Notes under the pieces: generated by a model
Seen by the model: only the letters and a program-made list of their open reading frames with translations
Database searches by the model: none
What the model was told of the DNA's origin: nothing
IMG/VR virus record: IMGVR_UViG_3300020037_003335
Location: 1 to 64,000 of that record
DNA: 64,000 bases
DNA from: a virus
Taxonomy: Duplodnaviria; Caudoviricetes
Direction: 5' to 3' (one strand)
Shown here: positions 1 to 64,000 of the stretch, in pieces
Position numbering within the stretch: position 1 is the first letter of the stretch
Layout of the letters: each line of letters opens with the position of its first letter
Made by a program: the position numbers and the translations under genes

Positions 1-59
1 CTTCAGAACAGCCAAGGACCAATGAAGACACCCTACAACTACGCTAAAGTTGTGATGGT
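1..59 (+). repeat. 59-bp exact direct copy of 1255-1313
   Basis: cttcagaacagcc...gttgtgatggt is identical at both places; the copies diverge at base 60. Confidence 0.95.
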
Positions 60-178
60 GCGGATATCCGAACGCCCAAAATTAGCGGGGGTGTATGAGG
101 TGGGAGGCCTTCCCTACCAAAAATTTAAACAATTTTAAAAAATTTATAAAAAAAAATAAAAAATAATTCACAAAAAGC

Positions 179-209
179 TTGCATTTAGCAAAACTTTGTT
201 GTATATTTG
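179..209 (+). promoter_or_regulatory. Bacteroidota primary-sigma promoter (-33 TTG, -7 TAnnTTTG)
   Basis: TTG 179-181, 20-nt spacer, TATATTTG 202-209, upstream of the first gene. Confidence 0.7.
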
Positions 210-311
210 CATTACCTTGAATCTTGGGAAAAAATCAGGCAACAAAAAACAAACTAAAAGAAAGAAAAAAAGAAGCAAAAAAAGAAAGAAAATTGAATAA
301 AGATTATTCTC

Positions 312-337
312 TATATATATACTAAAGTATATATATA
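312..337. repeat. perfect 12-bp AT-rich inverted repeat
   Basis: tatatatatact-aa-agtatatatata. Confidence 0.8.
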
Positions 338-421
338 ATAAAGACAACTTGTTATACAATATATTTATCGGAAATTTTCAATTTTTGAAGCTAACATAAC
401 ACAAGCAAAACACACAATACA

Positions 422-847
422 ATGCAAATTAAACGTAGATTTCCAAGAACTGATATTACGTATTCTAGGAAACAGATGCTAGAATTTAATATTTTAATAA
501 TGCAAGCTCTCTTTCCTGAAGCATTTACTGAAAAGGAACGTAAGATTTTAGTTGAGCTATGTCAGAATCTAGGTCCTAATGAACCTATTACTAAAACTTT
601 GAAATGGAGGATTATGGAATTAACTAATGTTGAGGAAATGAATACTCTGAACACATTCTTACGTAATATTGCCATGAAGCAAGGATTACTGTATACTACA
701 AAGAGTAAAAGGCAGTTGATAATAAACCCAGTTTTATATTTAGCTGAAGATGTTACTGAGCTAAACATTAATATTAATTTAAAAAGGCATGATCACACTG
801 TACCAACAGTTGGACAAGAAGTTTCAACAGAGGCTCCAGAAGCATAA
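422..847 (+). CDS. hypothetical protein, possibly winged-helix DNA-binding
   Basis: 141-aa ORF; TEKERKILVEL...LNTFLRNIAMKQGLL...LIINP pattern resembles a wHTH. Confidence 0.55.
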   Translation: MQIKRRFPRTDITYSRKQMLEFNILIMQALFPEAFTEKERKILVELCQNLGPNEPITKTLKWRIMELTNVEEMNTLNTFLRNIAMKQGLLYTTKSKRQLIINPVLYLAEDVTELNININLKRHDHTVPTVGQEVSTEAPEA

Positions 848-1199
848 AGTTACTAGTGAGGAAATTATTAAACATTTGTTTCAAATTACTAGAGCTAACC
901 TGCAAAGAGCTGATTGTCCTACTGTAAGACTGAAGTATTTTGGTAAGTTTGAAGTGAAAATTGAATATTTATTTAGGAAAATTAAGTACAATAAAACAGA
1001 CAAAGTGAGAATACAGCCTAAGTATATGAGTGATGAAGAGTACGATAAAAGGCTAAACACCTTAGAAGATTGGTTAGATTTATACGAATGTAAATTATCA
1101 AATTTAAATGCAGTTAAACACAAACGACTTACGTCAGACGCTCTCAGATTGGATACAGCAGCCCTCAAAGACTTATCCAATCAGCCTACTAAACCCTAA
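789..1199 (+). CDS. HU/IHF-like DNA-binding protein
   Basis: TVRLKYFGKFEVK resembles the HU/IHF beta-arm signature; IHF-like genes are typical of crAss-like phages. Confidence 0.55.
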   Translation: MITLYQQLDKKFQQRLQKHKVTSEEIIKHLFQITRANLQRADCPTVRLKYFGKFEVKIEYLFRKIKYNKTDKVRIQPKYMSDEEYDKRLNTLEDWLDLYECKLSNLNAVKHKRLTSDALRLDTAALKDLSNQPTKP

Positions 1200-1629
1200 A
1201 GATGTTCTAGTAGAGTTATTTACTTATTCAGAGTTCCAGGATTTAAAAATTCAGCTTCAGAACAGCCAAGGACCAATGAAGACACCCTACAACTACGCTA
1301 AAGTTGTGATGGTACCAGATGAAGCAATTATTGATAACTACAATCTTGATACTAACACGCTTCATAAACACAAGGTAGGTGATATCATATCATTTGATGA
1401 TTCACTTGTTGAAGGTACACCAATAACAGAAAAGGGATTTACGTCTGACGGCAGACCAAAAGGCGGGTATCTCCCACTAGGTAAGATCCTGCACTATATG
1501 TTTATACCAAATAAGCTAGAACCAAGTTATGAATTTTTATTTCTAGTACCTCAAGGTATAATTAAATACAAACACGATATAGATACTCTAATAATAGAGC
1601 AACTAGACCAAAACAAAGTAGAAAACTAA
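1108..1629 (+). CDS. hypothetical protein (start uncertain)
   Basis: 173-aa ORF in operon orientation, overlapping the previous gene. Confidence 0.6.
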   Translation: MQLNTNDLRQTLSDWIQQPSKTYPISLLNPKDVLVELFTYSEFQDLKIQLQNSQGPMKTPYNYAKVVMVPDEAIIDNYNLDTNTLHKHKVGDIISFDDSLVEGTPITEKGFTSDGRPKGGYLPLGKILHYMFIPNKLEPSYEFLFLVPQGIIKYKHDIDTLIIEQLDQNKVEN

Positions 1630-1636
1630 AAATCAA

Positions 1637-2038
1637 ATGTACTCCAAACAGAGCCAGAGCAAGCTTAACACATGTCATCCTTTGTTAATACAGATATTTA
1701 CTGAAGTAAGTAAAACATTTGATCACACTATTCTTGAAGGTACTAGAGATGAGGCTACTCAGAATAAGTATTTTAATGAAGGACTTACACAAGTAAAATA
1801 TCCTAACAGCAAACATAACTCTAACCCTTCTATGGCTGTAGATGCTGTGCCGTATCCAATAAATTGGAATGACAAATACAGGCTAGCAATCTTCATCGGC
1901 TATGTCCTAGCCACTGCACATCCAATTCTTGAAGCAACTCCTTATAAATTAGTTAGTGGAATAGATTGGGATGCTGATACATTCACAAAAGATCATTCAT
2001 TCTTAGATTTCCCACATTTTCAATTAGAGCTTAAGTAG
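1637..2038 (+). CDS. M15-family peptidoglycan endopeptidase (endolysin)
   Basis: EGTRxxxxQ, SKHNSNPSMAVD and DFPHFQL Zn-peptidase motifs. Confidence 0.88.
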   Translation: MYSKQSQSKLNTCHPLLIQIFTEVSKTFDHTILEGTRDEATQNKYFNEGLTQVKYPNSKHNSNPSMAVDAVPYPINWNDKYRLAIFIGYVLATAHPILEATPYKLVSGIDWDADTFTKDHSFLDFPHFQLELK

Positions 2039-2071
2039 AAAAAATAAAAAGGCAAAATAAAAAAAATAGCA

Positions 2072-2419
2072 ATGGAGCCAATCATAACCGTTAATACACG
2101 TAGGAGCGAGATTGTACAAAAGATATTTAAACACCTAATAGCTTGGTTAAAGCTAAATGGATTTACTTTAGTAGACAACATTAACAGTGAAGCTACAGAA
2201 ATTAAATCTTATATCTATGAAGGTGATAATTACACCATACAAGCAACCATTGATTATGAAAATCATATAGTTAAAGCACCTGGATACAGACATGAAATTA
2301 GCTTAATACTTGAAAACGATAATAACTTTGAAAGTGTTAAATGTGAATATATACAAGAGATATCCAAAATAATGGATACAAACCATCTAGACAATCTTCT
2401 TAAAGCAATTAAGATTTAA
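2072..2419 (+). CDS. hypothetical protein
   Basis: 115-aa ORF with A-rich leader. Confidence 0.6.
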   Translation: MEPIITVNTRRSEIVQKIFKHLIAWLKLNGFTLVDNINSEATEIKSYIYEGDNYTIQATIDYENHIVKAPGYRHEISLILENDNNFESVKCEYIQEISKIMDTNHLDNLLKAIKI

Positions 2420-2420
2420 A

Positions 2421-2777
2421 ATGGGTTTAATAAACAAGTATAAGACAGACTTAATAAACAAGATGGAACAAATAAATAAAATGGAAGCAGTAAATAAAAT
2501 GGAAGCTACACGTGGACTAGACTTAGGAGAATTAATAAACTTATTGCCTGCAGCTTTAAAAGCTACTGCAAATATTTCAGATCAAATCAAGCTTACTAAA
2601 CAAGGACAAAAGCCAGCAGTAACTGTAGCTAATGTATTAAACTCTACTATCGTAGTTCTTAATCAAGCTATTAATGATGCAGACTTAACACCAGAACAAT
2701 TAAAAGTTTATCAAAAGATTATTGCATACGTAACATCAGCTACAGCTGCTATAGTTACAATTGAAGCTAGAGCATAA
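2421..2777 (+). CDS. hypothetical protein with N-terminal tandem repeat (true start may be internal)
   Basis: 118-aa ORF; NKMEx repeated three times. Confidence 0.6.
   Translation: MGLINKYKTDLINKMEQINKMEAVNKMEATRGLDLGELINLLPAALKATANISDQIKLTKQGQKPAVTVANVLNSTIVVLNQAINDADLTPEQLKVYQKIIAYVTSATAAIVTIEARA
2455..2508 (+). repeat. three 18-bp tandem repeats, each with an in-frame ATG
   Basis: taaacaagatggaacaaa / taaataaaatggaagcag / taaataaaatggaagcta. Confidence 0.85.
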
Positions 2778-2801
2778 CCACAAATAAAAAGAACACAAAC
2801 T

Positions 2802-3170
2802 ATGACTTTAAAACAATGCGAAGAAGGTACAGAAATAATTAAAGCTAAGTTAGTTAATGCTGGATACGAACTAAAGAAAACAGAAGAAGGTACGGTAGTT
2901 ATAAATTGGAGGGATAAAGAGGCTAGTTGCAATAAATATAACTACATACATCCAGAACATGGCACAAGAATTTTAGTGCAGTACTGCAAAGAAACTTCTG
3001 GCTCTAGCAAATACGAGTTTATAACAATGGCGTATTTCAAAAACACAACTATAAGCTGTGGACTTAGGATCAGAGAAGAAGACCTAGAAAGTGGCTTTAA
3101 AAGAGAAATAGATCGTTACATATCTAAATGTAATGAAATAGTAGAAGATAAACAGTTCACGGAAGAATAA
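2802..3170 (+). CDS. hypothetical protein
   Basis: 122-aa ORF with A-rich leader. Confidence 0.6.
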   Translation: MTLKQCEEGTEIIKAKLVNAGYELKKTEEGTVVINWRDKEASCNKYNYIHPEHGTRILVQYCKETSGSSKYEFITMAYFKNTTISCGLRIREEDLESGFKREIDRYISKCNEIVEDKQFTEE

Positions 3171-3190
3171 AACAATCACAAACAAACTAA

Positions 3191-3748
3191 ATGGAAAACG
3201 ATATAGACTTAGCTTTAGCTATTCCAGTAACAGAGTACTCACGCAGCGTTATTGATGTAGTTATGAACTGGTTAACAGGGCAAACAGAGCAGAAAAGCAA
3301 GGAAGATGTACAGTACAACAAGCTAATATTCAACGATGATCAGATAGGTGTACTATCTACATTTGCAGAATGCATAGCATACTTCACTACAGAAGAGAAT
3401 CCAGACACCGATGCAGCAAATTGGGATCCAGCTAAAATAGCACAAATGATTTATCCATCTCCAAGCTACATTTTATGTGTATACCCAGAAGATCAAATTG
3501 GAAATGTGGAGTATAATGAAGAAAACGACCATACAACCACAGTAGATGTAGATGGAGTAGAAGTTGAAATTACACCAAAGAAAGAAAACTTAACCTATAC
3601 TAGAGTATACTTGATACAAGATATCCTTGATGATATTATAGGCGCAACTGAAGTAGAAGAGACAGAAGCACAAATAGAAAAACAAGAAGTGGAAGCGGAA
3701 ACAAAGCCAATAGAAACAAAACCAATAGAAACACAAAATGGATTATAG
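3191..3748 (+). CDS. acidic hypothetical protein
   Basis: 185-aa ORF; ETKPI repeat at the C-terminus. Confidence 0.65.
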   Translation: MENDIDLALAIPVTEYSRSVIDVVMNWLTGQTEQKSKEDVQYNKLIFNDDQIGVLSTFAECIAYFTTEENPDTDAANWDPAKIAQMIYPSPSYILCVYPEDQIGNVEYNEENDHTTTVDVDGVEVEITPKKENLTYTRVYLIQDILDDIIGATEVEETEAQIEKQEVEAETKPIETKPIETQNGL

Positions 3749-4064
3749 TAAACTAACATGGAAGGATATTACTCCTGCCAATATCAAAGCCTTTGTGCTT
3801 GGCTACTTCCGTTCTTGGACAGTAACTTTGTACAATGAACACTTTCGTTGGGTGGAAGAAAGGGCTAAGTATAGAGAAGAACAAGTAGCTATCAAGTCGC
3901 CTGAATGTTTAAATCATGGTAGCTGTAAACATTGTGGATGCACTATACCAGAATTATTCTATGCAGATAAAGGCTGTTCAGCCACACCTCCATGCTATGA
4001 AGCAATTAATTCTAAAGACGAATGGATAGAATTTAAAACAATACAATCACTAACACAAGCATAA
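3738..4064 (+). CDS. Cys-rich putative Zn-finger protein
   Basis: CLNHGSCKHCGC...C...C. Confidence 0.65.
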   Translation: MDYSKLTWKDITPANIKAFVLGYFRSWTVTLYNEHFRWVEERAKYREEQVAIKSPECLNHGSCKHCGCTIPELFYADKGCSATPPCYEAINSKDEWIEFKTIQSLTQA

Positions 4065-4066
4065 AA

Positions 4067-4519
4067 ATGACAACTCCAAAAATTAATATAGTAGAAGCAC
4101 AGAAGAATGTGGTAGAAATAAAACTGCCTGCTCCTGATGCAACAGCGACAATAGCAACACCACCAGTAATACAAGAAACTCCATCAGCACCACAAAACCC
4201 ACCAGTTTTAATAGTATTAGAATGGGATAGAACAGTAATTGATATGGGAATAGTAGCACCTGGCAGTAAACAAAAATATGAATTTAATTACCTAGGCACA
4301 AAGAAAATTACTGATGTTAAAACTTCTTGTGGCTGCACAAGTGCATTAACTAAAGGTAGCACCATTAGTGGTGTGTGGACTATCGGCTCTGATTATTCAG
4401 CAGTAAAAGAAATTGAATCCCTTACTAGTCGTACAGTTACAGCAACATTTAATGATGGTTCTAAGCAAGTATTAACCTTGAAAGCTACTGTAAACAAGAT
4501 GTTTAAAATTCAGAAGTAG
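4067..4519 (+). CDS. DUF1573-like Ig-fold protein
   Basis: IDMGIV...FNYLG...ITDVKTSCGCT matches the Bacteroidota DUF1573 signature. Confidence 0.7.
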   Translation: MTTPKINIVEAQKNVVEIKLPAPDATATIATPPVIQETPSAPQNPPVLIVLEWDRTVIDMGIVAPGSKQKYEFNYLGTKKITDVKTSCGCTSALTKGSTISGVWTIGSDYSAVKEIESLTSRTVTATFNDGSKQVLTLKATVNKMFKIQK

Positions 4520-4562
4520 TAAGAAAAGAGAAAAGAAACTAATAAACAAAAACAAAAACAAA

Positions 4563-4856
4563 ATGCAAATCATATACAAGATATTTCAGAAAGATGTTAC
4601 AGGAATAACTGATGCAGCTAGTTTAGCTAAGAAAAACGCTCAATGGGAATTGGTAACTATCTTCCAAAATAGCACTAAAGCTGATGCTCTAAAATACATA
4701 GAGTTCTGCTTAGGTATTGAAGAACTAAAAGCTAAATTTGATTATGATGGTAGAAGCTTGAAGTTTAAAGTTGAAGAAGAGTATATGGAAAGTCCACTTA
4801 AATGCACAGCAAAAAATGTTAACATAAAAGCAAATGGAGCACAACCTTGTAAGTAA
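4563..4856 (+). CDS. hypothetical protein
   Basis: 97-aa ORF. Confidence 0.55.
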   Translation: MQIIYKIFQKDVTGITDAASLAKKNAQWELVTIFQNSTKADALKYIEFCLGIEELKAKFDYDGRSLKFKVEEEYMESPLKCTAKNVNIKANGAQPCK

Positions 4857-5367
4857 CTCTGATATAGAAAGTAACTTCTGGCAACAGAATCCAGCTGCAT
4901 TAACTATTCCTGAGTTTAAAGAGAAATATGATCAAGATAAAAGTAAACAGAAAACAAACAGCTCTAAAATGATGTGGTGTTTATTCATGTTACGTGATCA
5001 GACTAGCTTAAATAAACTCAGGAATATGAGTGTAGCAGATAAGATTGCTGAACTAACTGTAACGTATTATGATGGTGATTGGAAAGAAATTGAAACTTTG
5101 TACTCAGCATACGATAAACATGTCAGCAGTTATGTACATAAAAGGCTAGCATTCTGGAAAGATCAATTAGAAGAGCGTGAAGCTTACATACGAACTTTAA
5201 AGTATGACATAGATACTGAAGCAGATAAGAAAGAAAAGATGTTAGCTAGTATGTACAAGCTGTGGCAAGACTATGAACGTGCTGAACGTATGGTTAAAGA
5301 AGAAGATAATAAAGCTGAAACCAAAGGTCAACGCAGAGAGAGTGCTAGTGAACGTGGCGAGATTTAA
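4834..5367 (+). CDS. conserved pre-terminase protein (possible small terminase subunit)
   Basis: helical 177-aa ORF immediately upstream of terL. Confidence 0.55.
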   Translation: MEHNLVSNSDIESNFWQQNPAALTIPEFKEKYDQDKSKQKTNSSKMMWCLFMLRDQTSLNKLRNMSVADKIAELTVTYYDGDWKEIETLYSAYDKHVSSYVHKRLAFWKDQLEEREAYIRTLKYDIDTEADKKEKMLASMYKLWQDYERAERMVKEEDNKAETKGQRRESASERGEI

Positions 5368-5378
5368 AATAAATAAGA

Positions 5379-7769
5379 ATGTACCCAAAAATAGAGAATC
5401 TAAAAAACTTAATACCAGAGGCGCATCCTACTCATCATCCAAGTACAAGAGCTTATCACGAATATTGGAAAGAACAAAAAAGGAGATGCATTGAGGGGTA
5501 CTGGTTCTGGGACAGTAAAAATCCTATTAACGATACAGAGCAAGGATACAGGTGGGCAATGCCCACCTTGTATTTTTATGGTAGTATGGCTTTAATTAAG
5601 CAAACTGATCATAAATATAATGTTACTAGAAAGGTTAGAGCAAGGATAGACGATGTAGAATGGATTGTATTTAGCGCTTATGCGGTATGTAGAGGGTTCT
5701 CTGGTTTTGAACTAGCGGATTTTACATGCCACATGGGCGTTTTATCATATGCCAAAGACATGAAACGTAGTACTGGAAATAAAGAATTTGATATTACTAA
5801 TCAAAGATTCACAGTAGATGAGGTAGATACATTGAAACGTAGATACTTTTTATCTGATGCCTGCTTCAACAAAGACGGAAGGGAAAAAGGAGCTGATTAT
5901 TTAAACAGTAGTACAAGCAGAATGTACAGATTCAAGCCTTACGTTGATCCACTGGATGCAATTAAAGCTAAATATACTTTGCCATTAGGCAAAGCTTTGT
6001 ATGAAAGTCAAGCACAGAATTTATTCATTTTAGGTTCAAGGGGAACAGGTAAGTCTTACACAGTAGCTGCTGCTATTGCAGCTGAGATATTATTTGATGG
6101 AGCTAAGCAGTATGATTTAGAGTATCTTAAGAATCCACCTGTTATTACTGTTGGTGTTGGAGCATACAAAGCAGATAAGTCTGAGAATTTAATGCGTATG
6201 GTAGTATCAATTATTAATGACTTACCTGGAAAATTTGGTTCGGGAAGTGAGAGCGAACCTTCACCATTATGGAAAAATCTAGCTGGTACTACTAATGCAG
6301 GCAGCAAGCTAGTACATAAATACGATGTCAAAGAAGGCGGTAACTGGGGACAAAAAGGTTCTGGCTCTACAGTTGTACATGAAGTAATGACTGTCAATAA
6401 TCCTGAAGCTTTAGCTGGTTATAGATGTACAATGATTGCAATTGATGAAGTAGGTTTATTACCTAATGTTAAGGCTGTACACGGATCAAATGAGGCTGTA
6501 CAGATAACTGAAGGACGTAAATTTGGTATGGCATGGTACTTAGGTACAGGTGGTAATATTGATAAAGTAGTAGAATCACAGTATATGTTCTACCGACCTG
6601 GTGAATATAATATGCTTGGCTTTGAGGATACTTGGGAACATTCAGGTAAAACTGGTTTGTTTATTCCAGTAGAATACACATACCGAGATTTAAAAGATGA
6701 TAACGGAAATACTATTTGGGAGCTAGCTACAGAAAGAATTGAGAACCGCAGAAAGGGCAAAAAGCATGATGCGCTAGCAATGGATAAAATGAATTATCCT
6801 AGGGTTCCATCTGATATGTTTATAAATGCCAGAGGTACGCTATTTCCTCAAGAAGAGATTCAAGCTCAACTTAGATATCTTGAAGCTAATAAGAATAAAA
6901 TAGAAAAATTTACTAGCACTGGTGAAATTGTTTATGATCCACAGGAGACTTATGGAGTTAAATTTATACCAGATACTAAGCACCAACTTAAACAAATTGA
7001 AGAATTTCCAATTCGTGATGGAGCTAGCATACAAGGTTGTTTAACTATTTATGAACATCCACCAGAAGTTATTCCAGTACATTTATATAAGGTTACATAC
7101 GACCCTGTACGAGATGATAATATTGAGAAGATGAGTAAAGGTGTATCCTTAGCTGCAATTTATGTACATAAAGCAGTACAGAAATTTGATGGTGTGCATG
7201 ATATGCTTGTGGCTCATTACGTAGGTAGATTGCCTAATGTAGACATGCTTCATGAAATGGCTATCAAGATGTCGTTGTACTACAACGCTAAGTTGATGGT
7301 TGAGATGAACTTAAATGGATGTTATAAATATTGTATTGAAACTAAACGCTTAGGCTTACTTGCACCTACACCGATGACTACTATTGGGAAGATTAATCCT
7401 AATATAAAACAAAGGTATAACGTGGGTATCAAGATGACTGAAGACTTGATTATCCAGGCTGAGCAATACCTAATTAGATGGCTATTAAAGGAACGGGATA
7501 ATGAGTATGATGAACTGGGCAACATAGTGAAAACATACCGTAACATTAACTATATTTATGACAAACCACTCTTACAAGAACTACTAAGCTATAACAGGGT
7601 TATAAATACGGATAGAGTTTCAGCTTTATTGTTGCTAATGTTGTGGTATGAAGAGAATAAAGAATTGAAACCTAAAGAAGAATTTACAGAAGTTGAAGAA
7701 AAGAAAACCATATACACAATATTCGATAACTCGTATTACAGGTATCATAACCAAAACAAATTTTTGTAA
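5379..7769 (+). CDS. terL: terminase large subunit
   Basis: Walker A GSRGTGKS, Walker B IAIDEVG, GTGG motif, nuclease YDPV and NTDRVSA. Confidence 0.95.
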   Translation: MYPKIENLKNLIPEAHPTHHPSTRAYHEYWKEQKRRCIEGYWFWDSKNPINDTEQGYRWAMPTLYFYGSMALIKQTDHKYNVTRKVRARIDDVEWIVFSAYAVCRGFSGFELADFTCHMGVLSYAKDMKRSTGNKEFDITNQRFTVDEVDTLKRRYFLSDACFNKDGREKGADYLNSSTSRMYRFKPYVDPLDAIKAKYTLPLGKALYESQAQNLFILGSRGTGKSYTVAAAIAAEILFDGAKQYDLEYLKNPPVITVGVGAYKADKSENLMRMVVSIINDLPGKFGSGSESEPSPLWKNLAGTTNAGSKLVHKYDVKEGGNWGQKGSGSTVVHEVMTVNNPEALAGYRCTMIAIDEVGLLPNVKAVHGSNEAVQITEGRKFGMAWYLGTGGNIDKVVESQYMFYRPGEYNMLGFEDTWEHSGKTGLFIPVEYTYRDLKDDNGNTIWELATERIENRRKGKKHDALAMDKMNYPRVPSDMFINARGTLFPQEEIQAQLRYLEANKNKIEKFTSTGEIVYDPQETYGVKFIPDTKHQLKQIEEFPIRDGASIQGCLTIYEHPPEVIPVHLYKVTYDPVRDDNIEKMSKGVSLAAIYVHKAVQKFDGVHDMLVAHYVGRLPNVDMLHEMAIKMSLYYNAKLMVEMNLNGCYKYCIETKRLGLLAPTPMTTIGKINPNIKQRYNVGIKMTEDLIIQAEQYLIRWLLKERDNEYDELGNIVKTYRNINYIYDKPLLQELLSYNRVINTDRVSALLLLMLWYEENKELKPKEEFTEVEEKKTIYTIFDNSYYRYHNQNKFL

Positions 7770-7834
7770 AGAAAAAACAAAAAAACAGAAAAAAAGAAAA
7801 TGAAAAACAAACATCAAATTAAATAAATACAACA

Positions 7835-10318
7835 GTGGGAGAATTTACAGAATCGGCTAAATTTCTAACTGGTTTGCATAATGGTAATAATAAAGCTCCG
7901 TATGAACTGAGAGACAGGATATCGTATAAGAAGAAGATTGCTAATAATTATGCTTGGGCTAAAGCTAAAGCAGATTACTACGATGGACATTCGATGATGT
8001 CTTTTGAAAATAAGAGAAAAATAAAAGAATACTATGACTTGTTTCATGGTAAATTTGACACTGCTCAGTATAAGAATGTGGCTAATCCATTTAACTTACA
8101 AGGCAGCGATTTTTCTCAAATAGAGCATATTGATATTTTATCATTACCGTTACGTGAACTTATTGGAGAAGAAATCAAGCGCCCGTTAGCAATGACGGCA
8201 ATTGCAATTAACACAGACAGCTTGTCTGAGAAACGTACAAAGATTACTGAGGCATACAAGAAGTTTGTTTATGACGAAATCATGGCAGGCGTTCAACAAC
8301 AGTTGGAACAAGAGATGCCAGGACATGAAAAAGATGAAAAGCTACATCAGCAGTATCAACAGGCTCTTGAAGAACAGACTCCGCCCAAGCTTAAAGAATT
8401 ACTTAGCGAAGCTAATAAGCTGCCTGAAGAAACTTTAGCACAACACTTATTAACATATCTTATCAAAGAGCAAGATATGGCAATTAAGTTCAACAAAGGT
8501 TGGGAAGATGCTATTATATCTGCACATGAGATTTATTATATTACTAGTATACGCAATAAGCCTATAGTACAGCGTGTTAACCCTATGAATTTCTTTTACA
8601 TTAAGTCTAAGGATTCAGAATGGATACAAGACTCAGAGGCATGTGTACATGAGCGTGTATTAAATCTTTATGAAGTGTACGATGAATTTGGACATGAAAT
8701 GACTGAAGAAGATAGATTAAAACTTGATGAAATATTGTCTGGTAAAAGTTTAACTTCGCAAGGTCTTACAGCTATTGATGCTTTAGGTATCAAGATGATT
8801 GCAGATGTTAATACAATGGAATTAGTTGCTTCAAATATTTCATACGAGGATATTCCAATTAAGAACTTAAAGTTCAGAGTTGCACATATTGTATGGAAGT
8901 CAATGAAGAAAGTTATATTCTTAACTACTACTAATCCAGAAGATCCAGAAGGTGAGCCAATAGAAGTTGTTGTAGATGAATCTTATATCTTTAATCCAGA
9001 ATTTGATTTAGCACAGCAAGTAGCTTGGGTACCAGAATGGTGGGAAACTACCAAAATAGGAACAGAGCTTTATATTAAGATGCAACCATTGAAAAATCAG
9101 TATCGTAATATTGAAGATCCGTACAACGTTAAAGGCTGTTTCTATGGTTTAACTTATGATAGCAATAACAGTACACCCACTTCATTACTTGGACGTGGTT
9201 TAGAATGGCAGATTTATTATGATATTATTTGGTACAGACTTAAAGAAGCTATTGCTAAAGATTATGGTAAAGTAATGATAGGTTTGGCATCTCAGATACC
9301 AAGTGATATTGGACCAGAGAAATGGTTGTATTACCTGCTTACTAACAAAATAGGTTTGATAAATCCTAACGCTGAAAATATGATGGGCAGTGATCCACAG
9401 TATTGGAAATCTATCGATATGTCTAACTCTGCAGATATTGCTAAGTATATTGAATTATTGAATTTCATAGAACAGCGTTGTCTGAAGGCTGTAGGCTCAA
9501 ATGAAAATAGACTAGGTACAGCTACTCCGTATGAGACAGTTGGTAACAATCAGCAGAAATTGATACAGTCTTCTAATATAACAGAATACTTCTTCTTGAT
9601 GCACAATAAACTAAAAGAAGTTGTGTGCACTGCTATTGTAGAACAAGCGAAGATAGCGTATAAAGATAAAGAGCCGTTTGTATTGACGTATATTGTTGAT
9701 GAATTAGAAAAAGTGTCTTTCAATATGGACCCAAATAACTTAGCGATGTCTGAGTTCGGGGTATTCTTGACTAATTCAGCTGAAGACTTCCAGTCTATTC
9801 AGCAACTTAAATCTTTGGTGCAGCCACTTATACAGAATAGTAATGGAGACTTCAGATACGTTATGGAAGTACTTACTGCTAAAAATCCTGCAACTATTAA
9901 ACGTCTAAGTGAGCTTCAACATCAAGAGATGATGCAGCAGCAGCAGGCTCAACAACAAGCTCAGCAACAGCAAGTTCAGGCACAAATTGAAGCTCAGGCC
10001 AAATTAGCCAAAGAGCAACAAGATTGGCAGGCTGAACAAAATCAATTAGATCGTGACTTCAGATTAAAAGAAGCTATGATTAAAGGTATGGGCTTTGCAC
10101 AAGATACTGATGTTAACCAGAACTTAATTCCTGATATGTTAGAGATATCCAAGTTCACACATGATGCTCGCATTAAACAACAAGAGATGAGCCTAAGAGA
10201 ACGTGAGCTAGTTGAGAATAATGTATCAGAAGAACGTGACCGTCAAATTAAGTTAAAGGAATTAGAAATCAAAGACAAGGAAGCTAACACACGTGCCAAA
10301 CAGAAGACGGCAAAGTAG
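7835..10318 (+). CDS. portal protein
   Basis: 827 aa, GTG start, follows terL; LIGEEIKRP, RVNP, QSSNITE and Q-rich coiled C-terminus typical of crAss portals. Confidence 0.9.
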   Translation: MGEFTESAKFLTGLHNGNNKAPYELRDRISYKKKIANNYAWAKAKADYYDGHSMMSFENKRKIKEYYDLFHGKFDTAQYKNVANPFNLQGSDFSQIEHIDILSLPLRELIGEEIKRPLAMTAIAINTDSLSEKRTKITEAYKKFVYDEIMAGVQQQLEQEMPGHEKDEKLHQQYQQALEEQTPPKLKELLSEANKLPEETLAQHLLTYLIKEQDMAIKFNKGWEDAIISAHEIYYITSIRNKPIVQRVNPMNFFYIKSKDSEWIQDSEACVHERVLNLYEVYDEFGHEMTEEDRLKLDEILSGKSLTSQGLTAIDALGIKMIADVNTMELVASNISYEDIPIKNLKFRVAHIVWKSMKKVIFLTTTNPEDPEGEPIEVVVDESYIFNPEFDLAQQVAWVPEWWETTKIGTELYIKMQPLKNQYRNIEDPYNVKGCFYGLTYDSNNSTPTSLLGRGLEWQIYYDIIWYRLKEAIAKDYGKVMIGLASQIPSDIGPEKWLYYLLTNKIGLINPNAENMMGSDPQYWKSIDMSNSADIAKYIELLNFIEQRCLKAVGSNENRLGTATPYETVGNNQQKLIQSSNITEYFFLMHNKLKEVVCTAIVEQAKIAYKDKEPFVLTYIVDELEKVSFNMDPNNLAMSEFGVFLTNSAEDFQSIQQLKSLVQPLIQNSNGDFRYVMEVLTAKNPATIKRLSELQHQEMMQQQQAQQQAQQQQVQAQIEAQAKLAKEQQDWQAEQNQLDRDFRLKEAMIKGMGFAQDTDVNQNLIPDMLEISKFTHDARIKQQEMSLRERELVENNVSEERDRQIKLKELEIKDKEANTRAKQKTAK

Positions 10319-10380
10319 TAAATGAAAAACAGAATAAAATAAAAACCAAAAATAAAAAGTAAACCACAACACAGCACAAC

Positions 10381-11397
10381 ATGGAAGGATTACAAAAATT
10401 AGATAGCTCTTGGTCATTGATTGAGGGTGATGGTATAGACATCATAGAAACTACTGATGATATACTAAAAGGAGCTGAAGTAGTAGAAGAAGCTCCTGTA
10501 GATGAAGAAGAAGAGGACGAAGATGTTCTCGGCAGTGCTAGAAAATTAGATAGTTCTATCACAGAGTTTAACCCTGAATTTGAAGAGGGTGATGATAACA
10601 CATTTAAGATTCTGGCTAAAGACTTTACAGAAAAAGGTATTGCTGATTTTCCAGATGATTGGAGTGGAGATGAAGATGAGTTTAGAGCAATAATTGCTGA
10701 ATCTGCTAAAGATAAAGTATTAGAGCAATACCAGCTTCATAATCCAGTAGTTAGCGGATTCTTACAATACGTATCTGCTGGTGGTAAACCAGAGAAGTTT
10801 ATTGAAACTTTAAACGGACCATCATTTGATGAAGATAATGATCGTGATGTTTACACTCTGTATTTGAAGTCTACAACTAAGTTTAATGATGATAAAATTG
10901 AAAAGCTTGTAGATAGAGTTGAAGCTTTAGAAGAATTAGAAGAAGAAGCTGAAGCTGCTAGAGAGTGGTTTAAAGAGAATAAATCTCAGCAAATTAAAAC
11001 TATTACTGAACAACAAGAACGTGAAGCAGAACAACGTAAGCAGCAAGAACAAATTGATTTGCAAGAACGTCGCAGATTAATTAGTACTGCTAAGCAATTA
11101 AACGGAGTTCCTATTGATAATAACAAAGCATTCGAGAAATTTTACTTTGATGCTACAGACACATTTAAATACGAGGACACTGTATATAAAGTCACTCCAT
11201 ACCAAAAACGATTGTTAGAACGTAATGCATCGGACGCGGCTAGACGAGAGCATGAGTTGTTACTAGCATATCTAGAATTTAGTAATTATACAATTAAGGA
11301 TGTACAAAAGCAACAGCGTCAAGCTGCAACTAGTACGTTAAAACAAAGTTTGGAAAAGACAATACAGCCTAAAAAAATAGTAAAATTAGTAAACTAA
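10381..11397 (+). CDS. acidic scaffold-like protein
   Basis: very acidic coiled-coil protein between portal and capsid. Confidence 0.6.
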   Translation: MEGLQKLDSSWSLIEGDGIDIIETTDDILKGAEVVEEAPVDEEEEDEDVLGSARKLDSSITEFNPEFEEGDDNTFKILAKDFTEKGIADFPDDWSGDEDEFRAIIAESAKDKVLEQYQLHNPVVSGFLQYVSAGGKPEKFIETLNGPSFDEDNDRDVYTLYLKSTTKFNDDKIEKLVDRVEALEELEEEAEAAREWFKENKSQQIKTITEQQEREAEQRKQQEQIDLQERRRLISTAKQLNGVPIDNNKAFEKFYFDATDTFKYEDTVYKVTPYQKRLLERNASDAARREHELLLAYLEFSNYTIKDVQKQQRQAATSTLKQSLEKTIQPKKIVKLVN

Positions 11398-11404
11398 ACA
11401 AATT

Positions 11405-12913
11405 ATGCAATTTAGAAAATCGAAGTTTGAGCTTTATAAGCAAAACGACCCAAAAACTTCTTGGGCAAATTACACAATGGAAAACCATTTAGCATATAAC
11501 GCATATATCAAACCTACAAAATTAGGTGAAGATGCTATGCAATTTGTATGCACAACAAAATCTTTATCTCGTAATCTTACTCCACTTACGGATATGACCA
11601 AAGGTAAAGGTAAAGTAAAAATGATTGATACTTCAGAATGGGAATGGAAATTATATGGTATTGGATATCGTCCAGCTATCGTATTAGAAGACTATGAAGT
11701 AGATAATTTATTTTTAGGTAAAGGCCAGTCTAAATTTAAAATTAAATTAGATTGTGACTATTTCCGTGTTGGTGATATCCTTATTCCACGTGGTCCTAAA
11801 CAGTTCCAAGTACGTGTTCAAGAAGAACCTTATGCAGATGGTGATGGTACAGTTTATACTGTAAGCTTGATCACTGATGATCATAACTTCTTCTTACCAA
11901 AACAATTTACACGCCCAGGCGAACAATGGAAAAAAATTGGTACATCTTATTCTGAAGCTCGTATCGGTGCTGGTTCTACATCTTCGGGTGATATGCCTCA
12001 CTTCGTTATGCGCTCTTGGTTAACTAAGATGGCTAAATCTTACCGTATCACTGGTGATGCAGCTGCTGCTAAATTAGTAGTTAAACCTTATCTTGAAGTT
12101 GAAGGTGGTAAATACCAACAAGCTTCTAGCGATATGTGGTTTACTGTTCAAGAAGCTATTGCTGAACGCGAATGGAAACAAGAAAAAGAAATGATGGCTA
12201 TGTACTCTCGTTCAACTCGTTCGTTGATTGATGAGCAAACTGGTCTTCCTGTTAAACAAGGTCCTGGTCTACAAGAATTGTTGGAAGAAGGTAATATTCA
12301 ATATTACAACAAATTCAGCATCAACTTGGTAAAAGACTTCTTACGTGACATTTTCTTTGATCGTATCGAATTTAAAGATCGTAACATTTATATGCTTACT
12401 GGTCAAATCGGTCTTGAGTTATTTGACGAAGCAGTTAAAGACATTGTTAATGGCAGCTTCAGCGATCAAGCAACTTACTACATTGATGACAATGGTAACA
12501 AAATGGATCGTAGTCAAGGTGGTTCATTAGGATATGGTAACTACTACAAAGTATATAATATGATGTGGGGTAAATTGATTCCAATTCACTTCCCAGCATA
12601 CGATAACCGTGATTTCCACACAGAAATTAATCCTGCTACAGGATACCCAGTAGAAAGCCAACGCTTTACTTTTGTAGATTTAGGTTTTGGTGACGGTCTT
12701 GGTGGTGATAACTTGTATTGGATCGAGAAAAGCAAAGGCGAGAAATTTGGTTATACTTGTGGTACTTACGGTCCATACGGTCCTACTAATGGTTTGAATA
12801 TGCCAATGTCTCACTCTAATGACTGGTTTGAAGTTATCCGTGAATCTAGTCAAGGTGTTCAACTTACTGATCCACATAAAACAGGCGAATTGATTTTCAA
12901 CTTACAGTACTAG
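11405..12913 (+). CDS. major capsid protein (crAss-like)
   Basis: 502 aa; N-terminal YTMENHL, EWEWKL, GPGLQELLE, TGQIGLELFD; highly-expressed codon bias. Confidence 0.9.
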   Translation: MQFRKSKFELYKQNDPKTSWANYTMENHLAYNAYIKPTKLGEDAMQFVCTTKSLSRNLTPLTDMTKGKGKVKMIDTSEWEWKLYGIGYRPAIVLEDYEVDNLFLGKGQSKFKIKLDCDYFRVGDILIPRGPKQFQVRVQEEPYADGDGTVYTVSLITDDHNFFLPKQFTRPGEQWKKIGTSYSEARIGAGSTSSGDMPHFVMRSWLTKMAKSYRITGDAAAAKLVVKPYLEVEGGKYQQASSDMWFTVQEAIAEREWKQEKEMMAMYSRSTRSLIDEQTGLPVKQGPGLQELLEEGNIQYYNKFSINLVKDFLRDIFFDRIEFKDRNIYMLTGQIGLELFDEAVKDIVNGSFSDQATYYIDDNGNKMDRSQGGSLGYGNYYKVYNMMWGKLIPIHFPAYDNRDFHTEINPATGYPVESQRFTFVDLGFGDGLGGDNLYWIEKSKGEKFGYTCGTYGPYGPTNGLNMPMSHSNDWFEVIRESSQGVQLTDPHKTGELIFNLQY

Positions 12914-12961
12914 AAATTAAATAGACAAGAAAAAAATAACTAAACACAACACAGCGAAATT

Positions 12962-13864
12962 ATGGAAAAACTAATATATGTGAAACCTGTAAAAGCAGGA
13001 TCTAAATTTTGGCAGAAAACTGCTGATGTTAAAGGATATCAAAACTTTCCTGAAACACGTAAAATTTACCCTATATTATGGAGCAATGATAATCATAAAT
13101 TTATATTTGAAGGCTTGACTGATGATCAAGTAAAAGACTTAGCTAAGAAAGCTAAATTGTCATACGAGACTGGTCCAAACAAAAATACTATAATTTATGA
13201 TGTAGATTTGTACCACAAAGATGATCCTTTCTGTAACCACAAAGATTTAAACATTCGTATTTTTGACGATACTTTAACATTCAACGTAGATGTACCATTG
13301 GAGCAATTAAAGCTAGCCGCATTTAAAGCATACCCAATTGTTGCACTTAACGAAGATGAAATTAAAAATACAGCTAATGCTAAATGGGTTGTAGTAGATA
13401 AAGATATTGAAGAAAAGAATGCTATCAAAGCTTATACGCAAGCAATGGAAGTAAATAAATATTTTACTCCTGGACAATACTATTTGTCACCTGCTAAAAT
13501 GCGTGCTTTGTTGGTAGCGTATAACGATGTTAAACTTAAATTTAACGAAACTACTGATCCAGCCTTAATCGCTAAAGAACTTTATAAAAGAGCAACTGAT
13601 ACTACAGTTATCGATGGTAATACTAACCAAGCTAAATTCTTTCAATTGTTAAAACTTAGTGAGGATGAACTTGGAATTAGAACATTTATAAAAGATGCAT
13701 CAGATTCAGGTATACTACGTATAACTAAAGGCGCGTATAAATTTAACGGTGTAGAAATAGCACCTACATTTGAACTGCTTGTTAAGCGTTTAAGCAAGCC
13801 TGAGGAGTCTTTGCTGTATGATCAGATTGCTGATGCTTTAGAGGTTAAGAGAAAAGGTAAGTAA
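12962..13864 (+). CDS. conserved crAss protein downstream of capsid
   Basis: 300 aa; position directly after the MCP gene. Confidence 0.65.
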   Translation: MEKLIYVKPVKAGSKFWQKTADVKGYQNFPETRKIYPILWSNDNHKFIFEGLTDDQVKDLAKKAKLSYETGPNKNTIIYDVDLYHKDDPFCNHKDLNIRIFDDTLTFNVDVPLEQLKLAAFKAYPIVALNEDEIKNTANAKWVVVDKDIEEKNAIKAYTQAMEVNKYFTPGQYYLSPAKMRALLVAYNDVKLKFNETTDPALIAKELYKRATDTTVIDGNTNQAKFFQLLKLSEDELGIRTFIKDASDSGILRITKGAYKFNGVEIAPTFELLVKRLSKPEESLLYDQIADALEVKRKGK

Positions 13865-13882
13865 TCCCCCAAAAACTAAACA

Positions 13883-14587
13883 ATGTACGATATTAACTTA
13901 ATGCATTACGGATTTCGTCGCCGAGCTAATAAAGTAGATAGTCTGCAAAACAGAAACTTTTACGTAGAGCAAATTGACGATTATTTGAATGAAGCACTTA
14001 ATTCGTACGTTAATGAATTATTAAAGGTAGCAGAGTACAATAAAAGTGTTGATGACTCTTTACAAGTTTTACTTAAAACAGACACACTGTTATCTATTGG
14101 AGATGTTACAGCAAAAATTGTTAAAGCAGATTTACCTGTAGATTACCTACGTCATGTACGTAGTTACAGTAAAGCTTCAGCAGAATGTTGTGGTGTTGTT
14201 CAAGATATAAAACATTACCGTATACAAGGTGATGATGAGAACGCGTATATAGAAGATCCTTTATACAAACCTAGTTATTTATACAGAGAAACTGGATACA
14301 GGATTGTTGGTAATACTTTACGTATACTTAAAGGTGAATTAGATATTCAACAAGTATTTATGGACTATTATGCAAAACATCCTAGATTAGGTAATCCTGA
14401 TAATGCTAGAACTGGTGCGTATAATTTAGCTGATGGAACTCCAGCAGTACAACAAAGTCTATTATTTACTAACCCAAAACAAGCGGATATTATAATGGAT
14501 TTAGCAGTACTTGCTTCATATGTAGATACAAATAATCCTACATTCCAAACTCAAGTAAGCAAAATGACTTCAATGGGAAGTCAATAA
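13883..14587 (+). CDS. tail ring protein
   Basis: MHYGF...NKVDS...IDDYLNEA N-terminus, LPVDYL; position matches crAss ring genes. Confidence 0.7.
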   Translation: MYDINLMHYGFRRRANKVDSLQNRNFYVEQIDDYLNEALNSYVNELLKVAEYNKSVDDSLQVLLKTDTLLSIGDVTAKIVKADLPVDYLRHVRSYSKASAECCGVVQDIKHYRIQGDDENAYIEDPLYKPSYLYRETGYRIVGNTLRILKGELDIQQVFMDYYAKHPRLGNPDNARTGAYNLADGTPAVQQSLLFTNPKQADIIMDLAVLASYVDTNNPTFQTQVSKMTSMGSQ

Positions 14588-14636
14588 TATTTCAGCGAGT
14601 AACTATTAATGTAACAAAACAAAACAAATCAATCAG

Positions 14637-16256
14637 ATGATTTCAAATGTAACACGCGAGAATCTGTTGGTAGCAAAAGGTAATTATGGTTTACCATTAT
14701 TAAACACACCTTTGTATCAAACAGATGGTAGTATTTCCTTGATGCCTGGACAGTTAGGCATCTTTAGTTCTAAAACTCATAAAGCAGTAGATGCAACAAA
14801 TATCGCTGCACAAGACAATATTTATATCGCAATCGGTATGGATATGGATGGTGATGGTGTATCTGACCAAATTCGTAAAGTAGCTGGTGAAAACCTAAAC
14901 AAACGTCAAATATCTAAAGTATCAGCAGAACCACCTCGTGGTGCATGTCCTGAAATACAAGATTTTATGTTTGACTGTACAGATTGTGGTACTGACTACG
15001 GTATCAAAATTCAAGTAGATTCTACTGACCTACACTTATATGCAGCTCCTTATCAATTATTTACATATCCAGTAAATATTATTACTGATCCTTGTGATGA
15101 CTGTACTGAAGACTGTACTCCTACAGCTCACGCATGTGAGGAAATCGTATGTAAATTGATTGATCAAATCAATCGCAAATCTTTGTACGCAGACGGTTCA
15201 GTTAAAACTAACCTAGTACCTAACAACTTTCCGTTTGAAGTAGAACGTCTTTATTCTACAATTACTTCATTCACACTTCCATGTGTTGAAGATACTTGTG
15301 GTAAAGGCTTTATCTGTGCATTAGATGAAATCGTAATAAACAATGATGCTAATACACCAGGTCCAGATATCACACTTACCGTTCCAGCTACATTAGCAAA
15401 TGGTGATGGATATATGTTGATTGGCCAAATTAAATTATTGGAAAACGCTTTGAACGCACTATTAGTTGAAGAGGGTATTCCTGGTAAATTCCATGTAGAA
15501 CAAAAATGCACAGACAGCTGTTATACAGTTAGCCTTAATAGCTGCGCATTATTGGTTTCAGCTACATTGGTTGGTGGCACTGGTTGTAATGCTCCTATCG
15601 TATTAAATCCTACTGAAAATCCTTTGGTAGTTAATACAGTAGCTAATTGCGCAGGTTGCACTGATGCTTCTACAAGCACCAAAGAATATACTTGCGGTAT
15701 CCGTGTAATTTCTAAATTGCCAGCACGTGAGTGTGGTTGTTTCCCTCCTTTGGAATACAATGCATCTAACTTCTCTAAAATTAACATCTTCCCTACATCT
15801 GGTTTCAAAGCAGGTCAATGGGCTAGCAACTATGTTCAAAGCGTTAAAATGGCTGAAGGTCAAGGTGTTGACTTACGTTGGAGAGAATACAAACAACAAC
15901 CAGGTGGTATTGGTCGTAACTACGACATGTACAATACTACATACGGTCGTTGGAGTGCTCAAGGATTCCGTGTTAAAAACAGTGTAACAGCAGAATGTGT
16001 ACCATACTGCCAATACATTTTACAGCATTTCAATACAACTAACTCAGCAACTATTGCTGCTATCAGTACAACTTGGAATGCCCAGTTCTTATCAACTGTA
16101 GCTATTCCAGAAAAAGATACTGCTACTCAAACAGCATTTGAAGCGGTAATTAACGCATGGTTAGTTAGTGCTGGAACAATTGGAGCAGGCGGTGTTATCA
16201 CCTGTTCTGTTGATAAAGATCAGACTTTAGTACCAAGTGGTTACGAACATATCTAA
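14637..16256 (+). CDS. auxiliary capsid/structural protein, Cys-rich
   Basis: 539 aa, highly-expressed codon usage, position after ring gene, followed by a hairpin. Confidence 0.65.
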   Translation: MISNVTRENLLVAKGNYGLPLLNTPLYQTDGSISLMPGQLGIFSSKTHKAVDATNIAAQDNIYIAIGMDMDGDGVSDQIRKVAGENLNKRQISKVSAEPPRGACPEIQDFMFDCTDCGTDYGIKIQVDSTDLHLYAAPYQLFTYPVNIITDPCDDCTEDCTPTAHACEEIVCKLIDQINRKSLYADGSVKTNLVPNNFPFEVERLYSTITSFTLPCVEDTCGKGFICALDEIVINNDANTPGPDITLTVPATLANGDGYMLIGQIKLLENALNALLVEEGIPGKFHVEQKCTDSCYTVSLNSCALLVSATLVGGTGCNAPIVLNPTENPLVVNTVANCAGCTDASTSTKEYTCGIRVISKLPARECGCFPPLEYNASNFSKINIFPTSGFKAGQWASNYVQSVKMAEGQGVDLRWREYKQQPGGIGRNYDMYNTTYGRWSAQGFRVKNSVTAECVPYCQYILQHFNTTNSATIAAISTTWNAQFLSTVAIPEKDTATQTAFEAVINAWLVSAGTIGAGGVITCSVDKDQTLVPSGYEHI

Positions 16257-16276
16257 GCTTGTGTTGTGTAGATGAA

Positions 16277-16305
16277 GGGGGAGAAGCAATTCTCCCCTAA
16301 CATTT
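16277..16305 (+). terminator. stem-loop, probable intrinsic terminator or mRNA-stabilising hairpin
   Basis: ggggagaa-gcaa-ttctcccc; weak U-tract. Confidence 0.7.
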
Positions 16306-16372
16306 ACTATAAAACAAACAAGATAAAAAGAAAAACAAATTTTAAAATAACAAGCTAAATATAAATAATATA

Positions 16373-16630
16373 ATGGCGTTTCCAAAGAAAAAATATTGGA
16401 TAGAAGCAGGAGATATTAAAACAAAATTACCAAAACAACATGATACAGGAATGTTCCGCAGCTTAGATGAGATTGTATGGGATATACTTAAATGTTGTGG
16501 TTGGGATTGTTGTACACAATCACCAGTAGTAGGACTTCCAGAATATGCTGATAATACAGCTGCAGTAGCAGGTTTACTTACAGTAGGCGCATTCTACCAC
16601 ACTGCAGGTGTGCTTAAAGTAGTTATTTAG
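16373..16630 (+). CDS. small structural (head-fibre-like) protein
   Basis: CCGWDCC plus C-terminal LPEYADNTAAVAGLLTVGAFYHTAGVLKVV, a motif I recognise from phage fibre ends. Confidence 0.55.
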   Translation: MAFPKKKYWIEAGDIKTKLPKQHDTGMFRSLDEIVWDILKCCGWDCCTQSPVVGLPEYADNTAAVAGLLTVGAFYHTAGVLKVVI

Positions 16631-16650
16631 TACCTTTAAAAAATTAAACT

Positions 16651-18147
16651 ATGTCACAATATAGTAACGAATTTAGAAGTATTATAAAGCAATTACGTAA
16701 AATTAGTGCTAATACTTGTGCAGAGAGTGAACAGATGCCGTACTATGAAAAAGAAGTATGCGGTACTTTACCAGATGTAGAAGGTCAAACAGATCAGTTT
16801 ACATTAATAAGAGTATACACAAGAGATATAGATACAGGTCAAATTGTGCTAAGTCATTATGAAGATACTTTAGGTAATATTATAAGTGGAACTGTAGTAG
16901 AAGAATGTTGTGATGCAGCTTTATGTGGACCTCCTTTTACATGTGCTGCTAACATTGTTGGACTAAGTGTGGACATGCAAGAAGGAGGAACAATATTAGA
17001 TATAACAGGAACTACTATGACAGGATATCTGCAGTGGATGATAGACGGAGTTGTTCAAGAAACATTTCCAAATCCAGGAATCAACACTCTTCTAATTGAC
17101 ATCGCAAGTGAAATAATAGCAGGTGGAACTACAATATCCTTACTAGTTGGTAACAATGTGGATATGGATATGTATTGTATGTTTAGCTTTGAAACTTTAG
17201 CAGATATGAACGCAGATATCAAAGAAGTTGGGGAGAACCCAAATTGGAATCCATTTCCAGCTTTAACTGCTGAGTTAGGTTGTACAGGAACTTTAACGTA
17301 CACATTAATAATTGATGCCACAGAAAACGGAGTTACAGTTGACTATATAACAGGTGAACTTACTTTGCCTGCTGGTATATATGACTCATACGCTTTTGTA
17401 GAAGTGAGATGTGATGGTGTGTTAGTAGCTGTTACTGGACTTCAATTATTAAACAATGCACCAGTTGGTTTTGAGCTAACTTGGAACGATATTGCCACTT
17501 CGCCATTCGTAACGCACACCGATTTAAACACCTTTATAAACGGCAACGGCGGTGCAGCTAACTATACAAGTGTCGTAACAGTTGGCAACGTGCAAACGTT
17601 TTACGGCGGTACAGCAGTAGATTTGGGCGATAGCTTTATGGATGCCGATGGAAATATTACAAGTATTAGAGATGAAGCGTTTCAAGTTGTAGCACAAGGT
17701 AACAACGGACAAAACGGTTGCGACTTATTAGAAACCATTGCTTTGCCAGCCTTAATTGTGCAAGCAGACAACTGCCAAAACAAGAACGCCGCATTAACAA
17801 GCCTAAACTTGCAATCACTAACAACGCAGGGCAGCAACAACCAAACGGACAACCCCAGCTTGGTTTCAATATCTTTGCCCGCGCTAACAACACAAACAAG
17901 CGACAACCAAAGCAACAACGCAGCACTAACCGCGTTCACCGCCAACATATTAACAAGCCAAACAGACGGCAACCAAGCAACCAATACCGTACTTGCAAGC
18001 ATAACAACGCCGTTACTTACATCGATAGGCACTGGTAACTATGTAGGATGTACATATAATCTACCTATGACCATAAACGTTGACGCAGCATTGTTTGGAG
18101 CGGCTGATATTTTACTTGCCCAAGCAGGCGGAGCGACAATCATTTAA
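16651..18147 (+). CDS. fibre/adhesin with C-terminal BspA-like leucine-rich repeats
   Basis: 22-aa repeats LxxIxLPxLxxQ.. ending in IGTGNYVGC. Confidence 0.7.
   Translation: MSQYSNEFRSIIKQLRKISANTCAESEQMPYYEKEVCGTLPDVEGQTDQFTLIRVYTRDIDTGQIVLSHYEDTLGNIISGTVVEECCDAALCGPPFTCAANIVGLSVDMQEGGTILDITGTTMTGYLQWMIDGVVQETFPNPGINTLLIDIASEIIAGGTTISLLVGNNVDMDMYCMFSFETLADMNADIKEVGENPNWNPFPALTAELGCTGTLTYTLIIDATENGVTVDYITGELTLPAGIYDSYAFVEVRCDGVLVAVTGLQLLNNAPVGFELTWNDIATSPFVTHTDLNTFINGNGGAANYTSVVTVGNVQTFYGGTAVDLGDSFMDADGNITSIRDEAFQVVAQGNNGQNGCDLLETIALPALIVQADNCQNKNAALTSLNLQSLTTQGSNNQTDNPSLVSISLPALTTQTSDNQSNNAALTAFTANILTSQTDGNQATNTVLASITTPLLTSIGTGNYVGCTYNLPMTINVDAALFGAADILLAQAGGATII
17695..18024 (+). repeat. 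five degenerate 66-bp tandem repeats (LRR units)
   Basis: units start at 17695, 17761, 17827, 17893 and 17959 with QxxxxQxxx. Confidence 0.8.
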
Positions 18148-18189
18148 TGATAAACAAAATTTAAGCACAGTTTAGATACAAATACAGCA

Positions 18190-18435
18190 ATGCCAAATTC
18201 AGCAGCAGAACAAGCTAATGGTAATGGTACAATAACAGTAACAACTCCTGGTACTATATTATTTAGTGCAGTAGTTACATCAAATAGTATATTTTCGCCA
18301 GAAACGTTACAGCAAGATTTTTTATCTGTATTAGGAATGTCTATACAAAATACTAGTGACCAAATAGTATTGTGCGGTACACCGACAACTACATCGATAA
18401 GTACATTTGGAACAATAAATTACAAAGAGTATTAA
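18190..18435 (+). CDS. small hypothetical protein
   Basis: 81-aa T/S-rich ORF filling the gap. Confidence 0.45.
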   Translation: MPNSAAEQANGNGTITVTTPGTILFSAVVTSNSIFSPETLQQDFLSVLGMSIQNTSDQIVLCGTPTTTSISTFGTINYKEY

Positions 18436-18447
18436 AATTAAAGTAAT

Positions 18448-18939
18448 ATGGCATGTAGTTGCATAACAACTTTTAACTATGCCGTTGAATTTCAAGACTG
18501 CAATACAATTATTTATAACGATATGTCCGTTTGGGTAGAAGTACCTGAAACATATACGATTGTAATAACTTATTCGGGTGGAACACTTACACAAGTTGTT
18601 AGTACCTCAGAGTCTACAATCATAGAGGGAAACTTCCCAAGCGGAGTATATTGTATTGCGTACACAGATTGCAACGGAGATGTTATAAAGTCAGAGTTTT
18701 TAAATACATGCAAGATAGAGTGTGCATTAAAGGAAAAAATGTATACGATAAGTGCATGTATGATGGATCCAGAAAGTCTGGAAAACAAAGAAAAGTGGGA
18801 TCAAATTCTATTAATCAAAAAATATATAGATTTAGCGAAAGCAAAATTCGACTGTGAGTGGTGTGATATTTGCGATATCACTAAGTTTATAGATTTAGCA
18901 AATAAAGAACTCAATGGGTGCACATGTAATAAGGCATAA
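18448..18939 (+). CDS. putative tail hub protein, Cys-rich
   Basis: 163 aa, MACSC start, CTC end; position matches crAss hub genes. Confidence 0.55.
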   Translation: MACSCITTFNYAVEFQDCNTIIYNDMSVWVEVPETYTIVITYSGGTLTQVVSTSESTIIEGNFPSGVYCIAYTDCNGDVIKSEFLNTCKIECALKEKMYTISACMMDPESLENKEKWDQILLIKKYIDLAKAKFDCEWCDICDITKFIDLANKELNGCTCNKA

Positions 18940-19531
18940 AAAGAGAAGTATTAACGCTTTAAAATTAGAAGCTAGTTGTTACTTAGCTGCGTTGGGGGAT
19001 AACTTATACAATAACATAGTGTACGGTAGCTGTAGTTCTAATTTAAACGAAAGTTTATATGAAAGACTGCAGCTATTGTTATATGCAGTAGATGGTAATT
19101 GTCTTACTGACGTACAGAAAGATAAATTTGGGTCTTACATTAGTAGTATTATTGGTGTATGTAAACCTAAAAAAGAGAGGACTAAGTGTTTTATAACACT
19201 TAACCCAGATTATACTGAGTGGTATGCTAGTCAAATGTATTTAGATTGTTTGACATATTACATTAATCAAGGCTGCGTTGTTGACCCTATGATTGACTTA
19301 GCTGCAGATTTAGATGTAGTAATTGATGTTAACGCAATCTGTGATGCTATTGTAATTATACTAGAAGCTAATGATGTACCATGTGATGTAGTAGCTAGTA
19401 TTAATATAGTGCAGATATGTACAGATATTGCAGCTGAGATTATAGCAAACAATAACTGCTCAGTAGATGGTAATATTGTAGCATTAGATACATGCATCAT
19501 TAACGCTGTAGTTAACAGTATAATAAACTAA
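18914..19531 (+). CDS. putative tail hub protein, Cys-rich
   Basis: 205 aa; paired with the previous gene. Confidence 0.5.
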   Translation: MGAHVIRHKKRSINALKLEASCYLAALGDNLYNNIVYGSCSSNLNESLYERLQLLLYAVDGNCLTDVQKDKFGSYISSIIGVCKPKKERTKCFITLNPDYTEWYASQMYLDCLTYYINQGCVVDPMIDLAADLDVVIDVNAICDAIVIILEANDVPCDVVASINIVQICTDIAAEIIANNNCSVDGNIVALDTCIINAVVNSIIN

Positions 19532-19578
19532 ATGAAATACAATGGTAGTAATGTTAATAAATAAACAAAATAAAAATT

Positions 19579-22500
19579 ATGGCTTGCGGATGTAAACCAA
19601 CAGTAACGCCAGGGACATGTAATCGCACGATTGAATTGTGTAGATATAGTCCTCTGACAGTACTAGCTGTAAATCCTGTATGTACTGCCTTACCTTATAA
19701 TCTTACAGTAGTTGGAGCTATAGGTAACATTATATACAGTATAGTTAATGATGGAAAATCTATTGCAATAAACTCAGATGAAACTACAGATGAATTGGCA
19801 TATATTACATACGAGTATAACTGTAATGGAATACCTCAAACTTGTACACTTACTATTAATGTGCAAGATAGAATAGAAGGTACACATGCAATAGAATTAA
19901 ATGCATGTTCTTCTACCTGCAGCTTAGGAGATACAACATATTTGTGGACAGGCTTTACTGAAGGATGTGTAGAGTTAATGCCTGGATATTTAGCTACTGA
20001 TTGTCAAATCAAAGTACTTGTATACGAAGAGTGTGCAGAAAATTTAAATAACGTAATAAGCTTAGAAGTATGTTGTGGAGCATGTTTAGATGGATGTTGT
20101 AAAACAACAACATGGACATGGAATCCACCAACATTTAATGATAACTGCGATGCAGATTGTACTATGTACCCTTGTACTGTGTATGATCCAGTAACAGGAA
20201 ATTGTGTATCTAGTTGTGAAGAATGTCAGACTTGTTGTAATGTTGGAGGCCAAAACTCTGTGCCAATAACTATGACATGTATTAAAGTAGATGAACAAAA
20301 CTATACTCTAGATCTTAATACATTTACTTTAACAGGTGAGTGGATATTGGCTAAAATTGAAGACGTTGAAGAAAATGGAGATTGTTTACTTGTAACAGAT
20401 TATGAAGTATTTGACACAAGTATAATAAACGAGGGTGGCGATGGAGCTATGAATTTCATATACATTGACAATGGGCATATGCAGATAACAATACAAACAG
20501 ATGATATTCCAGATGGTGGAGGAGCTGTCTTAATAGGGTATAAAGTAGGCGATTGTAAAAGATGGTACGCTTTTCAAATATTAGCATTAGCTGATCAAAC
20601 TCCGTCTAATCACTGTTTAGGAACTTTTGTATTTAATGAATATGTATTAGAACATAACGAATTAGCTGATACCCCTTTACCTCTATGCAATACCTGTACA
20701 CAATCTTCAAGTAGTTATTGTGCAGACTGCTGTGATAATCTAGGATGTGTAAAAGAAAATTGTGATAATCAACCTGTATGTTCAAGCGGTGAATGTAAAT
20801 GTTTTATTGGGGAATTAGAAGTACCAGCATTACCTAACGGATGTTGCCCTAGTGAATGTGTACCAGCTTCCGAAGGTGTTGAAGCAACTGTTATACCAAT
20901 ATGCTCTACTTGTGTAAGTGGAGTTATTATACCAGCACCTATTTGTACAGCACCGTTTATATTAAATACTAATACGTGTTTATGTGAATGCCCTCCAGGG
21001 GCCAGATTTAGTGTATTAGATCCATTAGAACCATGCATCACACCAACTAATTGTAATATTCCAGGACAAAGCTGTGATCCATGTTTTAATTGTGTAGAAG
21101 GAGTTTGTGTTCCAATTCCATGCAGTGGTGTGCCAGGTATGGTAAACAATCCTATTGGAGATGGTACAGTGCAAAATCCATGTTGTATTCCTGATCCATG
21201 TCCTAATTGTATAGCTAGTCTGGAAGTTAATAAGTACTGTACTGATGTATTACCTAGACGTGCTAATGTTAGTGCAGATGCAACAAATTATCGTATTAAG
21301 TTTACACAAATTCAACTTAATTACTTACCGTTTTATTCTCAAGTTGATTGTGAATATGAAATATTACAAGCAATTACACAAACAAATAATCTTACAAATA
21401 CTGCAACGTATGAAATAAATTACACTAACTATGTACTTGATTGGGTACCAGTTACACCTTCAGGTACTACTTTAATAATTCCACAAAGTGCTGGAAACGG
21501 CTTTTTGATTAAATGTAGTTGGAAAGGTAGAGAAGTGATTTATGAATTTATATTTGAAGAAGGTTTTAATGGAAGTGCAGATCAATTAGTACTTGGTGAA
21601 TACCCAATACAAGTTAGAAAAGTTAAAGACTTAACTTGTGGAAATGTGTATGGATTAAGTGGAGATTGTCAAACTACATACTCATGGGAATTTACTGAGG
21701 CTGCATTAAACACTTCTGGACAATTTATTACAGATAATCCAATAGTAGTTCATGCTACTGGCCTCGATGCTGAAGTATGTGTGAATGCTGTAACTCAATT
21801 TAATGGCATAGTATGTGAAGAAACTCAGGTATGCGCAGACGTTGATGAATGTCAAGGTGCTTGTGGATGTGATCCATGTAATGGTGGAGGTACATTATTC
21901 AGTACTATATCTCAAGTAACTGCTTCAGATACTTTAATATTCTATGCTAGTGTATTTAGAGATTGTGGTAATGGAGATGAACTGCCAATAATGTTTACAT
22001 GTGCACCTCCTACAGCAGTAGAGTATATTGCATATATTAACAGTGGAGGCGATACCTTACCAGACGGATGTGGTACGTTACCACAAATGTTTGATTCTAA
22101 ACCAGCGTGTGCAAATTGTGGGACATTTAATTGTAGTGTGCCAGGAACATCAACTGATCCAGCAACACAGCTTTGTGGGTGGTGGTTAAATACAGCTTTA
22201 CTTGTTCCAGATAGCTTACATATAAATGGGGCTAATATTGAATTTGAAATATTGCCTGCCGTAGAAATGATAGAACTTTGCTTTGGTACTAACACTGAAT
22301 GTGGATATGTATGTTCCTGTACTATAATTGAAAATCCAGAATACAATCCAGAAGCTCCATGCAATCTTGTAGCCAACGTTACATCAGAATGTACCGAAGC
22401 TGGGTATGTTCAAGCTTTAGCAGTACATATGACAGGTGGTATAGGACCATACACTATTCAATACAATATTGATAAAGAAGATATTGGCGGAGCACACACT

Positions 22501-25386
22501 AACATATTACCTGGAGGAATCAATAACGGTTCATTAAGTGTTGTAACATCTTTGTTAGATTATACTATAATGGGATTTGGTGTAGATGTACAGGGAGGAT
22601 GTTTATGGTATGATATTACAATAACAGATTCTAGTCCAATTCCTTGTGTAGTAAACTTAACTGCATGTATACCATGTGATCCAGAACCATGTAATGTTAC
22701 AGCTGCTTTACAAACTAGTTGTGAAATAATTGAAGCAGGTGTAGAATCACATGTAATTATTGAACAATTAGTTATAGGTGGAATAAACTCTGGAACATAT
22801 AACGTTACAGGAGAAATAGGATGGCGCAGATGTTCACCTAATGTAGATTTAGTTCGATGGACTTTAAATTTGCCTAATCAAGTTGGACCTAATATTAATT
22901 TAGGAAATAATATTAGTGGTAATGATTATATAGAACTACATACATTTGGAAACTGTGATTACACAGAACAGTGTGCATATTATGATTTAACTATAACAGA
23001 TGTTGAAAACGTTTCATGTAGAGTTACTATATCTGGATGTATTAATTGTCCTGAACCTGCAGTAAGCTTTAATTGTGAAACTGGACAGTGTGTAGATCCA
23101 GGAGATGGTAGTGGTGATTATGCAACACAATTTGAATGTAAAGAGGCTCTTTGTGGTATAGATGTTGTAGCAGATTGTGTAGAAATAATTGAAACTAACA
23201 AAACTCCAGGAAATACGTCAATTGTTATTTATGACCTAAGTGCTACTGGAGCTAACTTAACTAATCTACAAACAGTGTATGTAGATGTAGCACAAGGTGG
23301 TAAACCTGAAAAATATAAAGTATATCAAGTTAAACCTGACGGAAGTAAACAGCTTGTATTTGATAGTCCACATCTAGGATGTGGGTGTGCTAGCAGTCCA
23401 TTTAAAAGCTTAAATGGTTTTTGGAGTAATCTTTTAGTAGATCCAGGTGGAGTACATCTAGCTGGCACTGTTGCAAGTGTGCTAACTCCTTTTGAGTTTA
23501 AATTGACATCAGCAGTCACATGGCCATTTACAGATTATGCTAGTGTTAACTATTCAACTTATGTAAGTGGTGGAACTGATCAAGGATATAAACATAACTT
23601 TATTCCTAGTAACTGTACTTGGGTATCTCATTTTAATAGTGATTGCTCAGTAAATGCAGGTCGTGATTACGATACATGTGGTTTATGTAATGTAGGTGCA
23701 CTTCCAGGATCGGGGCATAACTACGAAGAGCTAAATGCAAAAGCATTATCTAGATTCTATTTTCAATACATTGAATCTGAAGGTGATATTCTACAAATAG
23801 AAGTAGAACACGGAGTATTTGAAAGCACATGTCCAGTTTATGATGGTCTTGCACATGGAATTAAATTTAGTTTAATATGTCAAGAAACATTTGTACCAGA
23901 AGAAAACTGTATTCCATTAGGTGGTGGTATAACTCCAGGTGAACCAGAAGAGGTATCTGATAAATATGTTTATACTCCAGTTTGTGCTAACACTTTGAAT
24001 CATAACATTAGTTTAGGAATTACAGAACTTGATGAAGGCGGTATTCCAGAACCTAATAATGCTCCGATGTTTGATAATGTTGTTAATATAGGTTACGGAT
24101 ATAAATATTCTAATGGTAAGAAAACAAATGAAAAAGCGTACATTTATCAAGTAAATAAAAAACTAGATAAAACAGAACTTGCTTCAAATCAAATAATTCC
24201 AAAAGTAATTAACGGAATTAAAACAGATGTTGTAGAATTGACTACAATGGATGAACACTACTACAATCATATTACTACTACATTTAATCGTGACAAATAT
24301 CTTAATGGTTTAGCTATTAATCCTGCAGTAGGAACTAGTATGGCAGTAGGATGTTCTGGAGAAACCATTTGCTACGATTATTTTATAGATAATACAGATC
24401 CAAATAATTTGGTGGTTGAGTGTGGATGTATAGACAAACAGCCGTTAGGACGTGCTTCTGCTAATCATAATTCTAGCATTAAATCCAATGATATGGTGTA
24501 TGGTGGATTAGGAGTATACGTGTATCAAGGGGCAGTTAGAAAATGGGGAGGAACTATTAGCTTAGTTGCTAAAGAGACTTCAACAGGCAAGCTTGTAGCG
24601 TTAACAAATAATCACGTATTAGGATCATTAACTGGACCAGCACACACCCTACAAAATACTTCATTTAATTATAACTATAGATTAGGATGCGGTACAGCAT
24701 ACAGCGGTGATTGTTATGTTAATCCTTTATCATGCAGTACAGTTATTGGCACAGATTATAAAGCTGTGGCATTTGTACTTGATGGCACAACTCCTAATTA
24801 CGTGGATGCTGGTCTTATAGCTTTATCTGTGGATGTCGCTGCAACTGATATCCAAGAAATTGGATACGGCAATTTCCCTTGGGTTACTGAAGATATGTTT
24901 ACTAATGTAAGCCAGCTTGTTGGTCTAACAGTATATAAATCTGGAGCGACTACAGGAACTAAAATAGCAGTTGGTGAAATCAGTAGTGTAGCATACAATA
25001 CATTAGTAACTGCTACTAACAAGTTAATGGTTAATCAAATACTTATTACACCTATAGCTAATGATAACTCTTGTAATGGAGTACACAGTTTAGCTGGAGA
25101 TAGTGGTTCACCAGTATTGGTAGAACTTTATGGACAATTATATGTGCTAGGTATAGGTTGGGGAGGTTCAGCATATTTCCCTGATCCAACAATGGTGGTA
25201 AGTCCTATATGGGAAGTAGCAGCAAGAGCTGGTATAGAAGCTTGGGAAGGTGAAATTGTTACTACTAGTAACTCACCATTTATCCGACTTACTAAAAATG
25301 AACGCCAATACAAAAAAGGAATTGCTACTAATGCTCAAGTAACACATACAACATTTACAGAACATAATACACAAGAAGAATGCTAA
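19579..25386 (+). CDS. giant Cys-rich fibre-like protein with C-terminal prodomain and trypsin-like (PA clan, Nal1-type) serine protease
   Basis: about 120 Cys by hand count; LTNNHV (His 24613), VDAGL (Asp 24805), KSGATTG, GDSGSP (Ser 25102). Confidence 0.85.
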   Translation: MACGCKPTVTPGTCNRTIELCRYSPLTVLAVNPVCTALPYNLTVVGAIGNIIYSIVNDGKSIAINSDETTDELAYITYEYNCNGIPQTCTLTINVQDRIEGTHAIELNACSSTCSLGDTTYLWTGFTEGCVELMPGYLATDCQIKVLVYEECAENLNNVISLEVCCGACLDGCCKTTTWTWNPPTFNDNCDADCTMYPCTVYDPVTGNCVSSCEECQTCCNVGGQNSVPITMTCIKVDEQNYTLDLNTFTLTGEWILAKIEDVEENGDCLLVTDYEVFDTSIINEGGDGAMNFIYIDNGHMQITIQTDDIPDGGGAVLIGYKVGDCKRWYAFQILALADQTPSNHCLGTFVFNEYVLEHNELADTPLPLCNTCTQSSSSYCADCCDNLGCVKENCDNQPVCSSGECKCFIGELEVPALPNGCCPSECVPASEGVEATVIPICSTCVSGVIIPAPICTAPFILNTNTCLCECPPGARFSVLDPLEPCITPTNCNIPGQSCDPCFNCVEGVCVPIPCSGVPGMVNNPIGDGTVQNPCCIPDPCPNCIASLEVNKYCTDVLPRRANVSADATNYRIKFTQIQLNYLPFYSQVDCEYEILQAITQTNNLTNTATYEINYTNYVLDWVPVTPSGTTLIIPQSAGNGFLIKCSWKGREVIYEFIFEEGFNGSADQLVLGEYPIQVRKVKDLTCGNVYGLSGDCQTTYSWEFTEAALNTSGQFITDNPIVVHATGLDAEVCVNAVTQFNGIVCEETQVCADVDECQGACGCDPCNGGGTLFSTISQVTASDTLIFYASVFRDCGNGDELPIMFTCAPPTAVEYIAYINSGGDTLPDGCGTLPQMFDSKPACANCGTFNCSVPGTSTDPATQLCGWWLNTALLVPDSLHINGANIEFEILPAVEMIELCFGTNTECGYVCSCTIIENPEYNPEAPCNLVANVTSECTEAGYVQALAVHMTGGIGPYTIQYNIDKEDIGGAHTNILPGGINNGSLSVVTSLLDYTIMGFGVDVQGGCLWYDITITDSSPIPCVVNLTACIPCDPEPCNVTAALQTSCEIIEAGVESHVIIEQLVIGGINSGTYNVTGEIGWRRCSPNVDLVRWTLNLPNQVGPNINLGNNISGNDYIELHTFGNCDYTEQCAYYDLTITDVENVSCRVTISGCINCPEPAVSFNCETGQCVDPGDGSGDYATQFECKEALCGIDVVADCVEIIETNKTPGNTSIVIYDLSATGANLTNLQTVYVDVAQGGKPEKYKVYQVKPDGSKQLVFDSPHLGCGCASSPFKSLNGFWSNLLVDPGGVHLAGTVASVLTPFEFKLTSAVTWPFTDYASVNYSTYVSGGTDQGYKHNFIPSNCTWVSHFNSDCSVNAGRDYDTCGLCNVGALPGSGHNYEELNAKALSRFYFQYIESEGDILQIEVEHGVFESTCPVYDGLAHGIKFSLICQETFVPEENCIPLGGGITPGEPEEVSDKYVYTPVCANTLNHNISLGITELDEGGIPEPNNAPMFDNVVNIGYGYKYSNGKKTNEKAYIYQVNKKLDKTELASNQIIPKVINGIKTDVVELTTMDEHYYNHITTTFNRDKYLNGLAINPAVGTSMAVGCSGETICYDYFIDNTDPNNLVVECGCIDKQPLGRASANHNSSIKSNDMVYGGLGVYVYQGAVRKWGGTISLVAKETSTGKLVALTNNHVLGSLTGPAHTLQNTSFNYNYRLGCGTAYSGDCYVNPLSCSTVIGTDYKAVAFVLDGTTPNYVDAGLIALSVDVAATDIQEIGYGNFPWVTEDMFTNVSQLVGLTVYKSGATTGTKIAVGEISSVAYNTLVTATNKLMVNQILITPIANDNSCNGVHSLAGDSGSPVLVELYGQLYVLGIGWGGSAYFPDPTMVVSPIWEVAARAGIEAWEGEIVTTSNSPFIRLTKNERQYKKGIATNAQVTHTTFTEHNTQEEC

Positions 25387-28300
25387 CAAATAAAATACTT
25401 AATGCCAACGTAGATCCCTCCGCTATAGGGGGGACCTACACATGGTCAGCAGAATCGTGTACATGTACAACAGCATGTGCTGATGTAAGTTTTACAAGTA
25501 CAACAGGTACAGTTATTGGTACAAACTTTAGTACTACAGTAACTTATCCAGATGATTGTACTAGCATAATAATAAAACTTACAATTATTACTATTGAAGG
25601 TGAAGAACAATGTGTGTCTACATTTTTCTATAACATTGTTAATGAATTAGGTGGTACACAGTTAACTTGGTCTTGTGAATCTAACGAAGTTGGATGTGTA
25701 CAGATACCAAGTGAAAATCAAATATTTGAAACTGCGTACGATTGTTTAAATTGTACAACTTGTCCATGTTCAACTAGTAATGTATGTCAAGATGCAACAT
25801 TTCAAGCTGCGTATGATTGTATTACACATGAATTAACTATAACTTCAGCTAATCAATTAGATTGGTGTACTGTACCATATCCTGTAATAGAAACAGTTAA
25901 TATTGTTTTAAACTTTACACAAGGTAATTACACACATACAGAAACAATTAATCTTGCTTGTAATACAGCTTTACCTTTAGTTATTGATTTAACAGCTGAT
26001 CCATTACCTGAAGGCTTCTATTACATACACATAATAATGCAGCTTAATGGATGTCAAGTAAATATAGATAGTGTAGAAATTGATTGCCCTGGCGGAGGTG
26101 GAGGTCCATTTAATGTAGGTTGCTGTGCCTATAATTCAGGTAACGGTTATTATACTTTAGGACAAGGACAACCTCCTGTAGTATATACTGCAGGTTTAAC
26201 TATGCCGATGGTGTCTGATTTAATAATTGATTTCCACTCAGTTGCAGAAGCAGATAAACTATCTGTTTATAGTTCTTGGAATAATGCACTTCAAACAGGT
26301 ACTGAAATGGCAACAACAGGGTTTGTAGGATTGTGCGGAAACTGCTGCAATACTAATTACTATCCTTTCAAACAAGGTTATTATGAACATGAATATCTTG
26401 GAGCTTTGAACACTCCTACAGAGAGTTCATATCAAACATGTAATGGCGGAGTATTAAGTGGTACTCCTACACCAGTTCCTGGCGATTTTACATTTTACGC
26501 TCAATCAGCGGGTATTGCTAGACTAATACTACCAGCAGCCTACATTAATACCTATGCTCCAAGTGGAACATTATTCATTGTAGCATTTAATAATCAGGGG
26601 AGAACAGCTTCATGTCCTTGTGGAACTATATGGGAATGGAGAATGTTCTGCGGAGAAAGCTGTCCTTGTACAGAACCTCAAGAACCTGAAATAGCGATTA
26701 CTCCAGCAGTATGTGATATATCACCAGGACTTATTACTATTACTGAAGCTTGTCAGGATACTAATGGAAATCCAGTAATGATGCAATGGAGTAATGATGG
26801 TATAACATGGATTGATGGTGAACCACTTTATGCAGGATTACCTGCACTAAATGCAGTAACACAAACATTGTATACTAGATGTGTGTATAATTACGATGAA
26901 TTATGTTTCAGTGATATTGTAGAAACAGATTATATTAAACCAGAATGCTGTGTTGATGATTATAATTTTACTTTTGAATGTAATCCACTTACAGTCGGTA
27001 TCTACAATCAAGTAGATTATCAATATCGTGTAATTTATGAAATACCTACATGTGATGATACAGCTAATCCAGCAGTAGTAGAACCTTTGTACACTACTCC
27101 AATATCTGGTGATTATGCTTACGAAGTATCATTCTTAGGTTCATCAGTTATACTAGAAGTTTACTTCAACAGTGGAAGTGAGTACTTTTTTAAAGTAAAT
27201 TGTAATTTATGCTGGACAGCTCAGTATTATATTCAAATTAATGAATCACAACTCGCCAATCTATTAGCTACTCATGCATGTGAACCTTGTGATATTACTT
27301 TGGCAGCTAGATACGATTATGCAGCCACTGCTTATTATATAAGTTTAGATGATGTTGAAGGTACTAATGATTTTCCATCAATACCGCAGGGGCAACCCCC
27401 ATACATATTAACAATTACCAAAAACGGGATTTTAACAATTGCTGGTATAGTAGTATCATATAATGGTACTATATTGAATACGGGTCCAATATATTTGACT
27501 ACAACACTTATGCCAAATCTTTCAGGAGAATATACTATTGTTGGATATTACCCTGTAGTTCCAGGAGCGCCTCCAGTTAGAAATACAAATATAAATTATG
27601 GATTCTTTTTAACTTTGGCTAATCCAGGGCAGTATGTTATAAACATAACTGATCACGACGGATGTATTGCAGAAGCAACGCTTTGTAATATTACAGCTGA
27701 ACTTAATAGTTGTACTGCTAACGTATTGTATGCTGGATTATCTGGGATTATACATTCAACTCAAACATTTGAAGATATTATTATTGATGGAATTACATAT
27801 GCTTCAGGTGGAATAGTGTTTAATGTAAATCCAGCTATAACTAAGGCTGCAATACTAGCTTTCCTAAATACAATTCCAATCGTAGGAGCTTCGTTTGCAG
27901 TTGATATAGTAACGAATTTAGCAGAAACACAAATGCTTGTAATAACTTATCTTAATTGCGATGCCGTAACAAGTCTGGAATTTAATACAAGCTCTCCTAC
28001 ATTATCAAGTTCTGTATTTGTTCCTGAAGAACCTATAGTAAATACTACTTGGACTGTTAATATAGTTCCTGCATTTACTATTACAAGTTATGCTTGGTCT
28101 TTAGGAGACGATTTAGTACTTGTTAGTGGAACATTAACAGACAGCACGATTACAACTGCAGGTGGTGGTAATTTAAGTGTGCAAGTATTTACAGATGAGT
28201 GCAATCCAGTAACTGCAGATGTATGTATTCCAACAGTAGATATTGTGTCTTGTGCAGTTGAACATACTCAGGTTTCTATTGACCATTTACCTGGTGCTAA

Positions 28301-29393
28301 TGCGTTGAACTACTACTTTAAAGGTTTAGTAGCAAACGGTATAAATATATCAAGTGCTAATATTCAATTAGTAGGTTCAGATGTAACAGCTGCAGCAGTG
28401 GTCGAAGCTAACATACTTAGTTTCCTAAACACTAATCTTAGACCATCTGTAGGTGGTGTGTTTGATGTAAATTATACTAGTACTCCAAGTACTTCTGATT
28501 TAAGTGTTAAATGGTATAAATGTGAAGGTACAATTACAGATATACAATTACGCCTTAATGAATCAGATAACACAACCCCTGCTAATAGTGCTGTAAATAC
28601 AAGCACTGTATTTACACCTAATACGTATATTTTAACTTTAGATTATAGTCCTAATGTACCTATTACATCATATACTTGGACTTTAGATGGTCCAACATTA
28701 GGTGTAGGAGAACTTACAGATTCTATAATTGCTGTTCAAGGTGGCGGTGATGTTGATATAGAAATAAAAGTTTTAGATTGTGGTAATGCAACAGATAGTA
28801 CATGTATAGCTAGTATCACAGATTTTGATACTGCGTGTGGTACAATTGATTCAGTAACATCTACAACAACAGTCGCTGTACCTGGAGATTTGTTTAGAGG
28901 AGTTGAAATAGGTGGAATACCTTATGTAGGAGCATCTATAGCATTGAATGGTGTATTTATAATAAGTAATACTTCTTTAGAAATAAGTATAACAGCATGG
29001 TTAGATACTAATGTTGTACCTACAGTAGGCGGATATTTTACAGTCGTTGTAGATAATAGCAGCAGTCCAATGTCTGTAACTGTTACATGGACAGGATGTG
29101 ATACTCTACTAAACAGTTTACAACTAGTTATGGAAGACACACTTTTAGCACCGTACTACGGTTCTTTAGACAATACTCCAACAACTATTCCAAATTTATT
29201 CTTAATAGAAGCTTTGGTTGAACCAGCAGGAACATTATCAAATGAAGATTGGTATGCAACTGGAGCTATGGTTGTAGAGCACGTTGTATCAGAAACTCAA
29301 GCATACGTGTTGTATGGCGGTGCTGGCACATTAACTTACTCAGTAGATGTAGATGCATGTGGACATGCTACTAGAACATATACACAAGTCTAA
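25380..29393 (+). CDS. large Cys-rich beta-sandwich fibre-like protein with three C-terminal repeats
   Basis: 1337 aa, T/V/C-rich, SprB-like motif, three repeats of about 190 aa. Confidence 0.7.
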   Translation: MLTNKILNANVDPSAIGGTYTWSAESCTCTTACADVSFTSTTGTVIGTNFSTTVTYPDDCTSIIIKLTIITIEGEEQCVSTFFYNIVNELGGTQLTWSCESNEVGCVQIPSENQIFETAYDCLNCTTCPCSTSNVCQDATFQAAYDCITHELTITSANQLDWCTVPYPVIETVNIVLNFTQGNYTHTETINLACNTALPLVIDLTADPLPEGFYYIHIIMQLNGCQVNIDSVEIDCPGGGGGPFNVGCCAYNSGNGYYTLGQGQPPVVYTAGLTMPMVSDLIIDFHSVAEADKLSVYSSWNNALQTGTEMATTGFVGLCGNCCNTNYYPFKQGYYEHEYLGALNTPTESSYQTCNGGVLSGTPTPVPGDFTFYAQSAGIARLILPAAYINTYAPSGTLFIVAFNNQGRTASCPCGTIWEWRMFCGESCPCTEPQEPEIAITPAVCDISPGLITITEACQDTNGNPVMMQWSNDGITWIDGEPLYAGLPALNAVTQTLYTRCVYNYDELCFSDIVETDYIKPECCVDDYNFTFECNPLTVGIYNQVDYQYRVIYEIPTCDDTANPAVVEPLYTTPISGDYAYEVSFLGSSVILEVYFNSGSEYFFKVNCNLCWTAQYYIQINESQLANLLATHACEPCDITLAARYDYAATAYYISLDDVEGTNDFPSIPQGQPPYILTITKNGILTIAGIVVSYNGTILNTGPIYLTTTLMPNLSGEYTIVGYYPVVPGAPPVRNTNINYGFFLTLANPGQYVINITDHDGCIAEATLCNITAELNSCTANVLYAGLSGIIHSTQTFEDIIIDGITYASGGIVFNVNPAITKAAILAFLNTIPIVGASFAVDIVTNLAETQMLVITYLNCDAVTSLEFNTSSPTLSSSVFVPEEPIVNTTWTVNIVPAFTITSYAWSLGDDLVLVSGTLTDSTITTAGGGNLSVQVFTDECNPVTADVCIPTVDIVSCAVEHTQVSIDHLPGANALNYYFKGLVANGINISSANIQLVGSDVTAAAVVEANILSFLNTNLRPSVGGVFDVNYTSTPSTSDLSVKWYKCEGTITDIQLRLNESDNTTPANSAVNTSTVFTPNTYILTLDYSPNVPITSYTWTLDGPTLGVGELTDSIIAVQGGGDVDIEIKVLDCGNATDSTCIASITDFDTACGTIDSVTSTTTVAVPGDLFRGVEIGGIPYVGASIALNGVFIISNTSLEISITAWLDTNVVPTVGGYFTVVVDNSSSPMSVTVTWTGCDTLLNSLQLVMEDTLLAPYYGSLDNTPTTIPNLFLIEALVEPAGTLSNEDWYATGAMVVEHVVSETQAYVLYGGAGTLTYSVDVDACGHATRTYTQV

Positions 29394-29413
29394 ACTAAAT
29401 TAAATTAAATACA

Positions 29414-30043
29414 ATGGCTACAGGATGTCAAGGATGCAATCAAACTTGTATAGATTTAGTAAGCAGTGATTGCATAAACTTTCCTAACATTGGAGAGTTG
29501 AGCTGCTTACAGATTCAGGATAATATAACATTAACTAATGTTATAGAGCAGATAGAAGAAGTTATAGCTCCGTTTTGTAATGCTGGGTATACGTTACCAA
29601 CTAGTGTCAACATCGGATGCTTACAAGGTGAATGTGAAAGTACTACATTAGATTTTACTTTAACGCATATAGGTAATAGTTGGATATTTAATATCACTGC
29701 TCCAATAGGAAGTGTTATTTATATGAACGTTGTTCAAGGTGCTAATGTACTGTATACTAATGCTGCTAATCCTATCGCTGTTACAGAAACTCAAGTGAAT
29801 AGTGGTGTAACTATTATGGTTACTATGATACAAAATACTGGTAACGGAATTATTGAATACTTCAAGTCATACACATTGAACCCTATTACAGCAGTAGTAG
29901 GTAATTATGCAATGACTTTGAGCTGCACTAATAATTCAATTATTACTACTAGTATAAATAATATGTTTCAGATTTTAGTTAATAATATCTGTGACTTACA
30001 AACTCAATTAAACGCTTTAACCGCACAAGTAAATACCCCCTAA
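29414..30043 (+). CDS. Cys-rich structural protein with coiled-coil end
   Basis: MATGCQGCNQTC...SSDC; LVNNICDLQTQLNALTAQV. Confidence 0.6.
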   Translation: MATGCQGCNQTCIDLVSSDCINFPNIGELSCLQIQDNITLTNVIEQIEEVIAPFCNAGYTLPTSVNIGCLQGECESTTLDFTLTHIGNSWIFNITAPIGSVIYMNVVQGANVLYTNAANPIAVTETQVNSGVTIMVTMIQNTGNGIIEYFKSYTLNPITAVVGNYAMTLSCTNNSIITTSINNMFQILVNNICDLQTQLNALTAQVNTP

Positions 30044-30360
30044 TGTTAACAGACATATTTTCCCCAAGTAGTATAATTAGCTTAGACGATATTGTACTCA
30101 CATTCGTATCATTCTTGTTTGTTTCATTACAAGGTTTGTTAATTTACTTTACAAAAAGGATACTATCTGAACAAGAGGCATTAAAGAATGTAGTACAAAG
30201 TACAGCTGTAAAGATGGCACAACTAGATACTGATGTTAGATACATTGCTAGTGAAATATCATTGCTATCAAATAATAACAGTACTTTGTCATTAAGAATA
30301 AGTGAAACAGAAAAACAAGTAGCAACTTTATTAGAATGGAAGAGATCACAAACCAAGTAG
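30043..30360 (+). CDS. membrane protein (one TM plus coiled coil), lysis-associated candidate
   Basis: IVLTFVSFLFVSLQGLLIYF followed by a heptad region. Confidence 0.55.
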   Translation: MLTDIFSPSSIISLDDIVLTFVSFLFVSLQGLLIYFTKRILSEQEALKNVVQSTAVKMAQLDTDVRYIASEISLLSNNNSTLSLRISETEKQVATLLEWKRSQTK

Positions 30361-30701
30361 TTAATCAGGAAGGTGTGCGTAAGAAAACAAACAAAAAAAC
30401 TAGAAATATAAAACTGCGCACACCTACTAGAATTTGGATTCAAGCAATCCTCGCAACTGTTGTAGTAATATCATTTTTGATAGACACAGCTTATATAGTA
30501 TATAGCACTTGTAATAATATAGAAGTAGGTCAATCATCGATGACTGTTATGACAGCCTTATCTTCATTGTGTGGAATAATAGTAAACTATTATTTTGGAT
30601 CTTCAGAATCTTCTAGAAACAAAGATGACATTATTCAAGATTTAAAGGGTAAAGAGATTCATATCCCATGTGAAGAACACACTAAAATTTATGAAGGCTA
30701 A
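30336..30701 (+). CDS. holin-like membrane protein
   Basis: two hydrophobic helices and an IVNYYFGSS motif. Confidence 0.65.
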   Translation: MEEITNQVVNQEGVRKKTNKKTRNIKLRTPTRIWIQAILATVVVISFLIDTAYIVYSTCNNIEVGQSSMTVMTALSSLCGIIVNYYFGSSESSRNKDDIIQDLKGKEIHIPCEEHTKIYEG

Positions 30702-30704
30702 AAC

Positions 30705-30745
30705 AAATAAGGGCAGATAGAAAACTATCTGCCCTTTATTTAGTT
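30705..30745 (+). terminator. intrinsic terminator
   Basis: aagggcagatag-aaaa-ctatctgccctt followed by tattt. Confidence 0.85.
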
Positions 30746-30754
30746 AGGTTTGTA

Positions 30755-30788
30755 TTGTTTAGTTAGATGAAGTTTAGTCGTACATTTG
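30755..30788 (+). promoter_or_regulatory. Bacteroidota-type promoter for the ring/muzzle/cargo operon
   Basis: TTG 30755-30757, 23-nt spacer, TACATTTG 30781-30788, right after the terminator. Confidence 0.6.
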
Positions 30789-30852
30789 TGTTTTAGAATA
30801 AAAAATGAAAGGAAAATAAAAATAAGACAGAAAAAAAACCAAAAATAAAATA

Positions 30853-31569
30853 ATGGCAACATACAAAGATGTTATATCTACGGTAAAGACTGCTTTAAAC
30901 CGTGGTATAGGTTCAAGTGATGATAGACTTAGTGCTAGATATATAATTTCAGTAGCATTAAGGAAACGTCAACGAGTATTAAAACAAGAACAAGAAAAGA
31001 AAAGTTGGGATGATAAATTTAGTTTGCAGGTTATCCCATGTATGGAGTTAATTGAAGTAGACGAGATTGAATGTGCTTGTTTACCTGCAAGTGCTAGAGG
31101 ATGTAAAGTTCTACGTACCAAAGAGAAGGTTCCTAAGCCGATTAAAGATTTAGCTAGTGTTAGCTTCTTAAATGGAGATCAGGTCAATGTGAGCACCTTT
31201 GGCAGCAATAAAGACAAATTACGCTTAGTAGCTTTACGTAAAGCTGTAGGATATTACTTAGTTAATAATTATATCTACATTGTTAATGAGCATAATAAGA
31301 AGTTTATTAGAGTTGAAGCAATATTTGAAGATCCTTATGAACCTAGCACAGTTGGATGCGAAGTAGCTGGAGCGGACGATAGTTGCTGCGCTTCTTATTT
31401 AGATATTGATTTCCCCGTACCTAACGGGTTATTAGATAGTATCGTAGTTTTAACTGCAGAAGAGATTAGTACCTTCTGGCAGTACGGTGTAAATGATATG
31501 GCTAATGATGGTATTCAAACTCAACCAGCTCCACCTTCTAGAAGAAGCAGACAAACAACAAACGAATAA
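30853..31569 (+). CDS. tail ring protein
   Basis: SDDRLSARYI, LRTKEKVPK, YYLVNNYIYI, VEAIFEDP. Confidence 0.75.
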   Translation: MATYKDVISTVKTALNRGIGSSDDRLSARYIISVALRKRQRVLKQEQEKKSWDDKFSLQVIPCMELIEVDEIECACLPASARGCKVLRTKEKVPKPIKDLASVSFLNGDQVNVSTFGSNKDKLRLVALRKAVGYYLVNNYIYIVNEHNKKFIRVEAIFEDPYEPSTVGCEVAGADDSCCASYLDIDFPVPNGLLDSIVVLTAEEISTFWQYGVNDMANDGIQTQPAPPSRRSRQTTNE

Positions 31570-31571
31570 AT

Positions 31572-32042
31572 ATGTTAGAGTGTACTAGAGCATCTATAAC
31601 TACTAATTCTATTGCTAAAGAATTTTCTAAAGGTGATAAAGAGCTTCAAAGATTATATGAGGATGTATGCGATAATTTCTTTGTTATGTTAAGCAATGAG
31701 ATCATGAGCGGCGAGACTGTAAAATTGCCGATGAGATTAGGACATATAGGATTACGCAAAATGAAAAAGAAGTCTGTTGATTGGAAAACAACTAAACAAG
31801 TTAGAATGAAGGTAGATCATAAAAACTTTTTAACCGACGGCTACATATACAAATGGTTCTGGTATCATAGGAATAATGAAGCATTGTTTACTAACAATAC
31901 ACTTTATTCATTTACTCCAACAAGAACTAATAAGCGTACATTGTGTAAAAAATTAAGATCAGAGTATATTGATGTACCTGTAATGATGATGAACAGAGGT
32001 CCGAGAGCTAAAAATCAAGTAACAGAAGAAACCCAAAATTAA
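31572..32042 (+). CDS. IHF-like protein (crAss family)
   Basis: VKLPMRLGHIGLRK...VDWKTT...TDGYIYKWFW...FTPTRTNKR. Confidence 0.75.
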   Translation: MLECTRASITTNSIAKEFSKGDKELQRLYEDVCDNFFVMLSNEIMSGETVKLPMRLGHIGLRKMKKKSVDWKTTKQVRMKVDHKNFLTDGYIYKWFWYHRNNEALFTNNTLYSFTPTRTNKRTLCKKLRSEYIDVPVMMMNRGPRAKNQVTEETQN

Positions 32043-32043
32043 C

Positions 32044-33066
32044 ATGTCAAAGATAATAAACTACATTCCATTAAAAAATATATTGGCAGATTATGAACTA
32101 ATGATGAGTGACTTAGCACAAGTTGGTGAAGACACAGTACTCCAATGGGCATCAGATGCTCTAGATAAACTTAATATTGGTAAAACATTAGACTACCAAG
32201 TTGCGTTATTAGATGTATTTAACTATACTGCTATGTTGCCTAAAGGTTTAGTGTCAATAGTACAGATTGCATACAATCAACAAAACGCAAGTAACTGCAA
32301 TAACCTAATACCCGTAGTTGCTGAAGCAGTTGTTGGTATGTGCAATGATTGCGAAATTAAAATAAAATATGAGGCAGAATGCCCAAACGGAGATTGTCCT
32401 CCAACCACATGTCCAATTAATACGCCACTACTTACTGTTAATGGTACGAATGCAGCACAGATTGCACCGTGGATTGGATACAGTAGAGTAGTGTATACTT
32501 CAGCAGATTATAATAATCCATTGACTAAATTGTGGCAGCCGCTACGATTGTGTAACAATAGTTATCATAATCTGCATTATCATATCAAGGATTGTATAAA
32601 TGTAGATGTACTTAATCGTAGCATTAACAGTACAAAGAATCCTAATCACAATATACAAAATACTAATTTACCAGCACAAAATTATTGGGCTAACGCTCCA
32701 TGTTATAGTATTGTTAATGGTAAAATAGTTACAGACTCATTACGTGAATCACAGTTGTTGATAGCATACTTAACTAAAAAAGTAGATGAAGAAGGCTATC
32801 CTATGATACCAGAAGATATACATGTAATAGATGCAGTGATGGCATACATACAAGAGAAATTAGCTCAGCGCGATTACGCAGCAGATAAAGGGCAAGCTAG
32901 CCGTCAATACTTTATTGATATGTCAGGACTTAGAAAGCTGGCATTTTCAGCTGCAATAAATAAATTTAATATGATGAGCACAGAAGAAATGGAGAATCTT
33001 AATCAGATGTTAAGCACCGTATTACCTAATAAAAATGCGTACGCTAACTTCTTTAACAGAAAATAA
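32044..33066 (+). CDS. tail tubular/ring protein
   Basis: IAYLTKKVDEEGYPMIPED motif; position before the muzzle gene. Confidence 0.75.
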   Translation: MSKIINYIPLKNILADYELMMSDLAQVGEDTVLQWASDALDKLNIGKTLDYQVALLDVFNYTAMLPKGLVSIVQIAYNQQNASNCNNLIPVVAEAVVGMCNDCEIKIKYEAECPNGDCPPTTCPINTPLLTVNGTNAAQIAPWIGYSRVVYTSADYNNPLTKLWQPLRLCNNSYHNLHYHIKDCINVDVLNRSINSTKNPNHNIQNTNLPAQNYWANAPCYSIVNGKIVTDSLRESQLLIAYLTKKVDEEGYPMIPEDIHVIDAVMAYIQEKLAQRDYAADKGQASRQYFIDMSGLRKLAFSAAINKFNMMSTEEMENLNQMLSTVLPNKNAYANFFNRK

Positions 33067-36000
33067 CATGCTAAAAGGAATGTATACGGATGGCACCTTA
33101 GATGGTACACCGAAAGACAATTATAGGTTTGCATTAAATACAGTTATTGAAAGTCAGTACGGAGAGATAAATGGTTTAGTTAATGAGAATAGTAATTATG
33201 AATGTTTGCCTAATATTGGAACAATTATTGGTAGTTTAACTATAAACGAATACATAATATTATTCTACATTACTCCATCTCAAGTGTCTGTGATAAGTAA
33301 GTTTGATCCAGAAACTTGTATCAATACTGTACTAGTAACTGACACTGTATGTGATTTAAACTTCGATGTAAATTATCCAATACAAGGTACATACAAGACA
33401 TTAGACTATTGTAATGAAACAATCATTTATTGGGTAGACGGACTTAATCCTGTACGCAAACTAAACTTATTTAGAATTGATGAAGTAGAAGTATGTGAAG
33501 ACTACGATGTATTCAGATGCTCAGAAGGCTTAACAATAGATGTAACTCAGGTCAATGATGCTGGAGGTGCTTTAGTGTGTGGTGTATACCAATTTGCTAT
33601 AGCATACGCATCAGGTAATTTTAGTTACATTACTAATCCAATAAGTATTACAGATGGAATAGTTATTGGTGGGGATTACAGATACATAGACGGATGTCCT
33701 GCAGGTACTGTAACAAGTAAGTCTATTTCACTTAACATCACAGATATTAACCTTAATGAACAGTATTTTACTATTGCAATTATACGCACAGTTAATGGAA
33801 TACAAACATTTTATGAACTAGATAAAGTACAAGTGAATGGATCTACCTACTCTTTCATATATACGGGAAGCGAGATTCATACCGCTGTACTACTTAATGA
33901 GATACTTGTCCCATCAAGTATGTATTTATCTGCATGGTTAATTGCACAGCATCAAAATAGATTAATGTTAGGTGGAGTTAAACAAACTCGTAATATTAAC
34001 TATCAAAAGTTTGCTAATGAAATTAAGGTTAATTGGATAACACGTAAAATTAAAATAGACAGCGGAGCATTAGGATATAAAAATCCTATGAATACGTACC
34101 AACACAAATCATTTATGGCAGATGAAGTTTATTCATTAGCTGTAGTAGTTGAATTTTGTGATGGTACATTTTCACCTGCATTTCATATTCCAGGTAGACC
34201 TAAAGATGTAGTAATACCTGCCCCATATACTTGTGACATAGAAATAAATTCTCAGGTACTTACTGAGATTCCTGTATGGCCAGATCCATTTGAGATTCCA
34301 CTGCCTGTAACTTATACAGATATAGATGAAATAGTTCCAGCTTTAGATGTTAATAACTTTTTAGGTTGTGATGCTCCAGTATGGCAAGTGTTTAATACTG
34401 CGTGTAGACGTACAGCACCAGAAGAAGAGTTAACTTATGAGTATGATGATTGTGGAGTTTTAATTGGTAGTAATTTAGGTATATGGCATGAAGGTGAGTT
34501 AGCGTATTGGGAAGATTGTGAATTGTATCCAGAAACTAAAGATTGTAATGGAGACCCTATGTACGGTGATTTAGCTGGAACTCCAGTAAGGTATCACAGA
34601 ATGCCGAGCAGAAAATTAGAACCTCATTTCTCTGTAGAAGAATGCTGTATTGTTGAAGAACCAGATAATGGTAATGTAGGCCAACTACCGTATACAGATA
34701 CTTGGATATATCCAATAGAACTTCAGATTACTAATGTGCAGATGCCTGATGATAGTACTGTAGCAGTTAAGAAATTTCACTTCACTTATGTAGAACGTAA
34801 TGATGGGAATAAATCTGTTTTAGCTAAAGGCTTGACACATGCGTATCGTGTAGTTAAAGATTCTAATACTGACATATTGCAAGAAGTACCTTCTTTTGCT
34901 GTAAATAATTTAACTCTGCACAACTATAATCAAGACTTTAATTATACAGATTACTACAACACCACGGCATATAAATTTCATTCACCTAATACTAGCATCA
35001 GCAATTATTATTCTACTAAGTTTAAGACTGCGGCTTTAAATGTTACACATATTTCAGCAGACTATCAACATAGAGGCGAAGGTCAAACGTACGGGGTAGA
35101 AGAAGCTTTTCAATATGTACACAGGTCAAATATAAATTTAAATAGAATTGCTACAAGCCAGTTAGTACATAATCGTAGAGTAGATTACACCACTTATGTT
35201 AACGCTAACTCTATGGCATTAGGTGCTACAATGCCTGTAAATAATATAGGAAGTGAGAGTGGGGTATATGTACACCTACGTAGACTTAGTCAAGAACTTA
35301 TACCAGTTGATTATGAGATACTTCCGTTCACAATTGATTGCGGAAACTTGAGTGATACAGTACCCCTAATAGATCAACTAGGAGATGAATCTTATGAAAT
35401 ATACCAAAGTGGACAAGAAAATACAATTGATTGTGCATACAGTTATTACGTAGCTTTAAAGAATTATAAATGCACTCCTTATGGAGCTTTATTAACTCAG
35501 AGTTATATAAGTACTGGAGCATTTTTAGATGTAGAGCAATTTGATATTCCATTACAAGCTCAATTAGCTGTAACGTATGTAGCAGGAGATAGCTTCATAA
35601 ACTACTGGGCGTATCGTAGAACCAGTTTAACAGTTAATCCGCTTATAGAAAGTCCAGGCATAGGCGGATACGAAAATGTATTACCTATAGCTACCTTGAT
35701 TCACACTATAGTTGAATCTGATGTTAATGCTGAACTTAGACATGAAGGTAATATAGGAAGCGGTGAAATTTATTACCCTAGTTTAGGACGTGGAGCATGG
35801 ACTTTAGATAGTAGTATTCCTAACGGAGCTGAACCACAAAGTTCTTATCTACAACAGTTTAGATGGGATAATGATGCTGAGGAATTTGTAGGTTTAGGAA
35901 TTGATAATTACTTCAACTACAACTCTGATTACAGCAAGCCTAATAATACTAGACTGTTTATTGGTATAGGATATAACTATAAAACTTGTACTTGTAACAC

Positions 36001-37342
36001 TGATTTAAATAACACTATAGTAATATCAGATGAAGATAACTATGAAACTGATGATGATGGCTGGCTTAAATTTAGAACTAACAACTACTTGAATATGCCT
36101 AGACATACAGGTGCATTAACTAATATTGTAACCTTAAGCAATAATATGTATGCACATACTGAAAATAATTTATGGCGTATATTCTTATCAGAAGATAAGC
36201 TGTTAACCGATACTTCAAAGATATACATAGGCTCAGGCAGTATATTTGGTCAGACGCCGATGTACTTATATGCAGCTGAAGAAGGTGCTATGGGATTACA
36301 ACAACGTAGAGGCACACTGTTAAATGAACAAGGATATTTCTTTATTGATAATAAGTCTGGCACTATATTTAAATACGACGGGCAAAAACCAGAAGCAATA
36401 AACGCTGGTATCAGTAATTGGTTGAAAGAAACTTTAACTAAGCTTTACCCACTTGAAAACTTTACAAACCCTGCAGGCATAGGCTGGCATATGACTTATG
36501 ATCACAGACATAACCGTGTAATAATTACTGTAAAAGAATTTCAGCCTAAGTACAATATAATACAGATTGGATTTCAATTCTATTTACCTGGTGGTCTTAC
36601 TGAAGTAAATTTACTTGATCCAGAATACTTTTGCAATAAAAGCTTTACATTAAGTTATAGTATGCTGACACAACAGTTTGTAAGCTTTCATAGTTATATA
36701 CCAGAGCTGTATGTTAGAACACGCAAAGATTTCTTTAGTGCTAAAACACAAATAAGTCCTGGGCCCGTGTATGTATCAGGTTTATGGAAACATAATAAGA
36801 GACACGACTACCAAACATTTTATAATACTTATTATCCACACGTAATTGAAATTGTTGAAGCACATGACTCAGTTAAGACATGGGAAAATATAGCATACCT
36901 ACAAAATGCATTTGAATATAATTCAGTATACAATAAAGAAGTGCAACGTAACTTAACATTTGATAAAGCGTATGTATGGAATACAGAACAGAACAGTGGC
37001 TTACTAGCACTTGTAAATAAAATGGAAGCTACCACTGATTATATGACTAATGCTGTAAATGATAACACAGTATTTGTAAATAAGAAAGAACATATCTGGT
37101 ACTTTAATCAGTTCACAGACACAGTAGTAGATTACACATTACCGCATATAGTATCTGAATGTATTGATATTATTAAAGATTTACCTAACACATTTGTATT
37201 AGGATACAAAGATTATTTTAATATTGCTGACTTCAGAGACACGTTTGTAGTATACAGATTATACAAGGATAACAGTAATCACAACAAGATTAGATTTGTA
37301 ACAAAACAATTATCAACTAATGCAATTAAATCTTATAGATAA
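33035..37342 (+). CDS. tail stabilisation/muzzle protein (alternative start 33068)
   Basis: KGMYTD...YRFALN, IYWVDGLNPVRKLN, DEVYSLA...SPAFHIPGR, SFHSYIP. Confidence 0.85.
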   Translation: MRTLTSLTENNMLKGMYTDGTLDGTPKDNYRFALNTVIESQYGEINGLVNENSNYECLPNIGTIIGSLTINEYIILFYITPSQVSVISKFDPETCINTVLVTDTVCDLNFDVNYPIQGTYKTLDYCNETIIYWVDGLNPVRKLNLFRIDEVEVCEDYDVFRCSEGLTIDVTQVNDAGGALVCGVYQFAIAYASGNFSYITNPISITDGIVIGGDYRYIDGCPAGTVTSKSISLNITDINLNEQYFTIAIIRTVNGIQTFYELDKVQVNGSTYSFIYTGSEIHTAVLLNEILVPSSMYLSAWLIAQHQNRLMLGGVKQTRNINYQKFANEIKVNWITRKIKIDSGALGYKNPMNTYQHKSFMADEVYSLAVVVEFCDGTFSPAFHIPGRPKDVVIPAPYTCDIEINSQVLTEIPVWPDPFEIPLPVTYTDIDEIVPALDVNNFLGCDAPVWQVFNTACRRTAPEEELTYEYDDCGVLIGSNLGIWHEGELAYWEDCELYPETKDCNGDPMYGDLAGTPVRYHRMPSRKLEPHFSVEECCIVEEPDNGNVGQLPYTDTWIYPIELQITNVQMPDDSTVAVKKFHFTYVERNDGNKSVLAKGLTHAYRVVKDSNTDILQEVPSFAVNNLTLHNYNQDFNYTDYYNTTAYKFHSPNTSISNYYSTKFKTAALNVTHISADYQHRGEGQTYGVEEAFQYVHRSNINLNRIATSQLVHNRRVDYTTYVNANSMALGATMPVNNIGSESGVYVHLRRLSQELIPVDYEILPFTIDCGNLSDTVPLIDQLGDESYEIYQSGQENTIDCAYSYYVALKNYKCTPYGALLTQSYISTGAFLDVEQFDIPLQAQLAVTYVAGDSFINYWAYRRTSLTVNPLIESPGIGGYENVLPIATLIHTIVESDVNAELRHEGNIGSGEIYYPSLGRGAWTLDSSIPNGAEPQSSYLQQFRWDNDAEEFVGLGIDNYFNYNSDYSKPNNTRLFIGIGYNYKTCTCNTDLNNTIVISDEDNYETDDDGWLKFRTNNYLNMPRHTGALTNIVTLSNNMYAHTENNLWRIFLSEDKLLTDTSKIYIGSGSIFGQTPMYLYAAEEGAMGLQQRRGTLLNEQGYFFIDNKSGTIFKYDGQKPEAINAGISNWLKETLTKLYPLENFTNPAGIGWHMTYDHRHNRVIITVKEFQPKYNIIQIGFQFYLPGGLTEVNLLDPEYFCNKSFTLSYSMLTQQFVSFHSYIPELYVRTRKDFFSAKTQISPGPVYVSGLWKHNKRHDYQTFYNTYYPHVIEIVEAHDSVKTWENIAYLQNAFEYNSVYNKEVQRNLTFDKAYVWNTEQNSGLLALVNKMEATTDYMTNAVNDNTVFVNKKEHIWYFNQFTDTVVDYTLPHIVSECIDIIKDLPNTFVLGYKDYFNIADFRDTFVVYRLYKDNSNHNKIRFVTKQLSTNAIKSYR

Positions 37343-40300
37343 TGGCGACAAATAAAGGTAAAACTGGAACAAAAAACACTCAGACAAGTGGATATACACC
37401 TAGTAAATCTGTAGTAAAGGTTGTAGATCCAAGGACAGGTAAACCTTATATGTACTATAAAACTTATGATGCTATCTTCGATTACAATGGTAATCAATTA
37501 GATAGTGATGACTTCAGGCATATAAGAGAACTTACAAAAATAACTCCTAAAAAAGATTATCCAACATTAGTAGCAGAAAAGAAAAAAGAATTAAGAGAAA
37601 AAGGTATAACTTCGGAATATGCAGCTTATTACAGACCTGGAGAAAGTGAAAAAGCATTATCAATTATAGATTACTCAGCGGGATACTTAGATTACACTAT
37701 GGCAGATAAGGATCTCCTAGATAGTGATATGGCTATTGAGAATGCGAAAAAATTAAAAGTTGAAAGCCAGTTAAATGATGAAGACAGAGCGTTAAAAAAA
37801 GGGACAATTCTCAAAGGGGTAGATATTCCTTTATTGTGGTCTTTAGGTATGCCTGCTAAAGGAAGATTTCCTGGTATGACTACTAGAGGCTCTTGGGATA
37901 TATCAGATTATAGACCAACTCGCGGAAGTGAAAACTTCCCTTATTACTTTACTCCACTAGGAAAAACTTACAATACTTTAGAGGAAAAAGAAAATCGCAA
38001 CGCTATAATAGACACTACTATAATGACTGCTCTTCGTGATTACCGATCAGATCCTGTAAAATACGCAAATACATCAATGGAAATGTATGATATCAGTAAT
38101 AGATTAGGAAATTTAGGGTCTTATGGAATGAGTTTAGCTCCAGATTCCTCTTATTTGTCGTTGCATGATAAGTGGGATTTAGATCCAAATGCATCTGGGC
38201 ATATGCCAAAATTTGCTCCAGATTTTGTTTATTCTGCAGGATTAACAGAATTAGGAATACCAAAGAAAGATCATGCGAGAATGATTAAAGATTTTAAAGC
38301 AGGCAAAAGTGTTACAGAAATAGCTGGATTTGCCCCTACTGTACCTGTGTATGATAGAATTTATCAAAACTCTAAAGGAGAATCTATTAAAGAGATACTA
38401 GAAGCTTTGCAAAATGCAGGTATTGTTACGCCAATTAGTGTTCATCCTAAATATAACGATAGATACAATTACGAAAATAGGATGGAAAAATTCGCATATG
38501 GTGGTAAAGTAAAAAAATATGCTAATGGAGGAAAACTTCCTATAGATATGTACGGTAGATCGGTGAGGAAATATGAAGGTGGAGGAAGAACTCCAATAAA
38601 CATTGCACCTATTGAAAGTTTGCCTGCAGGCACTATTCAAAACCCTGCATACCAAGAATATCTAGCTAAAATTAACAGTGATGGAATAGAGAAAGTAGCA
38701 CAAAGTCCAGGTTTATTAAGTACAAAATCTAGTAGTACTACTGGAGATGCAGTCGGTGCTATAGGGGGTATTGCAGGTGGATTTTTAAGTAGTGCTGGCA
38801 CAAAGCAAGTAGAGAAAGGACATATGATTGGAGGCACTGCTATGCAGGCTGCTGGTGCTGTAGCACCTATAGCTACTAACCCTGCATTACTTACAGCTAC
38901 AGGAGGTTTATCAGCATTAGCTATACCACTAGCTGCAGGTATAGGAGCACTTGCAGGCATTCCTAAACAAAAGAAATATAATAGAATTGAAGATGCAGAT
39001 AATATAGAAGAGGGAATGGCAATGTATCAAGGCCTAAATCAACAAAACAATTACATGCAAGATCCAATTAGATACGCTGCATACGGCGGCAAAATAAATC
39101 ATTATGGTGATGGAGGAGAATCGTATGATCCTACAACTGATCCTAATTTAATGAAAGAAGTTGTAATCACAGGGGCTAGAAAAAGTATAGTAGCAGATAT
39201 GTTTGCAGGGATTATTGAAAATATGAATACTTCAGGCAAAGCTAAAAATAGAAAAAATAATTTAGAAGTTATGAAAACACTAACTGCATACTTACAGAAT
39301 CCTGTACAAACTAGCAACTTTTTAAGTATGCCTACAGGCAAAGCTCCAGCATTTTATGGAGATAGCAATGTAGCACAATTTCCAGGTGCATATATGCCTA
39401 AAGCAGCATATGGTGGACAGCAAGGTGAATTAGCACAATTAGAACAATTGAACGGAGTTAAAGAAAACTATGTTGATAAATATGGCAGAACTAAAACTAC
39501 TAATGCTACAGAAAGTCATGATGCTATGGCTAGTAAAGGAAAAACTAATACTCCTACAGATTATTTACAGAATGGTGATAATATATTCTCTGCAAAAAGT
39601 TATTCTAAAAATGAGTTGGCAGCAATATTAGGAGCACATGAAGTATTAACTGGAGAAAATGTTAAACTTGGTTTAGATGTACTTACACCATACTATAACA
39701 CAAAAAGTAAAACTAAAATTAGCCCTGCAGATATAAATAAAGTTGTAGCAAATAAATTTAATCCAAAGAACTTAACCAACAACTCATTCAATACAGCAGC
39801 TATAAACGCACGTAATCAAACATACGCAAACTTAGCAACTACAAAGTTTAATGATGCACTTAATCCTGCAACATTTCAAGGTATTGCACAGCAAGGTAAT
39901 CAACAGATAGAACAAATACTACATGCAGCATATGGAGGTAAAATAAAAAAATATACGTATGGTGATGGACCATACAGAATGCAAAGTCCAGTTATGATTC
40001 CAGACATAGTACCTCCATCAGCTGAAGCTAAATGGGCAGAAGCTCAAAATTTACCTGTTGAGCTTGCTCCACCTTTTGATAAAACAGCTTGGGATAATAG
40101 ACCTGTTAATGGAGTATACGAAGAATGGAAAGGTATACCTTACACTCATCCTGGAAGTAATACAGATCCATTTGCAGATTCAGGTATGGGGCCACAGCAA
40201 GAGTGGAAAGGAATACCATATAATTATCCTGGATACAATTATACATCCCCTCAATCTTTAGAGGATTCTAGTACATCTACAAATAAAAAATCACCGTACA

Positions 40301-40890
40301 AACTTTCTTCAGCTGATATAGCTGCTTTAGGTGTAGGTGGAGCTAACGCTATGGCATCGATACTTACGCTTCAACAGAAGATGTATGATAATGAGATAAC
40401 AGATAAATCTGGGGTGTATAATATGAAAACTGAGTTACCTGATAACTTTACTAATCCTGCATTAGGAGCTTTACGTGCTGGATTACAATCAAGTGCACAG
40501 AATAATAATTGGAAAAATACTTCAGCTATGAGTAGTGAGATGCTATCTAAAACTGTTACAGGATTAAACTCAGCTTTACTTGAACAGTCTAGACAGAATG
40601 TAGGTTTATTTAATGCTAAACAAGCTGCGATTTATCAGGCATTAGGAATTGATACCGCTAATAAACAAGCTTGGAATAAAGACAAAACAGCTTTAGGTAA
40701 TTATAAATTATCTGCAATAGGAGAAAACCTTTTGAAGATGGCTAGTAATGGAAATACACGTGCTGCGGAAAATGAGTTAGCACAAATGGATGACGCTACT
40801 TTACGTGCAATGTTAGTTACAATTGGACCTAATAGTAAATATCTTACTGAACAGATTGAACGCATTATTAATTCAAGAAAAGGTAAATAA
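37342..40890 (+). CDS. ejected cargo protein with Gly/Ala-rich hydrophobic segment and repeated AxGG motifs
   Basis: 1182 aa, no Cys, position after muzzle. Confidence 0.7.
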   Translation: MATNKGKTGTKNTQTSGYTPSKSVVKVVDPRTGKPYMYYKTYDAIFDYNGNQLDSDDFRHIRELTKITPKKDYPTLVAEKKKELREKGITSEYAAYYRPGESEKALSIIDYSAGYLDYTMADKDLLDSDMAIENAKKLKVESQLNDEDRALKKGTILKGVDIPLLWSLGMPAKGRFPGMTTRGSWDISDYRPTRGSENFPYYFTPLGKTYNTLEEKENRNAIIDTTIMTALRDYRSDPVKYANTSMEMYDISNRLGNLGSYGMSLAPDSSYLSLHDKWDLDPNASGHMPKFAPDFVYSAGLTELGIPKKDHARMIKDFKAGKSVTEIAGFAPTVPVYDRIYQNSKGESIKEILEALQNAGIVTPISVHPKYNDRYNYENRMEKFAYGGKVKKYANGGKLPIDMYGRSVRKYEGGGRTPINIAPIESLPAGTIQNPAYQEYLAKINSDGIEKVAQSPGLLSTKSSSTTGDAVGAIGGIAGGFLSSAGTKQVEKGHMIGGTAMQAAGAVAPIATNPALLTATGGLSALAIPLAAGIGALAGIPKQKKYNRIEDADNIEEGMAMYQGLNQQNNYMQDPIRYAAYGGKINHYGDGGESYDPTTDPNLMKEVVITGARKSIVADMFAGIIENMNTSGKAKNRKNNLEVMKTLTAYLQNPVQTSNFLSMPTGKAPAFYGDSNVAQFPGAYMPKAAYGGQQGELAQLEQLNGVKENYVDKYGRTKTTNATESHDAMASKGKTNTPTDYLQNGDNIFSAKSYSKNELAAILGAHEVLTGENVKLGLDVLTPYYNTKSKTKISPADINKVVANKFNPKNLTNNSFNTAAINARNQTYANLATTKFNDALNPATFQGIAQQGNQQIEQILHAAYGGKIKKYTYGDGPYRMQSPVMIPDIVPPSAEAKWAEAQNLPVELAPPFDKTAWDNRPVNGVYEEWKGIPYTHPGSNTDPFADSGMGPQQEWKGIPYNYPGYNYTSPQSLEDSSTSTNKKSPYKLSSADIAALGVGGANAMASILTLQQKMYDNEITDKSGVYNMKTELPDNFTNPALGALRAGLQSSAQNNNWKNTSAMSSEMLSKTVTGLNSALLEQSRQNVGLFNAKQAAIYQALGIDTANKQAWNKDKTALGNYKLSAIGENLLKMASNGNTRAAENELAQMDDATLRAMLVTIGPNSKYLTEQIERIINSRKGK

Positions 40891-40904
40891 TATAAATCAA
40901 TAAT

Positions 40905-43424
40905 ATGTTACAAGAAAGAAAAGGGTTTTTCTATGAAGGCGACTTTCTAGATTACAAACCTACCTACGCTAGACCTGACATGAATGTGATATTAAAAATA
41001 CTGGAAATGGGAGCTGAGAAGGTAGCGCATCAGCAGGACATGCTTAATAAGGTAGAAGATTCAGTTAGGAAAACACCTGCATACTTAGATCAAGATGTTG
41101 ATTATGTGGGTAATGTTACTAAACAAATAGATTCAGAGATATCTGGCATGATGGATGGTACAGTAGATTTACTTGATCCTGCTAATACAGGTAAGGTTAT
41201 GCAAATAGCTAAGAAGTATATGTATGATCCAGAGCTAGCTAAGATTACAAGTAGAACTGGTAAGATAAGTAAATCTCAAGAGCAGATAGAAGCTATGCGT
41301 AAAGCAGGAAAGATATCTGCAGAGAATTATTGGGAATTTAATCAAAGTATATTAGGTGCTAACAGTGAGTTTGCCAATTCTAAAAAGTATAACTCAGATG
41401 TAAATTTACATTATGATATAGTTCCATATACAGATGAGCGAGCAGAGAAATTAGAGACTTTATCTAAAATTCCTTTGCACACAATATCTACCCCAATAAT
41501 GTCAGCTGACGGTAAATGGATACATGATCGTACTATAAAAGCTGTAGATCCACAAATGGCTAGAAATATACAGTATGCTAAAACTCCAGAAGAAAAGCAA
41601 ATGTATATAGATCAAAACGATAAACAATTAACAGCATTGTTTTTAGCTAATATGAGTGAGGGGGCTAGACAACAGTTGATAGCACAAGCAAAAATGAATG
41701 GAGCTAAAACAGAAGCTGACTATCAACTTTATATACAAAAGAGTGTTTTAGGTGTAGTAGATATGGCCAATGATGCTGATATAATGGATACTAACTTGAA
41801 AGAAAATCCGTATAAGAAAATGGAAATGGAGCAGGCATTTGCAATAAAAATGTTTCAGGCAAAGGTACGTGCCGAGAAAGACGCCGCAGATTTAAAAGAT
41901 AAGCGTGATCGAGCAGCAGCTAAATTATTAGCAGACGCAAAGGAGAAAGAAGGACTACCTCAAACACCTAGAGCAACTGAAGATGCTACTACTGTAAACT
42001 ATCCACAAAAACCAAAATACAATCTAACACCAGGTGCTGTTACTCCCACAGCAATAAGACAACAAGCAGCTAAAACAAATATTAGTATAAAAGCATTCCC
42101 TGCAGAAATATTAGCAGCTAATGCAACCGCAAAGGCAGACTTAGATAGAGTCACTGCATCGTTAGGTATGAAACAAGGATTTATGTCTGTAATTCAAAGT
42201 GTAGATAAAAATGGAAAAGAAGTTATTGCTACAGATCCAACTGCAGTTGGATACAAATATGTTCATACAGTACCACAGATGTATTTAGATACGTATCCTG
42301 AATTACGGGCTGTCGTAGAAAAAACTGCAAACACACTGCAAGGTTTTATACAAAAAGGACGAGAGTTACAAGCTACTTCAACTGGATTAAAACGAGTTAC
42401 AGAAGAGCTTAATGCAATTACAGCAAGTGATCCAACAGCAGAAAAAGACCTTACCGAAATTGCAAAAAATATTGATGAGTATATAGAAAGGTATATAGCT
42501 ACGTCATTTGATTTAAATGTTGGTGCAGGACATAATCCTTATCCTAGTGAACAAAAAATAAATGCGAGAATTAAGATTTCTACAGGAATCGAAACAAGAG
42601 AACAATGGCGTAAATTATTAACAGAACAAGCAGTAGCTAAATCTAAAAATCCTACGCTTAAAGAAATGCAGACTAAGATTGATAAAACATTTAATGATCC
42701 TATTAGTGCAAAAGTTATTACATACACCCCTAATTATGAAACAGGTGAAAAATCAGCTTTGACCAGAGTAGAAGGGCGCAGAGTTGAAAATGATATGTTA
42801 AATCGAGCTATAACTAATCCTAGTTCTATAATATTGGATGCTAATGGCAGGAGAATAGACAATCCCGCAGAACGTAAAAAAGTTATAGAGCAGTTGAATA
42901 TCAAGAGTGTAAAGAATGATGACGAAGCTGTAGTATATTCAAATCAAAGTCTTAGCTATGCTAAATACGATGGTGATTGGTATATGATAGTATCTACTAC
43001 AGGAGACACCAGCAGTCAATATCAAATTCAACTTTCATCAAGAGCTGCTAAAACATTTTTATCAAAAGTTGGAATTGAATCTCAATATAACTATAATGCA
43101 ACACAAGAAGTGATGGCTAGAGCAGGTATGGAAGGTAAAGCTATTATACAAGGTACAGATGCTGAGTATGATCCAAATCCAGTTAATATACTTGGTAATA
43201 CACAAGCACAGTTAACTATCTCTGGACAAAGTATCCCATACTCAATAGAATTAACTAATGTAGCAGATGTAGAAGATTTCTATGCATACGCTAAAAGTAA
43301 TATTGGAGATGGAACACCTAAAGAGCAAAAAGAGGATTCTTATATAACAGGACTAGTAGGACTAGGTTTTAATTCTGGTCAAGCACAAATAATAGTAAAC
43401 AGCCATCCTGAGTGGCTTAAATAA
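40905..43424 (+). CDS. ejected cargo protein
   Basis: 839 aa, no Cys, helical, position before the RNAP gene. Confidence 0.65.
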   Translation: MLQERKGFFYEGDFLDYKPTYARPDMNVILKILEMGAEKVAHQQDMLNKVEDSVRKTPAYLDQDVDYVGNVTKQIDSEISGMMDGTVDLLDPANTGKVMQIAKKYMYDPELAKITSRTGKISKSQEQIEAMRKAGKISAENYWEFNQSILGANSEFANSKKYNSDVNLHYDIVPYTDERAEKLETLSKIPLHTISTPIMSADGKWIHDRTIKAVDPQMARNIQYAKTPEEKQMYIDQNDKQLTALFLANMSEGARQQLIAQAKMNGAKTEADYQLYIQKSVLGVVDMANDADIMDTNLKENPYKKMEMEQAFAIKMFQAKVRAEKDAADLKDKRDRAAAKLLADAKEKEGLPQTPRATEDATTVNYPQKPKYNLTPGAVTPTAIRQQAAKTNISIKAFPAEILAANATAKADLDRVTASLGMKQGFMSVIQSVDKNGKEVIATDPTAVGYKYVHTVPQMYLDTYPELRAVVEKTANTLQGFIQKGRELQATSTGLKRVTEELNAITASDPTAEKDLTEIAKNIDEYIERYIATSFDLNVGAGHNPYPSEQKINARIKISTGIETREQWRKLLTEQAVAKSKNPTLKEMQTKIDKTFNDPISAKVITYTPNYETGEKSALTRVEGRRVENDMLNRAITNPSSIILDANGRRIDNPAERKKVIEQLNIKSVKNDDEAVVYSNQSLSYAKYDGDWYMIVSTTGDTSSQYQIQLSSRAAKTFLSKVGIESQYNYNATQEVMARAGMEGKAIIQGTDAEYDPNPVNILGNTQAQLTISGQSIPYSIELTNVADVEDFYAYAKSNIGDGTPKEQKEDSYITGLVGLGFNSGQAQIIVNSHPEWLK

Positions 43425-43434
43425 AAATACACTT

Positions 43435-46400
43435 ATGGGAAAATTAGACGCAATGTATGCCATGATGGGCGATAAGCCTATAAGACCAAGAACATCTTTA
43501 TCTGAAAGTGATGAGACTAATGTTATATATGGCACAACTCCACAAAAGGAATTAGATACATACACCTACGAAGGTTTAAATTATTATAATCCAACTGATC
43601 CTGAAGCTAGTCAAGAAGCTAGAGCTGATAATCAAGGATACGTTGACATTATTGGTAAAGGACTTGCTAATATGGGAGTATCTTTACTTAAGAATGTAGC
43701 AGAAGCACCTGCATATATAGCTACTATAGCTACATCTCCACTTGTTGGTGTAGGTACTGCTATGTCTGGAGGTAATGGTTGGGAAGCTATGGGAACTTAT
43801 GTATTTAATAATCAATACTTACAAACAGTACAAGGTATAAAAGATAATATTGATGAGAATGTATTAAAGATTTATGTTCCACCTAGTGTTCAAGAAGGTG
43901 GACTGTGGGATAAATTTACTAGTATGCAGAACATGGTTTCACAAGGAAGTGAAATGATGGGCTTCGTACTAAGTATGTATGTGCCTGGTGCAGTGGTTGG
44001 TAAACTTGGCTGGGGTACAAAGCTAGTAGCAGGATTAAATGCAGCAGAAGCTGTAGGGGATGTTGGTTTAGGTACTAAAGCATTTAACATGCTAGCTAAA
44101 AACTTTGTAAAAGGTTCAGATGCAGTATTCGGCGAAGCAGGCATTGGTAAAATATTAGCAGGCGAAGCACGTGCAGGAACTGTTACAGGCGAAGCATTAG
44201 GTATTGCTACTAATGTAGATGATGCAGCTAAACTTGCACAAGGTACAGCTGCTTCAGCAGAGGCTGTAGTGTCTAATTTAGACGCTGCTAAAAAGATGTT
44301 AGTGTATACTAACAACGCAGCTAGATCTACTGATACAGGGCTTGCTATAGCTTTTAATACAACTTTAGAGAGTGCTAGTGAAGCTACACAATCTTATAGA
44401 GATATATATGATGCAGCTAAAGCTAAAGGATATTCTGAACAAGATGCACGTAATGCAGCTGCTTCAGGTGCTACAAATGTATTTGGTGCTAATATGTCAA
44501 TTTTAGCTGTAACAAACATAATCGGTGAGAAGTTTATATTAGATGGATTTGAGCGTGTAGCTAAAGGAGCTGATAACAACAAAGTAGCTAAGATGATAAT
44601 AAATGATGCTATTGGCGATAAAACAAGTAATATAACTGAACTACTTAAACATAACTGGTTTAATCAAAGTAAGTTTGGTAAAACACTTGTAGGTAAAGCA
44701 CTAGAGCCTGCAGCAAAAGTTGGAGGTAAGTTTGCAATCGGGGCTGTAAAGGAAGGTATTGTTGAAGAAGGTATGCAGACTAACGTTAGTCAAGTGGCTA
44801 AAGCAGATGCTTTGAAAGGTGAAAAAACATTTCAAAGGGAAGGTTGGACTTTTGGTACTAGCAGTATCTTAACATTCATAAACGGTATATCTAATTACGG
44901 AACCTTGTTCAGTGAAAAAGGAAATCAAGAACTAGCTGAAAGTATTTTAATGGGCGGTATATTCGCAGGTGCAATTGAGTTTGGTGGTGGAGCAATAAGA
45001 AGTTTAAGTGGTGAAACTAAAAAAGCAAACGCAGCACGTAAAGTTGGATATGATGATTTAAGAAACAACTTCATTTATTCATTTAAATCACACAATGAAT
45101 ATTTTCAGCGTGAACCTGAAAAAAATACAGACGGCACACCTAATCCTAAAGCAGGTAAATTGATATTAGATCAACAAGGAAGACCTGTGTTAACAGCAGA
45201 AGCTGAAGGTAATATGAAAAAAACTGAGGCAGTTCGTTTAGCGCAAGCTGCTCATGCAGATATAATTACAGCCTTAGACCCAGATAGCGTAGAAGCAGAG
45301 TTCGCTAACTTCATGTTAGAGTACAATGTATTTGTTGACATGCTAAGTCGTGAAGGTGGTAGTGAGCTTATGAAGCAAGCTATAGATGGTGGACACTTAG
45401 AAGCACTTATAGCTGCAAGGTACAAAGCTAATAATGAAGGAAATGAGATAGATCCTGCTATGCTTACTTCAATGGTTAACAGATGGAAAACTTTAGGTAA
45501 GAAAACTGAAGATCAATTAAACTTTATTAGAAGTACGCATAGTCCAGAAATGTATATAAACTATGATAAGAATGACCCAAAAGAAGCTGCAATGTTTAAA
45601 GCATTTAATGATGATATGTTTAATGAAAGACTTTCAAATCTTGCTTTACATGAACATGTGAAACAAGTAAGAATGGATAGAATGAAATCTTATGAAGATG
45701 CTGTAAAAGAATCTGCAGAATTACAAACAAAGATGGATGCACTGAGCTTTAATGGGGCTGCTCTAACTCCAGAGCAAGTCGCAATTAAAACTGAATACGA
45801 TGCAGCACAAAAAATGTTCGATGATTATGAAAAACAAAGACCATTGTTTAGTGATATCTTAGATGAAAATAAAGCCATACCTGCAGATGCTGCGCCACGT
45901 ATAAAAGCTAAATATGATAAAATAAAAAATAAACAAAAGATAGCAAATCAAGGTGGCTTTAGTGATGAGATGACACAAGAGGAACTAGACTTTATGGATG
46001 TGTATGATAAAGATACAGGAAAGTCACAAATAGATGCAGCTAACACTTACTTTGCAACAGCTAAGGAAGTAAAAAAAATTAACGATAATCCTACACACGC
46101 ATATACAAAAACAAATTCTGAACGTAAACTTACTGAGATGCAAATCAGTGCAGCTAAAGAAGCTGTTACAGCACTAGAAAAAGATTTTGAAACACTTAAT
46201 AACACTGAATTAGGTGTAGCTAAAAAATATAAGTTAGTAGGTCCAGAGTTTAAAGCTGCATGGGATAAATATAAAGCAGATAAATTAAAAGAAAGTCAGC
46301 AAGCTGCAACAGATGCTAAAGATGCAGCTGATATGCAAGCTAAAACAGATGGTGAACTAGCTTCTGCTGGATTTGATAAAGATATGAGAGCATCTCTTAT

Positions 46401-49400
46401 AAATCATTTAATTGCTTCAGGTACGGCTGTAAGTAAAGATTCAGCTGAGGCTGCTCAAGTTGTATTTAAAGATTTAGAATTTACATTAAATACTACAGCA
46501 TTACAGCAGGAGTATAATGCATACACTGACAAAACAACTGAAGAAGCTAAAAAGAAATTACGTGAAATAGAAATGTTGACAAAGCTTGCTGCACATCCAG
46601 GAGGTTGGGCAATTGTAATGGTACAAGCTATGGACAATAATGGTAGGTATGTATATGAAAATGGTAAACCTAGATTTGAAAAACGTATCATCAGTAAACG
46701 TGCTGCTAAGTATGTTGGTAAAGTTAATGATAGAGAAGCTACACGTAAATTATTTCCTTTAATGTTCGATGAAAATGGAAATAAACTAGATGAACAAGAA
46801 GTAGCTAATAAACGAGAAGCATTAATAGCTACAAACACCGCTGCTTCCATTGCACAAGCTGCGGCTCTTTTAAGTCAATCTAAAAAGTTTGTCTGGACTA
46901 CTAAAGACAAAACTGTAGAACGTCATATGGAAATACGTGTATCTAAGGATACTGCGTTTTACAGTAAAGCAGAAGTACAAAAGCATATTAGTAAATTCAA
47001 CACTTCAAGTGATTATTATTCTAATATAAATGCAGATGGAAGTAAAAAATTTGTAAAAGATGCCAAAGGAAAAGACACAAAAAAACTTGTAGAAAATCCT
47101 CGTAATGCTAGATTACGAATGGACGAAGCTAGTGTAGATTGGGATCAAATGAGAGGCGGATTTGGGCCAGCCATATACGTAGGACGTATATCCAAAAGAT
47201 CTTTAGTACTCAGCATGGCACCTGTAAATAAAAATATAGTGTTAGCTTCAAATAAAATGAAAGAGGCTTTAGCACAAAGACAAGCTATGATTAAAGCACT
47301 TGAAGATGTCAGAAAATACAACACTGATTTAAACAAAAGTGTTAAAAATAAAACTGCTGCATTACAAACTAAACTTAATGCTTTACCTAAAACTCAAAAC
47401 ACATTAGCTGCAATAGCTCGCGAAGCTAGATTACTGGCTTATGAGATTGAAGGCTTAACTATTAAGATAGCCAGCGCAGAAAACAAAAAAAACAAGTTTA
47501 AAAAACAAGATGGCAAACTTGCAAAAGATGCTCAAAGTGACATTGACAAATTAAATGCGCTAAAAGAGGAAAAGGATAAACGTTTAGCTGAAATACCTGC
47601 AATACGACAAGCTTTAGAAGCTGAAATCAGTAATGCAATAGCAAATATTAATGTAATAAAAAAACAAATTGAAGAACATCAACAAGAAGCAGCTAACTTA
47701 GTAGCATACAACGATGCTGCTGGATTACTTATATCTACGCTTGGTTCATTAAGTGAAGAGGATATTTATAAACTAGATCCTAGTGATATTAACTCCCTGC
47801 TTACATCAGAAGGTAAAGATTTATTAGACGTGTATTATCAGCAAGTTAAAGAAGACTTAACGGGCAAATTAATTGTGAATAGGGCGGTAGATAAAATAAT
47901 AGTAGATAAAGAAAATGAGCTTAAAGCGTATAATAAGAGTAAGCAAGAATTTGAAAAGCAGTTGGCGAACAGAAAGGCTTTTAATGAAAAATTAAAAGCT
48001 ATAACTACTGCAGATGTTACATCTGACACAGCAGATGCTTTGAACAACTTGCTGACTGCTTATTTACAAATACATAATAACCAATATAAAGATGCGCCTA
48101 AGGCACTTGCTACATCAATAAAAGACAGTACTGTTAAATATATTAGGTATATAGAAGACTTGTTAGTAGATATTGGACATGATAGAGTTATACCAAATTT
48201 TAATAATGCGCAAGTAGCAGAATTAAAATTAAAGTTAGAAACAACTTTAACTAGATTGAAAAGTATTGCGGCAGCTTCTACAATAGTAGAAGCGTACAGT
48301 AGTTTAGCCGATGTGGATAATTATCCAGCATCTGATGATTTACAACAAGCAATTAATGCAGTAGGAAAAAAAGTAGAAAGCTATCTAGATTTAGAAGAAA
48401 GTCTTACAAATATATTACAAGATTTAACAGCAATATACGATTTTACAATAGATCTAACTAAAGATACCAAAAAAGAAATAAGAGCAAAAATTGAAGCCAC
48501 TATAAAGAATATACTAGATTCAAGAAAAGAAGCGGAAAAAATTGATGCTAATATAAAAGCAAAAATAGCTGGTCTAGATTCTAATATAAACAAAGTGAAT
48601 AAAGAACTACAAGTACTGCAGAATGCTGCTATGACAGATATAGATTTTGAAACTGGAGCAATAAAAACAGCTAATGATGAAGTAGTTATTGATAATTTTA
48701 GAGACTTGTACTTAGCTGAATTAAAAGCATCTAAACTAGCAGAGTTATCTGAAATACAAAAAGTTGCTGGAGATTTACAAGCCCCCATAAAAACAACTTT
48801 AGATGATTTAACAAAGCAACGTAAAGAACTTGAAAAAGAATTACTGCAAAGTATCTTATCTAATAAAGAAGTAACAGCTACTAAAAAACTTACTTCATTT
48901 TTACAGCTTATACCACAATTTGAAAAACAGTTTAATTCTGATAGTGCAGCACTACTCCAAACAGTGCGAGCTGTATTTTCACGTAGTAAAACTATAGATG
49001 TTGCTTCAACAGCCTCAGATAAGAAAGATGAAGAAGTGTTAGCATCTATGTTAAATCCATCCACAGCTCTTACATTATTAAATAGATATATTGCTGACTT
49101 CAACGTAACTGCTAATTCTGAAAATCAAATATCACCAATAACTGAAGCAGAATACAAGGCTGTAGTGGTTACATTTATAGATGCTTTAGATGCTGGTACT
49201 AAAGCTGCAACTGAGGGAGTGCTAACTAAACTAAGAACTACTATAACGTCTATCGATAGAGTTCAATCAATAGCTGTAGACTTAGCGTCTAAGCTAATTG
49301 TAGATATGGATAAATTCTCAGCAGATATAGCAAGAAGAACTCAAGTAGCGTTAAACAAAGCAGATAGAGATAACGGAGATGCAACTTATATTGATGATGA

Positions 49401-52400
49401 AGAGATACGAGTAGAAGGTGATGATATAGCTGAGTACAGACAAAACAGAGTATTCTCAACAGCTTCATCTAACGTAGAGACATCTAGAAATATAGGTGCT
49501 AATGAACAAATAGATGATGCTCCTAAATATATACGTGCAGATCCAGCTAATCCAAATGAGTATACAATATCTATAGCTGTACATGGAGAGCACTATATAG
49601 TAGAGAAAGAAGACGCGGATAAAGAAGCTGTGTATGCTCCAATAGAATTGCCTAAACCGCCAGACGGCTATGATCCTACAAATAATAGCCCTGAAAATAA
49701 CGAGTATAAAAAGAAGTTAGAACTGTATTACAACGCAGAAGATTTATCAGATAAAGGATTAACTGAACAAGAAATTGCAGCTATAACAGAGTTTAGAAGG
49801 TACTCAGCTAACAACAGGTTCTTTACATGGACAGATGCTAATGAAACTATACATAAAAATATTGCAGGAAAAAAGTTATTTTTCCGTGCAGCTACATATA
49901 AGAATATACAAGATGCTGCTAAGACCAATCCTGATTTACAAAGCATTATAGATGATATAGATAATCAGTTAAAACTTATACAAGGGTCTTCTGAACAACA
50001 GCGAACAGCAAATACATTACAAGGTTTAATAGATGGAAATAATGTTATATTAATTCCATACGAAGTTGTTCCTGGTGTGAATGGGGGAGCTCCTACTATC
50101 AGACCTGTAAAAGGACTTAGTTCTACAGAGAAAAGATTTAATGCAAGTAATCCTAAAGCTAAAATTGAACCTAGAGTATTATACAGTTCAAGACCATTAG
50201 CAGACACTGTATACAAATCATGGAATAGTGCAGACAAAATTGTTACTACTGTTGTAAATGCTAACACTGAACTTGGTATAGAAGATTTTAATACAGCTAA
50301 AGCTGAGGTTGAAACTAAATTAGATATTGAATTAGTAGCTCCAAGTTCAATGGTGTTAGATGGTAAAGAAATAAGTGCTTTTGTGAAAAAATATGGTATA
50401 TCAATAACAGTTAATAAAAATGAAGTTAAAATACTGTACACATTAGATGGAGATAAGAAAGAACTTACCATATTAAATACACAAGCTGAATATAAAATAC
50501 TACACGCTTTAGGTAGAGATGCGCTTAAGCTGGCAGTAATAGGTGGCATATTAAAGAAGGTATACACAACTCAAACAAAAGAGTTAATTCGTGCACCTCA
50601 AGGTAATGCGTATTTACAGATTATTAAAATTAATAGAGGTGTACCTGTATACGCACAAAAAAGAATTGCAAGTAGCAATTCTAAACAAGATTTGAAAAAC
50701 GCTGAGCTAACTCCAGTGTATATGCCATTAAGTGAAGTACTACCTAATGAACCTGGATTACAATTAACTGTAGTAACTAGAAAGAATGCGGCAGATCACC
50801 CAAATGCAATAGCAGGTGACTTAGTTGTACTAAGTTCTAATGATTTACGTTTACCTGTAGTAACATCTCTATTCTCTGATGAAACTGGAGAAGCTAAAAC
50901 ACATAAAGCTAATATGCTAGATGTGTTAGGTTTAACTATTTTAAAAGCTGTAGAAACAGAAGCTAAAGGTGATTTAGATGCGCTAAGAGAATCTGTTCCA
51001 TTTTCAACTGGTAAAATAACTCCAGTTAAAATACAAGTAGGTAATGAAGAAGTAGACATAAATGGCTACGGTATACTACCTACTGATATGGGGCAAAGCA
51101 GAGATGGTGTAGGAGCTTTAAACTTTTACTTAAACTTTGGTAAATATACTGAAAGCCATTTAGCTAGTAAAGAACGTAATCAAATTTATATAGGTCAAGG
51201 AGATCTTGTATTTGTATACAATACAAGAGTTAATGGAGTTAAAACTCCTAAGACTACTAGAATAAAACTTAGCAGCTTAATTAGAACAGATGCTGAGGGA
51301 AATAGGTATGTTAACTTGCCAGCCTTATTTGCAAGTGCTACTAATGCTACGACTGAAGGCAGAGCTCTAATAGAACTAGAAAACTATTTAAACAGTAAAC
51401 GTATAAACGTACATAAGAAATTATTAGAATCAAGCTCTGGTGTTACATACATACCTTCAGTTAAGAAAAATGATGCAGGAAATATAACCACTGAAAGTAC
51501 ATTACAATACACAAAAGAAACAGTACCATACAGTGTATGGGCAGCAAAAAATATTGTAAGAACTAACCATGATCCTAAAGCTGCAAGAAGAACTATACAA
51601 AGAAATCTAGTACATGATACATCATTTATATCTGCAGAAAACGCTGCATCACTAGCCGCAGACATACTGAAAGCAGAAGCTGCTAAAGAAGAAGCAAGAA
51701 AAAAACAAGAAAAAGAAAATCTTGCTGCATATACAGCTGCTGCAGCTAGTGCTAAACATACATATAGTAATTTAGCTGAATTAAAAGCGTTATTAGATAC
51801 GGATGTGTTTATGAAATCAACATTAACTAAAGGCACTAAAGCGGCATTAAAAGGTGTTATAAATTTAGCTACAACACTTGCTTCTATAGACCCTTCTAAT
51901 ATAGCAACATTAAACAGTATTGGAATATATTTTAGTACGTCTGCTACTCCTATAACTACTGTAACTGCTGCAACTGCGCCTGTAATTACTGGTAATACAT
52001 ACAGTACAATAAAAGAGTTATTAGATATACTACAAGTTGAAATTGCAAATAAAACCGTATTAGGCAAAAAATCTAGTACAAAAGCTTTAGCTGGCGTGCT
52101 AAAAATAAGTCCTGATATTAATAAAGTAGTGCTATCTCCAGAGCACGTAAAATTATTAGAAGCTAATGGAATTTATGAAGCAGGAAAAGCACCAGCAGCT
52201 ACTCTAACACCTCCACCTCCACCCGCACCTATTATAACTGCAGGTAACCCAGCGGAAACAGCTTATAGTCATATTTTAAAAATGGTTGGTAATGCGGAAT
52301 TTATGATAGCTCTAGACCTGGCAAATAGAAACAGCAGCAAATTTTTAAAAGACTTTGCTGCCGATAAAGATAAATTTCAAGAAAATGTTGATAATGAATT

Positions 52401-55400
52401 AATAGCTGAAATAAGTGAGCTAAATGATGCATTTGAATTATGGAAAGAAGAAGCTGCAAAAGCTGCTATTACTGCACCTACAGATGATGATGGATTTAGT
52501 ATGAGCAGATTTAAAGACGCAACTAAAAAAGCTATTCAACTTGCAGAAGCTAAACGCAACATGGCTGCTATCTTCGGTGAAAAGTTTGCTGATGAAAATG
52601 TTCAAATGGTTGTAGGTTTAATACAAGGTGAAGGGTATGGAGCATTTACTGCTGATGGTAAAATATTACTGTCTAATTTAGCAGAAGCTGGAACGGAATA
52701 TCATGAAGCATTTCACCGTGTATGGAGAATGTATGTACCCAGTTCTAAACGAAGTGAATTAATTGCAGAATTTGAGACTCGTGCAGATAAAGAAGATGTA
52801 CTTGCAGCTGTTCGTGCTGCTGGATATAAAGGTAGTAGAGAGTATTTAATTGAAGAAGCTTTAGCTGAAGAGTTTAAATTGTATAGTGATAAATATAAAT
52901 ACAAAAATGGTAAACTTGTACCTAAGAATAAAATAGAGCGTTGGTTCGACAAATTAATAAAGTTCCTCAGAGCTTTAATAGGACGTCCTATACAGCAGCA
53001 ATTCTATGATGATATACTTGCTGGTAAATATAAGAACGTGGCACCTAAGTATACTTATAAGGCACGTGAAGCAGTTTACAGTAAACGAATTGCGTTTAAG
53101 GATTTACCTACTATTGATGTGAGTAGTGCAGATATTAATGCTGTTAATACAGCAATAACTGTAGACTTATTTCAAAATGAATTGGCAAAAGGTAATATAC
53201 ATATCTTATTAAATCCTCCAGCAAATGGTTGGGATACAATAGATTCTTATACTAGAGCGCTTGTATCGCAAGGTACAGCAGTACTAAAGAAATTTGTATC
53301 AGATCGTAGTAAAATTGTATACGGTAACTACAAAGATGTATACGGTGTCCCAGCATCAAGTGGACTTTCTTTAGGCATATCGCATATATTATCATTAATT
53401 AATAATGATAAACTTAATGCTACAGAAAAGTATTATTTAGTAAATTCAACAGAAGCTGTCCTATCGATAGCTAATAATGGAAATTTAGAGCTGATGATAA
53501 AAGAGCTAATGAAAAATACTTCAATGCTGCAAGTAGGAGAACAGAAAACCATAGCTAATATATCTGAATGGACAAAGAAATCTACAGCTGAAAGAATAGC
53601 TTACTTCGCAGTACAAGGTAATACTGATAAAGCTGTCATGGCAATTGGTAGTATTATACGTGCAAGTATACGAAGTAAATTAATAGATGATCCATCAGTT
53701 ACAGCTTTAAACACTATTAACGCTAATACAACAGAAAAACGATGGCCTACTTTAGATAGAGTGTTTTCTCAAACTATGAAAGATAGGATTAGTCCTCGCC
53801 CTATTGATTTAACAATGCTGTCTGTTTTACAAAAACATTTTCAGTTAGAGTCAGAGAAAGCAGCTCCGTCTACGGAAGAGCAAGATTCGTATGTGGCGTT
53901 ATTAAAAGTAGAATCATATAAAAACAGTAGTTCTTTTTATGTTCAATGGACAAAAGCTATTGCTAACATTGGAGGTAAATTAAAGTATGAAAGAAATGAT
54001 GGGTATGAAAATGAAAATAATGATGATGAAAATGATGAAACCTCTAATGATGAAGGTGTAGAAGAAGAGGGTATAAATACTAAAGAAGATGAAGTAGTAA
54101 GTAAAGATGGTGCATATGATAAACTTGTTTATGAAAAGAATCCATTATCATCTATAACTACTTTGATTAAACTACTTATCAAAAGCATTCCACAAAAAGA
54201 TGCAAGAGGAAATAATGTGCTACATCCTACATTAGGTGTAGTGATGGCTATTCCTTGGGAGTCGACTATTAATAAATTCATTAACAGTTTGGCTAATATT
54301 CCTACATGGGCTATGTGGAAAGAGTTTGAAAAGTTTGTAAAGATGACACCAGAGGTTTCAAGCATACTTAAAAATATTGAAGAAATAAAAACTTCAGCTG
54401 ATAAGTCGGATGTAAAAGTAAAACTTAACAGAGCGTTCGGGAATCATATTTACAATTTCTTGATAACTTTGATAAATAAAGATAAAATTGTTACAACTAG
54501 TGCTAACAGTAATACTGGAGATAAGAGATCGATAAATGCATGGAAAAATAATATGACAGCCATTGATGATCCAGCAGTATTAAATATACTAAAAGATCAA
54601 TTTGAATATGCATTTAAGGCTACTCATGATCCAGTACTTACAGCAAGAAGTGGACATAGTGGTAATGTTATGCCTATAACCAAAACAAATGAACTTCCAG
54701 ATGAAAAGCATACAATTAATAGAGATAAAGTTAATACTGCTAAAGAATATGCAGAGTATTTAGGTATCACATTAGATAGTGAAATATACGAAGCCGAATA
54801 TGCTTTTGATGAAGGTAAGAATATTTATGATACAGTAAAAGCTATCTACTTAAATGCTATGAACACTATGACCAAAGAGGAAAAAGATGCAGTACTTAGA
54901 AATCCAACTCAACTAGCTAATAAAATATTTGGCAGTGATGCTGAATTTGGAGGAACTGCTGTAGGCACTAAGATAGAAGCGTTAGCTAAAAAACAAGCTA
55001 AGTATTCTAGAGATGTATCTCAATCAATTACCAGTAACAATAAGAAATTATTTGCAGCTAACTTGAATAGTGCTATGACGGTAACTTCTGATGGATTAAA
55101 CTACATAAGTAGCTTAGAAGAAGGAGAAGTAAATAATTATATTCAAGATGAATTAACTAATAGATATCAAGAGTATTATGGTAAAGAAGACTTGTTGACT
55201 GCTAATGCTGAAACATGGTTAGAAGCCACTTTGTATAGAGAAGGAACGGGCATTAAACGACATCCGATACACCTAGCTAGAACTAAATTAATGCTATTAA
55301 AATATTCTGGTGTGTTTAACAGTAACTCTGTAAGCAGCGTGCTACTACGAAATAGTATTACAGGCAGTAGAATTGAATTGTCTGTACTAGACAGTATAAA

Positions 55401-58400
55401 AAATACTATGGTAACTGTTGACCCTACTAATATTGATAATATTAGTAGAACTGAAATAGCTGCACATAATGTTAATTTAGCAGCTGATGGTGTAGTACGA
55501 GTTATACAGCACGCAGATAGAAGTATGGCGTATGGAATAAAATATGATGTTGGTTCAGATAATATATCAGGTACTTTGATAGAGCATTTAGAAGCTTTTA
55601 CAAACACTGTATTAAACCAAATAGCTGACAAATCAAAGACCACGGCAACATATACTGGTAAGAATATTAAGAATATGGCAACACTAAATTCAACTATTAC
55701 TCCACAAATGTTTGGTGTACTAGACGAGCTAGTTATTTTTTTACATGAAACACATAATGCACGATTAGCTGATAAATCGAAAATTACATTTGATGCATAC
55801 GTGAAACTCTTGCCAGATTTGATTTCTAAATACACATCTACTGAAAAGCAAACCAATTCTGTTCTTACATTCAGTGGATCAATACAAATAGTAGACGATG
55901 TTACTAGGTATATAGGAGTTAAACAAACTGAGTTTATGACTGATTATGTTAAGCGTAACTTACACTTAACAAAGAAAATAAGAAAATACAACACTGAAAC
56001 AAAGAAGCCTACTGACATGTATGTAGGAAGATATATTTCAACTAAAGAATTTGATAACTCAACTGCAGCGCAAGAAGCGGTGAATAAAATAATAAATAAA
56101 TCTTGGGCACAAATGTATCTTGGACATATAGAAGAAGTATTATTGTTTTCTGGTAATGCAGATTTGTATGGTACAGCAGAAAATATGTTTAAACGTATGA
56201 GTGCACAGTCATCTACTGGTATTGTTAGTACAGCTACAGCAGAGTTCTTAGATGAGATTGTTGCAGTAAATAAAGCTGCTTTGTCAACTGCGAATCAAAA
56301 TTTAAAATTAGACGCTACTCCGTACACTAGTCCTACAACGACAAAGAATTTTGCACTTATACAAGAAGTAATTGCTAAAGAAGAAGAGTTTACTAATAAG
56401 AAATTAGGAGACGAAATCTATGCTGCACATTATGCTTATAACTATGACTTACAAAGACTGTTAGGAAAATCTTCTGCTGAAGCTAAAGCCACAGCTAAAA
56501 GAATTGCTGAAAATATGTCTAAAGACTTCAAAGATAATATTAATGAAAATGATGGACAGTCTTGGTTAAACATATTTGCGTATCGCCAATACTTAAAAAG
56601 TGTGGATAAATGGACTGATCGTCATCAACAATCGTTTGACTTTGAAATGCTTGTTTTAAATGATATGATCAGAGTAAAAGATAATATAACCAAAGGGCTA
56701 ACAGCTGAAGCTGACATTACATACACACCTTTTTCTGTACTTGTTGCTCAGATATTACATCCAGATTGGGGAATAACCACAGAAAGTTATAATGGGATAG
56801 TAGCTGGAAGAGCGTCAATTGACGGGGAATTAGTTGAACCAAAAGCATTTGTAGATAGTATAAACAAATGGTTAACAGAAACAAGAGAAGGATTTGCACC
56901 ATTAAAACCACAGTATACTGGACCAGTATGGTTAGACAAGAATCATAAAACAATAGATAGTACTAAAAAGATAACTGTTACTGGAATAAGAAAAACTTCT
57001 TATGATGTACTACTTCCAAGTATGTTACGTGGAGAAGAATTTACTTCACGTCGTAAGTTTGCTGATCTTATGCTTAACATGCATGTTAATGGAATTGATG
57101 TACTACATATGGAGTCAGCAGCTAAATCAGGGACTAAAACTCCAATTCCATTATGGAATAGAGATGCTAATGGAACCATTTCAACCCTGAATGACAACTT
57201 GTACACCCATAAAAATCACACATTCTTAGAGTGGCAGTACATGAAAGATCAGCAAAACATTGACACAGAACAGAAAAGTAAATTAAAAGATTCTACTCAA
57301 GCACGTAAAAATATGCTTGCTAACCAAACTCATCGTGGTGTACCAATTGATTTTCCTATGTATAGCATAAATGAAAACGGTGAAAAAGATTATATGAAAG
57401 AAGATGAATGGAAAGCAGCTTGGGATAATTTATCTGAACAAGAGAAATTAAATAGCAGTTCTTTATACACATCTTTTGCGGCTGTTATCGAAGTTCAAAA
57501 TGATTTATTACTGCAAGCTGTAGAAATGTTAGAGAAAGAATTAAAGATTAACAGTAATAATCCAGTAGAAGTAACAGAGCAAATTGTTAAAGTGTTAAGA
57601 GAAGCTGCAACAAAAAGAGAGTCTTCTGATAATATACTTAATGCTATTGAATCAATTATAGATCATGGTTGGGTTGATGTATTACCTAATAGAAATACTA
57701 TAGAACCTATACTAATGTCTTTGGTTAGTAATAATTTAATAACTGTAAAACGATTTGGAAATGCTGTACCACAACTAGCAAGTACAGGTATGGATTTAGT
57801 TGGAACAGTGCGTAAGAATAATTCAGCAACAGCCGAGTTAAAAACGTACCAAATTAATGAAAACGGTGAAACAACTCCAGCAGAGATTATAACTGTACTA
57901 CCAAAGCAGTATCAAAAAGCTGTACTTGCAAAGTATTCTAAAAGAGTGAAACGAGCACTTACATTATTTGAAGCTGTTGAGATGTTAAATGAGGATTTAG
58001 CAAGGGAAAAAAATGATCCAGAATATATGGAAATAGAAATATTTGCATTACGTATTCCTAACCAACAAATGAGTTCTAATGATGTATTCAGAGTTAAACA
58101 ATTTTATATTGGAACAAAAGAAAACTTTGTATATGTCCCAGCTGATATTGTAGTAAAAGTAGGTAGTGACTTTGACATAGATAAACTACAAATGTATTTC
58201 CCTAATATGGATAAAGATTTTAATGAAATTAGATACGAAGGTGGTGCATCATCATTAAGTGAAAGTAGTAAAACTACATTTGAATCAGAAATATCAGACA
58301 GTGAATTAGATGCCTACATGGGACACCTAATGCAAACAGGGCAAGTAGAAAAAGAAGATTGTAATAAAGCAGAAGATGGTGCAGTAACAGCTAACTTTAC

Positions 58401-58566
58401 TCCTGGTGGTAAGTGGGAAACAGTGAAAGATTTAAAAGGAATGCCTTCACATAAAGAAGGCGGTGTTGACCTACAAATCAATAAAGATGGTGATGTAACA
58501 TTCAAGAACACAAGTGGTGCAATAATAACAGCAGCTGCTGGTTTAGTAATTCCAAACATTAACTAA
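43435..58566 (+). CDS. giant virion RNA polymerase polyprotein (N-terminal part of core, including catalytic loop) with zincin domain
   Basis: 5043 aa; HEAFH at 52702; NDGQSW, PLKPQY, MESAAKSG, RIPNQ and GSDFDIDK (DFDID 58168-58182). Confidence 0.92.
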   Translation: MGKLDAMYAMMGDKPIRPRTSLSESDETNVIYGTTPQKELDTYTYEGLNYYNPTDPEASQEARADNQGYVDIIGKGLANMGVSLLKNVAEAPAYIATIATSPLVGVGTAMSGGNGWEAMGTYVFNNQYLQTVQGIKDNIDENVLKIYVPPSVQEGGLWDKFTSMQNMVSQGSEMMGFVLSMYVPGAVVGKLGWGTKLVAGLNAAEAVGDVGLGTKAFNMLAKNFVKGSDAVFGEAGIGKILAGEARAGTVTGEALGIATNVDDAAKLAQGTAASAEAVVSNLDAAKKMLVYTNNAARSTDTGLAIAFNTTLESASEATQSYRDIYDAAKAKGYSEQDARNAAASGATNVFGANMSILAVTNIIGEKFILDGFERVAKGADNNKVAKMIINDAIGDKTSNITELLKHNWFNQSKFGKTLVGKALEPAAKVGGKFAIGAVKEGIVEEGMQTNVSQVAKADALKGEKTFQREGWTFGTSSILTFINGISNYGTLFSEKGNQELAESILMGGIFAGAIEFGGGAIRSLSGETKKANAARKVGYDDLRNNFIYSFKSHNEYFQREPEKNTDGTPNPKAGKLILDQQGRPVLTAEAEGNMKKTEAVRLAQAAHADIITALDPDSVEAEFANFMLEYNVFVDMLSREGGSELMKQAIDGGHLEALIAARYKANNEGNEIDPAMLTSMVNRWKTLGKKTEDQLNFIRSTHSPEMYINYDKNDPKEAAMFKAFNDDMFNERLSNLALHEHVKQVRMDRMKSYEDAVKESAELQTKMDALSFNGAALTPEQVAIKTEYDAAQKMFDDYEKQRPLFSDILDENKAIPADAAPRIKAKYDKIKNKQKIANQGGFSDEMTQEELDFMDVYDKDTGKSQIDAANTYFATAKEVKKINDNPTHAYTKTNSERKLTEMQISAAKEAVTALEKDFETLNNTELGVAKKYKLVGPEFKAAWDKYKADKLKESQQAATDAKDAADMQAKTDGELASAGFDKDMRASLINHLIASGTAVSKDSAEAAQVVFKDLEFTLNTTALQQEYNAYTDKTTEEAKKKLREIEMLTKLAAHPGGWAIVMVQAMDNNGRYVYENGKPRFEKRIISKRAAKYVGKVNDREATRKLFPLMFDENGNKLDEQEVANKREALIATNTAASIAQAAALLSQSKKFVWTTKDKTVERHMEIRVSKDTAFYSKAEVQKHISKFNTSSDYYSNINADGSKKFVKDAKGKDTKKLVENPRNARLRMDEASVDWDQMRGGFGPAIYVGRISKRSLVLSMAPVNKNIVLASNKMKEALAQRQAMIKALEDVRKYNTDLNKSVKNKTAALQTKLNALPKTQNTLAAIAREARLLAYEIEGLTIKIASAENKKNKFKKQDGKLAKDAQSDIDKLNALKEEKDKRLAEIPAIRQALEAEISNAIANINVIKKQIEEHQQEAANLVAYNDAAGLLISTLGSLSEEDIYKLDPSDINSLLTSEGKDLLDVYYQQVKEDLTGKLIVNRAVDKIIVDKENELKAYNKSKQEFEKQLANRKAFNEKLKAITTADVTSDTADALNNLLTAYLQIHNNQYKDAPKALATSIKDSTVKYIRYIEDLLVDIGHDRVIPNFNNAQVAELKLKLETTLTRLKSIAAASTIVEAYSSLADVDNYPASDDLQQAINAVGKKVESYLDLEESLTNILQDLTAIYDFTIDLTKDTKKEIRAKIEATIKNILDSRKEAEKIDANIKAKIAGLDSNINKVNKELQVLQNAAMTDIDFETGAIKTANDEVVIDNFRDLYLAELKASKLAELSEIQKVAGDLQAPIKTTLDDLTKQRKELEKELLQSILSNKEVTATKKLTSFLQLIPQFEKQFNSDSAALLQTVRAVFSRSKTIDVASTASDKKDEEVLASMLNPSTALTLLNRYIADFNVTANSENQISPITEAEYKAVVVTFIDALDAGTKAATEGVLTKLRTTITSIDRVQSIAVDLASKLIVDMDKFSADIARRTQVALNKADRDNGDATYIDDEEIRVEGDDIAEYRQNRVFSTASSNVETSRNIGANEQIDDAPKYIRADPANPNEYTISIAVHGEHYIVEKEDADKEAVYAPIELPKPPDGYDPTNNSPENNEYKKKLELYYNAEDLSDKGLTEQEIAAITEFRRYSANNRFFTWTDANETIHKNIAGKKLFFRAATYKNIQDAAKTNPDLQSIIDDIDNQLKLIQGSSEQQRTANTLQGLIDGNNVILIPYEVVPGVNGGAPTIRPVKGLSSTEKRFNASNPKAKIEPRVLYSSRPLADTVYKSWNSADKIVTTVVNANTELGIEDFNTAKAEVETKLDIELVAPSSMVLDGKEISAFVKKYGISITVNKNEVKILYTLDGDKKELTILNTQAEYKILHALGRDALKLAVIGGILKKVYTTQTKELIRAPQGNAYLQIIKINRGVPVYAQKRIASSNSKQDLKNAELTPVYMPLSEVLPNEPGLQLTVVTRKNAADHPNAIAGDLVVLSSNDLRLPVVTSLFSDETGEAKTHKANMLDVLGLTILKAVETEAKGDLDALRESVPFSTGKITPVKIQVGNEEVDINGYGILPTDMGQSRDGVGALNFYLNFGKYTESHLASKERNQIYIGQGDLVFVYNTRVNGVKTPKTTRIKLSSLIRTDAEGNRYVNLPALFASATNATTEGRALIELENYLNSKRINVHKKLLESSSGVTYIPSVKKNDAGNITTESTLQYTKETVPYSVWAAKNIVRTNHDPKAARRTIQRNLVHDTSFISAENAASLAADILKAEAAKEEARKKQEKENLAAYTAAAASAKHTYSNLAELKALLDTDVFMKSTLTKGTKAALKGVINLATTLASIDPSNIATLNSIGIYFSTSATPITTVTAATAPVITGNTYSTIKELLDILQVEIANKTVLGKKSSTKALAGVLKISPDINKVVLSPEHVKLLEANGIYEAGKAPAATLTPPPPPAPIITAGNPAETAYSHILKMVGNAEFMIALDLANRNSSKFLKDFAADKDKFQENVDNELIAEISELNDAFELWKEEAAKAAITAPTDDDGFSMSRFKDATKKAIQLAEAKRNMAAIFGEKFADENVQMVVGLIQGEGYGAFTADGKILLSNLAEAGTEYHEAFHRVWRMYVPSSKRSELIAEFETRADKEDVLAAVRAAGYKGSREYLIEEALAEEFKLYSDKYKYKNGKLVPKNKIERWFDKLIKFLRALIGRPIQQQFYDDILAGKYKNVAPKYTYKAREAVYSKRIAFKDLPTIDVSSADINAVNTAITVDLFQNELAKGNIHILLNPPANGWDTIDSYTRALVSQGTAVLKKFVSDRSKIVYGNYKDVYGVPASSGLSLGISHILSLINNDKLNATEKYYLVNSTEAVLSIANNGNLELMIKELMKNTSMLQVGEQKTIANISEWTKKSTAERIAYFAVQGNTDKAVMAIGSIIRASIRSKLIDDPSVTALNTINANTTEKRWPTLDRVFSQTMKDRISPRPIDLTMLSVLQKHFQLESEKAAPSTEEQDSYVALLKVESYKNSSSFYVQWTKAIANIGGKLKYERNDGYENENNDDENDETSNDEGVEEEGINTKEDEVVSKDGAYDKLVYEKNPLSSITTLIKLLIKSIPQKDARGNNVLHPTLGVVMAIPWESTINKFINSLANIPTWAMWKEFEKFVKMTPEVSSILKNIEEIKTSADKSDVKVKLNRAFGNHIYNFLITLINKDKIVTTSANSNTGDKRSINAWKNNMTAIDDPAVLNILKDQFEYAFKATHDPVLTARSGHSGNVMPITKTNELPDEKHTINRDKVNTAKEYAEYLGITLDSEIYEAEYAFDEGKNIYDTVKAIYLNAMNTMTKEEKDAVLRNPTQLANKIFGSDAEFGGTAVGTKIEALAKKQAKYSRDVSQSITSNNKKLFAANLNSAMTVTSDGLNYISSLEEGEVNNYIQDELTNRYQEYYGKEDLLTANAETWLEATLYREGTGIKRHPIHLARTKLMLLKYSGVFNSNSVSSVLLRNSITGSRIELSVLDSIKNTMVTVDPTNIDNISRTEIAAHNVNLAADGVVRVIQHADRSMAYGIKYDVGSDNISGTLIEHLEAFTNTVLNQIADKSKTTATYTGKNIKNMATLNSTITPQMFGVLDELVIFLHETHNARLADKSKITFDAYVKLLPDLISKYTSTEKQTNSVLTFSGSIQIVDDVTRYIGVKQTEFMTDYVKRNLHLTKKIRKYNTETKKPTDMYVGRYISTKEFDNSTAAQEAVNKIINKSWAQMYLGHIEEVLLFSGNADLYGTAENMFKRMSAQSSTGIVSTATAEFLDEIVAVNKAALSTANQNLKLDATPYTSPTTTKNFALIQEVIAKEEEFTNKKLGDEIYAAHYAYNYDLQRLLGKSSAEAKATAKRIAENMSKDFKDNINENDGQSWLNIFAYRQYLKSVDKWTDRHQQSFDFEMLVLNDMIRVKDNITKGLTAEADITYTPFSVLVAQILHPDWGITTESYNGIVAGRASIDGELVEPKAFVDSINKWLTETREGFAPLKPQYTGPVWLDKNHKTIDSTKKITVTGIRKTSYDVLLPSMLRGEEFTSRRKFADLMLNMHVNGIDVLHMESAAKSGTKTPIPLWNRDANGTISTLNDNLYTHKNHTFLEWQYMKDQQNIDTEQKSKLKDSTQARKNMLANQTHRGVPIDFPMYSINENGEKDYMKEDEWKAAWDNLSEQEKLNSSSLYTSFAAVIEVQNDLLLQAVEMLEKELKINSNNPVEVTEQIVKVLREAATKRESSDNILNAIESIIDHGWVDVLPNRNTIEPILMSLVSNNLITVKRFGNAVPQLASTGMDLVGTVRKNNSATAELKTYQINENGETTPAEIITVLPKQYQKAVLAKYSKRVKRALTLFEAVEMLNEDLAREKNDPEYMEIEIFALRIPNQQMSSNDVFRVKQFYIGTKENFVYVPADIVVKVGSDFDIDKLQMYFPNMDKDFNEIRYEGGASSLSESSKTTFESEISDSELDAYMGHLMQTGQVEKEDCNKAEDGAVTANFTPGGKWETVKDLKGMPSHKEGGVDLQINKDGDVTFKNTSGAIITAAAGLVIPNIN

Positions 58567-58567
58567 G

Positions 58568-60502
58568 ATGCAAAAAGCAACAAAAATAGAAGCACAAGGA
58601 GGGGAGATAGTAATAAGAAACAATTTTGATGATGTTGCTATTATCCCCAGAAACCTTGTAAAGAAATATCAGGCGTATATGAAAGCTGGCTGCGACGAAT
58701 GTATTGATGAGCTGGTAGCTAGTCTACCAGCTATGAGTCAGTATGCAGCTGATGGTACTGTGATACCACAAGGTAAAAAAGTTAAAGTAACACTGCCTGA
58801 TGGTGAGCAAGCTGAGTACTCTACAGATTCTGTAGAGTACAAAAACTTGTATAGCTCAGGTAAACTAGCTAACGTTGTTAAGGATAAAGTAACAGGTGAA
58901 GATACATACGTAATGCCATCATTAAAGGAAGTTGAAATAGTAGGTAAAGCTACAGGTGCTGCGAGAGATATGATTGATACAAAAAAGAGTTACTCTAAAG
59001 AGCAGTACATAAAAGAAAAACTACCTGCTTTTGCAGGTAGTTTAGGTGTTACGGCTGATAATTTAGGAGGGAATGCTGAAGGATATAAACGAACAATTAA
59101 TACCAAAGTAGCTGAAAACATATTTAAAAGAAAGCCAAATGCAAAAGAAAAAGACTTAACTCCGTATGAGTTAGGTGTGATTAATAATTCGGATTTGGCG
59201 TATAAATTAAAGCCTGATATCTTAGATAGATTTGAACAAGGATGGTTAAGTGTTGGTAATGCTGGTAGTCCTGTTGAATTTAAAAATCCTAACTTAACTC
59301 AAGATCAAGCTAGAGTGGAAGATACTCCATTAAATATACTAGCCCCAATTGAATACGGTTCTAAGGCTGTACAAGCATTGTACAAACCAGGTTATACTCT
59401 AAAAGATGCAGCAAAAGGAAAAGCTAATAATGCAGGAGTAGTGGAAGATATGGTAACTGACCCTTTAAATTTACTTGGCTTAGGCTTAATAGACGATTTA
59501 CCAAAACTAGGTAAAGCTGCAAAAGCTTTAAGTAAAGAACGTCAGATAGCTGAGAGTGTTGAAAATATGACTAAATTAGAAACACTTTCACAAGATGCTC
59601 CTAAATGGTTGTCCGACTTACTATCAGATACATCTTTGAAAAATAGAACAATTGCTAAAGAAGGTAATGCATATTTTAATGCTCTTGATAACCCAGAATC
59701 ATTAAAAAGATTAAAAGACTTTAGTAATGAATATGATGTAGATTTAGTTTCTGCTTATAAGAGAGCTAAAATAAGATGGGAAAACGGAATGACTATAGAA
59801 GGCCACTCTAGATTTAAAATTGCAGGGGATGAAGTATTTAAAGATAATATTACAGATGCAATAGGAGTATCTACATACGATAATGATTTTATATTAAAAG
59901 AATATCTTTCAAAGAATAAATCTAGAAATAGAAATTTATCTGAAGGTTCTGTTAATTATATAAATCAAAAAGCAGATATTCGTGATTTTCATAGGGTCGT
60001 ATGGCATGAATTATCTCATGACATAAATAAAGACATCATAGGTAACGATAAATTTACTGCCGCTGTTGCCAAAATTTTTGAAACAGATATAACTAAAATT
60101 GATAGAGCAGCAGCTGAAAAAGCACGGCAGATGAGTAAGAAGCTGTTTAAATCAAATTGGAAAGAAAGAACAGCTAAAGTTAATCAAAGTTTAGACGAGC
60201 GTATAGCAGAGGAAACAGCATACATAAGCAATCCTACTGAAACTTGGGCATTTTTATCTACCAATTTAAGACAAGATTTAAAAAGTGCTGGTATTATTAA
60301 AGATTATAATGAAATATTAACGCTTGAAAAATTAGACCAGGCTGTCAAGAATGGTACTACTATTTACAGTAGATTTGAGCCCTACATTAAAGATAAAGCT
60401 GAATTTATTAAGCTTTTTAATAAGATGACTTTGGGTATAGGTACTGCTGCAGTTACTACGCCCGCACTAAAAGACCAGCTAAACAAAAACAAATCTAAAT
60501 AA
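58568..60502 (+). CDS. zincin-like metallopeptidase cargo protein inserted between the two RNAP halves
   Basis: 644 aa; WHELSH at 60005 plus downstream PTETWA; N-terminal IEAQGGE and CDEC. Confidence 0.75.
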   Translation: MQKATKIEAQGGEIVIRNNFDDVAIIPRNLVKKYQAYMKAGCDECIDELVASLPAMSQYAADGTVIPQGKKVKVTLPDGEQAEYSTDSVEYKNLYSSGKLANVVKDKVTGEDTYVMPSLKEVEIVGKATGAARDMIDTKKSYSKEQYIKEKLPAFAGSLGVTADNLGGNAEGYKRTINTKVAENIFKRKPNAKEKDLTPYELGVINNSDLAYKLKPDILDRFEQGWLSVGNAGSPVEFKNPNLTQDQARVEDTPLNILAPIEYGSKAVQALYKPGYTLKDAAKGKANNAGVVEDMVTDPLNLLGLGLIDDLPKLGKAAKALSKERQIAESVENMTKLETLSQDAPKWLSDLLSDTSLKNRTIAKEGNAYFNALDNPESLKRLKDFSNEYDVDLVSAYKRAKIRWENGMTIEGHSRFKIAGDEVFKDNITDAIGVSTYDNDFILKEYLSKNKSRNRNLSEGSVNYINQKADIRDFHRVVWHELSHDINKDIIGNDKFTAAVAKIFETDITKIDRAAAEKARQMSKKLFKSNWKERTAKVNQSLDERIAEETAYISNPTETWAFLSTNLRQDLKSAGIIKDYNEILTLEKLDQAVKNGTTIYSRFEPYIKDKAEFIKLFNKMTLGIGTAAVTTPALKDQLNKNKSK

Positions 60503-60503
60503 C

Positions 60504-63500
60504 ATGGGGTGTAAATTTAAATATAACGGACAAACATACGAGAGTGAGGCAGACTTAAAAGCTGTGCTTAGACAAGAACTGAAAGCTAATACAGCAAAAG
60601 TTAGAGATGGTGATAAGCAACCAACTACAAATTCTATTGGTAAAAATGAAAGCGTACTGGGTACTGATAAATCACTGTATATATCAGTGCCTAAGTCACA
60701 GTTTTTGAGAATTTTAACTGTGGACGGACTAGGGTTAAATTATCAGGAAATGGCTGCAGAACAGTCGGACTATAATGCTTATTACACTAAAGAGCATTTA
60801 ATATATTCTAAATCTGATGACACTATGTTAGACAATAATACTGTAAGAATAGAAATAAATGCTGAATATCTAAACAAAGATGCGTCTAATGAATCTGATA
60901 ATTATGTGGCAACTTCGTCAACTATTCCTTATGCTGCATTTAGAAGTATGACTGTAAATAATCAAAATGTAAAAGATAACCTTATCAGTATTTACAAAAC
61001 ATTTCCAGATGGTCAGATAAATGTAAATGATTTTGCGCAACACATAAAAGTTGAAAATAAGCCATCAAATAAAACTCCTGGCAACATTACATTAGATCCA
61101 ATTAAGAAAAGTGCAGGTATAAACCAGGCGGCTAATATTAGAGAGCAGTTACGCAAAAATTATTTAAGTAAACTATTTAATGTTAAAGCTTCTGATGCCA
61201 AGTTAAATTTTAATTTAGGCAATAGTACCAGAGACGCTTTTATTAATATGCATAACGCATACAATAATACAATTGTATCTCAAGCAATTAAGTTAGCCAA
61301 TGAAGACGAGTACTCTAAAGCTATTACCCTATTAAAATCTCATAATCTACAAGGTGCGATATCTGATTTATTGATTATTAAGCATAGATATACAGAGTCT
61401 TATGATTCTATTTTAGAAAATTTAAAAAGTTATAATTTATCTCAGAATATAATTACAGATGTAATATCCAAGTTATCTACGTTACCTTTAAAAGGACTTG
61501 CCACAAAAGCTAATTTTAGTTTCATTGCTACTCAACCAACTACAAACACTACTACACAGCAGCCAGTTGTAGATGAAATCACTATTCAGAAAATGGCTGA
61601 GATTATGAAAGAGATTTATCCAGAAGCTGTTACTGATCAATCTCAATCTGTTACTACTGATGATAAGTTTATGGCAGCTAAAATGGTAGTTGATTTTGCT
61701 AATGGTACAGTAGATACACTTCCTGTTACATATGCTAGCTTGTATATAGCTTGGTTTAGAAATACACCTTTAGTACAAGCTGGTATTAAAGCTTATGGGG
61801 GAAGTGAAGAGGCATTAGTACAAGCTATTGGTGAACAAGCAGTTGTACAAAAAGGTAAGGCTTGGACATGGTGGAAAAAGTTTTTGGCTTGGTTACTAAA
61901 CTCAGCTAATGAATTATCTGATTTATCGAAAACTGAGTTACGTAATATCTTAACAGATGCTTTTTTAAGTAGACAAGATATTACTGCAACTTTAAACGGA
62001 ATTGTTTATTCTAAAGATCAAGTTAATGGAGAGTGGGCACCTGTTGATTTAGATATTGAATTTCCTATTGTGTATCCAAGTGACAAGGCGTTTAAAGCAG
62101 CACTTGATGCTGAACAAGCAGCTAAGGTTAAAAATGATGCTATGATTAAACCTGCGTGGAAAAATAATAAACGAGCTGCTTTAGAGAATAGATTGTTAGA
62201 TATGCATAAAGCTATTGCTTTACATCCTGTAAATGCACAAAATTTACTTGCACCTGTGTCTACAGTTATTACTAAAGGTATAGTAGAGAAATTAGGCATA
62301 AGAGCTAAACATAAAACTCGTGGTGCAGTTATAGACCCACTGTCTAATATTAATGCTAGTATTGCAATGGTACAAGGTAAACAAGGTGTAGGTATAGTAG
62401 CTAATGCAATTAACACTAAAGCTGCTTTAACGGGAGTTGATGCTAAATTAACTCCTATGTACCCTGTACAAAGTCCTTTAAGTAATGATGAAAAACATAT
62501 TCAACTACCTATAAATTTACGAATGTTGGGAATTGAAAAAGTTGAATACGCTGACGGCACATTAGCGTATTCATTAGGTAAACTTGTAGACACTTTTGGT
62601 AACTCAATTATAGCTAATTTATCAGAATCTTTGACCCAACAAGTAGATAATGTTAAAGATCCCGTAGCAGTTGAATTAGGTTATACTTTAAAGACTTTAG
62701 GATTAACATCATACATACTTACTTTAGGAGTTCCACAAGAAGTTCTTGCAGGTCTTACAGCTAAAGGCGGTGTGGTTACAGCTTGGAATGATAGAGTAGA
62801 AGAAAATGAGAATTTGTTTCACAAAGGAGCTACTGAAGAATCTTATGAAGTTGTTGAATACACAGGTGAACCTAGAAAAATATCTACACGTTTTGAAGAA
62901 AGTAATTCTACATTGAAAATTGAGTTTATAAATAGTCTACTTAGAAAACAGCCCGTTCCATCTAAATATATTGAACCTGTTGTAGATAATAATGGAAGAC
63001 CTAAAGGGCATATACTTAAACACGAAGCACTTGATATTGATAACGTATCACTAGATAAATATGATGCAGTGAAATTGTTGTTTTATTGGGAATTAATTGA
63101 TCAAGCTAGAGCATACGGCAATACTATAAAAGCTTTAACTGCGGATACTAAAACACATAAATCTATTGATGCAGCTGCTCAACAGCAGTTACTGATTGAC
63201 CAGCAATTACTAGGTATTGAATCTATCGTAGATAAAGATGATATATCAAAAGTTATATCTTCTAGAGCTGCTTTAAAATCTAATACTAAATCTGTAATTA
63301 GTCCTTTCTTTAATATGCAGAGAAAGTATGGTGAATATTTTAGTAAATATTTTTACACGCACGAAAATGGAATCAGTGCTTATTTAGCTGCAAGTTTAAA
63401 AGCTAGGTATAAATTGTATAGTGGGGATAGACTTAACAGACTTATTAGTACAGCGCATAATGATTTTATGATTTACCTTATGACAAGAATGACCGCAGTT

Positions 63501-64000
63501 AATCCTAACGCTACAAGTAGTTTGGCAAAGTTTAATAACGTTAATGCTCCATTAGTTGGAGTAGATGCATTATTAAAGCATGGCGAAGGACTTAAAATGT
63601 CTGCTGTAAATAGTATATACAATAACTTAACTTTGATTTCTAAACAGCCTAATATAACGGCTTCTAGAGCTTACTACTATGCTCAGCCAGCTACTGTAAG
63701 AAATAATAATACTACAGCATTATACCAGAATGTAACACCTGAAATGGCTCGCTCATTACTTGACATATTTAGATTTGAACTAGGCAGAGTTATAAAAGCT
63801 GATGTTAATATAGATAATAATGTTAGTATCTACTTACAAAACATTCCATCTATAGATTTGATTATGTTTAAAGACTCTGCTATAACTACTTCGGCAGCTA
63901 ATAATTATATTGAAATATTTGAAGAGTTGCGTACCTTATCTCCAGGATTAATACAATTGTTTAACAGTATTTCATTATTTCAAGCTGGGTTAAATAATTC
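60504..64000 (+). CDS. C-terminal part of virion RNA polymerase (partial, runs off the window; absent from the ORF track)
   Basis: ATG 60504 (MGCKFKYNGQTY), frame open to the end; AALENRLLD...LHP (62175), GKQGVGIVA (about 62377) and VDNVKDP (62643) motifs. Confidence 0.88.
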   Translation, partial: MGCKFKYNGQTYESEADLKAVLRQELKANTAKVRDGDKQPTTNSIGKNESVLGTDKSLYISVPKSQFLRILTVDGLGLNYQEMAAEQSDYNAYYTKEHLIYSKSDDTMLDNNTVRIEINAEYLNKDASNESDNYVATSSTIPYAAFRSMTVNNQNVKDNLISIYKTFPDGQINVNDFAQHIKVENKPSNKTPGNITLDPIKKSAGINQAANIREQLRKNYLSKLFNVKASDAKLNFNLGNSTRDAFINMHNAYNNTIVSQAIKLANEDEYSKAITLLKSHNLQGAISDLLIIKHRYTESYDSILENLKSYNLSQNIITDVISKLSTLPLKGLATKANFSFIATQPTTNTTTQQPVVDEITIQKMAEIMKEIYPEAVTDQSQSVTTDDKFMAAKMVVDFANGTVDTLPVTYASLYIAWFRNTPLVQAGIKAYGGSEEALVQAIGEQAVVQKGKAWTWWKKFLAWLLNSANELSDLSKTELRNILTDAFLSRQDITATLNGIVYSKDQVNGEWAPVDLDIEFPIVYPSDKAFKAALDAEQAAKVKNDAMIKPAWKNNKRAALENRLLDMHKAIALHPVNAQNLLAPVSTVITKGIVEKLGIRAKHKTRGAVIDPLSNINASIAMVQGKQGVGIVANAINTKAALTGVDAKLTPMYPVQSPLSNDEKHIQLPINLRMLGIEKVEYADGTLAYSLGKLVDTFGNSIIANLSESLTQQVDNVKDPVAVELGYTLKTLGLTSYILTLGVPQEVLAGLTAKGGVVTAWNDRVEENENLFHKGATEESYEVVEYTGEPRKISTRFEESNSTLKIEFINSLLRKQPVPSKYIEPVVDNNGRPKGHILKHEALDIDNVSLDKYDAVKLLFYWELIDQARAYGNTIKALTADTKTHKSIDAAAQQQLLIDQQLLGIESIVDKDDISKVISSRAALKSNTKSVISPFFNMQRKYGEYFSKYFYTHENGISAYLAASLKARYKLYSGDRLNRLISTAHNDFMIYLMTRMTAVNPNATSSLAKFNNVNAPLVGVDALLKHGEGLKMSAVNSIYNNLTLISKQPNITASRAYYYAQPATVRNNNTTALYQNVTPEMARSLLDIFRFELGRVIKADVNIDNNVSIYLQNIPSIDLIMFKDSAITTSAANNYIEIFEELRTLSPGLIQLFNSISLFQAGLNN

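Follow-up and report, generated by a model that had tools for sequence, protein, structure and literature searches.

The virion RNA polymerase gp66 of phage phi14:2 (PDB 6VR4) is a single chain of 2,180 residues. Its bridge helix and trigger loop have been assigned to residues 1529-1559 and 1598-1636, respectively (bioRxiv 10.1101/2020.03.07.982082). Cyanobacterial polymerases divide the corresponding elements between two polypeptides, beta'1 with the catalytic barrel and beta'2 with the bridge helix and trigger loop (PMC10895346), and in some crAss-like phages the RNA polymerase gene is interrupted by group I intron/LAGLIDADG sequences (Yutin et al. 2021, PMC7886860). Here we analyze a window of 64,000 nucleotides (positions 1 to 64,000 of the IMG/VR record IMGVR_UViG_3300020037_003335), in which a polymerase of the gp66 type is encoded in two pieces separated by another gene and by additional domains. 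The window appears to derive from a crAss-like phage with a genome of 116 kb, originating from wastewater or activated sludge; the TerL, portal and MCP of this genome match PHROG families so annotated, and the split polymerase lies within a giant-gene block downstream of the structural module. No second, unsplit gp66-type gene was found among the open reading frames (ORFs) of the contig.

Organization of the locus and the two polymerase parts

The layout of ORF1, ORF2 and ORF3, as well as the single nucleotide between neighbouring frames, agrees with the first-pass annotation of this DNA. The ORFs occupy three successive frames, and both junctions take the form TAA-N-ATG (...ATT AAC TAA g ATG CAA for ORF1/ORF2 and ...TCT AAA TAA c ATG GGG for ORF2/ORF3). 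ORF3 overruns the window and ends at a stop at 64559 in the whole contig, giving a protein of 1351 aa. The features discussed below are collected in Table 1.

Table 1. Features of the split polymerase locus (window coordinates; domain assignments are predictions)
Feature	Position (nt)	Strand	Description
ORF1	43435..58566	+	5043 aa; upstream cargo-type protein, zincin HEAFH, RNA polymerase N-terminal part and tail module
ORF1 aa 4236-4733	56140..57633	+	superposes on gp66 877-1195; 6vr4_A Z 15.8, 230 residues aligned
ORF1 aa 4778-4942, predicted catalytic beta' barrel	57766..58260	+	LRIPNQQ from nt 58048; DFDID 58168-58182
ORF1 tail module	58366..58566	+	..GGKWETVKDLKGMPSHKEGGVDLQINKDG..GLVIPNIN, then stop
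ORF2	58568..60502	+	644 aa; conserved 70-aa head, then body with invariant H480-E481-x-x-H484...E558; putative metallopeptidase
Conserved DNA linker block	60469..60626	+	about 35 nt upstream of the ORF3 start plus the ORF3 head (MGCKFKYNGQTYESEADLKAVLRQELKANTAKVRDGD)
ORF3	60504..64000 in window	+	head, cargo cassette, degenerate zincin domain, RNA polymerase C-terminal part
ORF3 cargo cassette, aa 40-341	60621..61527	+	strain-variable; joints 60614/60620 to 61528/61530
ORF3 promiscuous zincin-type domain, aa 385-500	61656..62003	+	degenerate motif: VTYASLYIAWFRNTP
ORF3 aa 551-1302, RNA polymerase C-terminal part	62154..64000, to nt 64409 in contig	+	
Candidate bridge helix	62337..62435	+	ORF3 aa 612-644, contains GKQGVGI; model helix 93-125
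VDNVKDP	62643..62663	+	ORF3 aa 714-720; most conserved motif in the C-terminal part

The RIPNQ and GSDFDIDK motifs and the early stop previously claimed for ORF1 (...FALRIPNQQMSSND...VKVGSDFDIDKLQMYFPNM) were all found, with DFDID at aa 4912-4916 inside GSDFDIDK (aa 4910-4917) and the stop 127 codons past DFDID. About 4,900 aa precede the break in this N-terminal protein, the polymerase part being fused to approximately 3,000 upstream residues; aa 57-759 resemble a separate upstream gene of the related locus L003, and the zincin motif HEAFH is located at aa 3090. In a low-confidence structural model, ORF1 has a gp66-like fold upstream of the catalytic barrel: the match to gp66 877-1195 extends into the gp66 connector (1095-1238), and this region presumably includes the first barrel. 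The predicted catalytic barrel itself (model residues 707-871) aligns with beta' barrels at Z scores of 5-6.8, namely those of the AR9 and PhiKZ non-virion RNA polymerase chains, E. coli beta' (353-483) and cyanobacterial beta'1, which would place the DFDxD motif in a double-psi beta-barrel of the beta' type. The mean pLDDT of the ORF1 model is only 56, and the barrel assignments accordingly depend on Z scores of moderate size.

The motifs attributed to ORF3 were likewise located some 550 aa into the protein (ALENRLLD at aa 559, LHP..LLAP at 573-584 and GKQGVGI at 625-631, in addition to VDNVKDP), preceded by an N-terminal extension of 550 aa. The suggestion that the frame starting at 60504 encodes the post-DxDxD part of gp66 was confirmed by structure prediction: the model of aa 551-1302 aligned to residues 1467-2107 of 6vr4_A with a Z score of 18.5 over 542 residues (next match 5.1), and in a Foldseek search gp66 was the sole match below an E value of 0.001 (8.7e-5). 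Since the gp66 bridge helix and trigger loop both fall within 1467-2107, ORF3 covers the part of the enzyme that follows the DxDxD loop, with a predicted bridge helix, trigger loop and C-terminal domains of the gp66 fold. The candidate bridge helix was set opposite gp66 1529-1559 by alignment offset, with a register that is approximate at the level of residues. VDNVKDP lies near the end of the region facing the gp66 trigger loop; in the alignment, V195, D196 and V198 of this motif are invariant and K199 and P201 nearly so. It is the predicted fold that connects the window polymerase with gp66, sequence similarity between the two being undetectable.

Distribution of the split and contents of the gap

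The break is not a misassembly because the same junctions are present in two other JGI metagenome assemblies: L033 has identical geometry with no mismatches over 13.9 kb, and L034, from another sample, has identical geometry with 84 mismatches, none of them at the junctions. The possibility that the stops are products of misassembly, chimerism or 1-nt indels draws on two observations: wastewater contigs stop or diverge at 58554, and among the contigs listed from four runs none spans 58554-58595. We consider such an artefact extremely improbable given the agreement of L033 and L034, the latter differing at 84 positions elsewhere, the contig that spans the ORF2/ORF3 junction without mismatches (X12 record 13), and the retention of the post-tail stop and the Met-initiated heads in the related loci L002, L004 and L005.

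Nor is the split the norm of the clade, because 17 of the 22 IMG/VR relatives, retrieved with the pattern LRIPNQQxSSxD that covers one sub-clade of Crassvirales, and additionally P0013 pass the break in one ORF. All gp66 elements are thus present in a single polypeptide in these relatives, but not in the window. In P0013 (5096 aa), DFDID at 4088 and VDNVKDP at 4401 belong to one chain. In the 17 IMG/VR loci, about 97-277 aa separate DFDID and GKxGVG, compared to about 1,400 codons distributed over three ORFs here, and the linker that follows the loop in the fused relatives varies between 40 and 230 aa. In a quick, midpoint-rooted tree, the split forms occupy one side of a single branch (SH-aLRT 100), so that, as far as sequences can tell, the split defines one small clade with a single origin. 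The clade includes relatives as distant as L002, with about 39% protein identity, and there too the motifs are preserved. In comparison with L004 (dS about 0.5), dN/dS is 0.126 for the N-terminal and 0.131 for the C-terminal part, indicating that both halves of the polymerase are maintained under equal purifying selection (dN/dS about 0.13).

The first-pass annotation had noted a whole gene between the two parts; ORF2 is indeed there, but the intervening DNA is larger: it exceeds the usual linker by about 1,250 codons and comprises, besides ORF2, the tail of ORF1 and the N-terminal 550 aa of ORF3, all of them exchangeable cassettes. The catalytic loop itself had been taken for the insertion site; the break is downstream of the loop, but some 130 aa later, in the variable linker. 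The tail module forms the C-terminal end of small separate ORFs in L002, L029 and L032 and is internal in L004 and L031; in L004 it is read through in frame for 442 further residues. The zincin assignment of ORF2 has as its sole basis the HELSH...E motif, which is conserved (HELSH at aa 480-484; H480, E481, H484 and E558 invariant in 16 homologues); searches of Pfam, PHROGs and PDB sequences returned no family match for this protein. The conserved head of ORF2 spans 58568-58758, and in L004 a head of the same type is followed by a body composed of LysM and Amidase_2.

The linker block that includes the ORF3 start is 96-97% identical in L002 and L004, even though the L002 polymerase half shares only about 39% protein identity with that of the window. 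The cargo cassette downstream of it yielded one weak match (2CompART, E 0.039) and is missing from some wastewater contigs; L004 has cpYpsA in its place, and L002 has ART-PolyVal. The zincin-type domain that follows carries the motif HEYAHxYIAWFRNTP in relatives; HExxH is present in 97 of the 102 homologous domains, and VTYAS occurs only in the window, P0004 and P0008. The blastn breakpoints (58554/58565, 58758, 60469, 60614-60626 and 61528-61539) agree with alternative joints in the wastewater contigs. Sequence comparison thus portrays the gap as a mosaic cargo locus, in which cassettes of the zincin, LysM-amidase, cpYpsA and ART types replace one another between linker blocks of conserved DNA.

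Two chains, one chain or none

Three outcomes that would speak against the split, namely a misassembly, a frame at 60504 unrelated to the post-DxDxD part of gp66, and a split common to the whole clade, were looked for and none was found; the interpretation as a split polymerase is largely borne out. We propose that the locus probably encodes a two-barrel virion RNA polymerase of the gp66 type as two separately translated, associating proteins with exchangeable cargo between them. The end of ORF1 would hold the connector and the catalytic loop with DFDID along with both barrels; the C-terminal domains, preceded by the bridge helix and the trigger-loop region, would make up the end of ORF3. The break would fall in a surface linker that already varies in length among relatives with a single chain. 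A block of cargo modules, made up of the tail, a gene of the ORF2 type and a head-cargo-zincin module, would have arrived in this linker in the ancestor of the small split clade, bringing with it one stop codon and two start codons. The active enzyme would most likely form by non-covalent association of the two chains, as do cyanobacterial beta'1/beta'2 and the beta' pieces of jumbo phages, and the inserted region would later have become an exchange locus through which effector cassettes move between phages. Given the conserved DNA blocks at the module borders, recombination is the proposed route of these swaps. Packaging of the chains into the virion, their ejection and, as suggested in the first-pass annotation, reassembly of the polymerase thereafter would complete this scheme. 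What speaks against two chains is that their reunion after ejection is a harder assembly problem than that faced by a cellular enzyme. A further complication is that both proteins carry long additional stretches, about 4,900 aa up to the break in ORF1 and 550 aa at the N-terminus of ORF3, while the zincin motif of ORF3 is degenerate.

In an alternative reading, programmed +1 frameshifting or ribosome hopping at the TAA-N-ATG junctions would turn the three ORFs into one giant polyprotein from which the zincins excise the polymerase, the enzyme being produced as a single chain or at least co-translated. The identical stop-1 nt-start geometry of both junctions with successive +1 frames, and the in-frame continuation of the L004 tail, fit such a mechanism; besides, expression by unknown mechanisms was suspected for the fragmented RNA polymerase ORFs of some crAss-like groups (Yutin et al. 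2021, PMC7886860), and the gp66 preprint proposes fused polyproteins that are cleaved into components, perhaps with a zincin-like protease involved (bioRxiv 10.1101/2020.03.07.982082). However, only 6 open codons lie upstream of the ORF2 ATG in its frame, and the geometry is not constant among relatives: L004 has an overlap of 14 nt and L002 a gap of 4 nt, a poor fit to a conserved recoding signal. In both of these loci, a 61-nt intergenic spacer precedes the ORF3-type protein, which begins at the same ATG and with the same head, pointing to separate starts. Junctions with 1 nt between stop and start also separate unrelated neighbours in this genome, L003 and L005, and even in one chain about 1,250 extra residues would intervene between the catalytic loop and the bridge helix. 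On balance, a polyprotein seems improbable. We are similarly sceptical of post-translational joining, whereby the tail and head modules, acting as a split domain or by ligation, would link the enzyme covalently or tightly through ORF2. The tail (PSHxxGG...IP.N, then stop), the ORF2 head (..EAxGGE..IIP.N..), which resembles the tail, and the ORF3 head (M.C.Y.Y.G..Y) do form a trio that recurs in L002, L029 and L032, even outside the polymerase, but in L029 and L032 there is nothing to join, the tail is internal in L004 and L031, and no known Hint/intein or ligase families were detected.

It is very unlikely that the split inactivated the virion polymerase, leaving ORF1 and ORF3 as structural or ejection proteins and early transcription to another enzyme. 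The giant proteins have other presumed roles, and the whole transcription block is absent from crAss-like phages of the Epsilon group (PMC7886860); nevertheless, the catalytic and family-invariant motifs are all retained in both parts and remain intact down to the most distant member of the split clade, and both parts have stayed under the constraint described above since their divergence from L004 and L005, themselves split.

The two-chain reading can be extended, tentatively and with considerable doubt, to a post-loop linker that serves as a recombination-driven cargo dock. Near-identical DNA blocks of about 150-200 nt (the tail end at 58554, the ORF2 head, and the spacer with the ORF3 head at 60469-60626) would flank the cassettes, which include zincin, LysM-amidase, cpYpsA, ART-like and other domains and would pass between phages only about 40-50% identical elsewhere. 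The head and tail peptides might also serve as tags, both for packaging each of the separately made pieces and for rejoining the polymerase halves in the host. If so, effectors would be physically attached to the enzyme that initiates infection when they enter the cell.

Comparison with known systems

The window polymerase shares with gp66 the DFDID catalytic motif, an N-terminal part equivalent to approximately 877-1195 and a C-terminal part equivalent to approximately 1467-2107; a zincin, reported for gp65 in that system, is also encoded upstream here. Unlike the uninterrupted gp66, the window chain is cut about 130 residues past DFDID, and ORF2 and 550 cargo residues stand ahead of its bridge helix.

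The group I intron/LAGLIDADG interruptions likewise break this gene family near the catalytic motif; in L003, L019, L020 and L024, an ORF of 220 aa encoding LAGLIDADG is inserted between ...GGD and FDIDK.... In the window, by contrast, DFDID is intact with the break 127 codons downstream, and the proteins encoded in between are conserved, under selection and equipped with starts of their own; a homing endonuclease is not among them. A group I intron with a homing endonuclease was rejected, as no match to an endonuclease family came from the tail of ORF1, from ORF2 or from the N-terminus of ORF3; Rfam gave no match to intron RNA and was equally blind to the LAGLIDADG loci L003 and L020. An intein was rejected in view of the two stop codons, the two frame changes and the lack of Hint family matches.

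The contents of the gap recall the polyvalent proteins of phages and conjugative elements, reportedly described by Iyer, Burroughs, Anand, de Souza and Aravind in 2017. In these proteins, arrays of unrelated effector domains stand beside zincin-type peptidase domains and are delivered together with DNA. Polyvalent-protein Pfam families occupy the equivalent position in relatives, ART-PolyVal (38.3 bits, cut-off 31.2), accompanied by HEYAH, in L002 and cpYpsA (E 7e-22) in L004. The array of the window differs in being located inside a polymerase gene and split over three ORFs, and its own cassette has no significant family match, its zincin-type domain having lost the motif.

As for the position of the break, rpoC1/rpoC2 and the beta' pieces of the jumbo phages PhiKZ and AR9 are separated, as in the window, between the catalytic double-psi barrel and the bridge helix and are encoded by separate genes, the matched AR9, PhiKZ and cyanobacterial chains stopping 18-130 residues past the barrel. 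The pieces of the cyanobacterial, plastid and jumbo-phage enzymes work as a non-covalent complex. However, rpoC1/rpoC2-type enzymes carry the second barrel on a separate beta subunit, whereas ORF1 alone appears to contain both the gp66 877-1195 equivalent and the catalytic barrel; their split genes are adjacent with nothing inserted, whereas the gap in the window holds a gene and cargo domains; and the window enzyme is, unlike theirs, presumably packaged in the virion and ejected. The resemblance to split beta' is therefore a functional analogy and not family membership. A split between barrel and bridge helix is known in cyanobacterial and jumbo-phage polymerases but has not been described for the crAss-type virion family, and what is new here is the mosaic cargo locus that occupies the gap in the polymerase.

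Gene layout and structural match to gp66

The contig carrying the window is a single sequence of 115,979 bp, of which the window is the first 64 kb, and its gene order is crAss-like: a plus-strand structural module, in which TerL, portal and MCP match PHROGs 6681, 6547 and 11589 (E 3e-85 to 2e-122), is followed by a stretch of giant genes (33035-69054), after which comes a minus-strand arm. Three adjacent ORFs among these giant genes occupy three successive frames, with TAA-N-ATG at both junctions. ORF1 carries DFDID at aa 4912-4916 and reaches its stop codon 127 residues downstream; ALENRLLD (aa 559), LHP..LLAP (573), GKQGVGI (625) and VDNVKDP (714) are found in ORF3. This layout, with its motif placement and 1-nt gaps, was reproduced in all points as described in the first-pass annotation.

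Neither Pfam nor PHROGs produced a significant match to ORF1, ORF2 or ORF3, and tblastn against GenBank phages yielded only one partial match, to the promiscuous zincin domain. Sequence searches against solved structures, run with single sequences and two profiles, did not match gp66, the virion RNA polymerase of phi14:2 (PDB 6VR4), and the link came only via predicted structure. With an AlphaFold2 model of the ORF3 core (23-sequence alignment, mean pLDDT 69), Foldseek returned 6VR4 chain A as the sole match below E 0.001 (E 8.7e-5), and VIA-align superposed ORF3 551-1302 on gp66 1467-2107 (Z 18.5, 542 residues; next entry 5.1), in agreement with the earlier proposal that this ORF is the part of gp66 following DxDxD. 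The landmarks of gp66 are DFDID at 1361-1365, the bridge helix at 1529-1559 and the trigger loop at 1598-1636 (bioRxiv 10.1101/2020.03.07.982082). In a candidate residue register obtained by alignment offset, a 33-residue model helix with GKQGVGI would fall on the gp66 bridge helix, and VDNVKDP where the trigger-loop region ends. For ORF1 the model is of lower quality (pLDDT 56); aa 4236-4733 match gp66 877-1195 (Z 15.8), and a segment carrying DFDID close to its end (aa 4778-4942) matches the catalytic barrel of Escherichia coli beta' (353-483) as well as the AR9 and PhiKZ non-virion polymerases and cyanobacterial beta'1 (all Z 5-6.8 with this pLDDT 56 model). The gp66 matches of ORF1 and ORF3 therefore place the cut in the segment equivalent to gp66 1366-1466.

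The zincin motif HEAFHRVWRM is internal in ORF1 (aa 3090; window 52702-52716), and in three relatives (L003, L019, L020) the RNAP protein has it ~80 aa from its N-terminus, which indicates that an upstream cargo gene has been fused to the RNAP gene here. ORF1 aa 57-759 resemble the upstream cargo gene of L003 (1-4513). Judged by gene layout, the same RNAP gene shows fusion upstream and fission downstream.

Coordinates of the polymerase ORFs, the parts of the gap and related elements (L002 to L032, loci of relatives)
Feature	Location	Strand	Size or remark
ORF1	window 43435-58566	+	5043 aa
ORF2	window 58568-60502	+	644 aa
ORF3	60504-64559 (end beyond window, in contig)	+	1351 aa
Gap part 1, short linker and tail module (PSHKEGG...GLVIPNIN)	end of ORF1		
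Gap part 2, ORF2	ORF2		family of ~60 homologues
Gap part 3, ORF3 head	N-terminus of ORF3		
Gap part 4, cassette without family assignment	ORF3		300 aa
Gap part 5, zincin-type domain	ORF3		~110 aa
Shared block	window 60469-60626; L002 2298-2455; L004 9966-10111		~160 nt, 96-97% identical
ORF3-head-type N-termini	window 60504-60620; L019 116-; L020 4586-; L005 597-; L029 8914-, 11935-; L032 2584-, 5731-		
LAGLIDADG ORF	L003 9273-9935; L020 9402-10064; L019 4855-; L024 1456-2118		exact GGD/FDIDK interruption
GIY-YIG genes	L029 8162-8914; L030 and L031 9286-10011; L032 1906-2580		

Single-chain, interrupted and split relatives

A search of ORF3 against 1.8 billion representatives yielded P0013, a homologous protein of 5096 aa that carries both motif sets in one chain (...LRIPNQQLSSTD...VKVGSDFDIDK at residue 4088, VDNVKDP at 4401), and a degenerate DNA pattern for LRIPNQQxSSxD, made by hand, gathered 22 loci of relatives from IMG/VR. 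In 21 of the 22 loci, those with a traceable frame, this motif is followed 40 residues later by DFDID (or by D-G-D ahead of an interruption). At 17 of the 22, one ORF continues into HP..LL.P, GKxGVG and VDNVK[DN]P, with 97-277 residues between DFDID and GKxGVG. The split point had been considered as a possible norm of the clade, which it is not, given the single-chain form of these 17 loci and of P0013. Three further loci (L019, L020, L024), and additionally L003, contain a 220-aa LAGLIDADG ORF between ...GGD and FDIDK..., which is the intron-type interruption within the DxDxD motif reported for crAss-like RNAP (Yutin et al., PMC7886860); the upstream frame continues S-L-L-K-F-P-L-stop. Rfam detected no intron family in our genome; because it also found none in L003 and L020, which do bear the LAGLIDADG ORF, the search is uninformative. 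Locus L027 is cut off. A candidate for a second split, L018, has a stop 55 aa past DFDID followed by unrelated tail genes; it was judged chimeric and not counted.

Separate polymerase parts are found in other relatives, both close ones and those at middling distance. In L004 (~89% identical), the DFDID ORF passes through the tail, the C-terminal module of ORF1, into 442 more residues with HELSH; the next gene combines the 70-aa head, or conserved N-terminal segment, of ORF2 with a LysM and Amidase_2 body, and is followed by a protein that joins the ORF3 head to a cpYpsA domain and the C part of the polymerase. The L005 locus shows a zincin-type ORF that closes with ...LKDQLNKSKRKQ and a stop codon, and 1 nt separates it from MACKYTYEGQEY.... 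In L002, an amidase-ending ORF is followed by a 388-aa ORF carrying the ORF3 head and the ORF1 tail, an ORF2-like gene, and a protein consisting of ART-PolyVal, HEYAH and the polymerase C part (~39% identical); this contig is too short to include the place of the N part. HMMs built from alignment A4 found no C part in L029-L032, more distant loci that do carry an ORF2-type gene. A quick, midpoint-rooted maximum likelihood tree of the C part separates the split forms from the fused and intron forms at a branch with SH-aLRT 100. Compared with L004, dN/dS is 0.126 and 0.131 for the two polymerase parts (dS ~0.5) and, by this measure, both are under the same constraint. The relatives sharing the split, the tree and the dN/dS values together show that the split is old, inherited and tolerated.

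An assembly error, the other explanation that had been raised, is ruled out by two more JGI metagenome contigs, L033 and L034, which encode an identical ORF2 protein in the same gene neighbourhood, again with 1-nt gaps. L033 is identical to our contig over 13.9 kb, and L034, from a different sample, has 84 differences, all of them away from the junctions. The region is also present in Logan contigs from four wastewater/sludge studies, one of which bridges the ORF2/ORF3 junction without mismatch. None among the contigs listed from the four wastewater/sludge runs spans 58554-58595; the ORF1/ORF2 junction is confirmed by L033 and L034, both of which carry it.

Contents of the gap and probable mobility of its modules

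From DFDID to the bridge-helix motif there are ~1,400 codons here, compared with ~100-280 in fused relatives. The description of a whole gene lying in between stands for ORF2 but is incomplete, because the gap also holds the ORF1 tail, the ORF3 head, the cassette and the zincin-type domain. H480, E481, H484 and E558 are invariant among 16 ORF2 homologues compared. The zincin-type domain of ORF3 recurs in hundreds of large phage proteins; HExxH is intact in 97 of 102 other copies, and reads VTYAS in our ORF3 and its closest relatives.

At the DNA level, the window and L004 share blocks of 91-97% identity, ending at 58554/58565, 58758, 60469, 60614 and 61539, with no similarity between them, and the same breakpoints recur in wastewater contigs as alternative joints, contig ends and a ~910-nt deletion. 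The block shared with L002 and L004 comprises the ORF3 head and 35 nt upstream, which are coding in the window but lie between genes in the two relatives; the block resembles a linker for recombination or an element of translation initiation. The genes flanking it are far more diverged in both relatives (for L002, protein identity is ~39% with dS at saturation).

L029 and L032 carry the tail ORF, the ORF2-like gene and the head ORF as a trio at another site of the giant-gene block, outside the polymerase, an arrangement that suggests a unit inserted into the linker of the polymerase in a single lineage. The tail (..GMPSHKEGGVDLQINKDG..GLVIPN) resembles the ORF2 head (..EAQGGEIVIRN..VAIIPRN; window 58366-58640), and the two occur together in L002, L029 and L032; of the assemblies L030 and L031, one has this tail at the N-terminus and the other has it internally. 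GIY-YIG endonuclease genes directly adjoin the trio in more distant phages, a hint that homing endonucleases may help to move these modules. The ORF3-head peptide, M-x-(x)-C-x-[YF]-x-[YW]-x-G-x-x-[YF], opens many proteins encoded by separate genes in the giant-gene block, including the RNAP protein itself in L019 and L020; ORF3 is the only protein of our genome with it. It may be an address or assembly tag.

ORF4 (1491 aa; contig 64579-69054, past the window) corresponds to three overlapping ORFs in L004 (14664-19151; 805, 361 and 348 aa, 89-97% identity), reflecting either labile ORF boundaries in the giant-gene block or indel errors in the L004 assembly. Nearly all of the 84 L034 differences seem clustered in a short ORF4 stretch (those listed, ~66054-66134, past the window), suggestive of local replacement or a hypervariable patch.

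Proposed rebuilding of the enzyme and the seam in other polymerases

The gp66-type polymerases are the defining single-chain two-barrel enzymes of Crassvirales, and a kinship with eukaryotic RNA-interference polymerases has been proposed for them. Under the most economical reading, the three ORFs would give three translation products, perhaps translationally coupled, and the polymerase would be rebuilt through association of the ORF1 and ORF3 products; from the known biology of gp66, we infer that the halves would be packaged in the virion, ejected and reunited. Recoding of the ORFs into one chain is unlikely, because junction geometry differs among relatives and in two of them a 61-nt spacer precedes the ORF3-type start. 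A possible role of the tail and head modules would be to tether or ligate the polymerase parts.

Variable ORF boundaries, polyprotein fusions and intron or frameshift disruptions are already known for crAss-like RNAP genes (PMC7886860; PMC10136315; bioRxiv 10.1101/2020.03.07.982082). The literature searched contained no conserved, selected two-gene gp66-type enzyme cut between catalytic barrel and bridge helix, and no such split gap serving as an exchangeable cargo locus. The mosaic cargo region is where these phages keep exchangeable effectors, which helps to annotate giant genes, most of them without assigned function. The natural two-piece form makes the catalytic barrel/bridge helix junction a breakable seam in this lineage too, offers a ready-made design for producing the enzyme as halves, and raises a question absent from cellular split enzymes, namely, how two pieces are co-packaged, ejected through the tail and reunited.

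These observations are of interest for the crAss-like phage and two-barrel polymerase fields, and the mechanism is anticipated by split beta' enzymes, the same seam being cut in cyanobacteria, plastids and jumbo phages. In cyanobacteria, the catalytic barrel is in beta'1, and beta'2 contains the rim helix together with the bridge helix and trigger loop (PMC10895346). The matched chains of the jumbo phages AR9 and PhiKZ, probably N-terminal beta' pieces given their length and matched range, are short and end soon after the barrel.

Follow-up and report, generated by a model that had tools for sequence, protein, structure and literature searches.

T4 internal-protein and P1 Dar capsid-targeting sequences are portable terminal tags that load diverse passengers into the head for injection; they bind scaffold or head components, and the T4 tags are cleaved off. 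In PKS/NRPS systems a short C-terminal docking domain pairs with a short N-terminal domain of the next-encoded polypeptide, which fixes the order of the chains. Giant virion-delivered multidomain proteins are described as the polyvalent proteins of phages and conjugative elements (Iyer et al. 2017, PMC5512222), in which virion RNA polymerase (RNAP) and swappable effector domains (zincin-like peptidases, ART, lysozyme-type and others) are combined within one polypeptide; the text of that paper does not contain the term 'crass'. In the Crassvirales the virion contains RNAP-associated cargo, which has been proposed to unfold partially on ejection (PMC10172136). Cryo-EM of the pre-ejectosome of cyanopodophage A4 shows a disulfide between gp27 Cys1715 and gp26 Cys5 (PMC12002296): inside a podovirus capsid, the bond joins a near-C-terminal Cys of one ejection protein to Cys5 of the following one.

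The window (the whole stretch of 64,000 nucleotides analysed here) encodes a block of ejected cargo from a distant crAss-like phage; its cargo proteins are predicted to be ejected via the tail, with the RNAP as an injected virion polymerase. Homologous proteins with the same terminal-Cys pattern are phi14:2 gp67/gp66/gp65 and crAss001 gp47/gp50/gp49 (Drobysheva et al. 2020 preprint; PMC10172136). However, the RNAP of those phages is one chain, whereas in the window it is fused to a gp67-like protein and broken past its DFDID motif. The new element is a cassette of two undescribed mini-domains, M1 (an unannotated family) and M2, neither of which occurs in the regions of phi14:2 and crAss001 that were read. 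Unlike in polyvalent proteins, the payload is a separate chain that bears its own N-terminal adaptor and follows a matching C-terminal one. The chemistry seen in A4 is proposed here for C4976-C3 and C1350-C4, but the proteins are unrelated in sequence, A4 has a single link instead of a series and neither RNAP nor an M1/M2 cassette, and its bond is seen in a structure whereas we infer that of the crass-phage. The likeness to PKS/NRPS docking domains is functional only, with unrelated folds and biology and a putative M1-M2 binding; in comparison to the T4 and P1 tags, the partner of the tag appears to be another cargo chain.

An RNAP chain interrupted behind its catalytic loop

The cargo ORFs of the window lie at 37342-40890, 40905-43424, 43435-58566 (ORF4), 58568-60502 (ORF5) and 60504-63998 (ORF6); all features discussed below are on the + strand. 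In that order they contain 0, 0, 1, 2 and 1 Cys, which makes 4 in 8,873 aa (0.045%); in the window's remaining + strand ORFs there are 328 Cys over 11,836 aa (2.8%), as summed over per-ORF counts. The original prediction had placed all four at chain junctions, and on re-reading the sequence we found the motifs (including EKEDC, CDEC and MGC) and the ORF ends where it had put them. The pattern extends past the window: the six cargo ORFs of the whole-record block have 6 Cys in 10,550 aa, every one at a chain junction, the first Cys-bearing chain having none on its N-side and the last chain none on its C-side.

ORF4 (5043 aa) is a gp67/gp47-like cargo protein fused to the N-terminal part of the virion RNAP. 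With blastp, residues 60-651 match phi14:2 g067 (E 6e-23), residues 4668-4925 match phi14:2 g066 (gp66) 1134-1374 (E 3.5e-6) and residues 4547-4946 match cr118_1 gp14 (E 5e-12). The DFDID motif is found at residues 4912-4916 (nt 58168-58182) and the sole Cys at residue 4976 (EKEDC, 58360-58362), which forms the C-side junction Cys. Downstream the ORF reads KAEDG...GGKWETVKDLKGMPSHKEGGVDLQINKDGDVTFKNTSGAIITAAAGLVIPNIN, with its TAA at 58564. The junction to ORF5 is TAA-g-ATG (58564-58570, +1 frame) and separates two tightly coupled genes; recoding is unlikely because relatives show other spacings and frames, including ATGA overlaps.

ORF5 (644 aa) begins MQKATKIEAQGGEIVIRNN, carries the two Cys of GCDEC at 58691 and 58700 and later reads YAADGTVIP. 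ORF6 starts behind a TAAcATG junction with MGC (N-side junction Cys at 60510-60512). Its leader (MGCKFKYNGQTYESEADL..., 60504-60635) is 95-100% identical in loci L003 and L004 despite differing sequence after it, and is followed by a variable in-chain payload bay (residues 45-390, 60636-61673). In L004 this bay is exchanged for a segment that gives a 2OG-FeII_Oxy_2 match and a weak ART-PolyVal one, while residues 1-44 (95% identity) and 391 onward (86%) are kept. Within the latter part (61674-64000) the RNAP resumes around residue 555 (nt 62166), where residues 555-649 match phi14:2 g066 (gp66) 1471-1567 (E 1.4e-5). ORF6 continues to record position 64559, closing with ...ETLCS; the next chain, ORF7 (64579-69054, 1491 aa), starts with MAEC and has no further Cys.

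About 20 residues past DFDID, just behind the catalytic loop, the catalytic RNAP chain gives way to an insertion of roughly 1,311 residues that includes two chain breaks. The pieces are ORF4, ending in Cys4976 and the 65-aa M1, ORF5 with M2 and a zincin-like payload, and ORF6 with the Cys3 leader, the payload bay and the rest of the RNAP. In the relative L029 the RNAP is continuous, and the equivalents of ORF4 residue 4933 and ORF6 residue 558 are 3 aa apart instead of about 1,311. This supports the proposal that EKEDC and MGC behave as natural chain termini, the former ending one RNAP chain and the latter starting another, the more so since Cys-flanked breaks are the rule in Crassvirales. Relative to DFDxD, the insertion sites of the cassette vary across loci.

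Cysteine-flanked chain breaks in Crassvirales

Chain breaks flanked by Cys are a general rule in Crassvirales. Among 81 cargo junctions, drawn from related and hence non-independent loci, Cys is present on both sides in 45, on the C-side only in 4, on the N-side only in 6 and on neither side in 26, so that a C-side Cys is matched by an N-side Cys in 45 of 49. The breaks occur at non-homologous positions and the Cys are missing where chains are fused: per-ORF Cys counts give none at the gp67/gp66 junction that is fused within ORF4. In phi14:2 the junction Cys are the last residue of g067 with g066 C3, and g066 C2179 with g065 C3; in crAss001 they are gp47 C2339 with gp50 C5, and gp50 C2404 with gp49 C5, although gp47 lies on the opposite strand. 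The same pattern is observed for cr118_1. Both TGT and TGC are used as junction codons, and leader-type starts with Cys at position 3-5 were counted in 44 distinct chains. Of 28 junctions preceding M1, 24 match the C-side Cys with one at the N-side of the following cargo chain, and 4 do not.

Judged from these sequences, the junction Cys at the cut RNAP ends likely form a disulfide tie. Against a disulfide counts that virion assembly takes place in the reducing cytoplasm; the record, 64% complete, yielded no redox enzyme. The word 'cysteine' is absent from the crass-phage papers that were searched, among them the crAss001 atlas (PMC10172136) and the Drobysheva et al. 2020 preprint; in the atlas, passages on the tail hub mention disulfides.

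The original prediction also considered a Zn clasp. C4976, ORF5 C42 and C45 and ORF6 C3 bring four Cys from three chain ends together inside one cassette, and the CxxC of M2 (58691-58702) sits at a helix N-terminus in the AF2 model, as might be expected for a single inter-chain Zn(Cys)4 clasp on three chains. Yet in about a third of the M2 copies both Cys are missing but the junction Cys stay (L007, L030, L035, L036 and L038 retain the pre-M1 and leader Cys), and most Cys-flanked junctions carry no cassette: one Cys per side is found at 21 cassette-free junctions, besides those of phi14:2 and crAss001. We therefore consider the clasp highly improbable.

The M1/M2 cassette

M1 (KAEDG...GGKW...KGxPSHKEGGVDL...AAAGLVIPNIN, 58369-58563) is the C-terminal adaptor of ORF4 and has an A-x-x-G motif at each end. 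Its invariant positions are A7, G10, G19, W22, G30, H34, G37, G38 and G64 (alignments A2, A5). An HMM search yielded 530 clusters at E<=1e-3, grouped at 50% identity; in the 150 best cluster representatives, Cys is found <=40 aa upstream of M1 in 149 and M1 is chain-terminal in 125. M2 (IEAQGGEIVIRNN..IIP..helix..GCDEC..LP..YAADGTVIP, 58568-58765; alignment A3) is the N-terminal adaptor of ORF5. Neither has a sequence match in Pfam or PDB. M1 modelled alone gives a low-confidence result (pLDDT 62); the AF2 model of M2 contains a hairpin (14-26) and two helices (28-39 and 43-51) at pLDDT 74-87.

The payload of ORF5 (58766-60502) consists of a mosaic middle module (~67-335), a zincin-like C-domain (~354-620) and a conserved hydrophobic plus LKDQLNKNKSK tail. 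It contains HELSH (HExxH motif) at 60005-60019, 4 of 46 homologs match PF20573 (putative metallopeptidase family) and its structural neighbours in the Atlas are peptidase-like. The homologs of ORF5 are mosaic, and payloads differ among loci (zincin-like, LysM plus Amidase_2, others).

M1 and M2 recur together in dozens of related phages. An M2 ORF lies directly behind an M1-bearing ORF in 35/35 loci, plus metagenome loci, and for loci selected on M1 the next ORF is M2 in 20 of 21 informative cases; adjacency with varied insertion sites and payloads was thus correctly anticipated. The opposite is true for the idea that SHxxGG and ExxGGE normally form one domain, split here by a stop codon. In the 150 best cluster representatives with M1, M2 never shares the chain, and in all fetched loci the ExxGGE motif starts 6-21 aa past a stop codon, so M1-stop-M2 is the normal state. 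M2 is always at a chain start. In L003, L004 and P0047 the same payload body is fused right after ...AAAGLVIP and M2 is missing. In L008 successive chains bear M1 and M2 in alternation, one of the proteins being M2-M1. From gene order and the one fusion argument, we read M1 and M2 as a putative docking pair. Against docking count that the two are only ~20 nt apart, so linkage alone keeps them together, and that in type-B loci M1 is internal with the payload already attached.

The hairpins of M1 and M2 align with each other (MAFFT), as do their closing A-x-x-G-x-V-I-P motifs, so both could be paralogous virion-targeting or ejection signals that bind one common third partner (portal, capsid interior or cargo protein C1) and not each other, their adjacency reflecting stacked payload cassettes. 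M1 also occurs in tandem and at the N-terminus of payloads (P0051, the 587-aa ORF of L006, L033, L039-44), and N-terminal capsid-targeting tags are known in T4 and P1. We nonetheless regard common targeting as rather unlikely, given that the order of M1 chain and M2 chain is near-absolute in both directions, that M2 is never internal or behind M1 in one chain and that it is lost exactly where the payload is fused to M1.

A purely selfish cassette, in which M1 and M2 are conserved only as recombination or homing arms and have no role as proteins, would fit the GIY-YIG-like ORFs within or beside these junctions, scar-like ORFs (L008 12256-12375) and the 12-nt repeat GCAGCTG(C/A)TGGT at 58531 and 58745. 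It is very unlikely in view of the W, H, GG and G residues of M1, invariant over the 530 clusters, the distant L039-44 group that keeps the pair in a different genomic context, and the reading frames and spacings that vary between loci.

Even less probable, to the point of being nearly negligible, is a degenerate split intein or Hint domain of which M1 (from its Cys) and M2 are the halves, joining EKED to a downstream Cys by trans-splicing or cleavage. The layout is alike, with Cys right before the C-terminal fragment while the next gene supplies the N-terminal one, some M2 copies (VEAEHNE...N..G...IIPxN) are reminiscent of intein blocks F and G, and crass-like phages are rich in inteins (PMC7886860). 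But neither Pfam nor PDB yielded a sequence hit to an intein or Hint domain even at E<=10, the window itself has GG in place of HN, a conserved terminal Asn is missing, as is a +1 nucleophile behind M2, the Cys lies at a variable 1-12 residues from the first conserved motif, and M1 may be internal or tandem.

Fused and split forms of the same parts both exist and the modules are bounded by A-x-x-G motifs, as in a polyprotein in evolutionary flux, with M1, M2 and A-x-x-G as linkers or cleavage sites for a maturation protease such as embedded zincin domains. In such a scheme all pieces would end up separate, which would make stops at linkers neutral. A role in processing polyvalent virion proteins is predicted for zincin-like domains (PMC5512222), and in some phages the proteins are fused into a huge polyprotein (Drobysheva et al.). 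However, we found no evidence of processing, including the trimming at A-x-x-G sites that had been suggested, and the crAss001 atlas paper (PMC10172136) lacks any 'cleav' or 'proteoly'; moreover, neutral stops explain neither the gain of Cys on both sides of breaks nor the restriction of M2 to chain starts. A polyprotein is accordingly improbable.

A proposed disulfide-tied cargo thread

The best explanation, to which we give about an even chance, is a disulfide-tied cargo thread with passenger docking by M1 and M2. Inter-chain disulfides between Cys4976 and ORF6 Cys3, and likewise between ORF6 Cys1350 and ORF7 Cys4, would link ORF4, ORF6 and ORF7 in head-to-tail order, giving an almost linear thread still able to pass the tail. 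Each disulfide would stand in for the peptide bond of phages with fused chains. M1, directly behind the C-side Cys, and M2, at the start of the next chain, would be the cognate docking pair; alternatively, the payload may be fused in cis to M1, making M2 dispensable. More speculatively, the CxxC at the helix N-terminus of M2 may help to form or resolve the adjacent disulfide, recombination at the repeated A-x-x-G-[LT]-V-I-P motif may move cassettes from one junction to another, and GIY-YIG genes found at such junctions possibly assist in this exchange. M2 would clip its passenger non-covalently to the junction, and the passenger would thereby share in the packaging and ejection of the train; in this way M1 and M2 probably clip extra passenger enzymes onto the injected proteins of these phages.

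The interrupted RNA polymerase and its genomic setting

Every gene of the window is carried on the plus strand. The ORF at 7835-10318 encodes a crass-type portal (about 30% identity over about 90% of the length, E 1e-72 to 1e-79 against annotated Crassvirales portals), and the window is therefore read as that half of a distant crAss-like phage genome which encodes structure and cargo. Judged by its portal, the source phage appears to belong to Crassvirales. The full IMG/VR record comprises 115,979 b at a CheckV completeness of 64%.

Three cargo ORFs on the plus strand follow each other almost without spacing. ORF4 (43435-58566; 5043 aa) ends with ...GSDFDIDKLQMYF...QVEKEDC-NKAEDGAVTANFTPGGKWETVKDLKGMPSHKEGGVDLQINKDGDVTFKNTSGAIITAAAGLVIPNIN before a TAA stop. 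ORF5 (58568-60502; 644 aa) starts one base past this stop with MQKATKIEAQGGEIVIRNNFDDVAIIPRN...GCDEC...YAADGTVIP, and ORF6 (60504 onward) starts one base past the ORF5 stop with MGCKFKYNGQTY and ends with ...ETLCS in the full record. The latter also contains ORF7 (1491 aa), which starts with MAEC, has no further Cys and matches crAss001 gp49.

ORF4 carries the catalytic motif DFDID at residue 4912, in agreement with the DFD[IV]D motif of the gp66/gp50 family, and blastp of its RNA polymerase (RNAP) region retrieves phi14:2 g066 (E 3.5e-6), crAss001 gp50 (3e-5) and cr118_1 gp14 (5e-12). Residues 60-651 resemble phi14:2 gp67 (E 6e-23) and residues 4668-4925, DFDID included, resemble gp66 1134-1374. 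A later part of gp66 (1471-1567) is found in ORF6 (555-649), thus on another chain than DFDID. It spans the gp66 bridge helix, residues 1529-1559 (Drobysheva et al. 2020 preprint). With this post-catalytic region on ORF6 instead of ORF4, the RNAP is a split variant.

A relative (locus L029) has the same parts in one chain, which aligns to ORF4 up to 4933 and then, three residues on, to ORF6 from 558. The loop that closely follows the catalytic motif is therefore longer by about 1,311 residues in the window, and contains two chain breaks. This three-residue join bears out the original prediction that EKEDC and MGC are the end and start of RNAP chains. The converse case is seen as well: the phi14:2 gp67|gp66 junction is fused within ORF4. 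According to Yutin et al., boundaries of the RNAP proteins vary within clades, for which unknown expression mechanisms were invoked (PMC7886860). Other searches were less productive: Pfam, PHROGs and PDB sequence searches with ORF4 to ORF6 gave nothing usable, the C-part of ORF6 had a single partial match in tblastn, a word-seeded homolog search with ORF7 gave two proteins only, and no relatives were found when viral contigs were scanned with a single ORF4-tail sequence.

Cysteines at the chain breaks

The five cargo ORFs of the window contain 4 Cys in 8,873 aa, against 328 in 11,836 aa for its other plus-strand ORFs. The predicted count of four and their positions at cargo junctions are thereby confirmed, and the full record extends the pattern to six Cys in 10,550 aa, each at a chain junction. 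In two pairs, C4976 (ORF4) with C3 (ORF6) and C1350 (ORF6) with C4 (ORF7), a Cys at or near the C-terminal end is followed by one in residues 1 to ~6 of the next chain. Ejected proteins of N4-like phages are already known to be Cys-depleted (PMC11445570). In sharp contrast to the Cys-free cargo, two giant fibre-like ORFs of the outer virion are Cys-rich (19579-25386, 120 Cys in 1935 aa or 6.2%; 25380-29393, 53 in 1337 aa or 4.0%), with many CC, CxC and CxxC clusters.

Similar arrangements are observed in the reference phages. In phi14:2 gp67 ends on its sole Cys, two are present in gp66 (C3 and C2179 of 2180), and gp65 has only C3. In crAss001 gp47 has only C2339 (of 2341), gp50 has C5, C1334 and C2404 (of 2412), and gp49 has only C5. 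In cr118_1 gp14 ends with ...KHCKGE and gp15 starts with MICPN, without any other Cys. The Cys-poor chains of fetched relatives (n=116, 127,706 aa) contain 151 Cys: 44 in the first 6 residues, 19 in the last 5, 26 just before the SHxxGG module described below (M1), 20 in the CxxC of its partner module (M2) and 42 elsewhere. Those away from junctions mostly belong to one type of payload, where they form CxxxxC pairs (NGCINGIC, KCESDQC, ECKEDQC; loci L007, L019, L021, L028 and L012). Counted over 81 cargo-chain junctions, which stem from related loci and are not independent events, Cys is present on both sides in 45, on the C side only in 4, on the N side only in 6 and on neither in 26; a Cys on the C side thus has an N-side partner in 45/49 cases.

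The break positions are non-homologous between phages, ORF4 (a single chain that includes the gp67-like part and the RNAP part) has no Cys but C4976, and both Cys codons are used at chain ends. Together these observations point to a link at the protein level. An origin at the DNA level or through translational coupling was rejected given the use of both codons and the crAss001 gp47 gene, which lies on the strand opposite to gp50 and gp49. With one Cys per side, a disulfide would be the simplest chemistry. Such a bond might also join the two ends of a single chain. Of the Cys-bearing chains, however, the first lacks a Cys on its N side and the last lacks one on its C side, which argues against an intramolecular N-to-C disulfide (cyclisation) and fits a head-to-tail series. 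A Zn(Cys)4 clasp, put forward as another possibility in the original prediction, was discarded: both junction Cys are kept at loci whose M2 copy is without its two Cys.

A precedent is available from the pre-ejectosome of cyanopodophage A4, where the solved structure contains a disulfide between gp27 Cys1715 and gp26 Cys5 (PMC12002296). C4976/C3 and C1350/C4 share this placement, although in crass phages the bond is suggested from sequence. The terminal-Cys tie is probably a general crassvirus feature. The word 'cysteine' is absent from the crass cargo and structure literature searched (including the Drobysheva et al. 2020 preprint and PMC10172136), and 'disulfide' was met only in the atlas paper (PMC10172136), where the passages shown deal with the tail hub. 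A profile search of the record (64% complete) gave no thioredoxin families.

The paired modules M1 and M2

M1 closes ORF4 (58369-58563) and follows the pattern A-x-x-G ... GGxW ... KGxPSHxxGG(V/I)D ... A-x-x-G-L-V-I-P. A profile search against 1.84 billion representatives yields 530 clusters (groups at 50% identity) at E<=1e-3, and 432 at E<=1e-10. Among the best 150 of the 530 clusters, a Cys is located at most 40 aa upstream of M1 in 149, M1 is placed at the very C-terminus in 125 and two M1 copies occur in 9; a Cys in the first 6 residues is found in 100 of the 145 Met-starting chains. Neither Pfam nor PDB sequences gave a match for M1, an Atlas feature search scored <0.9, and the AF2 model of M1 alone has three short strands at low confidence (pLDDT 61.8).

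M2 opens ORF5 (58568-58765) and is built of a hairpin (I/V)E(A/V)xGGE...IIP and two helices, the second starting with CxxC, followed by YAxDG(T/S)V. The AF2 model of ORF5 shows this hairpin and two helices (~60 aa, pLDDT 74-87), again without Pfam or PDB sequence match. The 35 viral loci found with the M2 profile, and likewise the metagenome loci, place M2 6-21 residues past the stop and M1 in the ORF directly upstream, such that M2 lies behind an M1 chain in 35/35 of the viral loci. Conversely, the M2 ORF comes next in 20/21 informative loci of the 22 found with the M1 profile; these loci, too, are related and their counts not independent. The searches turned up no cultured phage with the modules. 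Either M1 stands at the chain end (type A; the window and about 17 loci) or it is followed by an in-chain payload of 250-890 aa (type B). The assumption that SHxxGG and ExxGGE normally form one domain is not supported, as M2 occurs in the M1 chain in 0/150 of the best 150 of the 530 clusters.

One might suppose that the stop is bridged by recoding or frameshifting. Spacing and frame vary among loci, however (1-nt gaps, ATGA overlaps, +1 or +2), which speaks against a recoding site and for separate, coupled genes. M1 and M2 are a well-supported new pair of co-occurring modules, in which a C-terminal module on one chain is obligatorily matched by an N-terminal module on the next. A docking function is likely, since payloads are either attached in cis or encoded in trans (see below) and since in L008, another relative, M1 / M2-M1 / M2 alternate along the chains. 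In distant loci (L039-L044) an M1 protein is likewise followed by an overlapping M2 ORF, in an unlike, Cys-free context. Here M1 is N-terminal on Gly/Ala-rich proteins of 300-360 aa, a small M2 protein comes next (e.g. L041 5025-6570), and the genomic context is unlike the RNAP block.

A split intein was considered for the same arrangement, but profile similarity, a conserved Asn and a +1 nucleophile are all missing: M1 and M2 have no match to intein/Hint families in Pfam or PDB sequences at E<=10, and no conserved Asn with following Cys/Ser/Thr is present after the M2 ..IIP, where the aligned copies read RN|L, AN|K, KD|K and AK|K. The likeness of M2 to thioredoxin-like oxidoreductases is confined to the position of CxxC at a helix N-terminus; there is no Pfam match to a thioredoxin fold around it, and the model is a hairpin with two helices.

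The A-x-x-G motif bounds the modules and marks differences between fused and split forms (P0047, P0095 and a 39-aa ORF of L008, from its leader to ...AAKHGLIIPKN). The proposed trimming at these sites is not supported: recombination joints or a structural strand would fit as well as a cleavage site. The L008 ORF (12256-12375) joins a Cys leader (MSCIYKYKGQKYSEEQFKEYFINNKQEF) to the last M1 strand (AAKHGLIIPKN, then stop) ahead of an M2 gene, and represents either a scar left by recombination or a docking stub of minimal size. The first cargo protein of the window contains [FY]AxGG motifs (FAYGG, YANGG and YAAYGG; 38491-38530 and 39073), and crAss001 C1/gp45 has NAFAEGGG (residue 260) shortly past the helix bound to the tail barrel (residues 214-245); there may be a relationship between these motifs and the A-x-x-G ends of the two modules.

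Two or more M1 copies in tandem form the C-terminus of some giant proteins (P0064, P0065, P0066, P0086), and in some of these the last copy ends with ...A(A/R/K)CGC(V/Q/L)I..., which has extra Cys; P0086 contains a run of GGKW-type repeats. A C-terminal payload of ~110 aa (...NPIEFEAMSKVLSQRNKHLNWV...YYSQNGLIKH) follows M1 in cis in P0088, P0108, P0119, P0132, P0138 and P0198, and recurs in many otherwise unlike proteins.

Payloads, insertion sites and possible role

The payloads behind M2 are mosaic (a zincin-like body in the window, LysM plus Amidase_2 in P0061, and others), and the insertion sites shift from ~60 to >1,300 residues past DFDxD or into other cargo chains. Together with the adjacency of M1 and M2, this agrees with the predicted system of paired fragments at varied sites and with varied payloads. 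In L003, L004 and P0047, whose RNAP flank is 80-90% identical, an ORF5-type body is fused right after ...AAAGLVIP without M2, and M2 heads the next gene, a LysM-amidase. Compared with the window, the payload is thus carried in cis without M2 or in trans with M2. L004 further has an ORF6 homolog (5866-11331) in which the Cys leader (44 aa) and the RNAP part are retained, with residues 45-390 swapped for a stretch matching 2OG-FeII_Oxy_2 and, weakly, ART-PolyVal; this equivalent of ORF6 45-390 is a second, in-chain payload bay of the same junction.

The C-domain of ORF5 has a conserved HELSH motif, and HExxH motifs are located in ORF4 (52702) and ORF5 (60005). PF20573, a putative metallopeptidase family, is matched by 4/46 ORF5 homologs, and structural neighbours in the Atlas are peptidase-like. 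The AF2 model of ORF5 has a mean pLDDT of 60.7; Foldseek against PDB gave no hit at E<=0.001, tblastn of ORF5 against phage GenBank no match, and the window's own proteins no match to Pfam polyvalent-protein models. The HELSH payload would match the polyvalent theme of virion RNAP with zincin-like peptidases (PMC5512222).

A shared C-terminal tail, hydrophobic and then Q/N/K-rich (LKDQLNKNKSK or LYLQSQNQNKSEQ before the stop), is present in the window (60428-60499) and in L007, L008, L009, L017 and L026. It is found on M2 chains with unlike bodies, always directly before the next Cys-leader gene, and could serve to anchor the chain in a membrane or as an additional element of the junction. GIY-YIG-type homing-endonuclease-like ORFs (L009 8162-8914, L007 9286-10011, L013 from 8765, L022 from 10712) lie exactly within chain junctions of the Cys/Cys type or separate an M1 chain from its M2 gene, and 5 to 8 junctions in the census have small, Cys-rich ORFs of this kind. 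Such ORFs may be a cause of breaks or a means of moving cassettes.

A far-reaching and rather improbable reading is that M1 and M2 form a portable two-piece coupler, which bolts effectors onto a disulfide-linked ejected train at any junction. The M2 CxxC would then be a built-in redox catalyst, which makes the nearby disulfide between chains in the virion or resolves it in the host, and modules and catalyst together would control the order and release of the injected proteins.

Crassviruses rank with the most abundant viruses of the gut, and the findings touch on the order, packing and injection of their megadalton protein cargo. M1 and M2 define two domain families of considerable size that had no annotation; if the two bind, they would provide a compact natural pair of tags with which proteins could be loaded into phage particles. 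If Cys-flanked breaks and the docking cassette hold true, breaks would be tolerable because chains are re-tied after translation, as we propose, and the junctions would be loading points for accessory enzymes.
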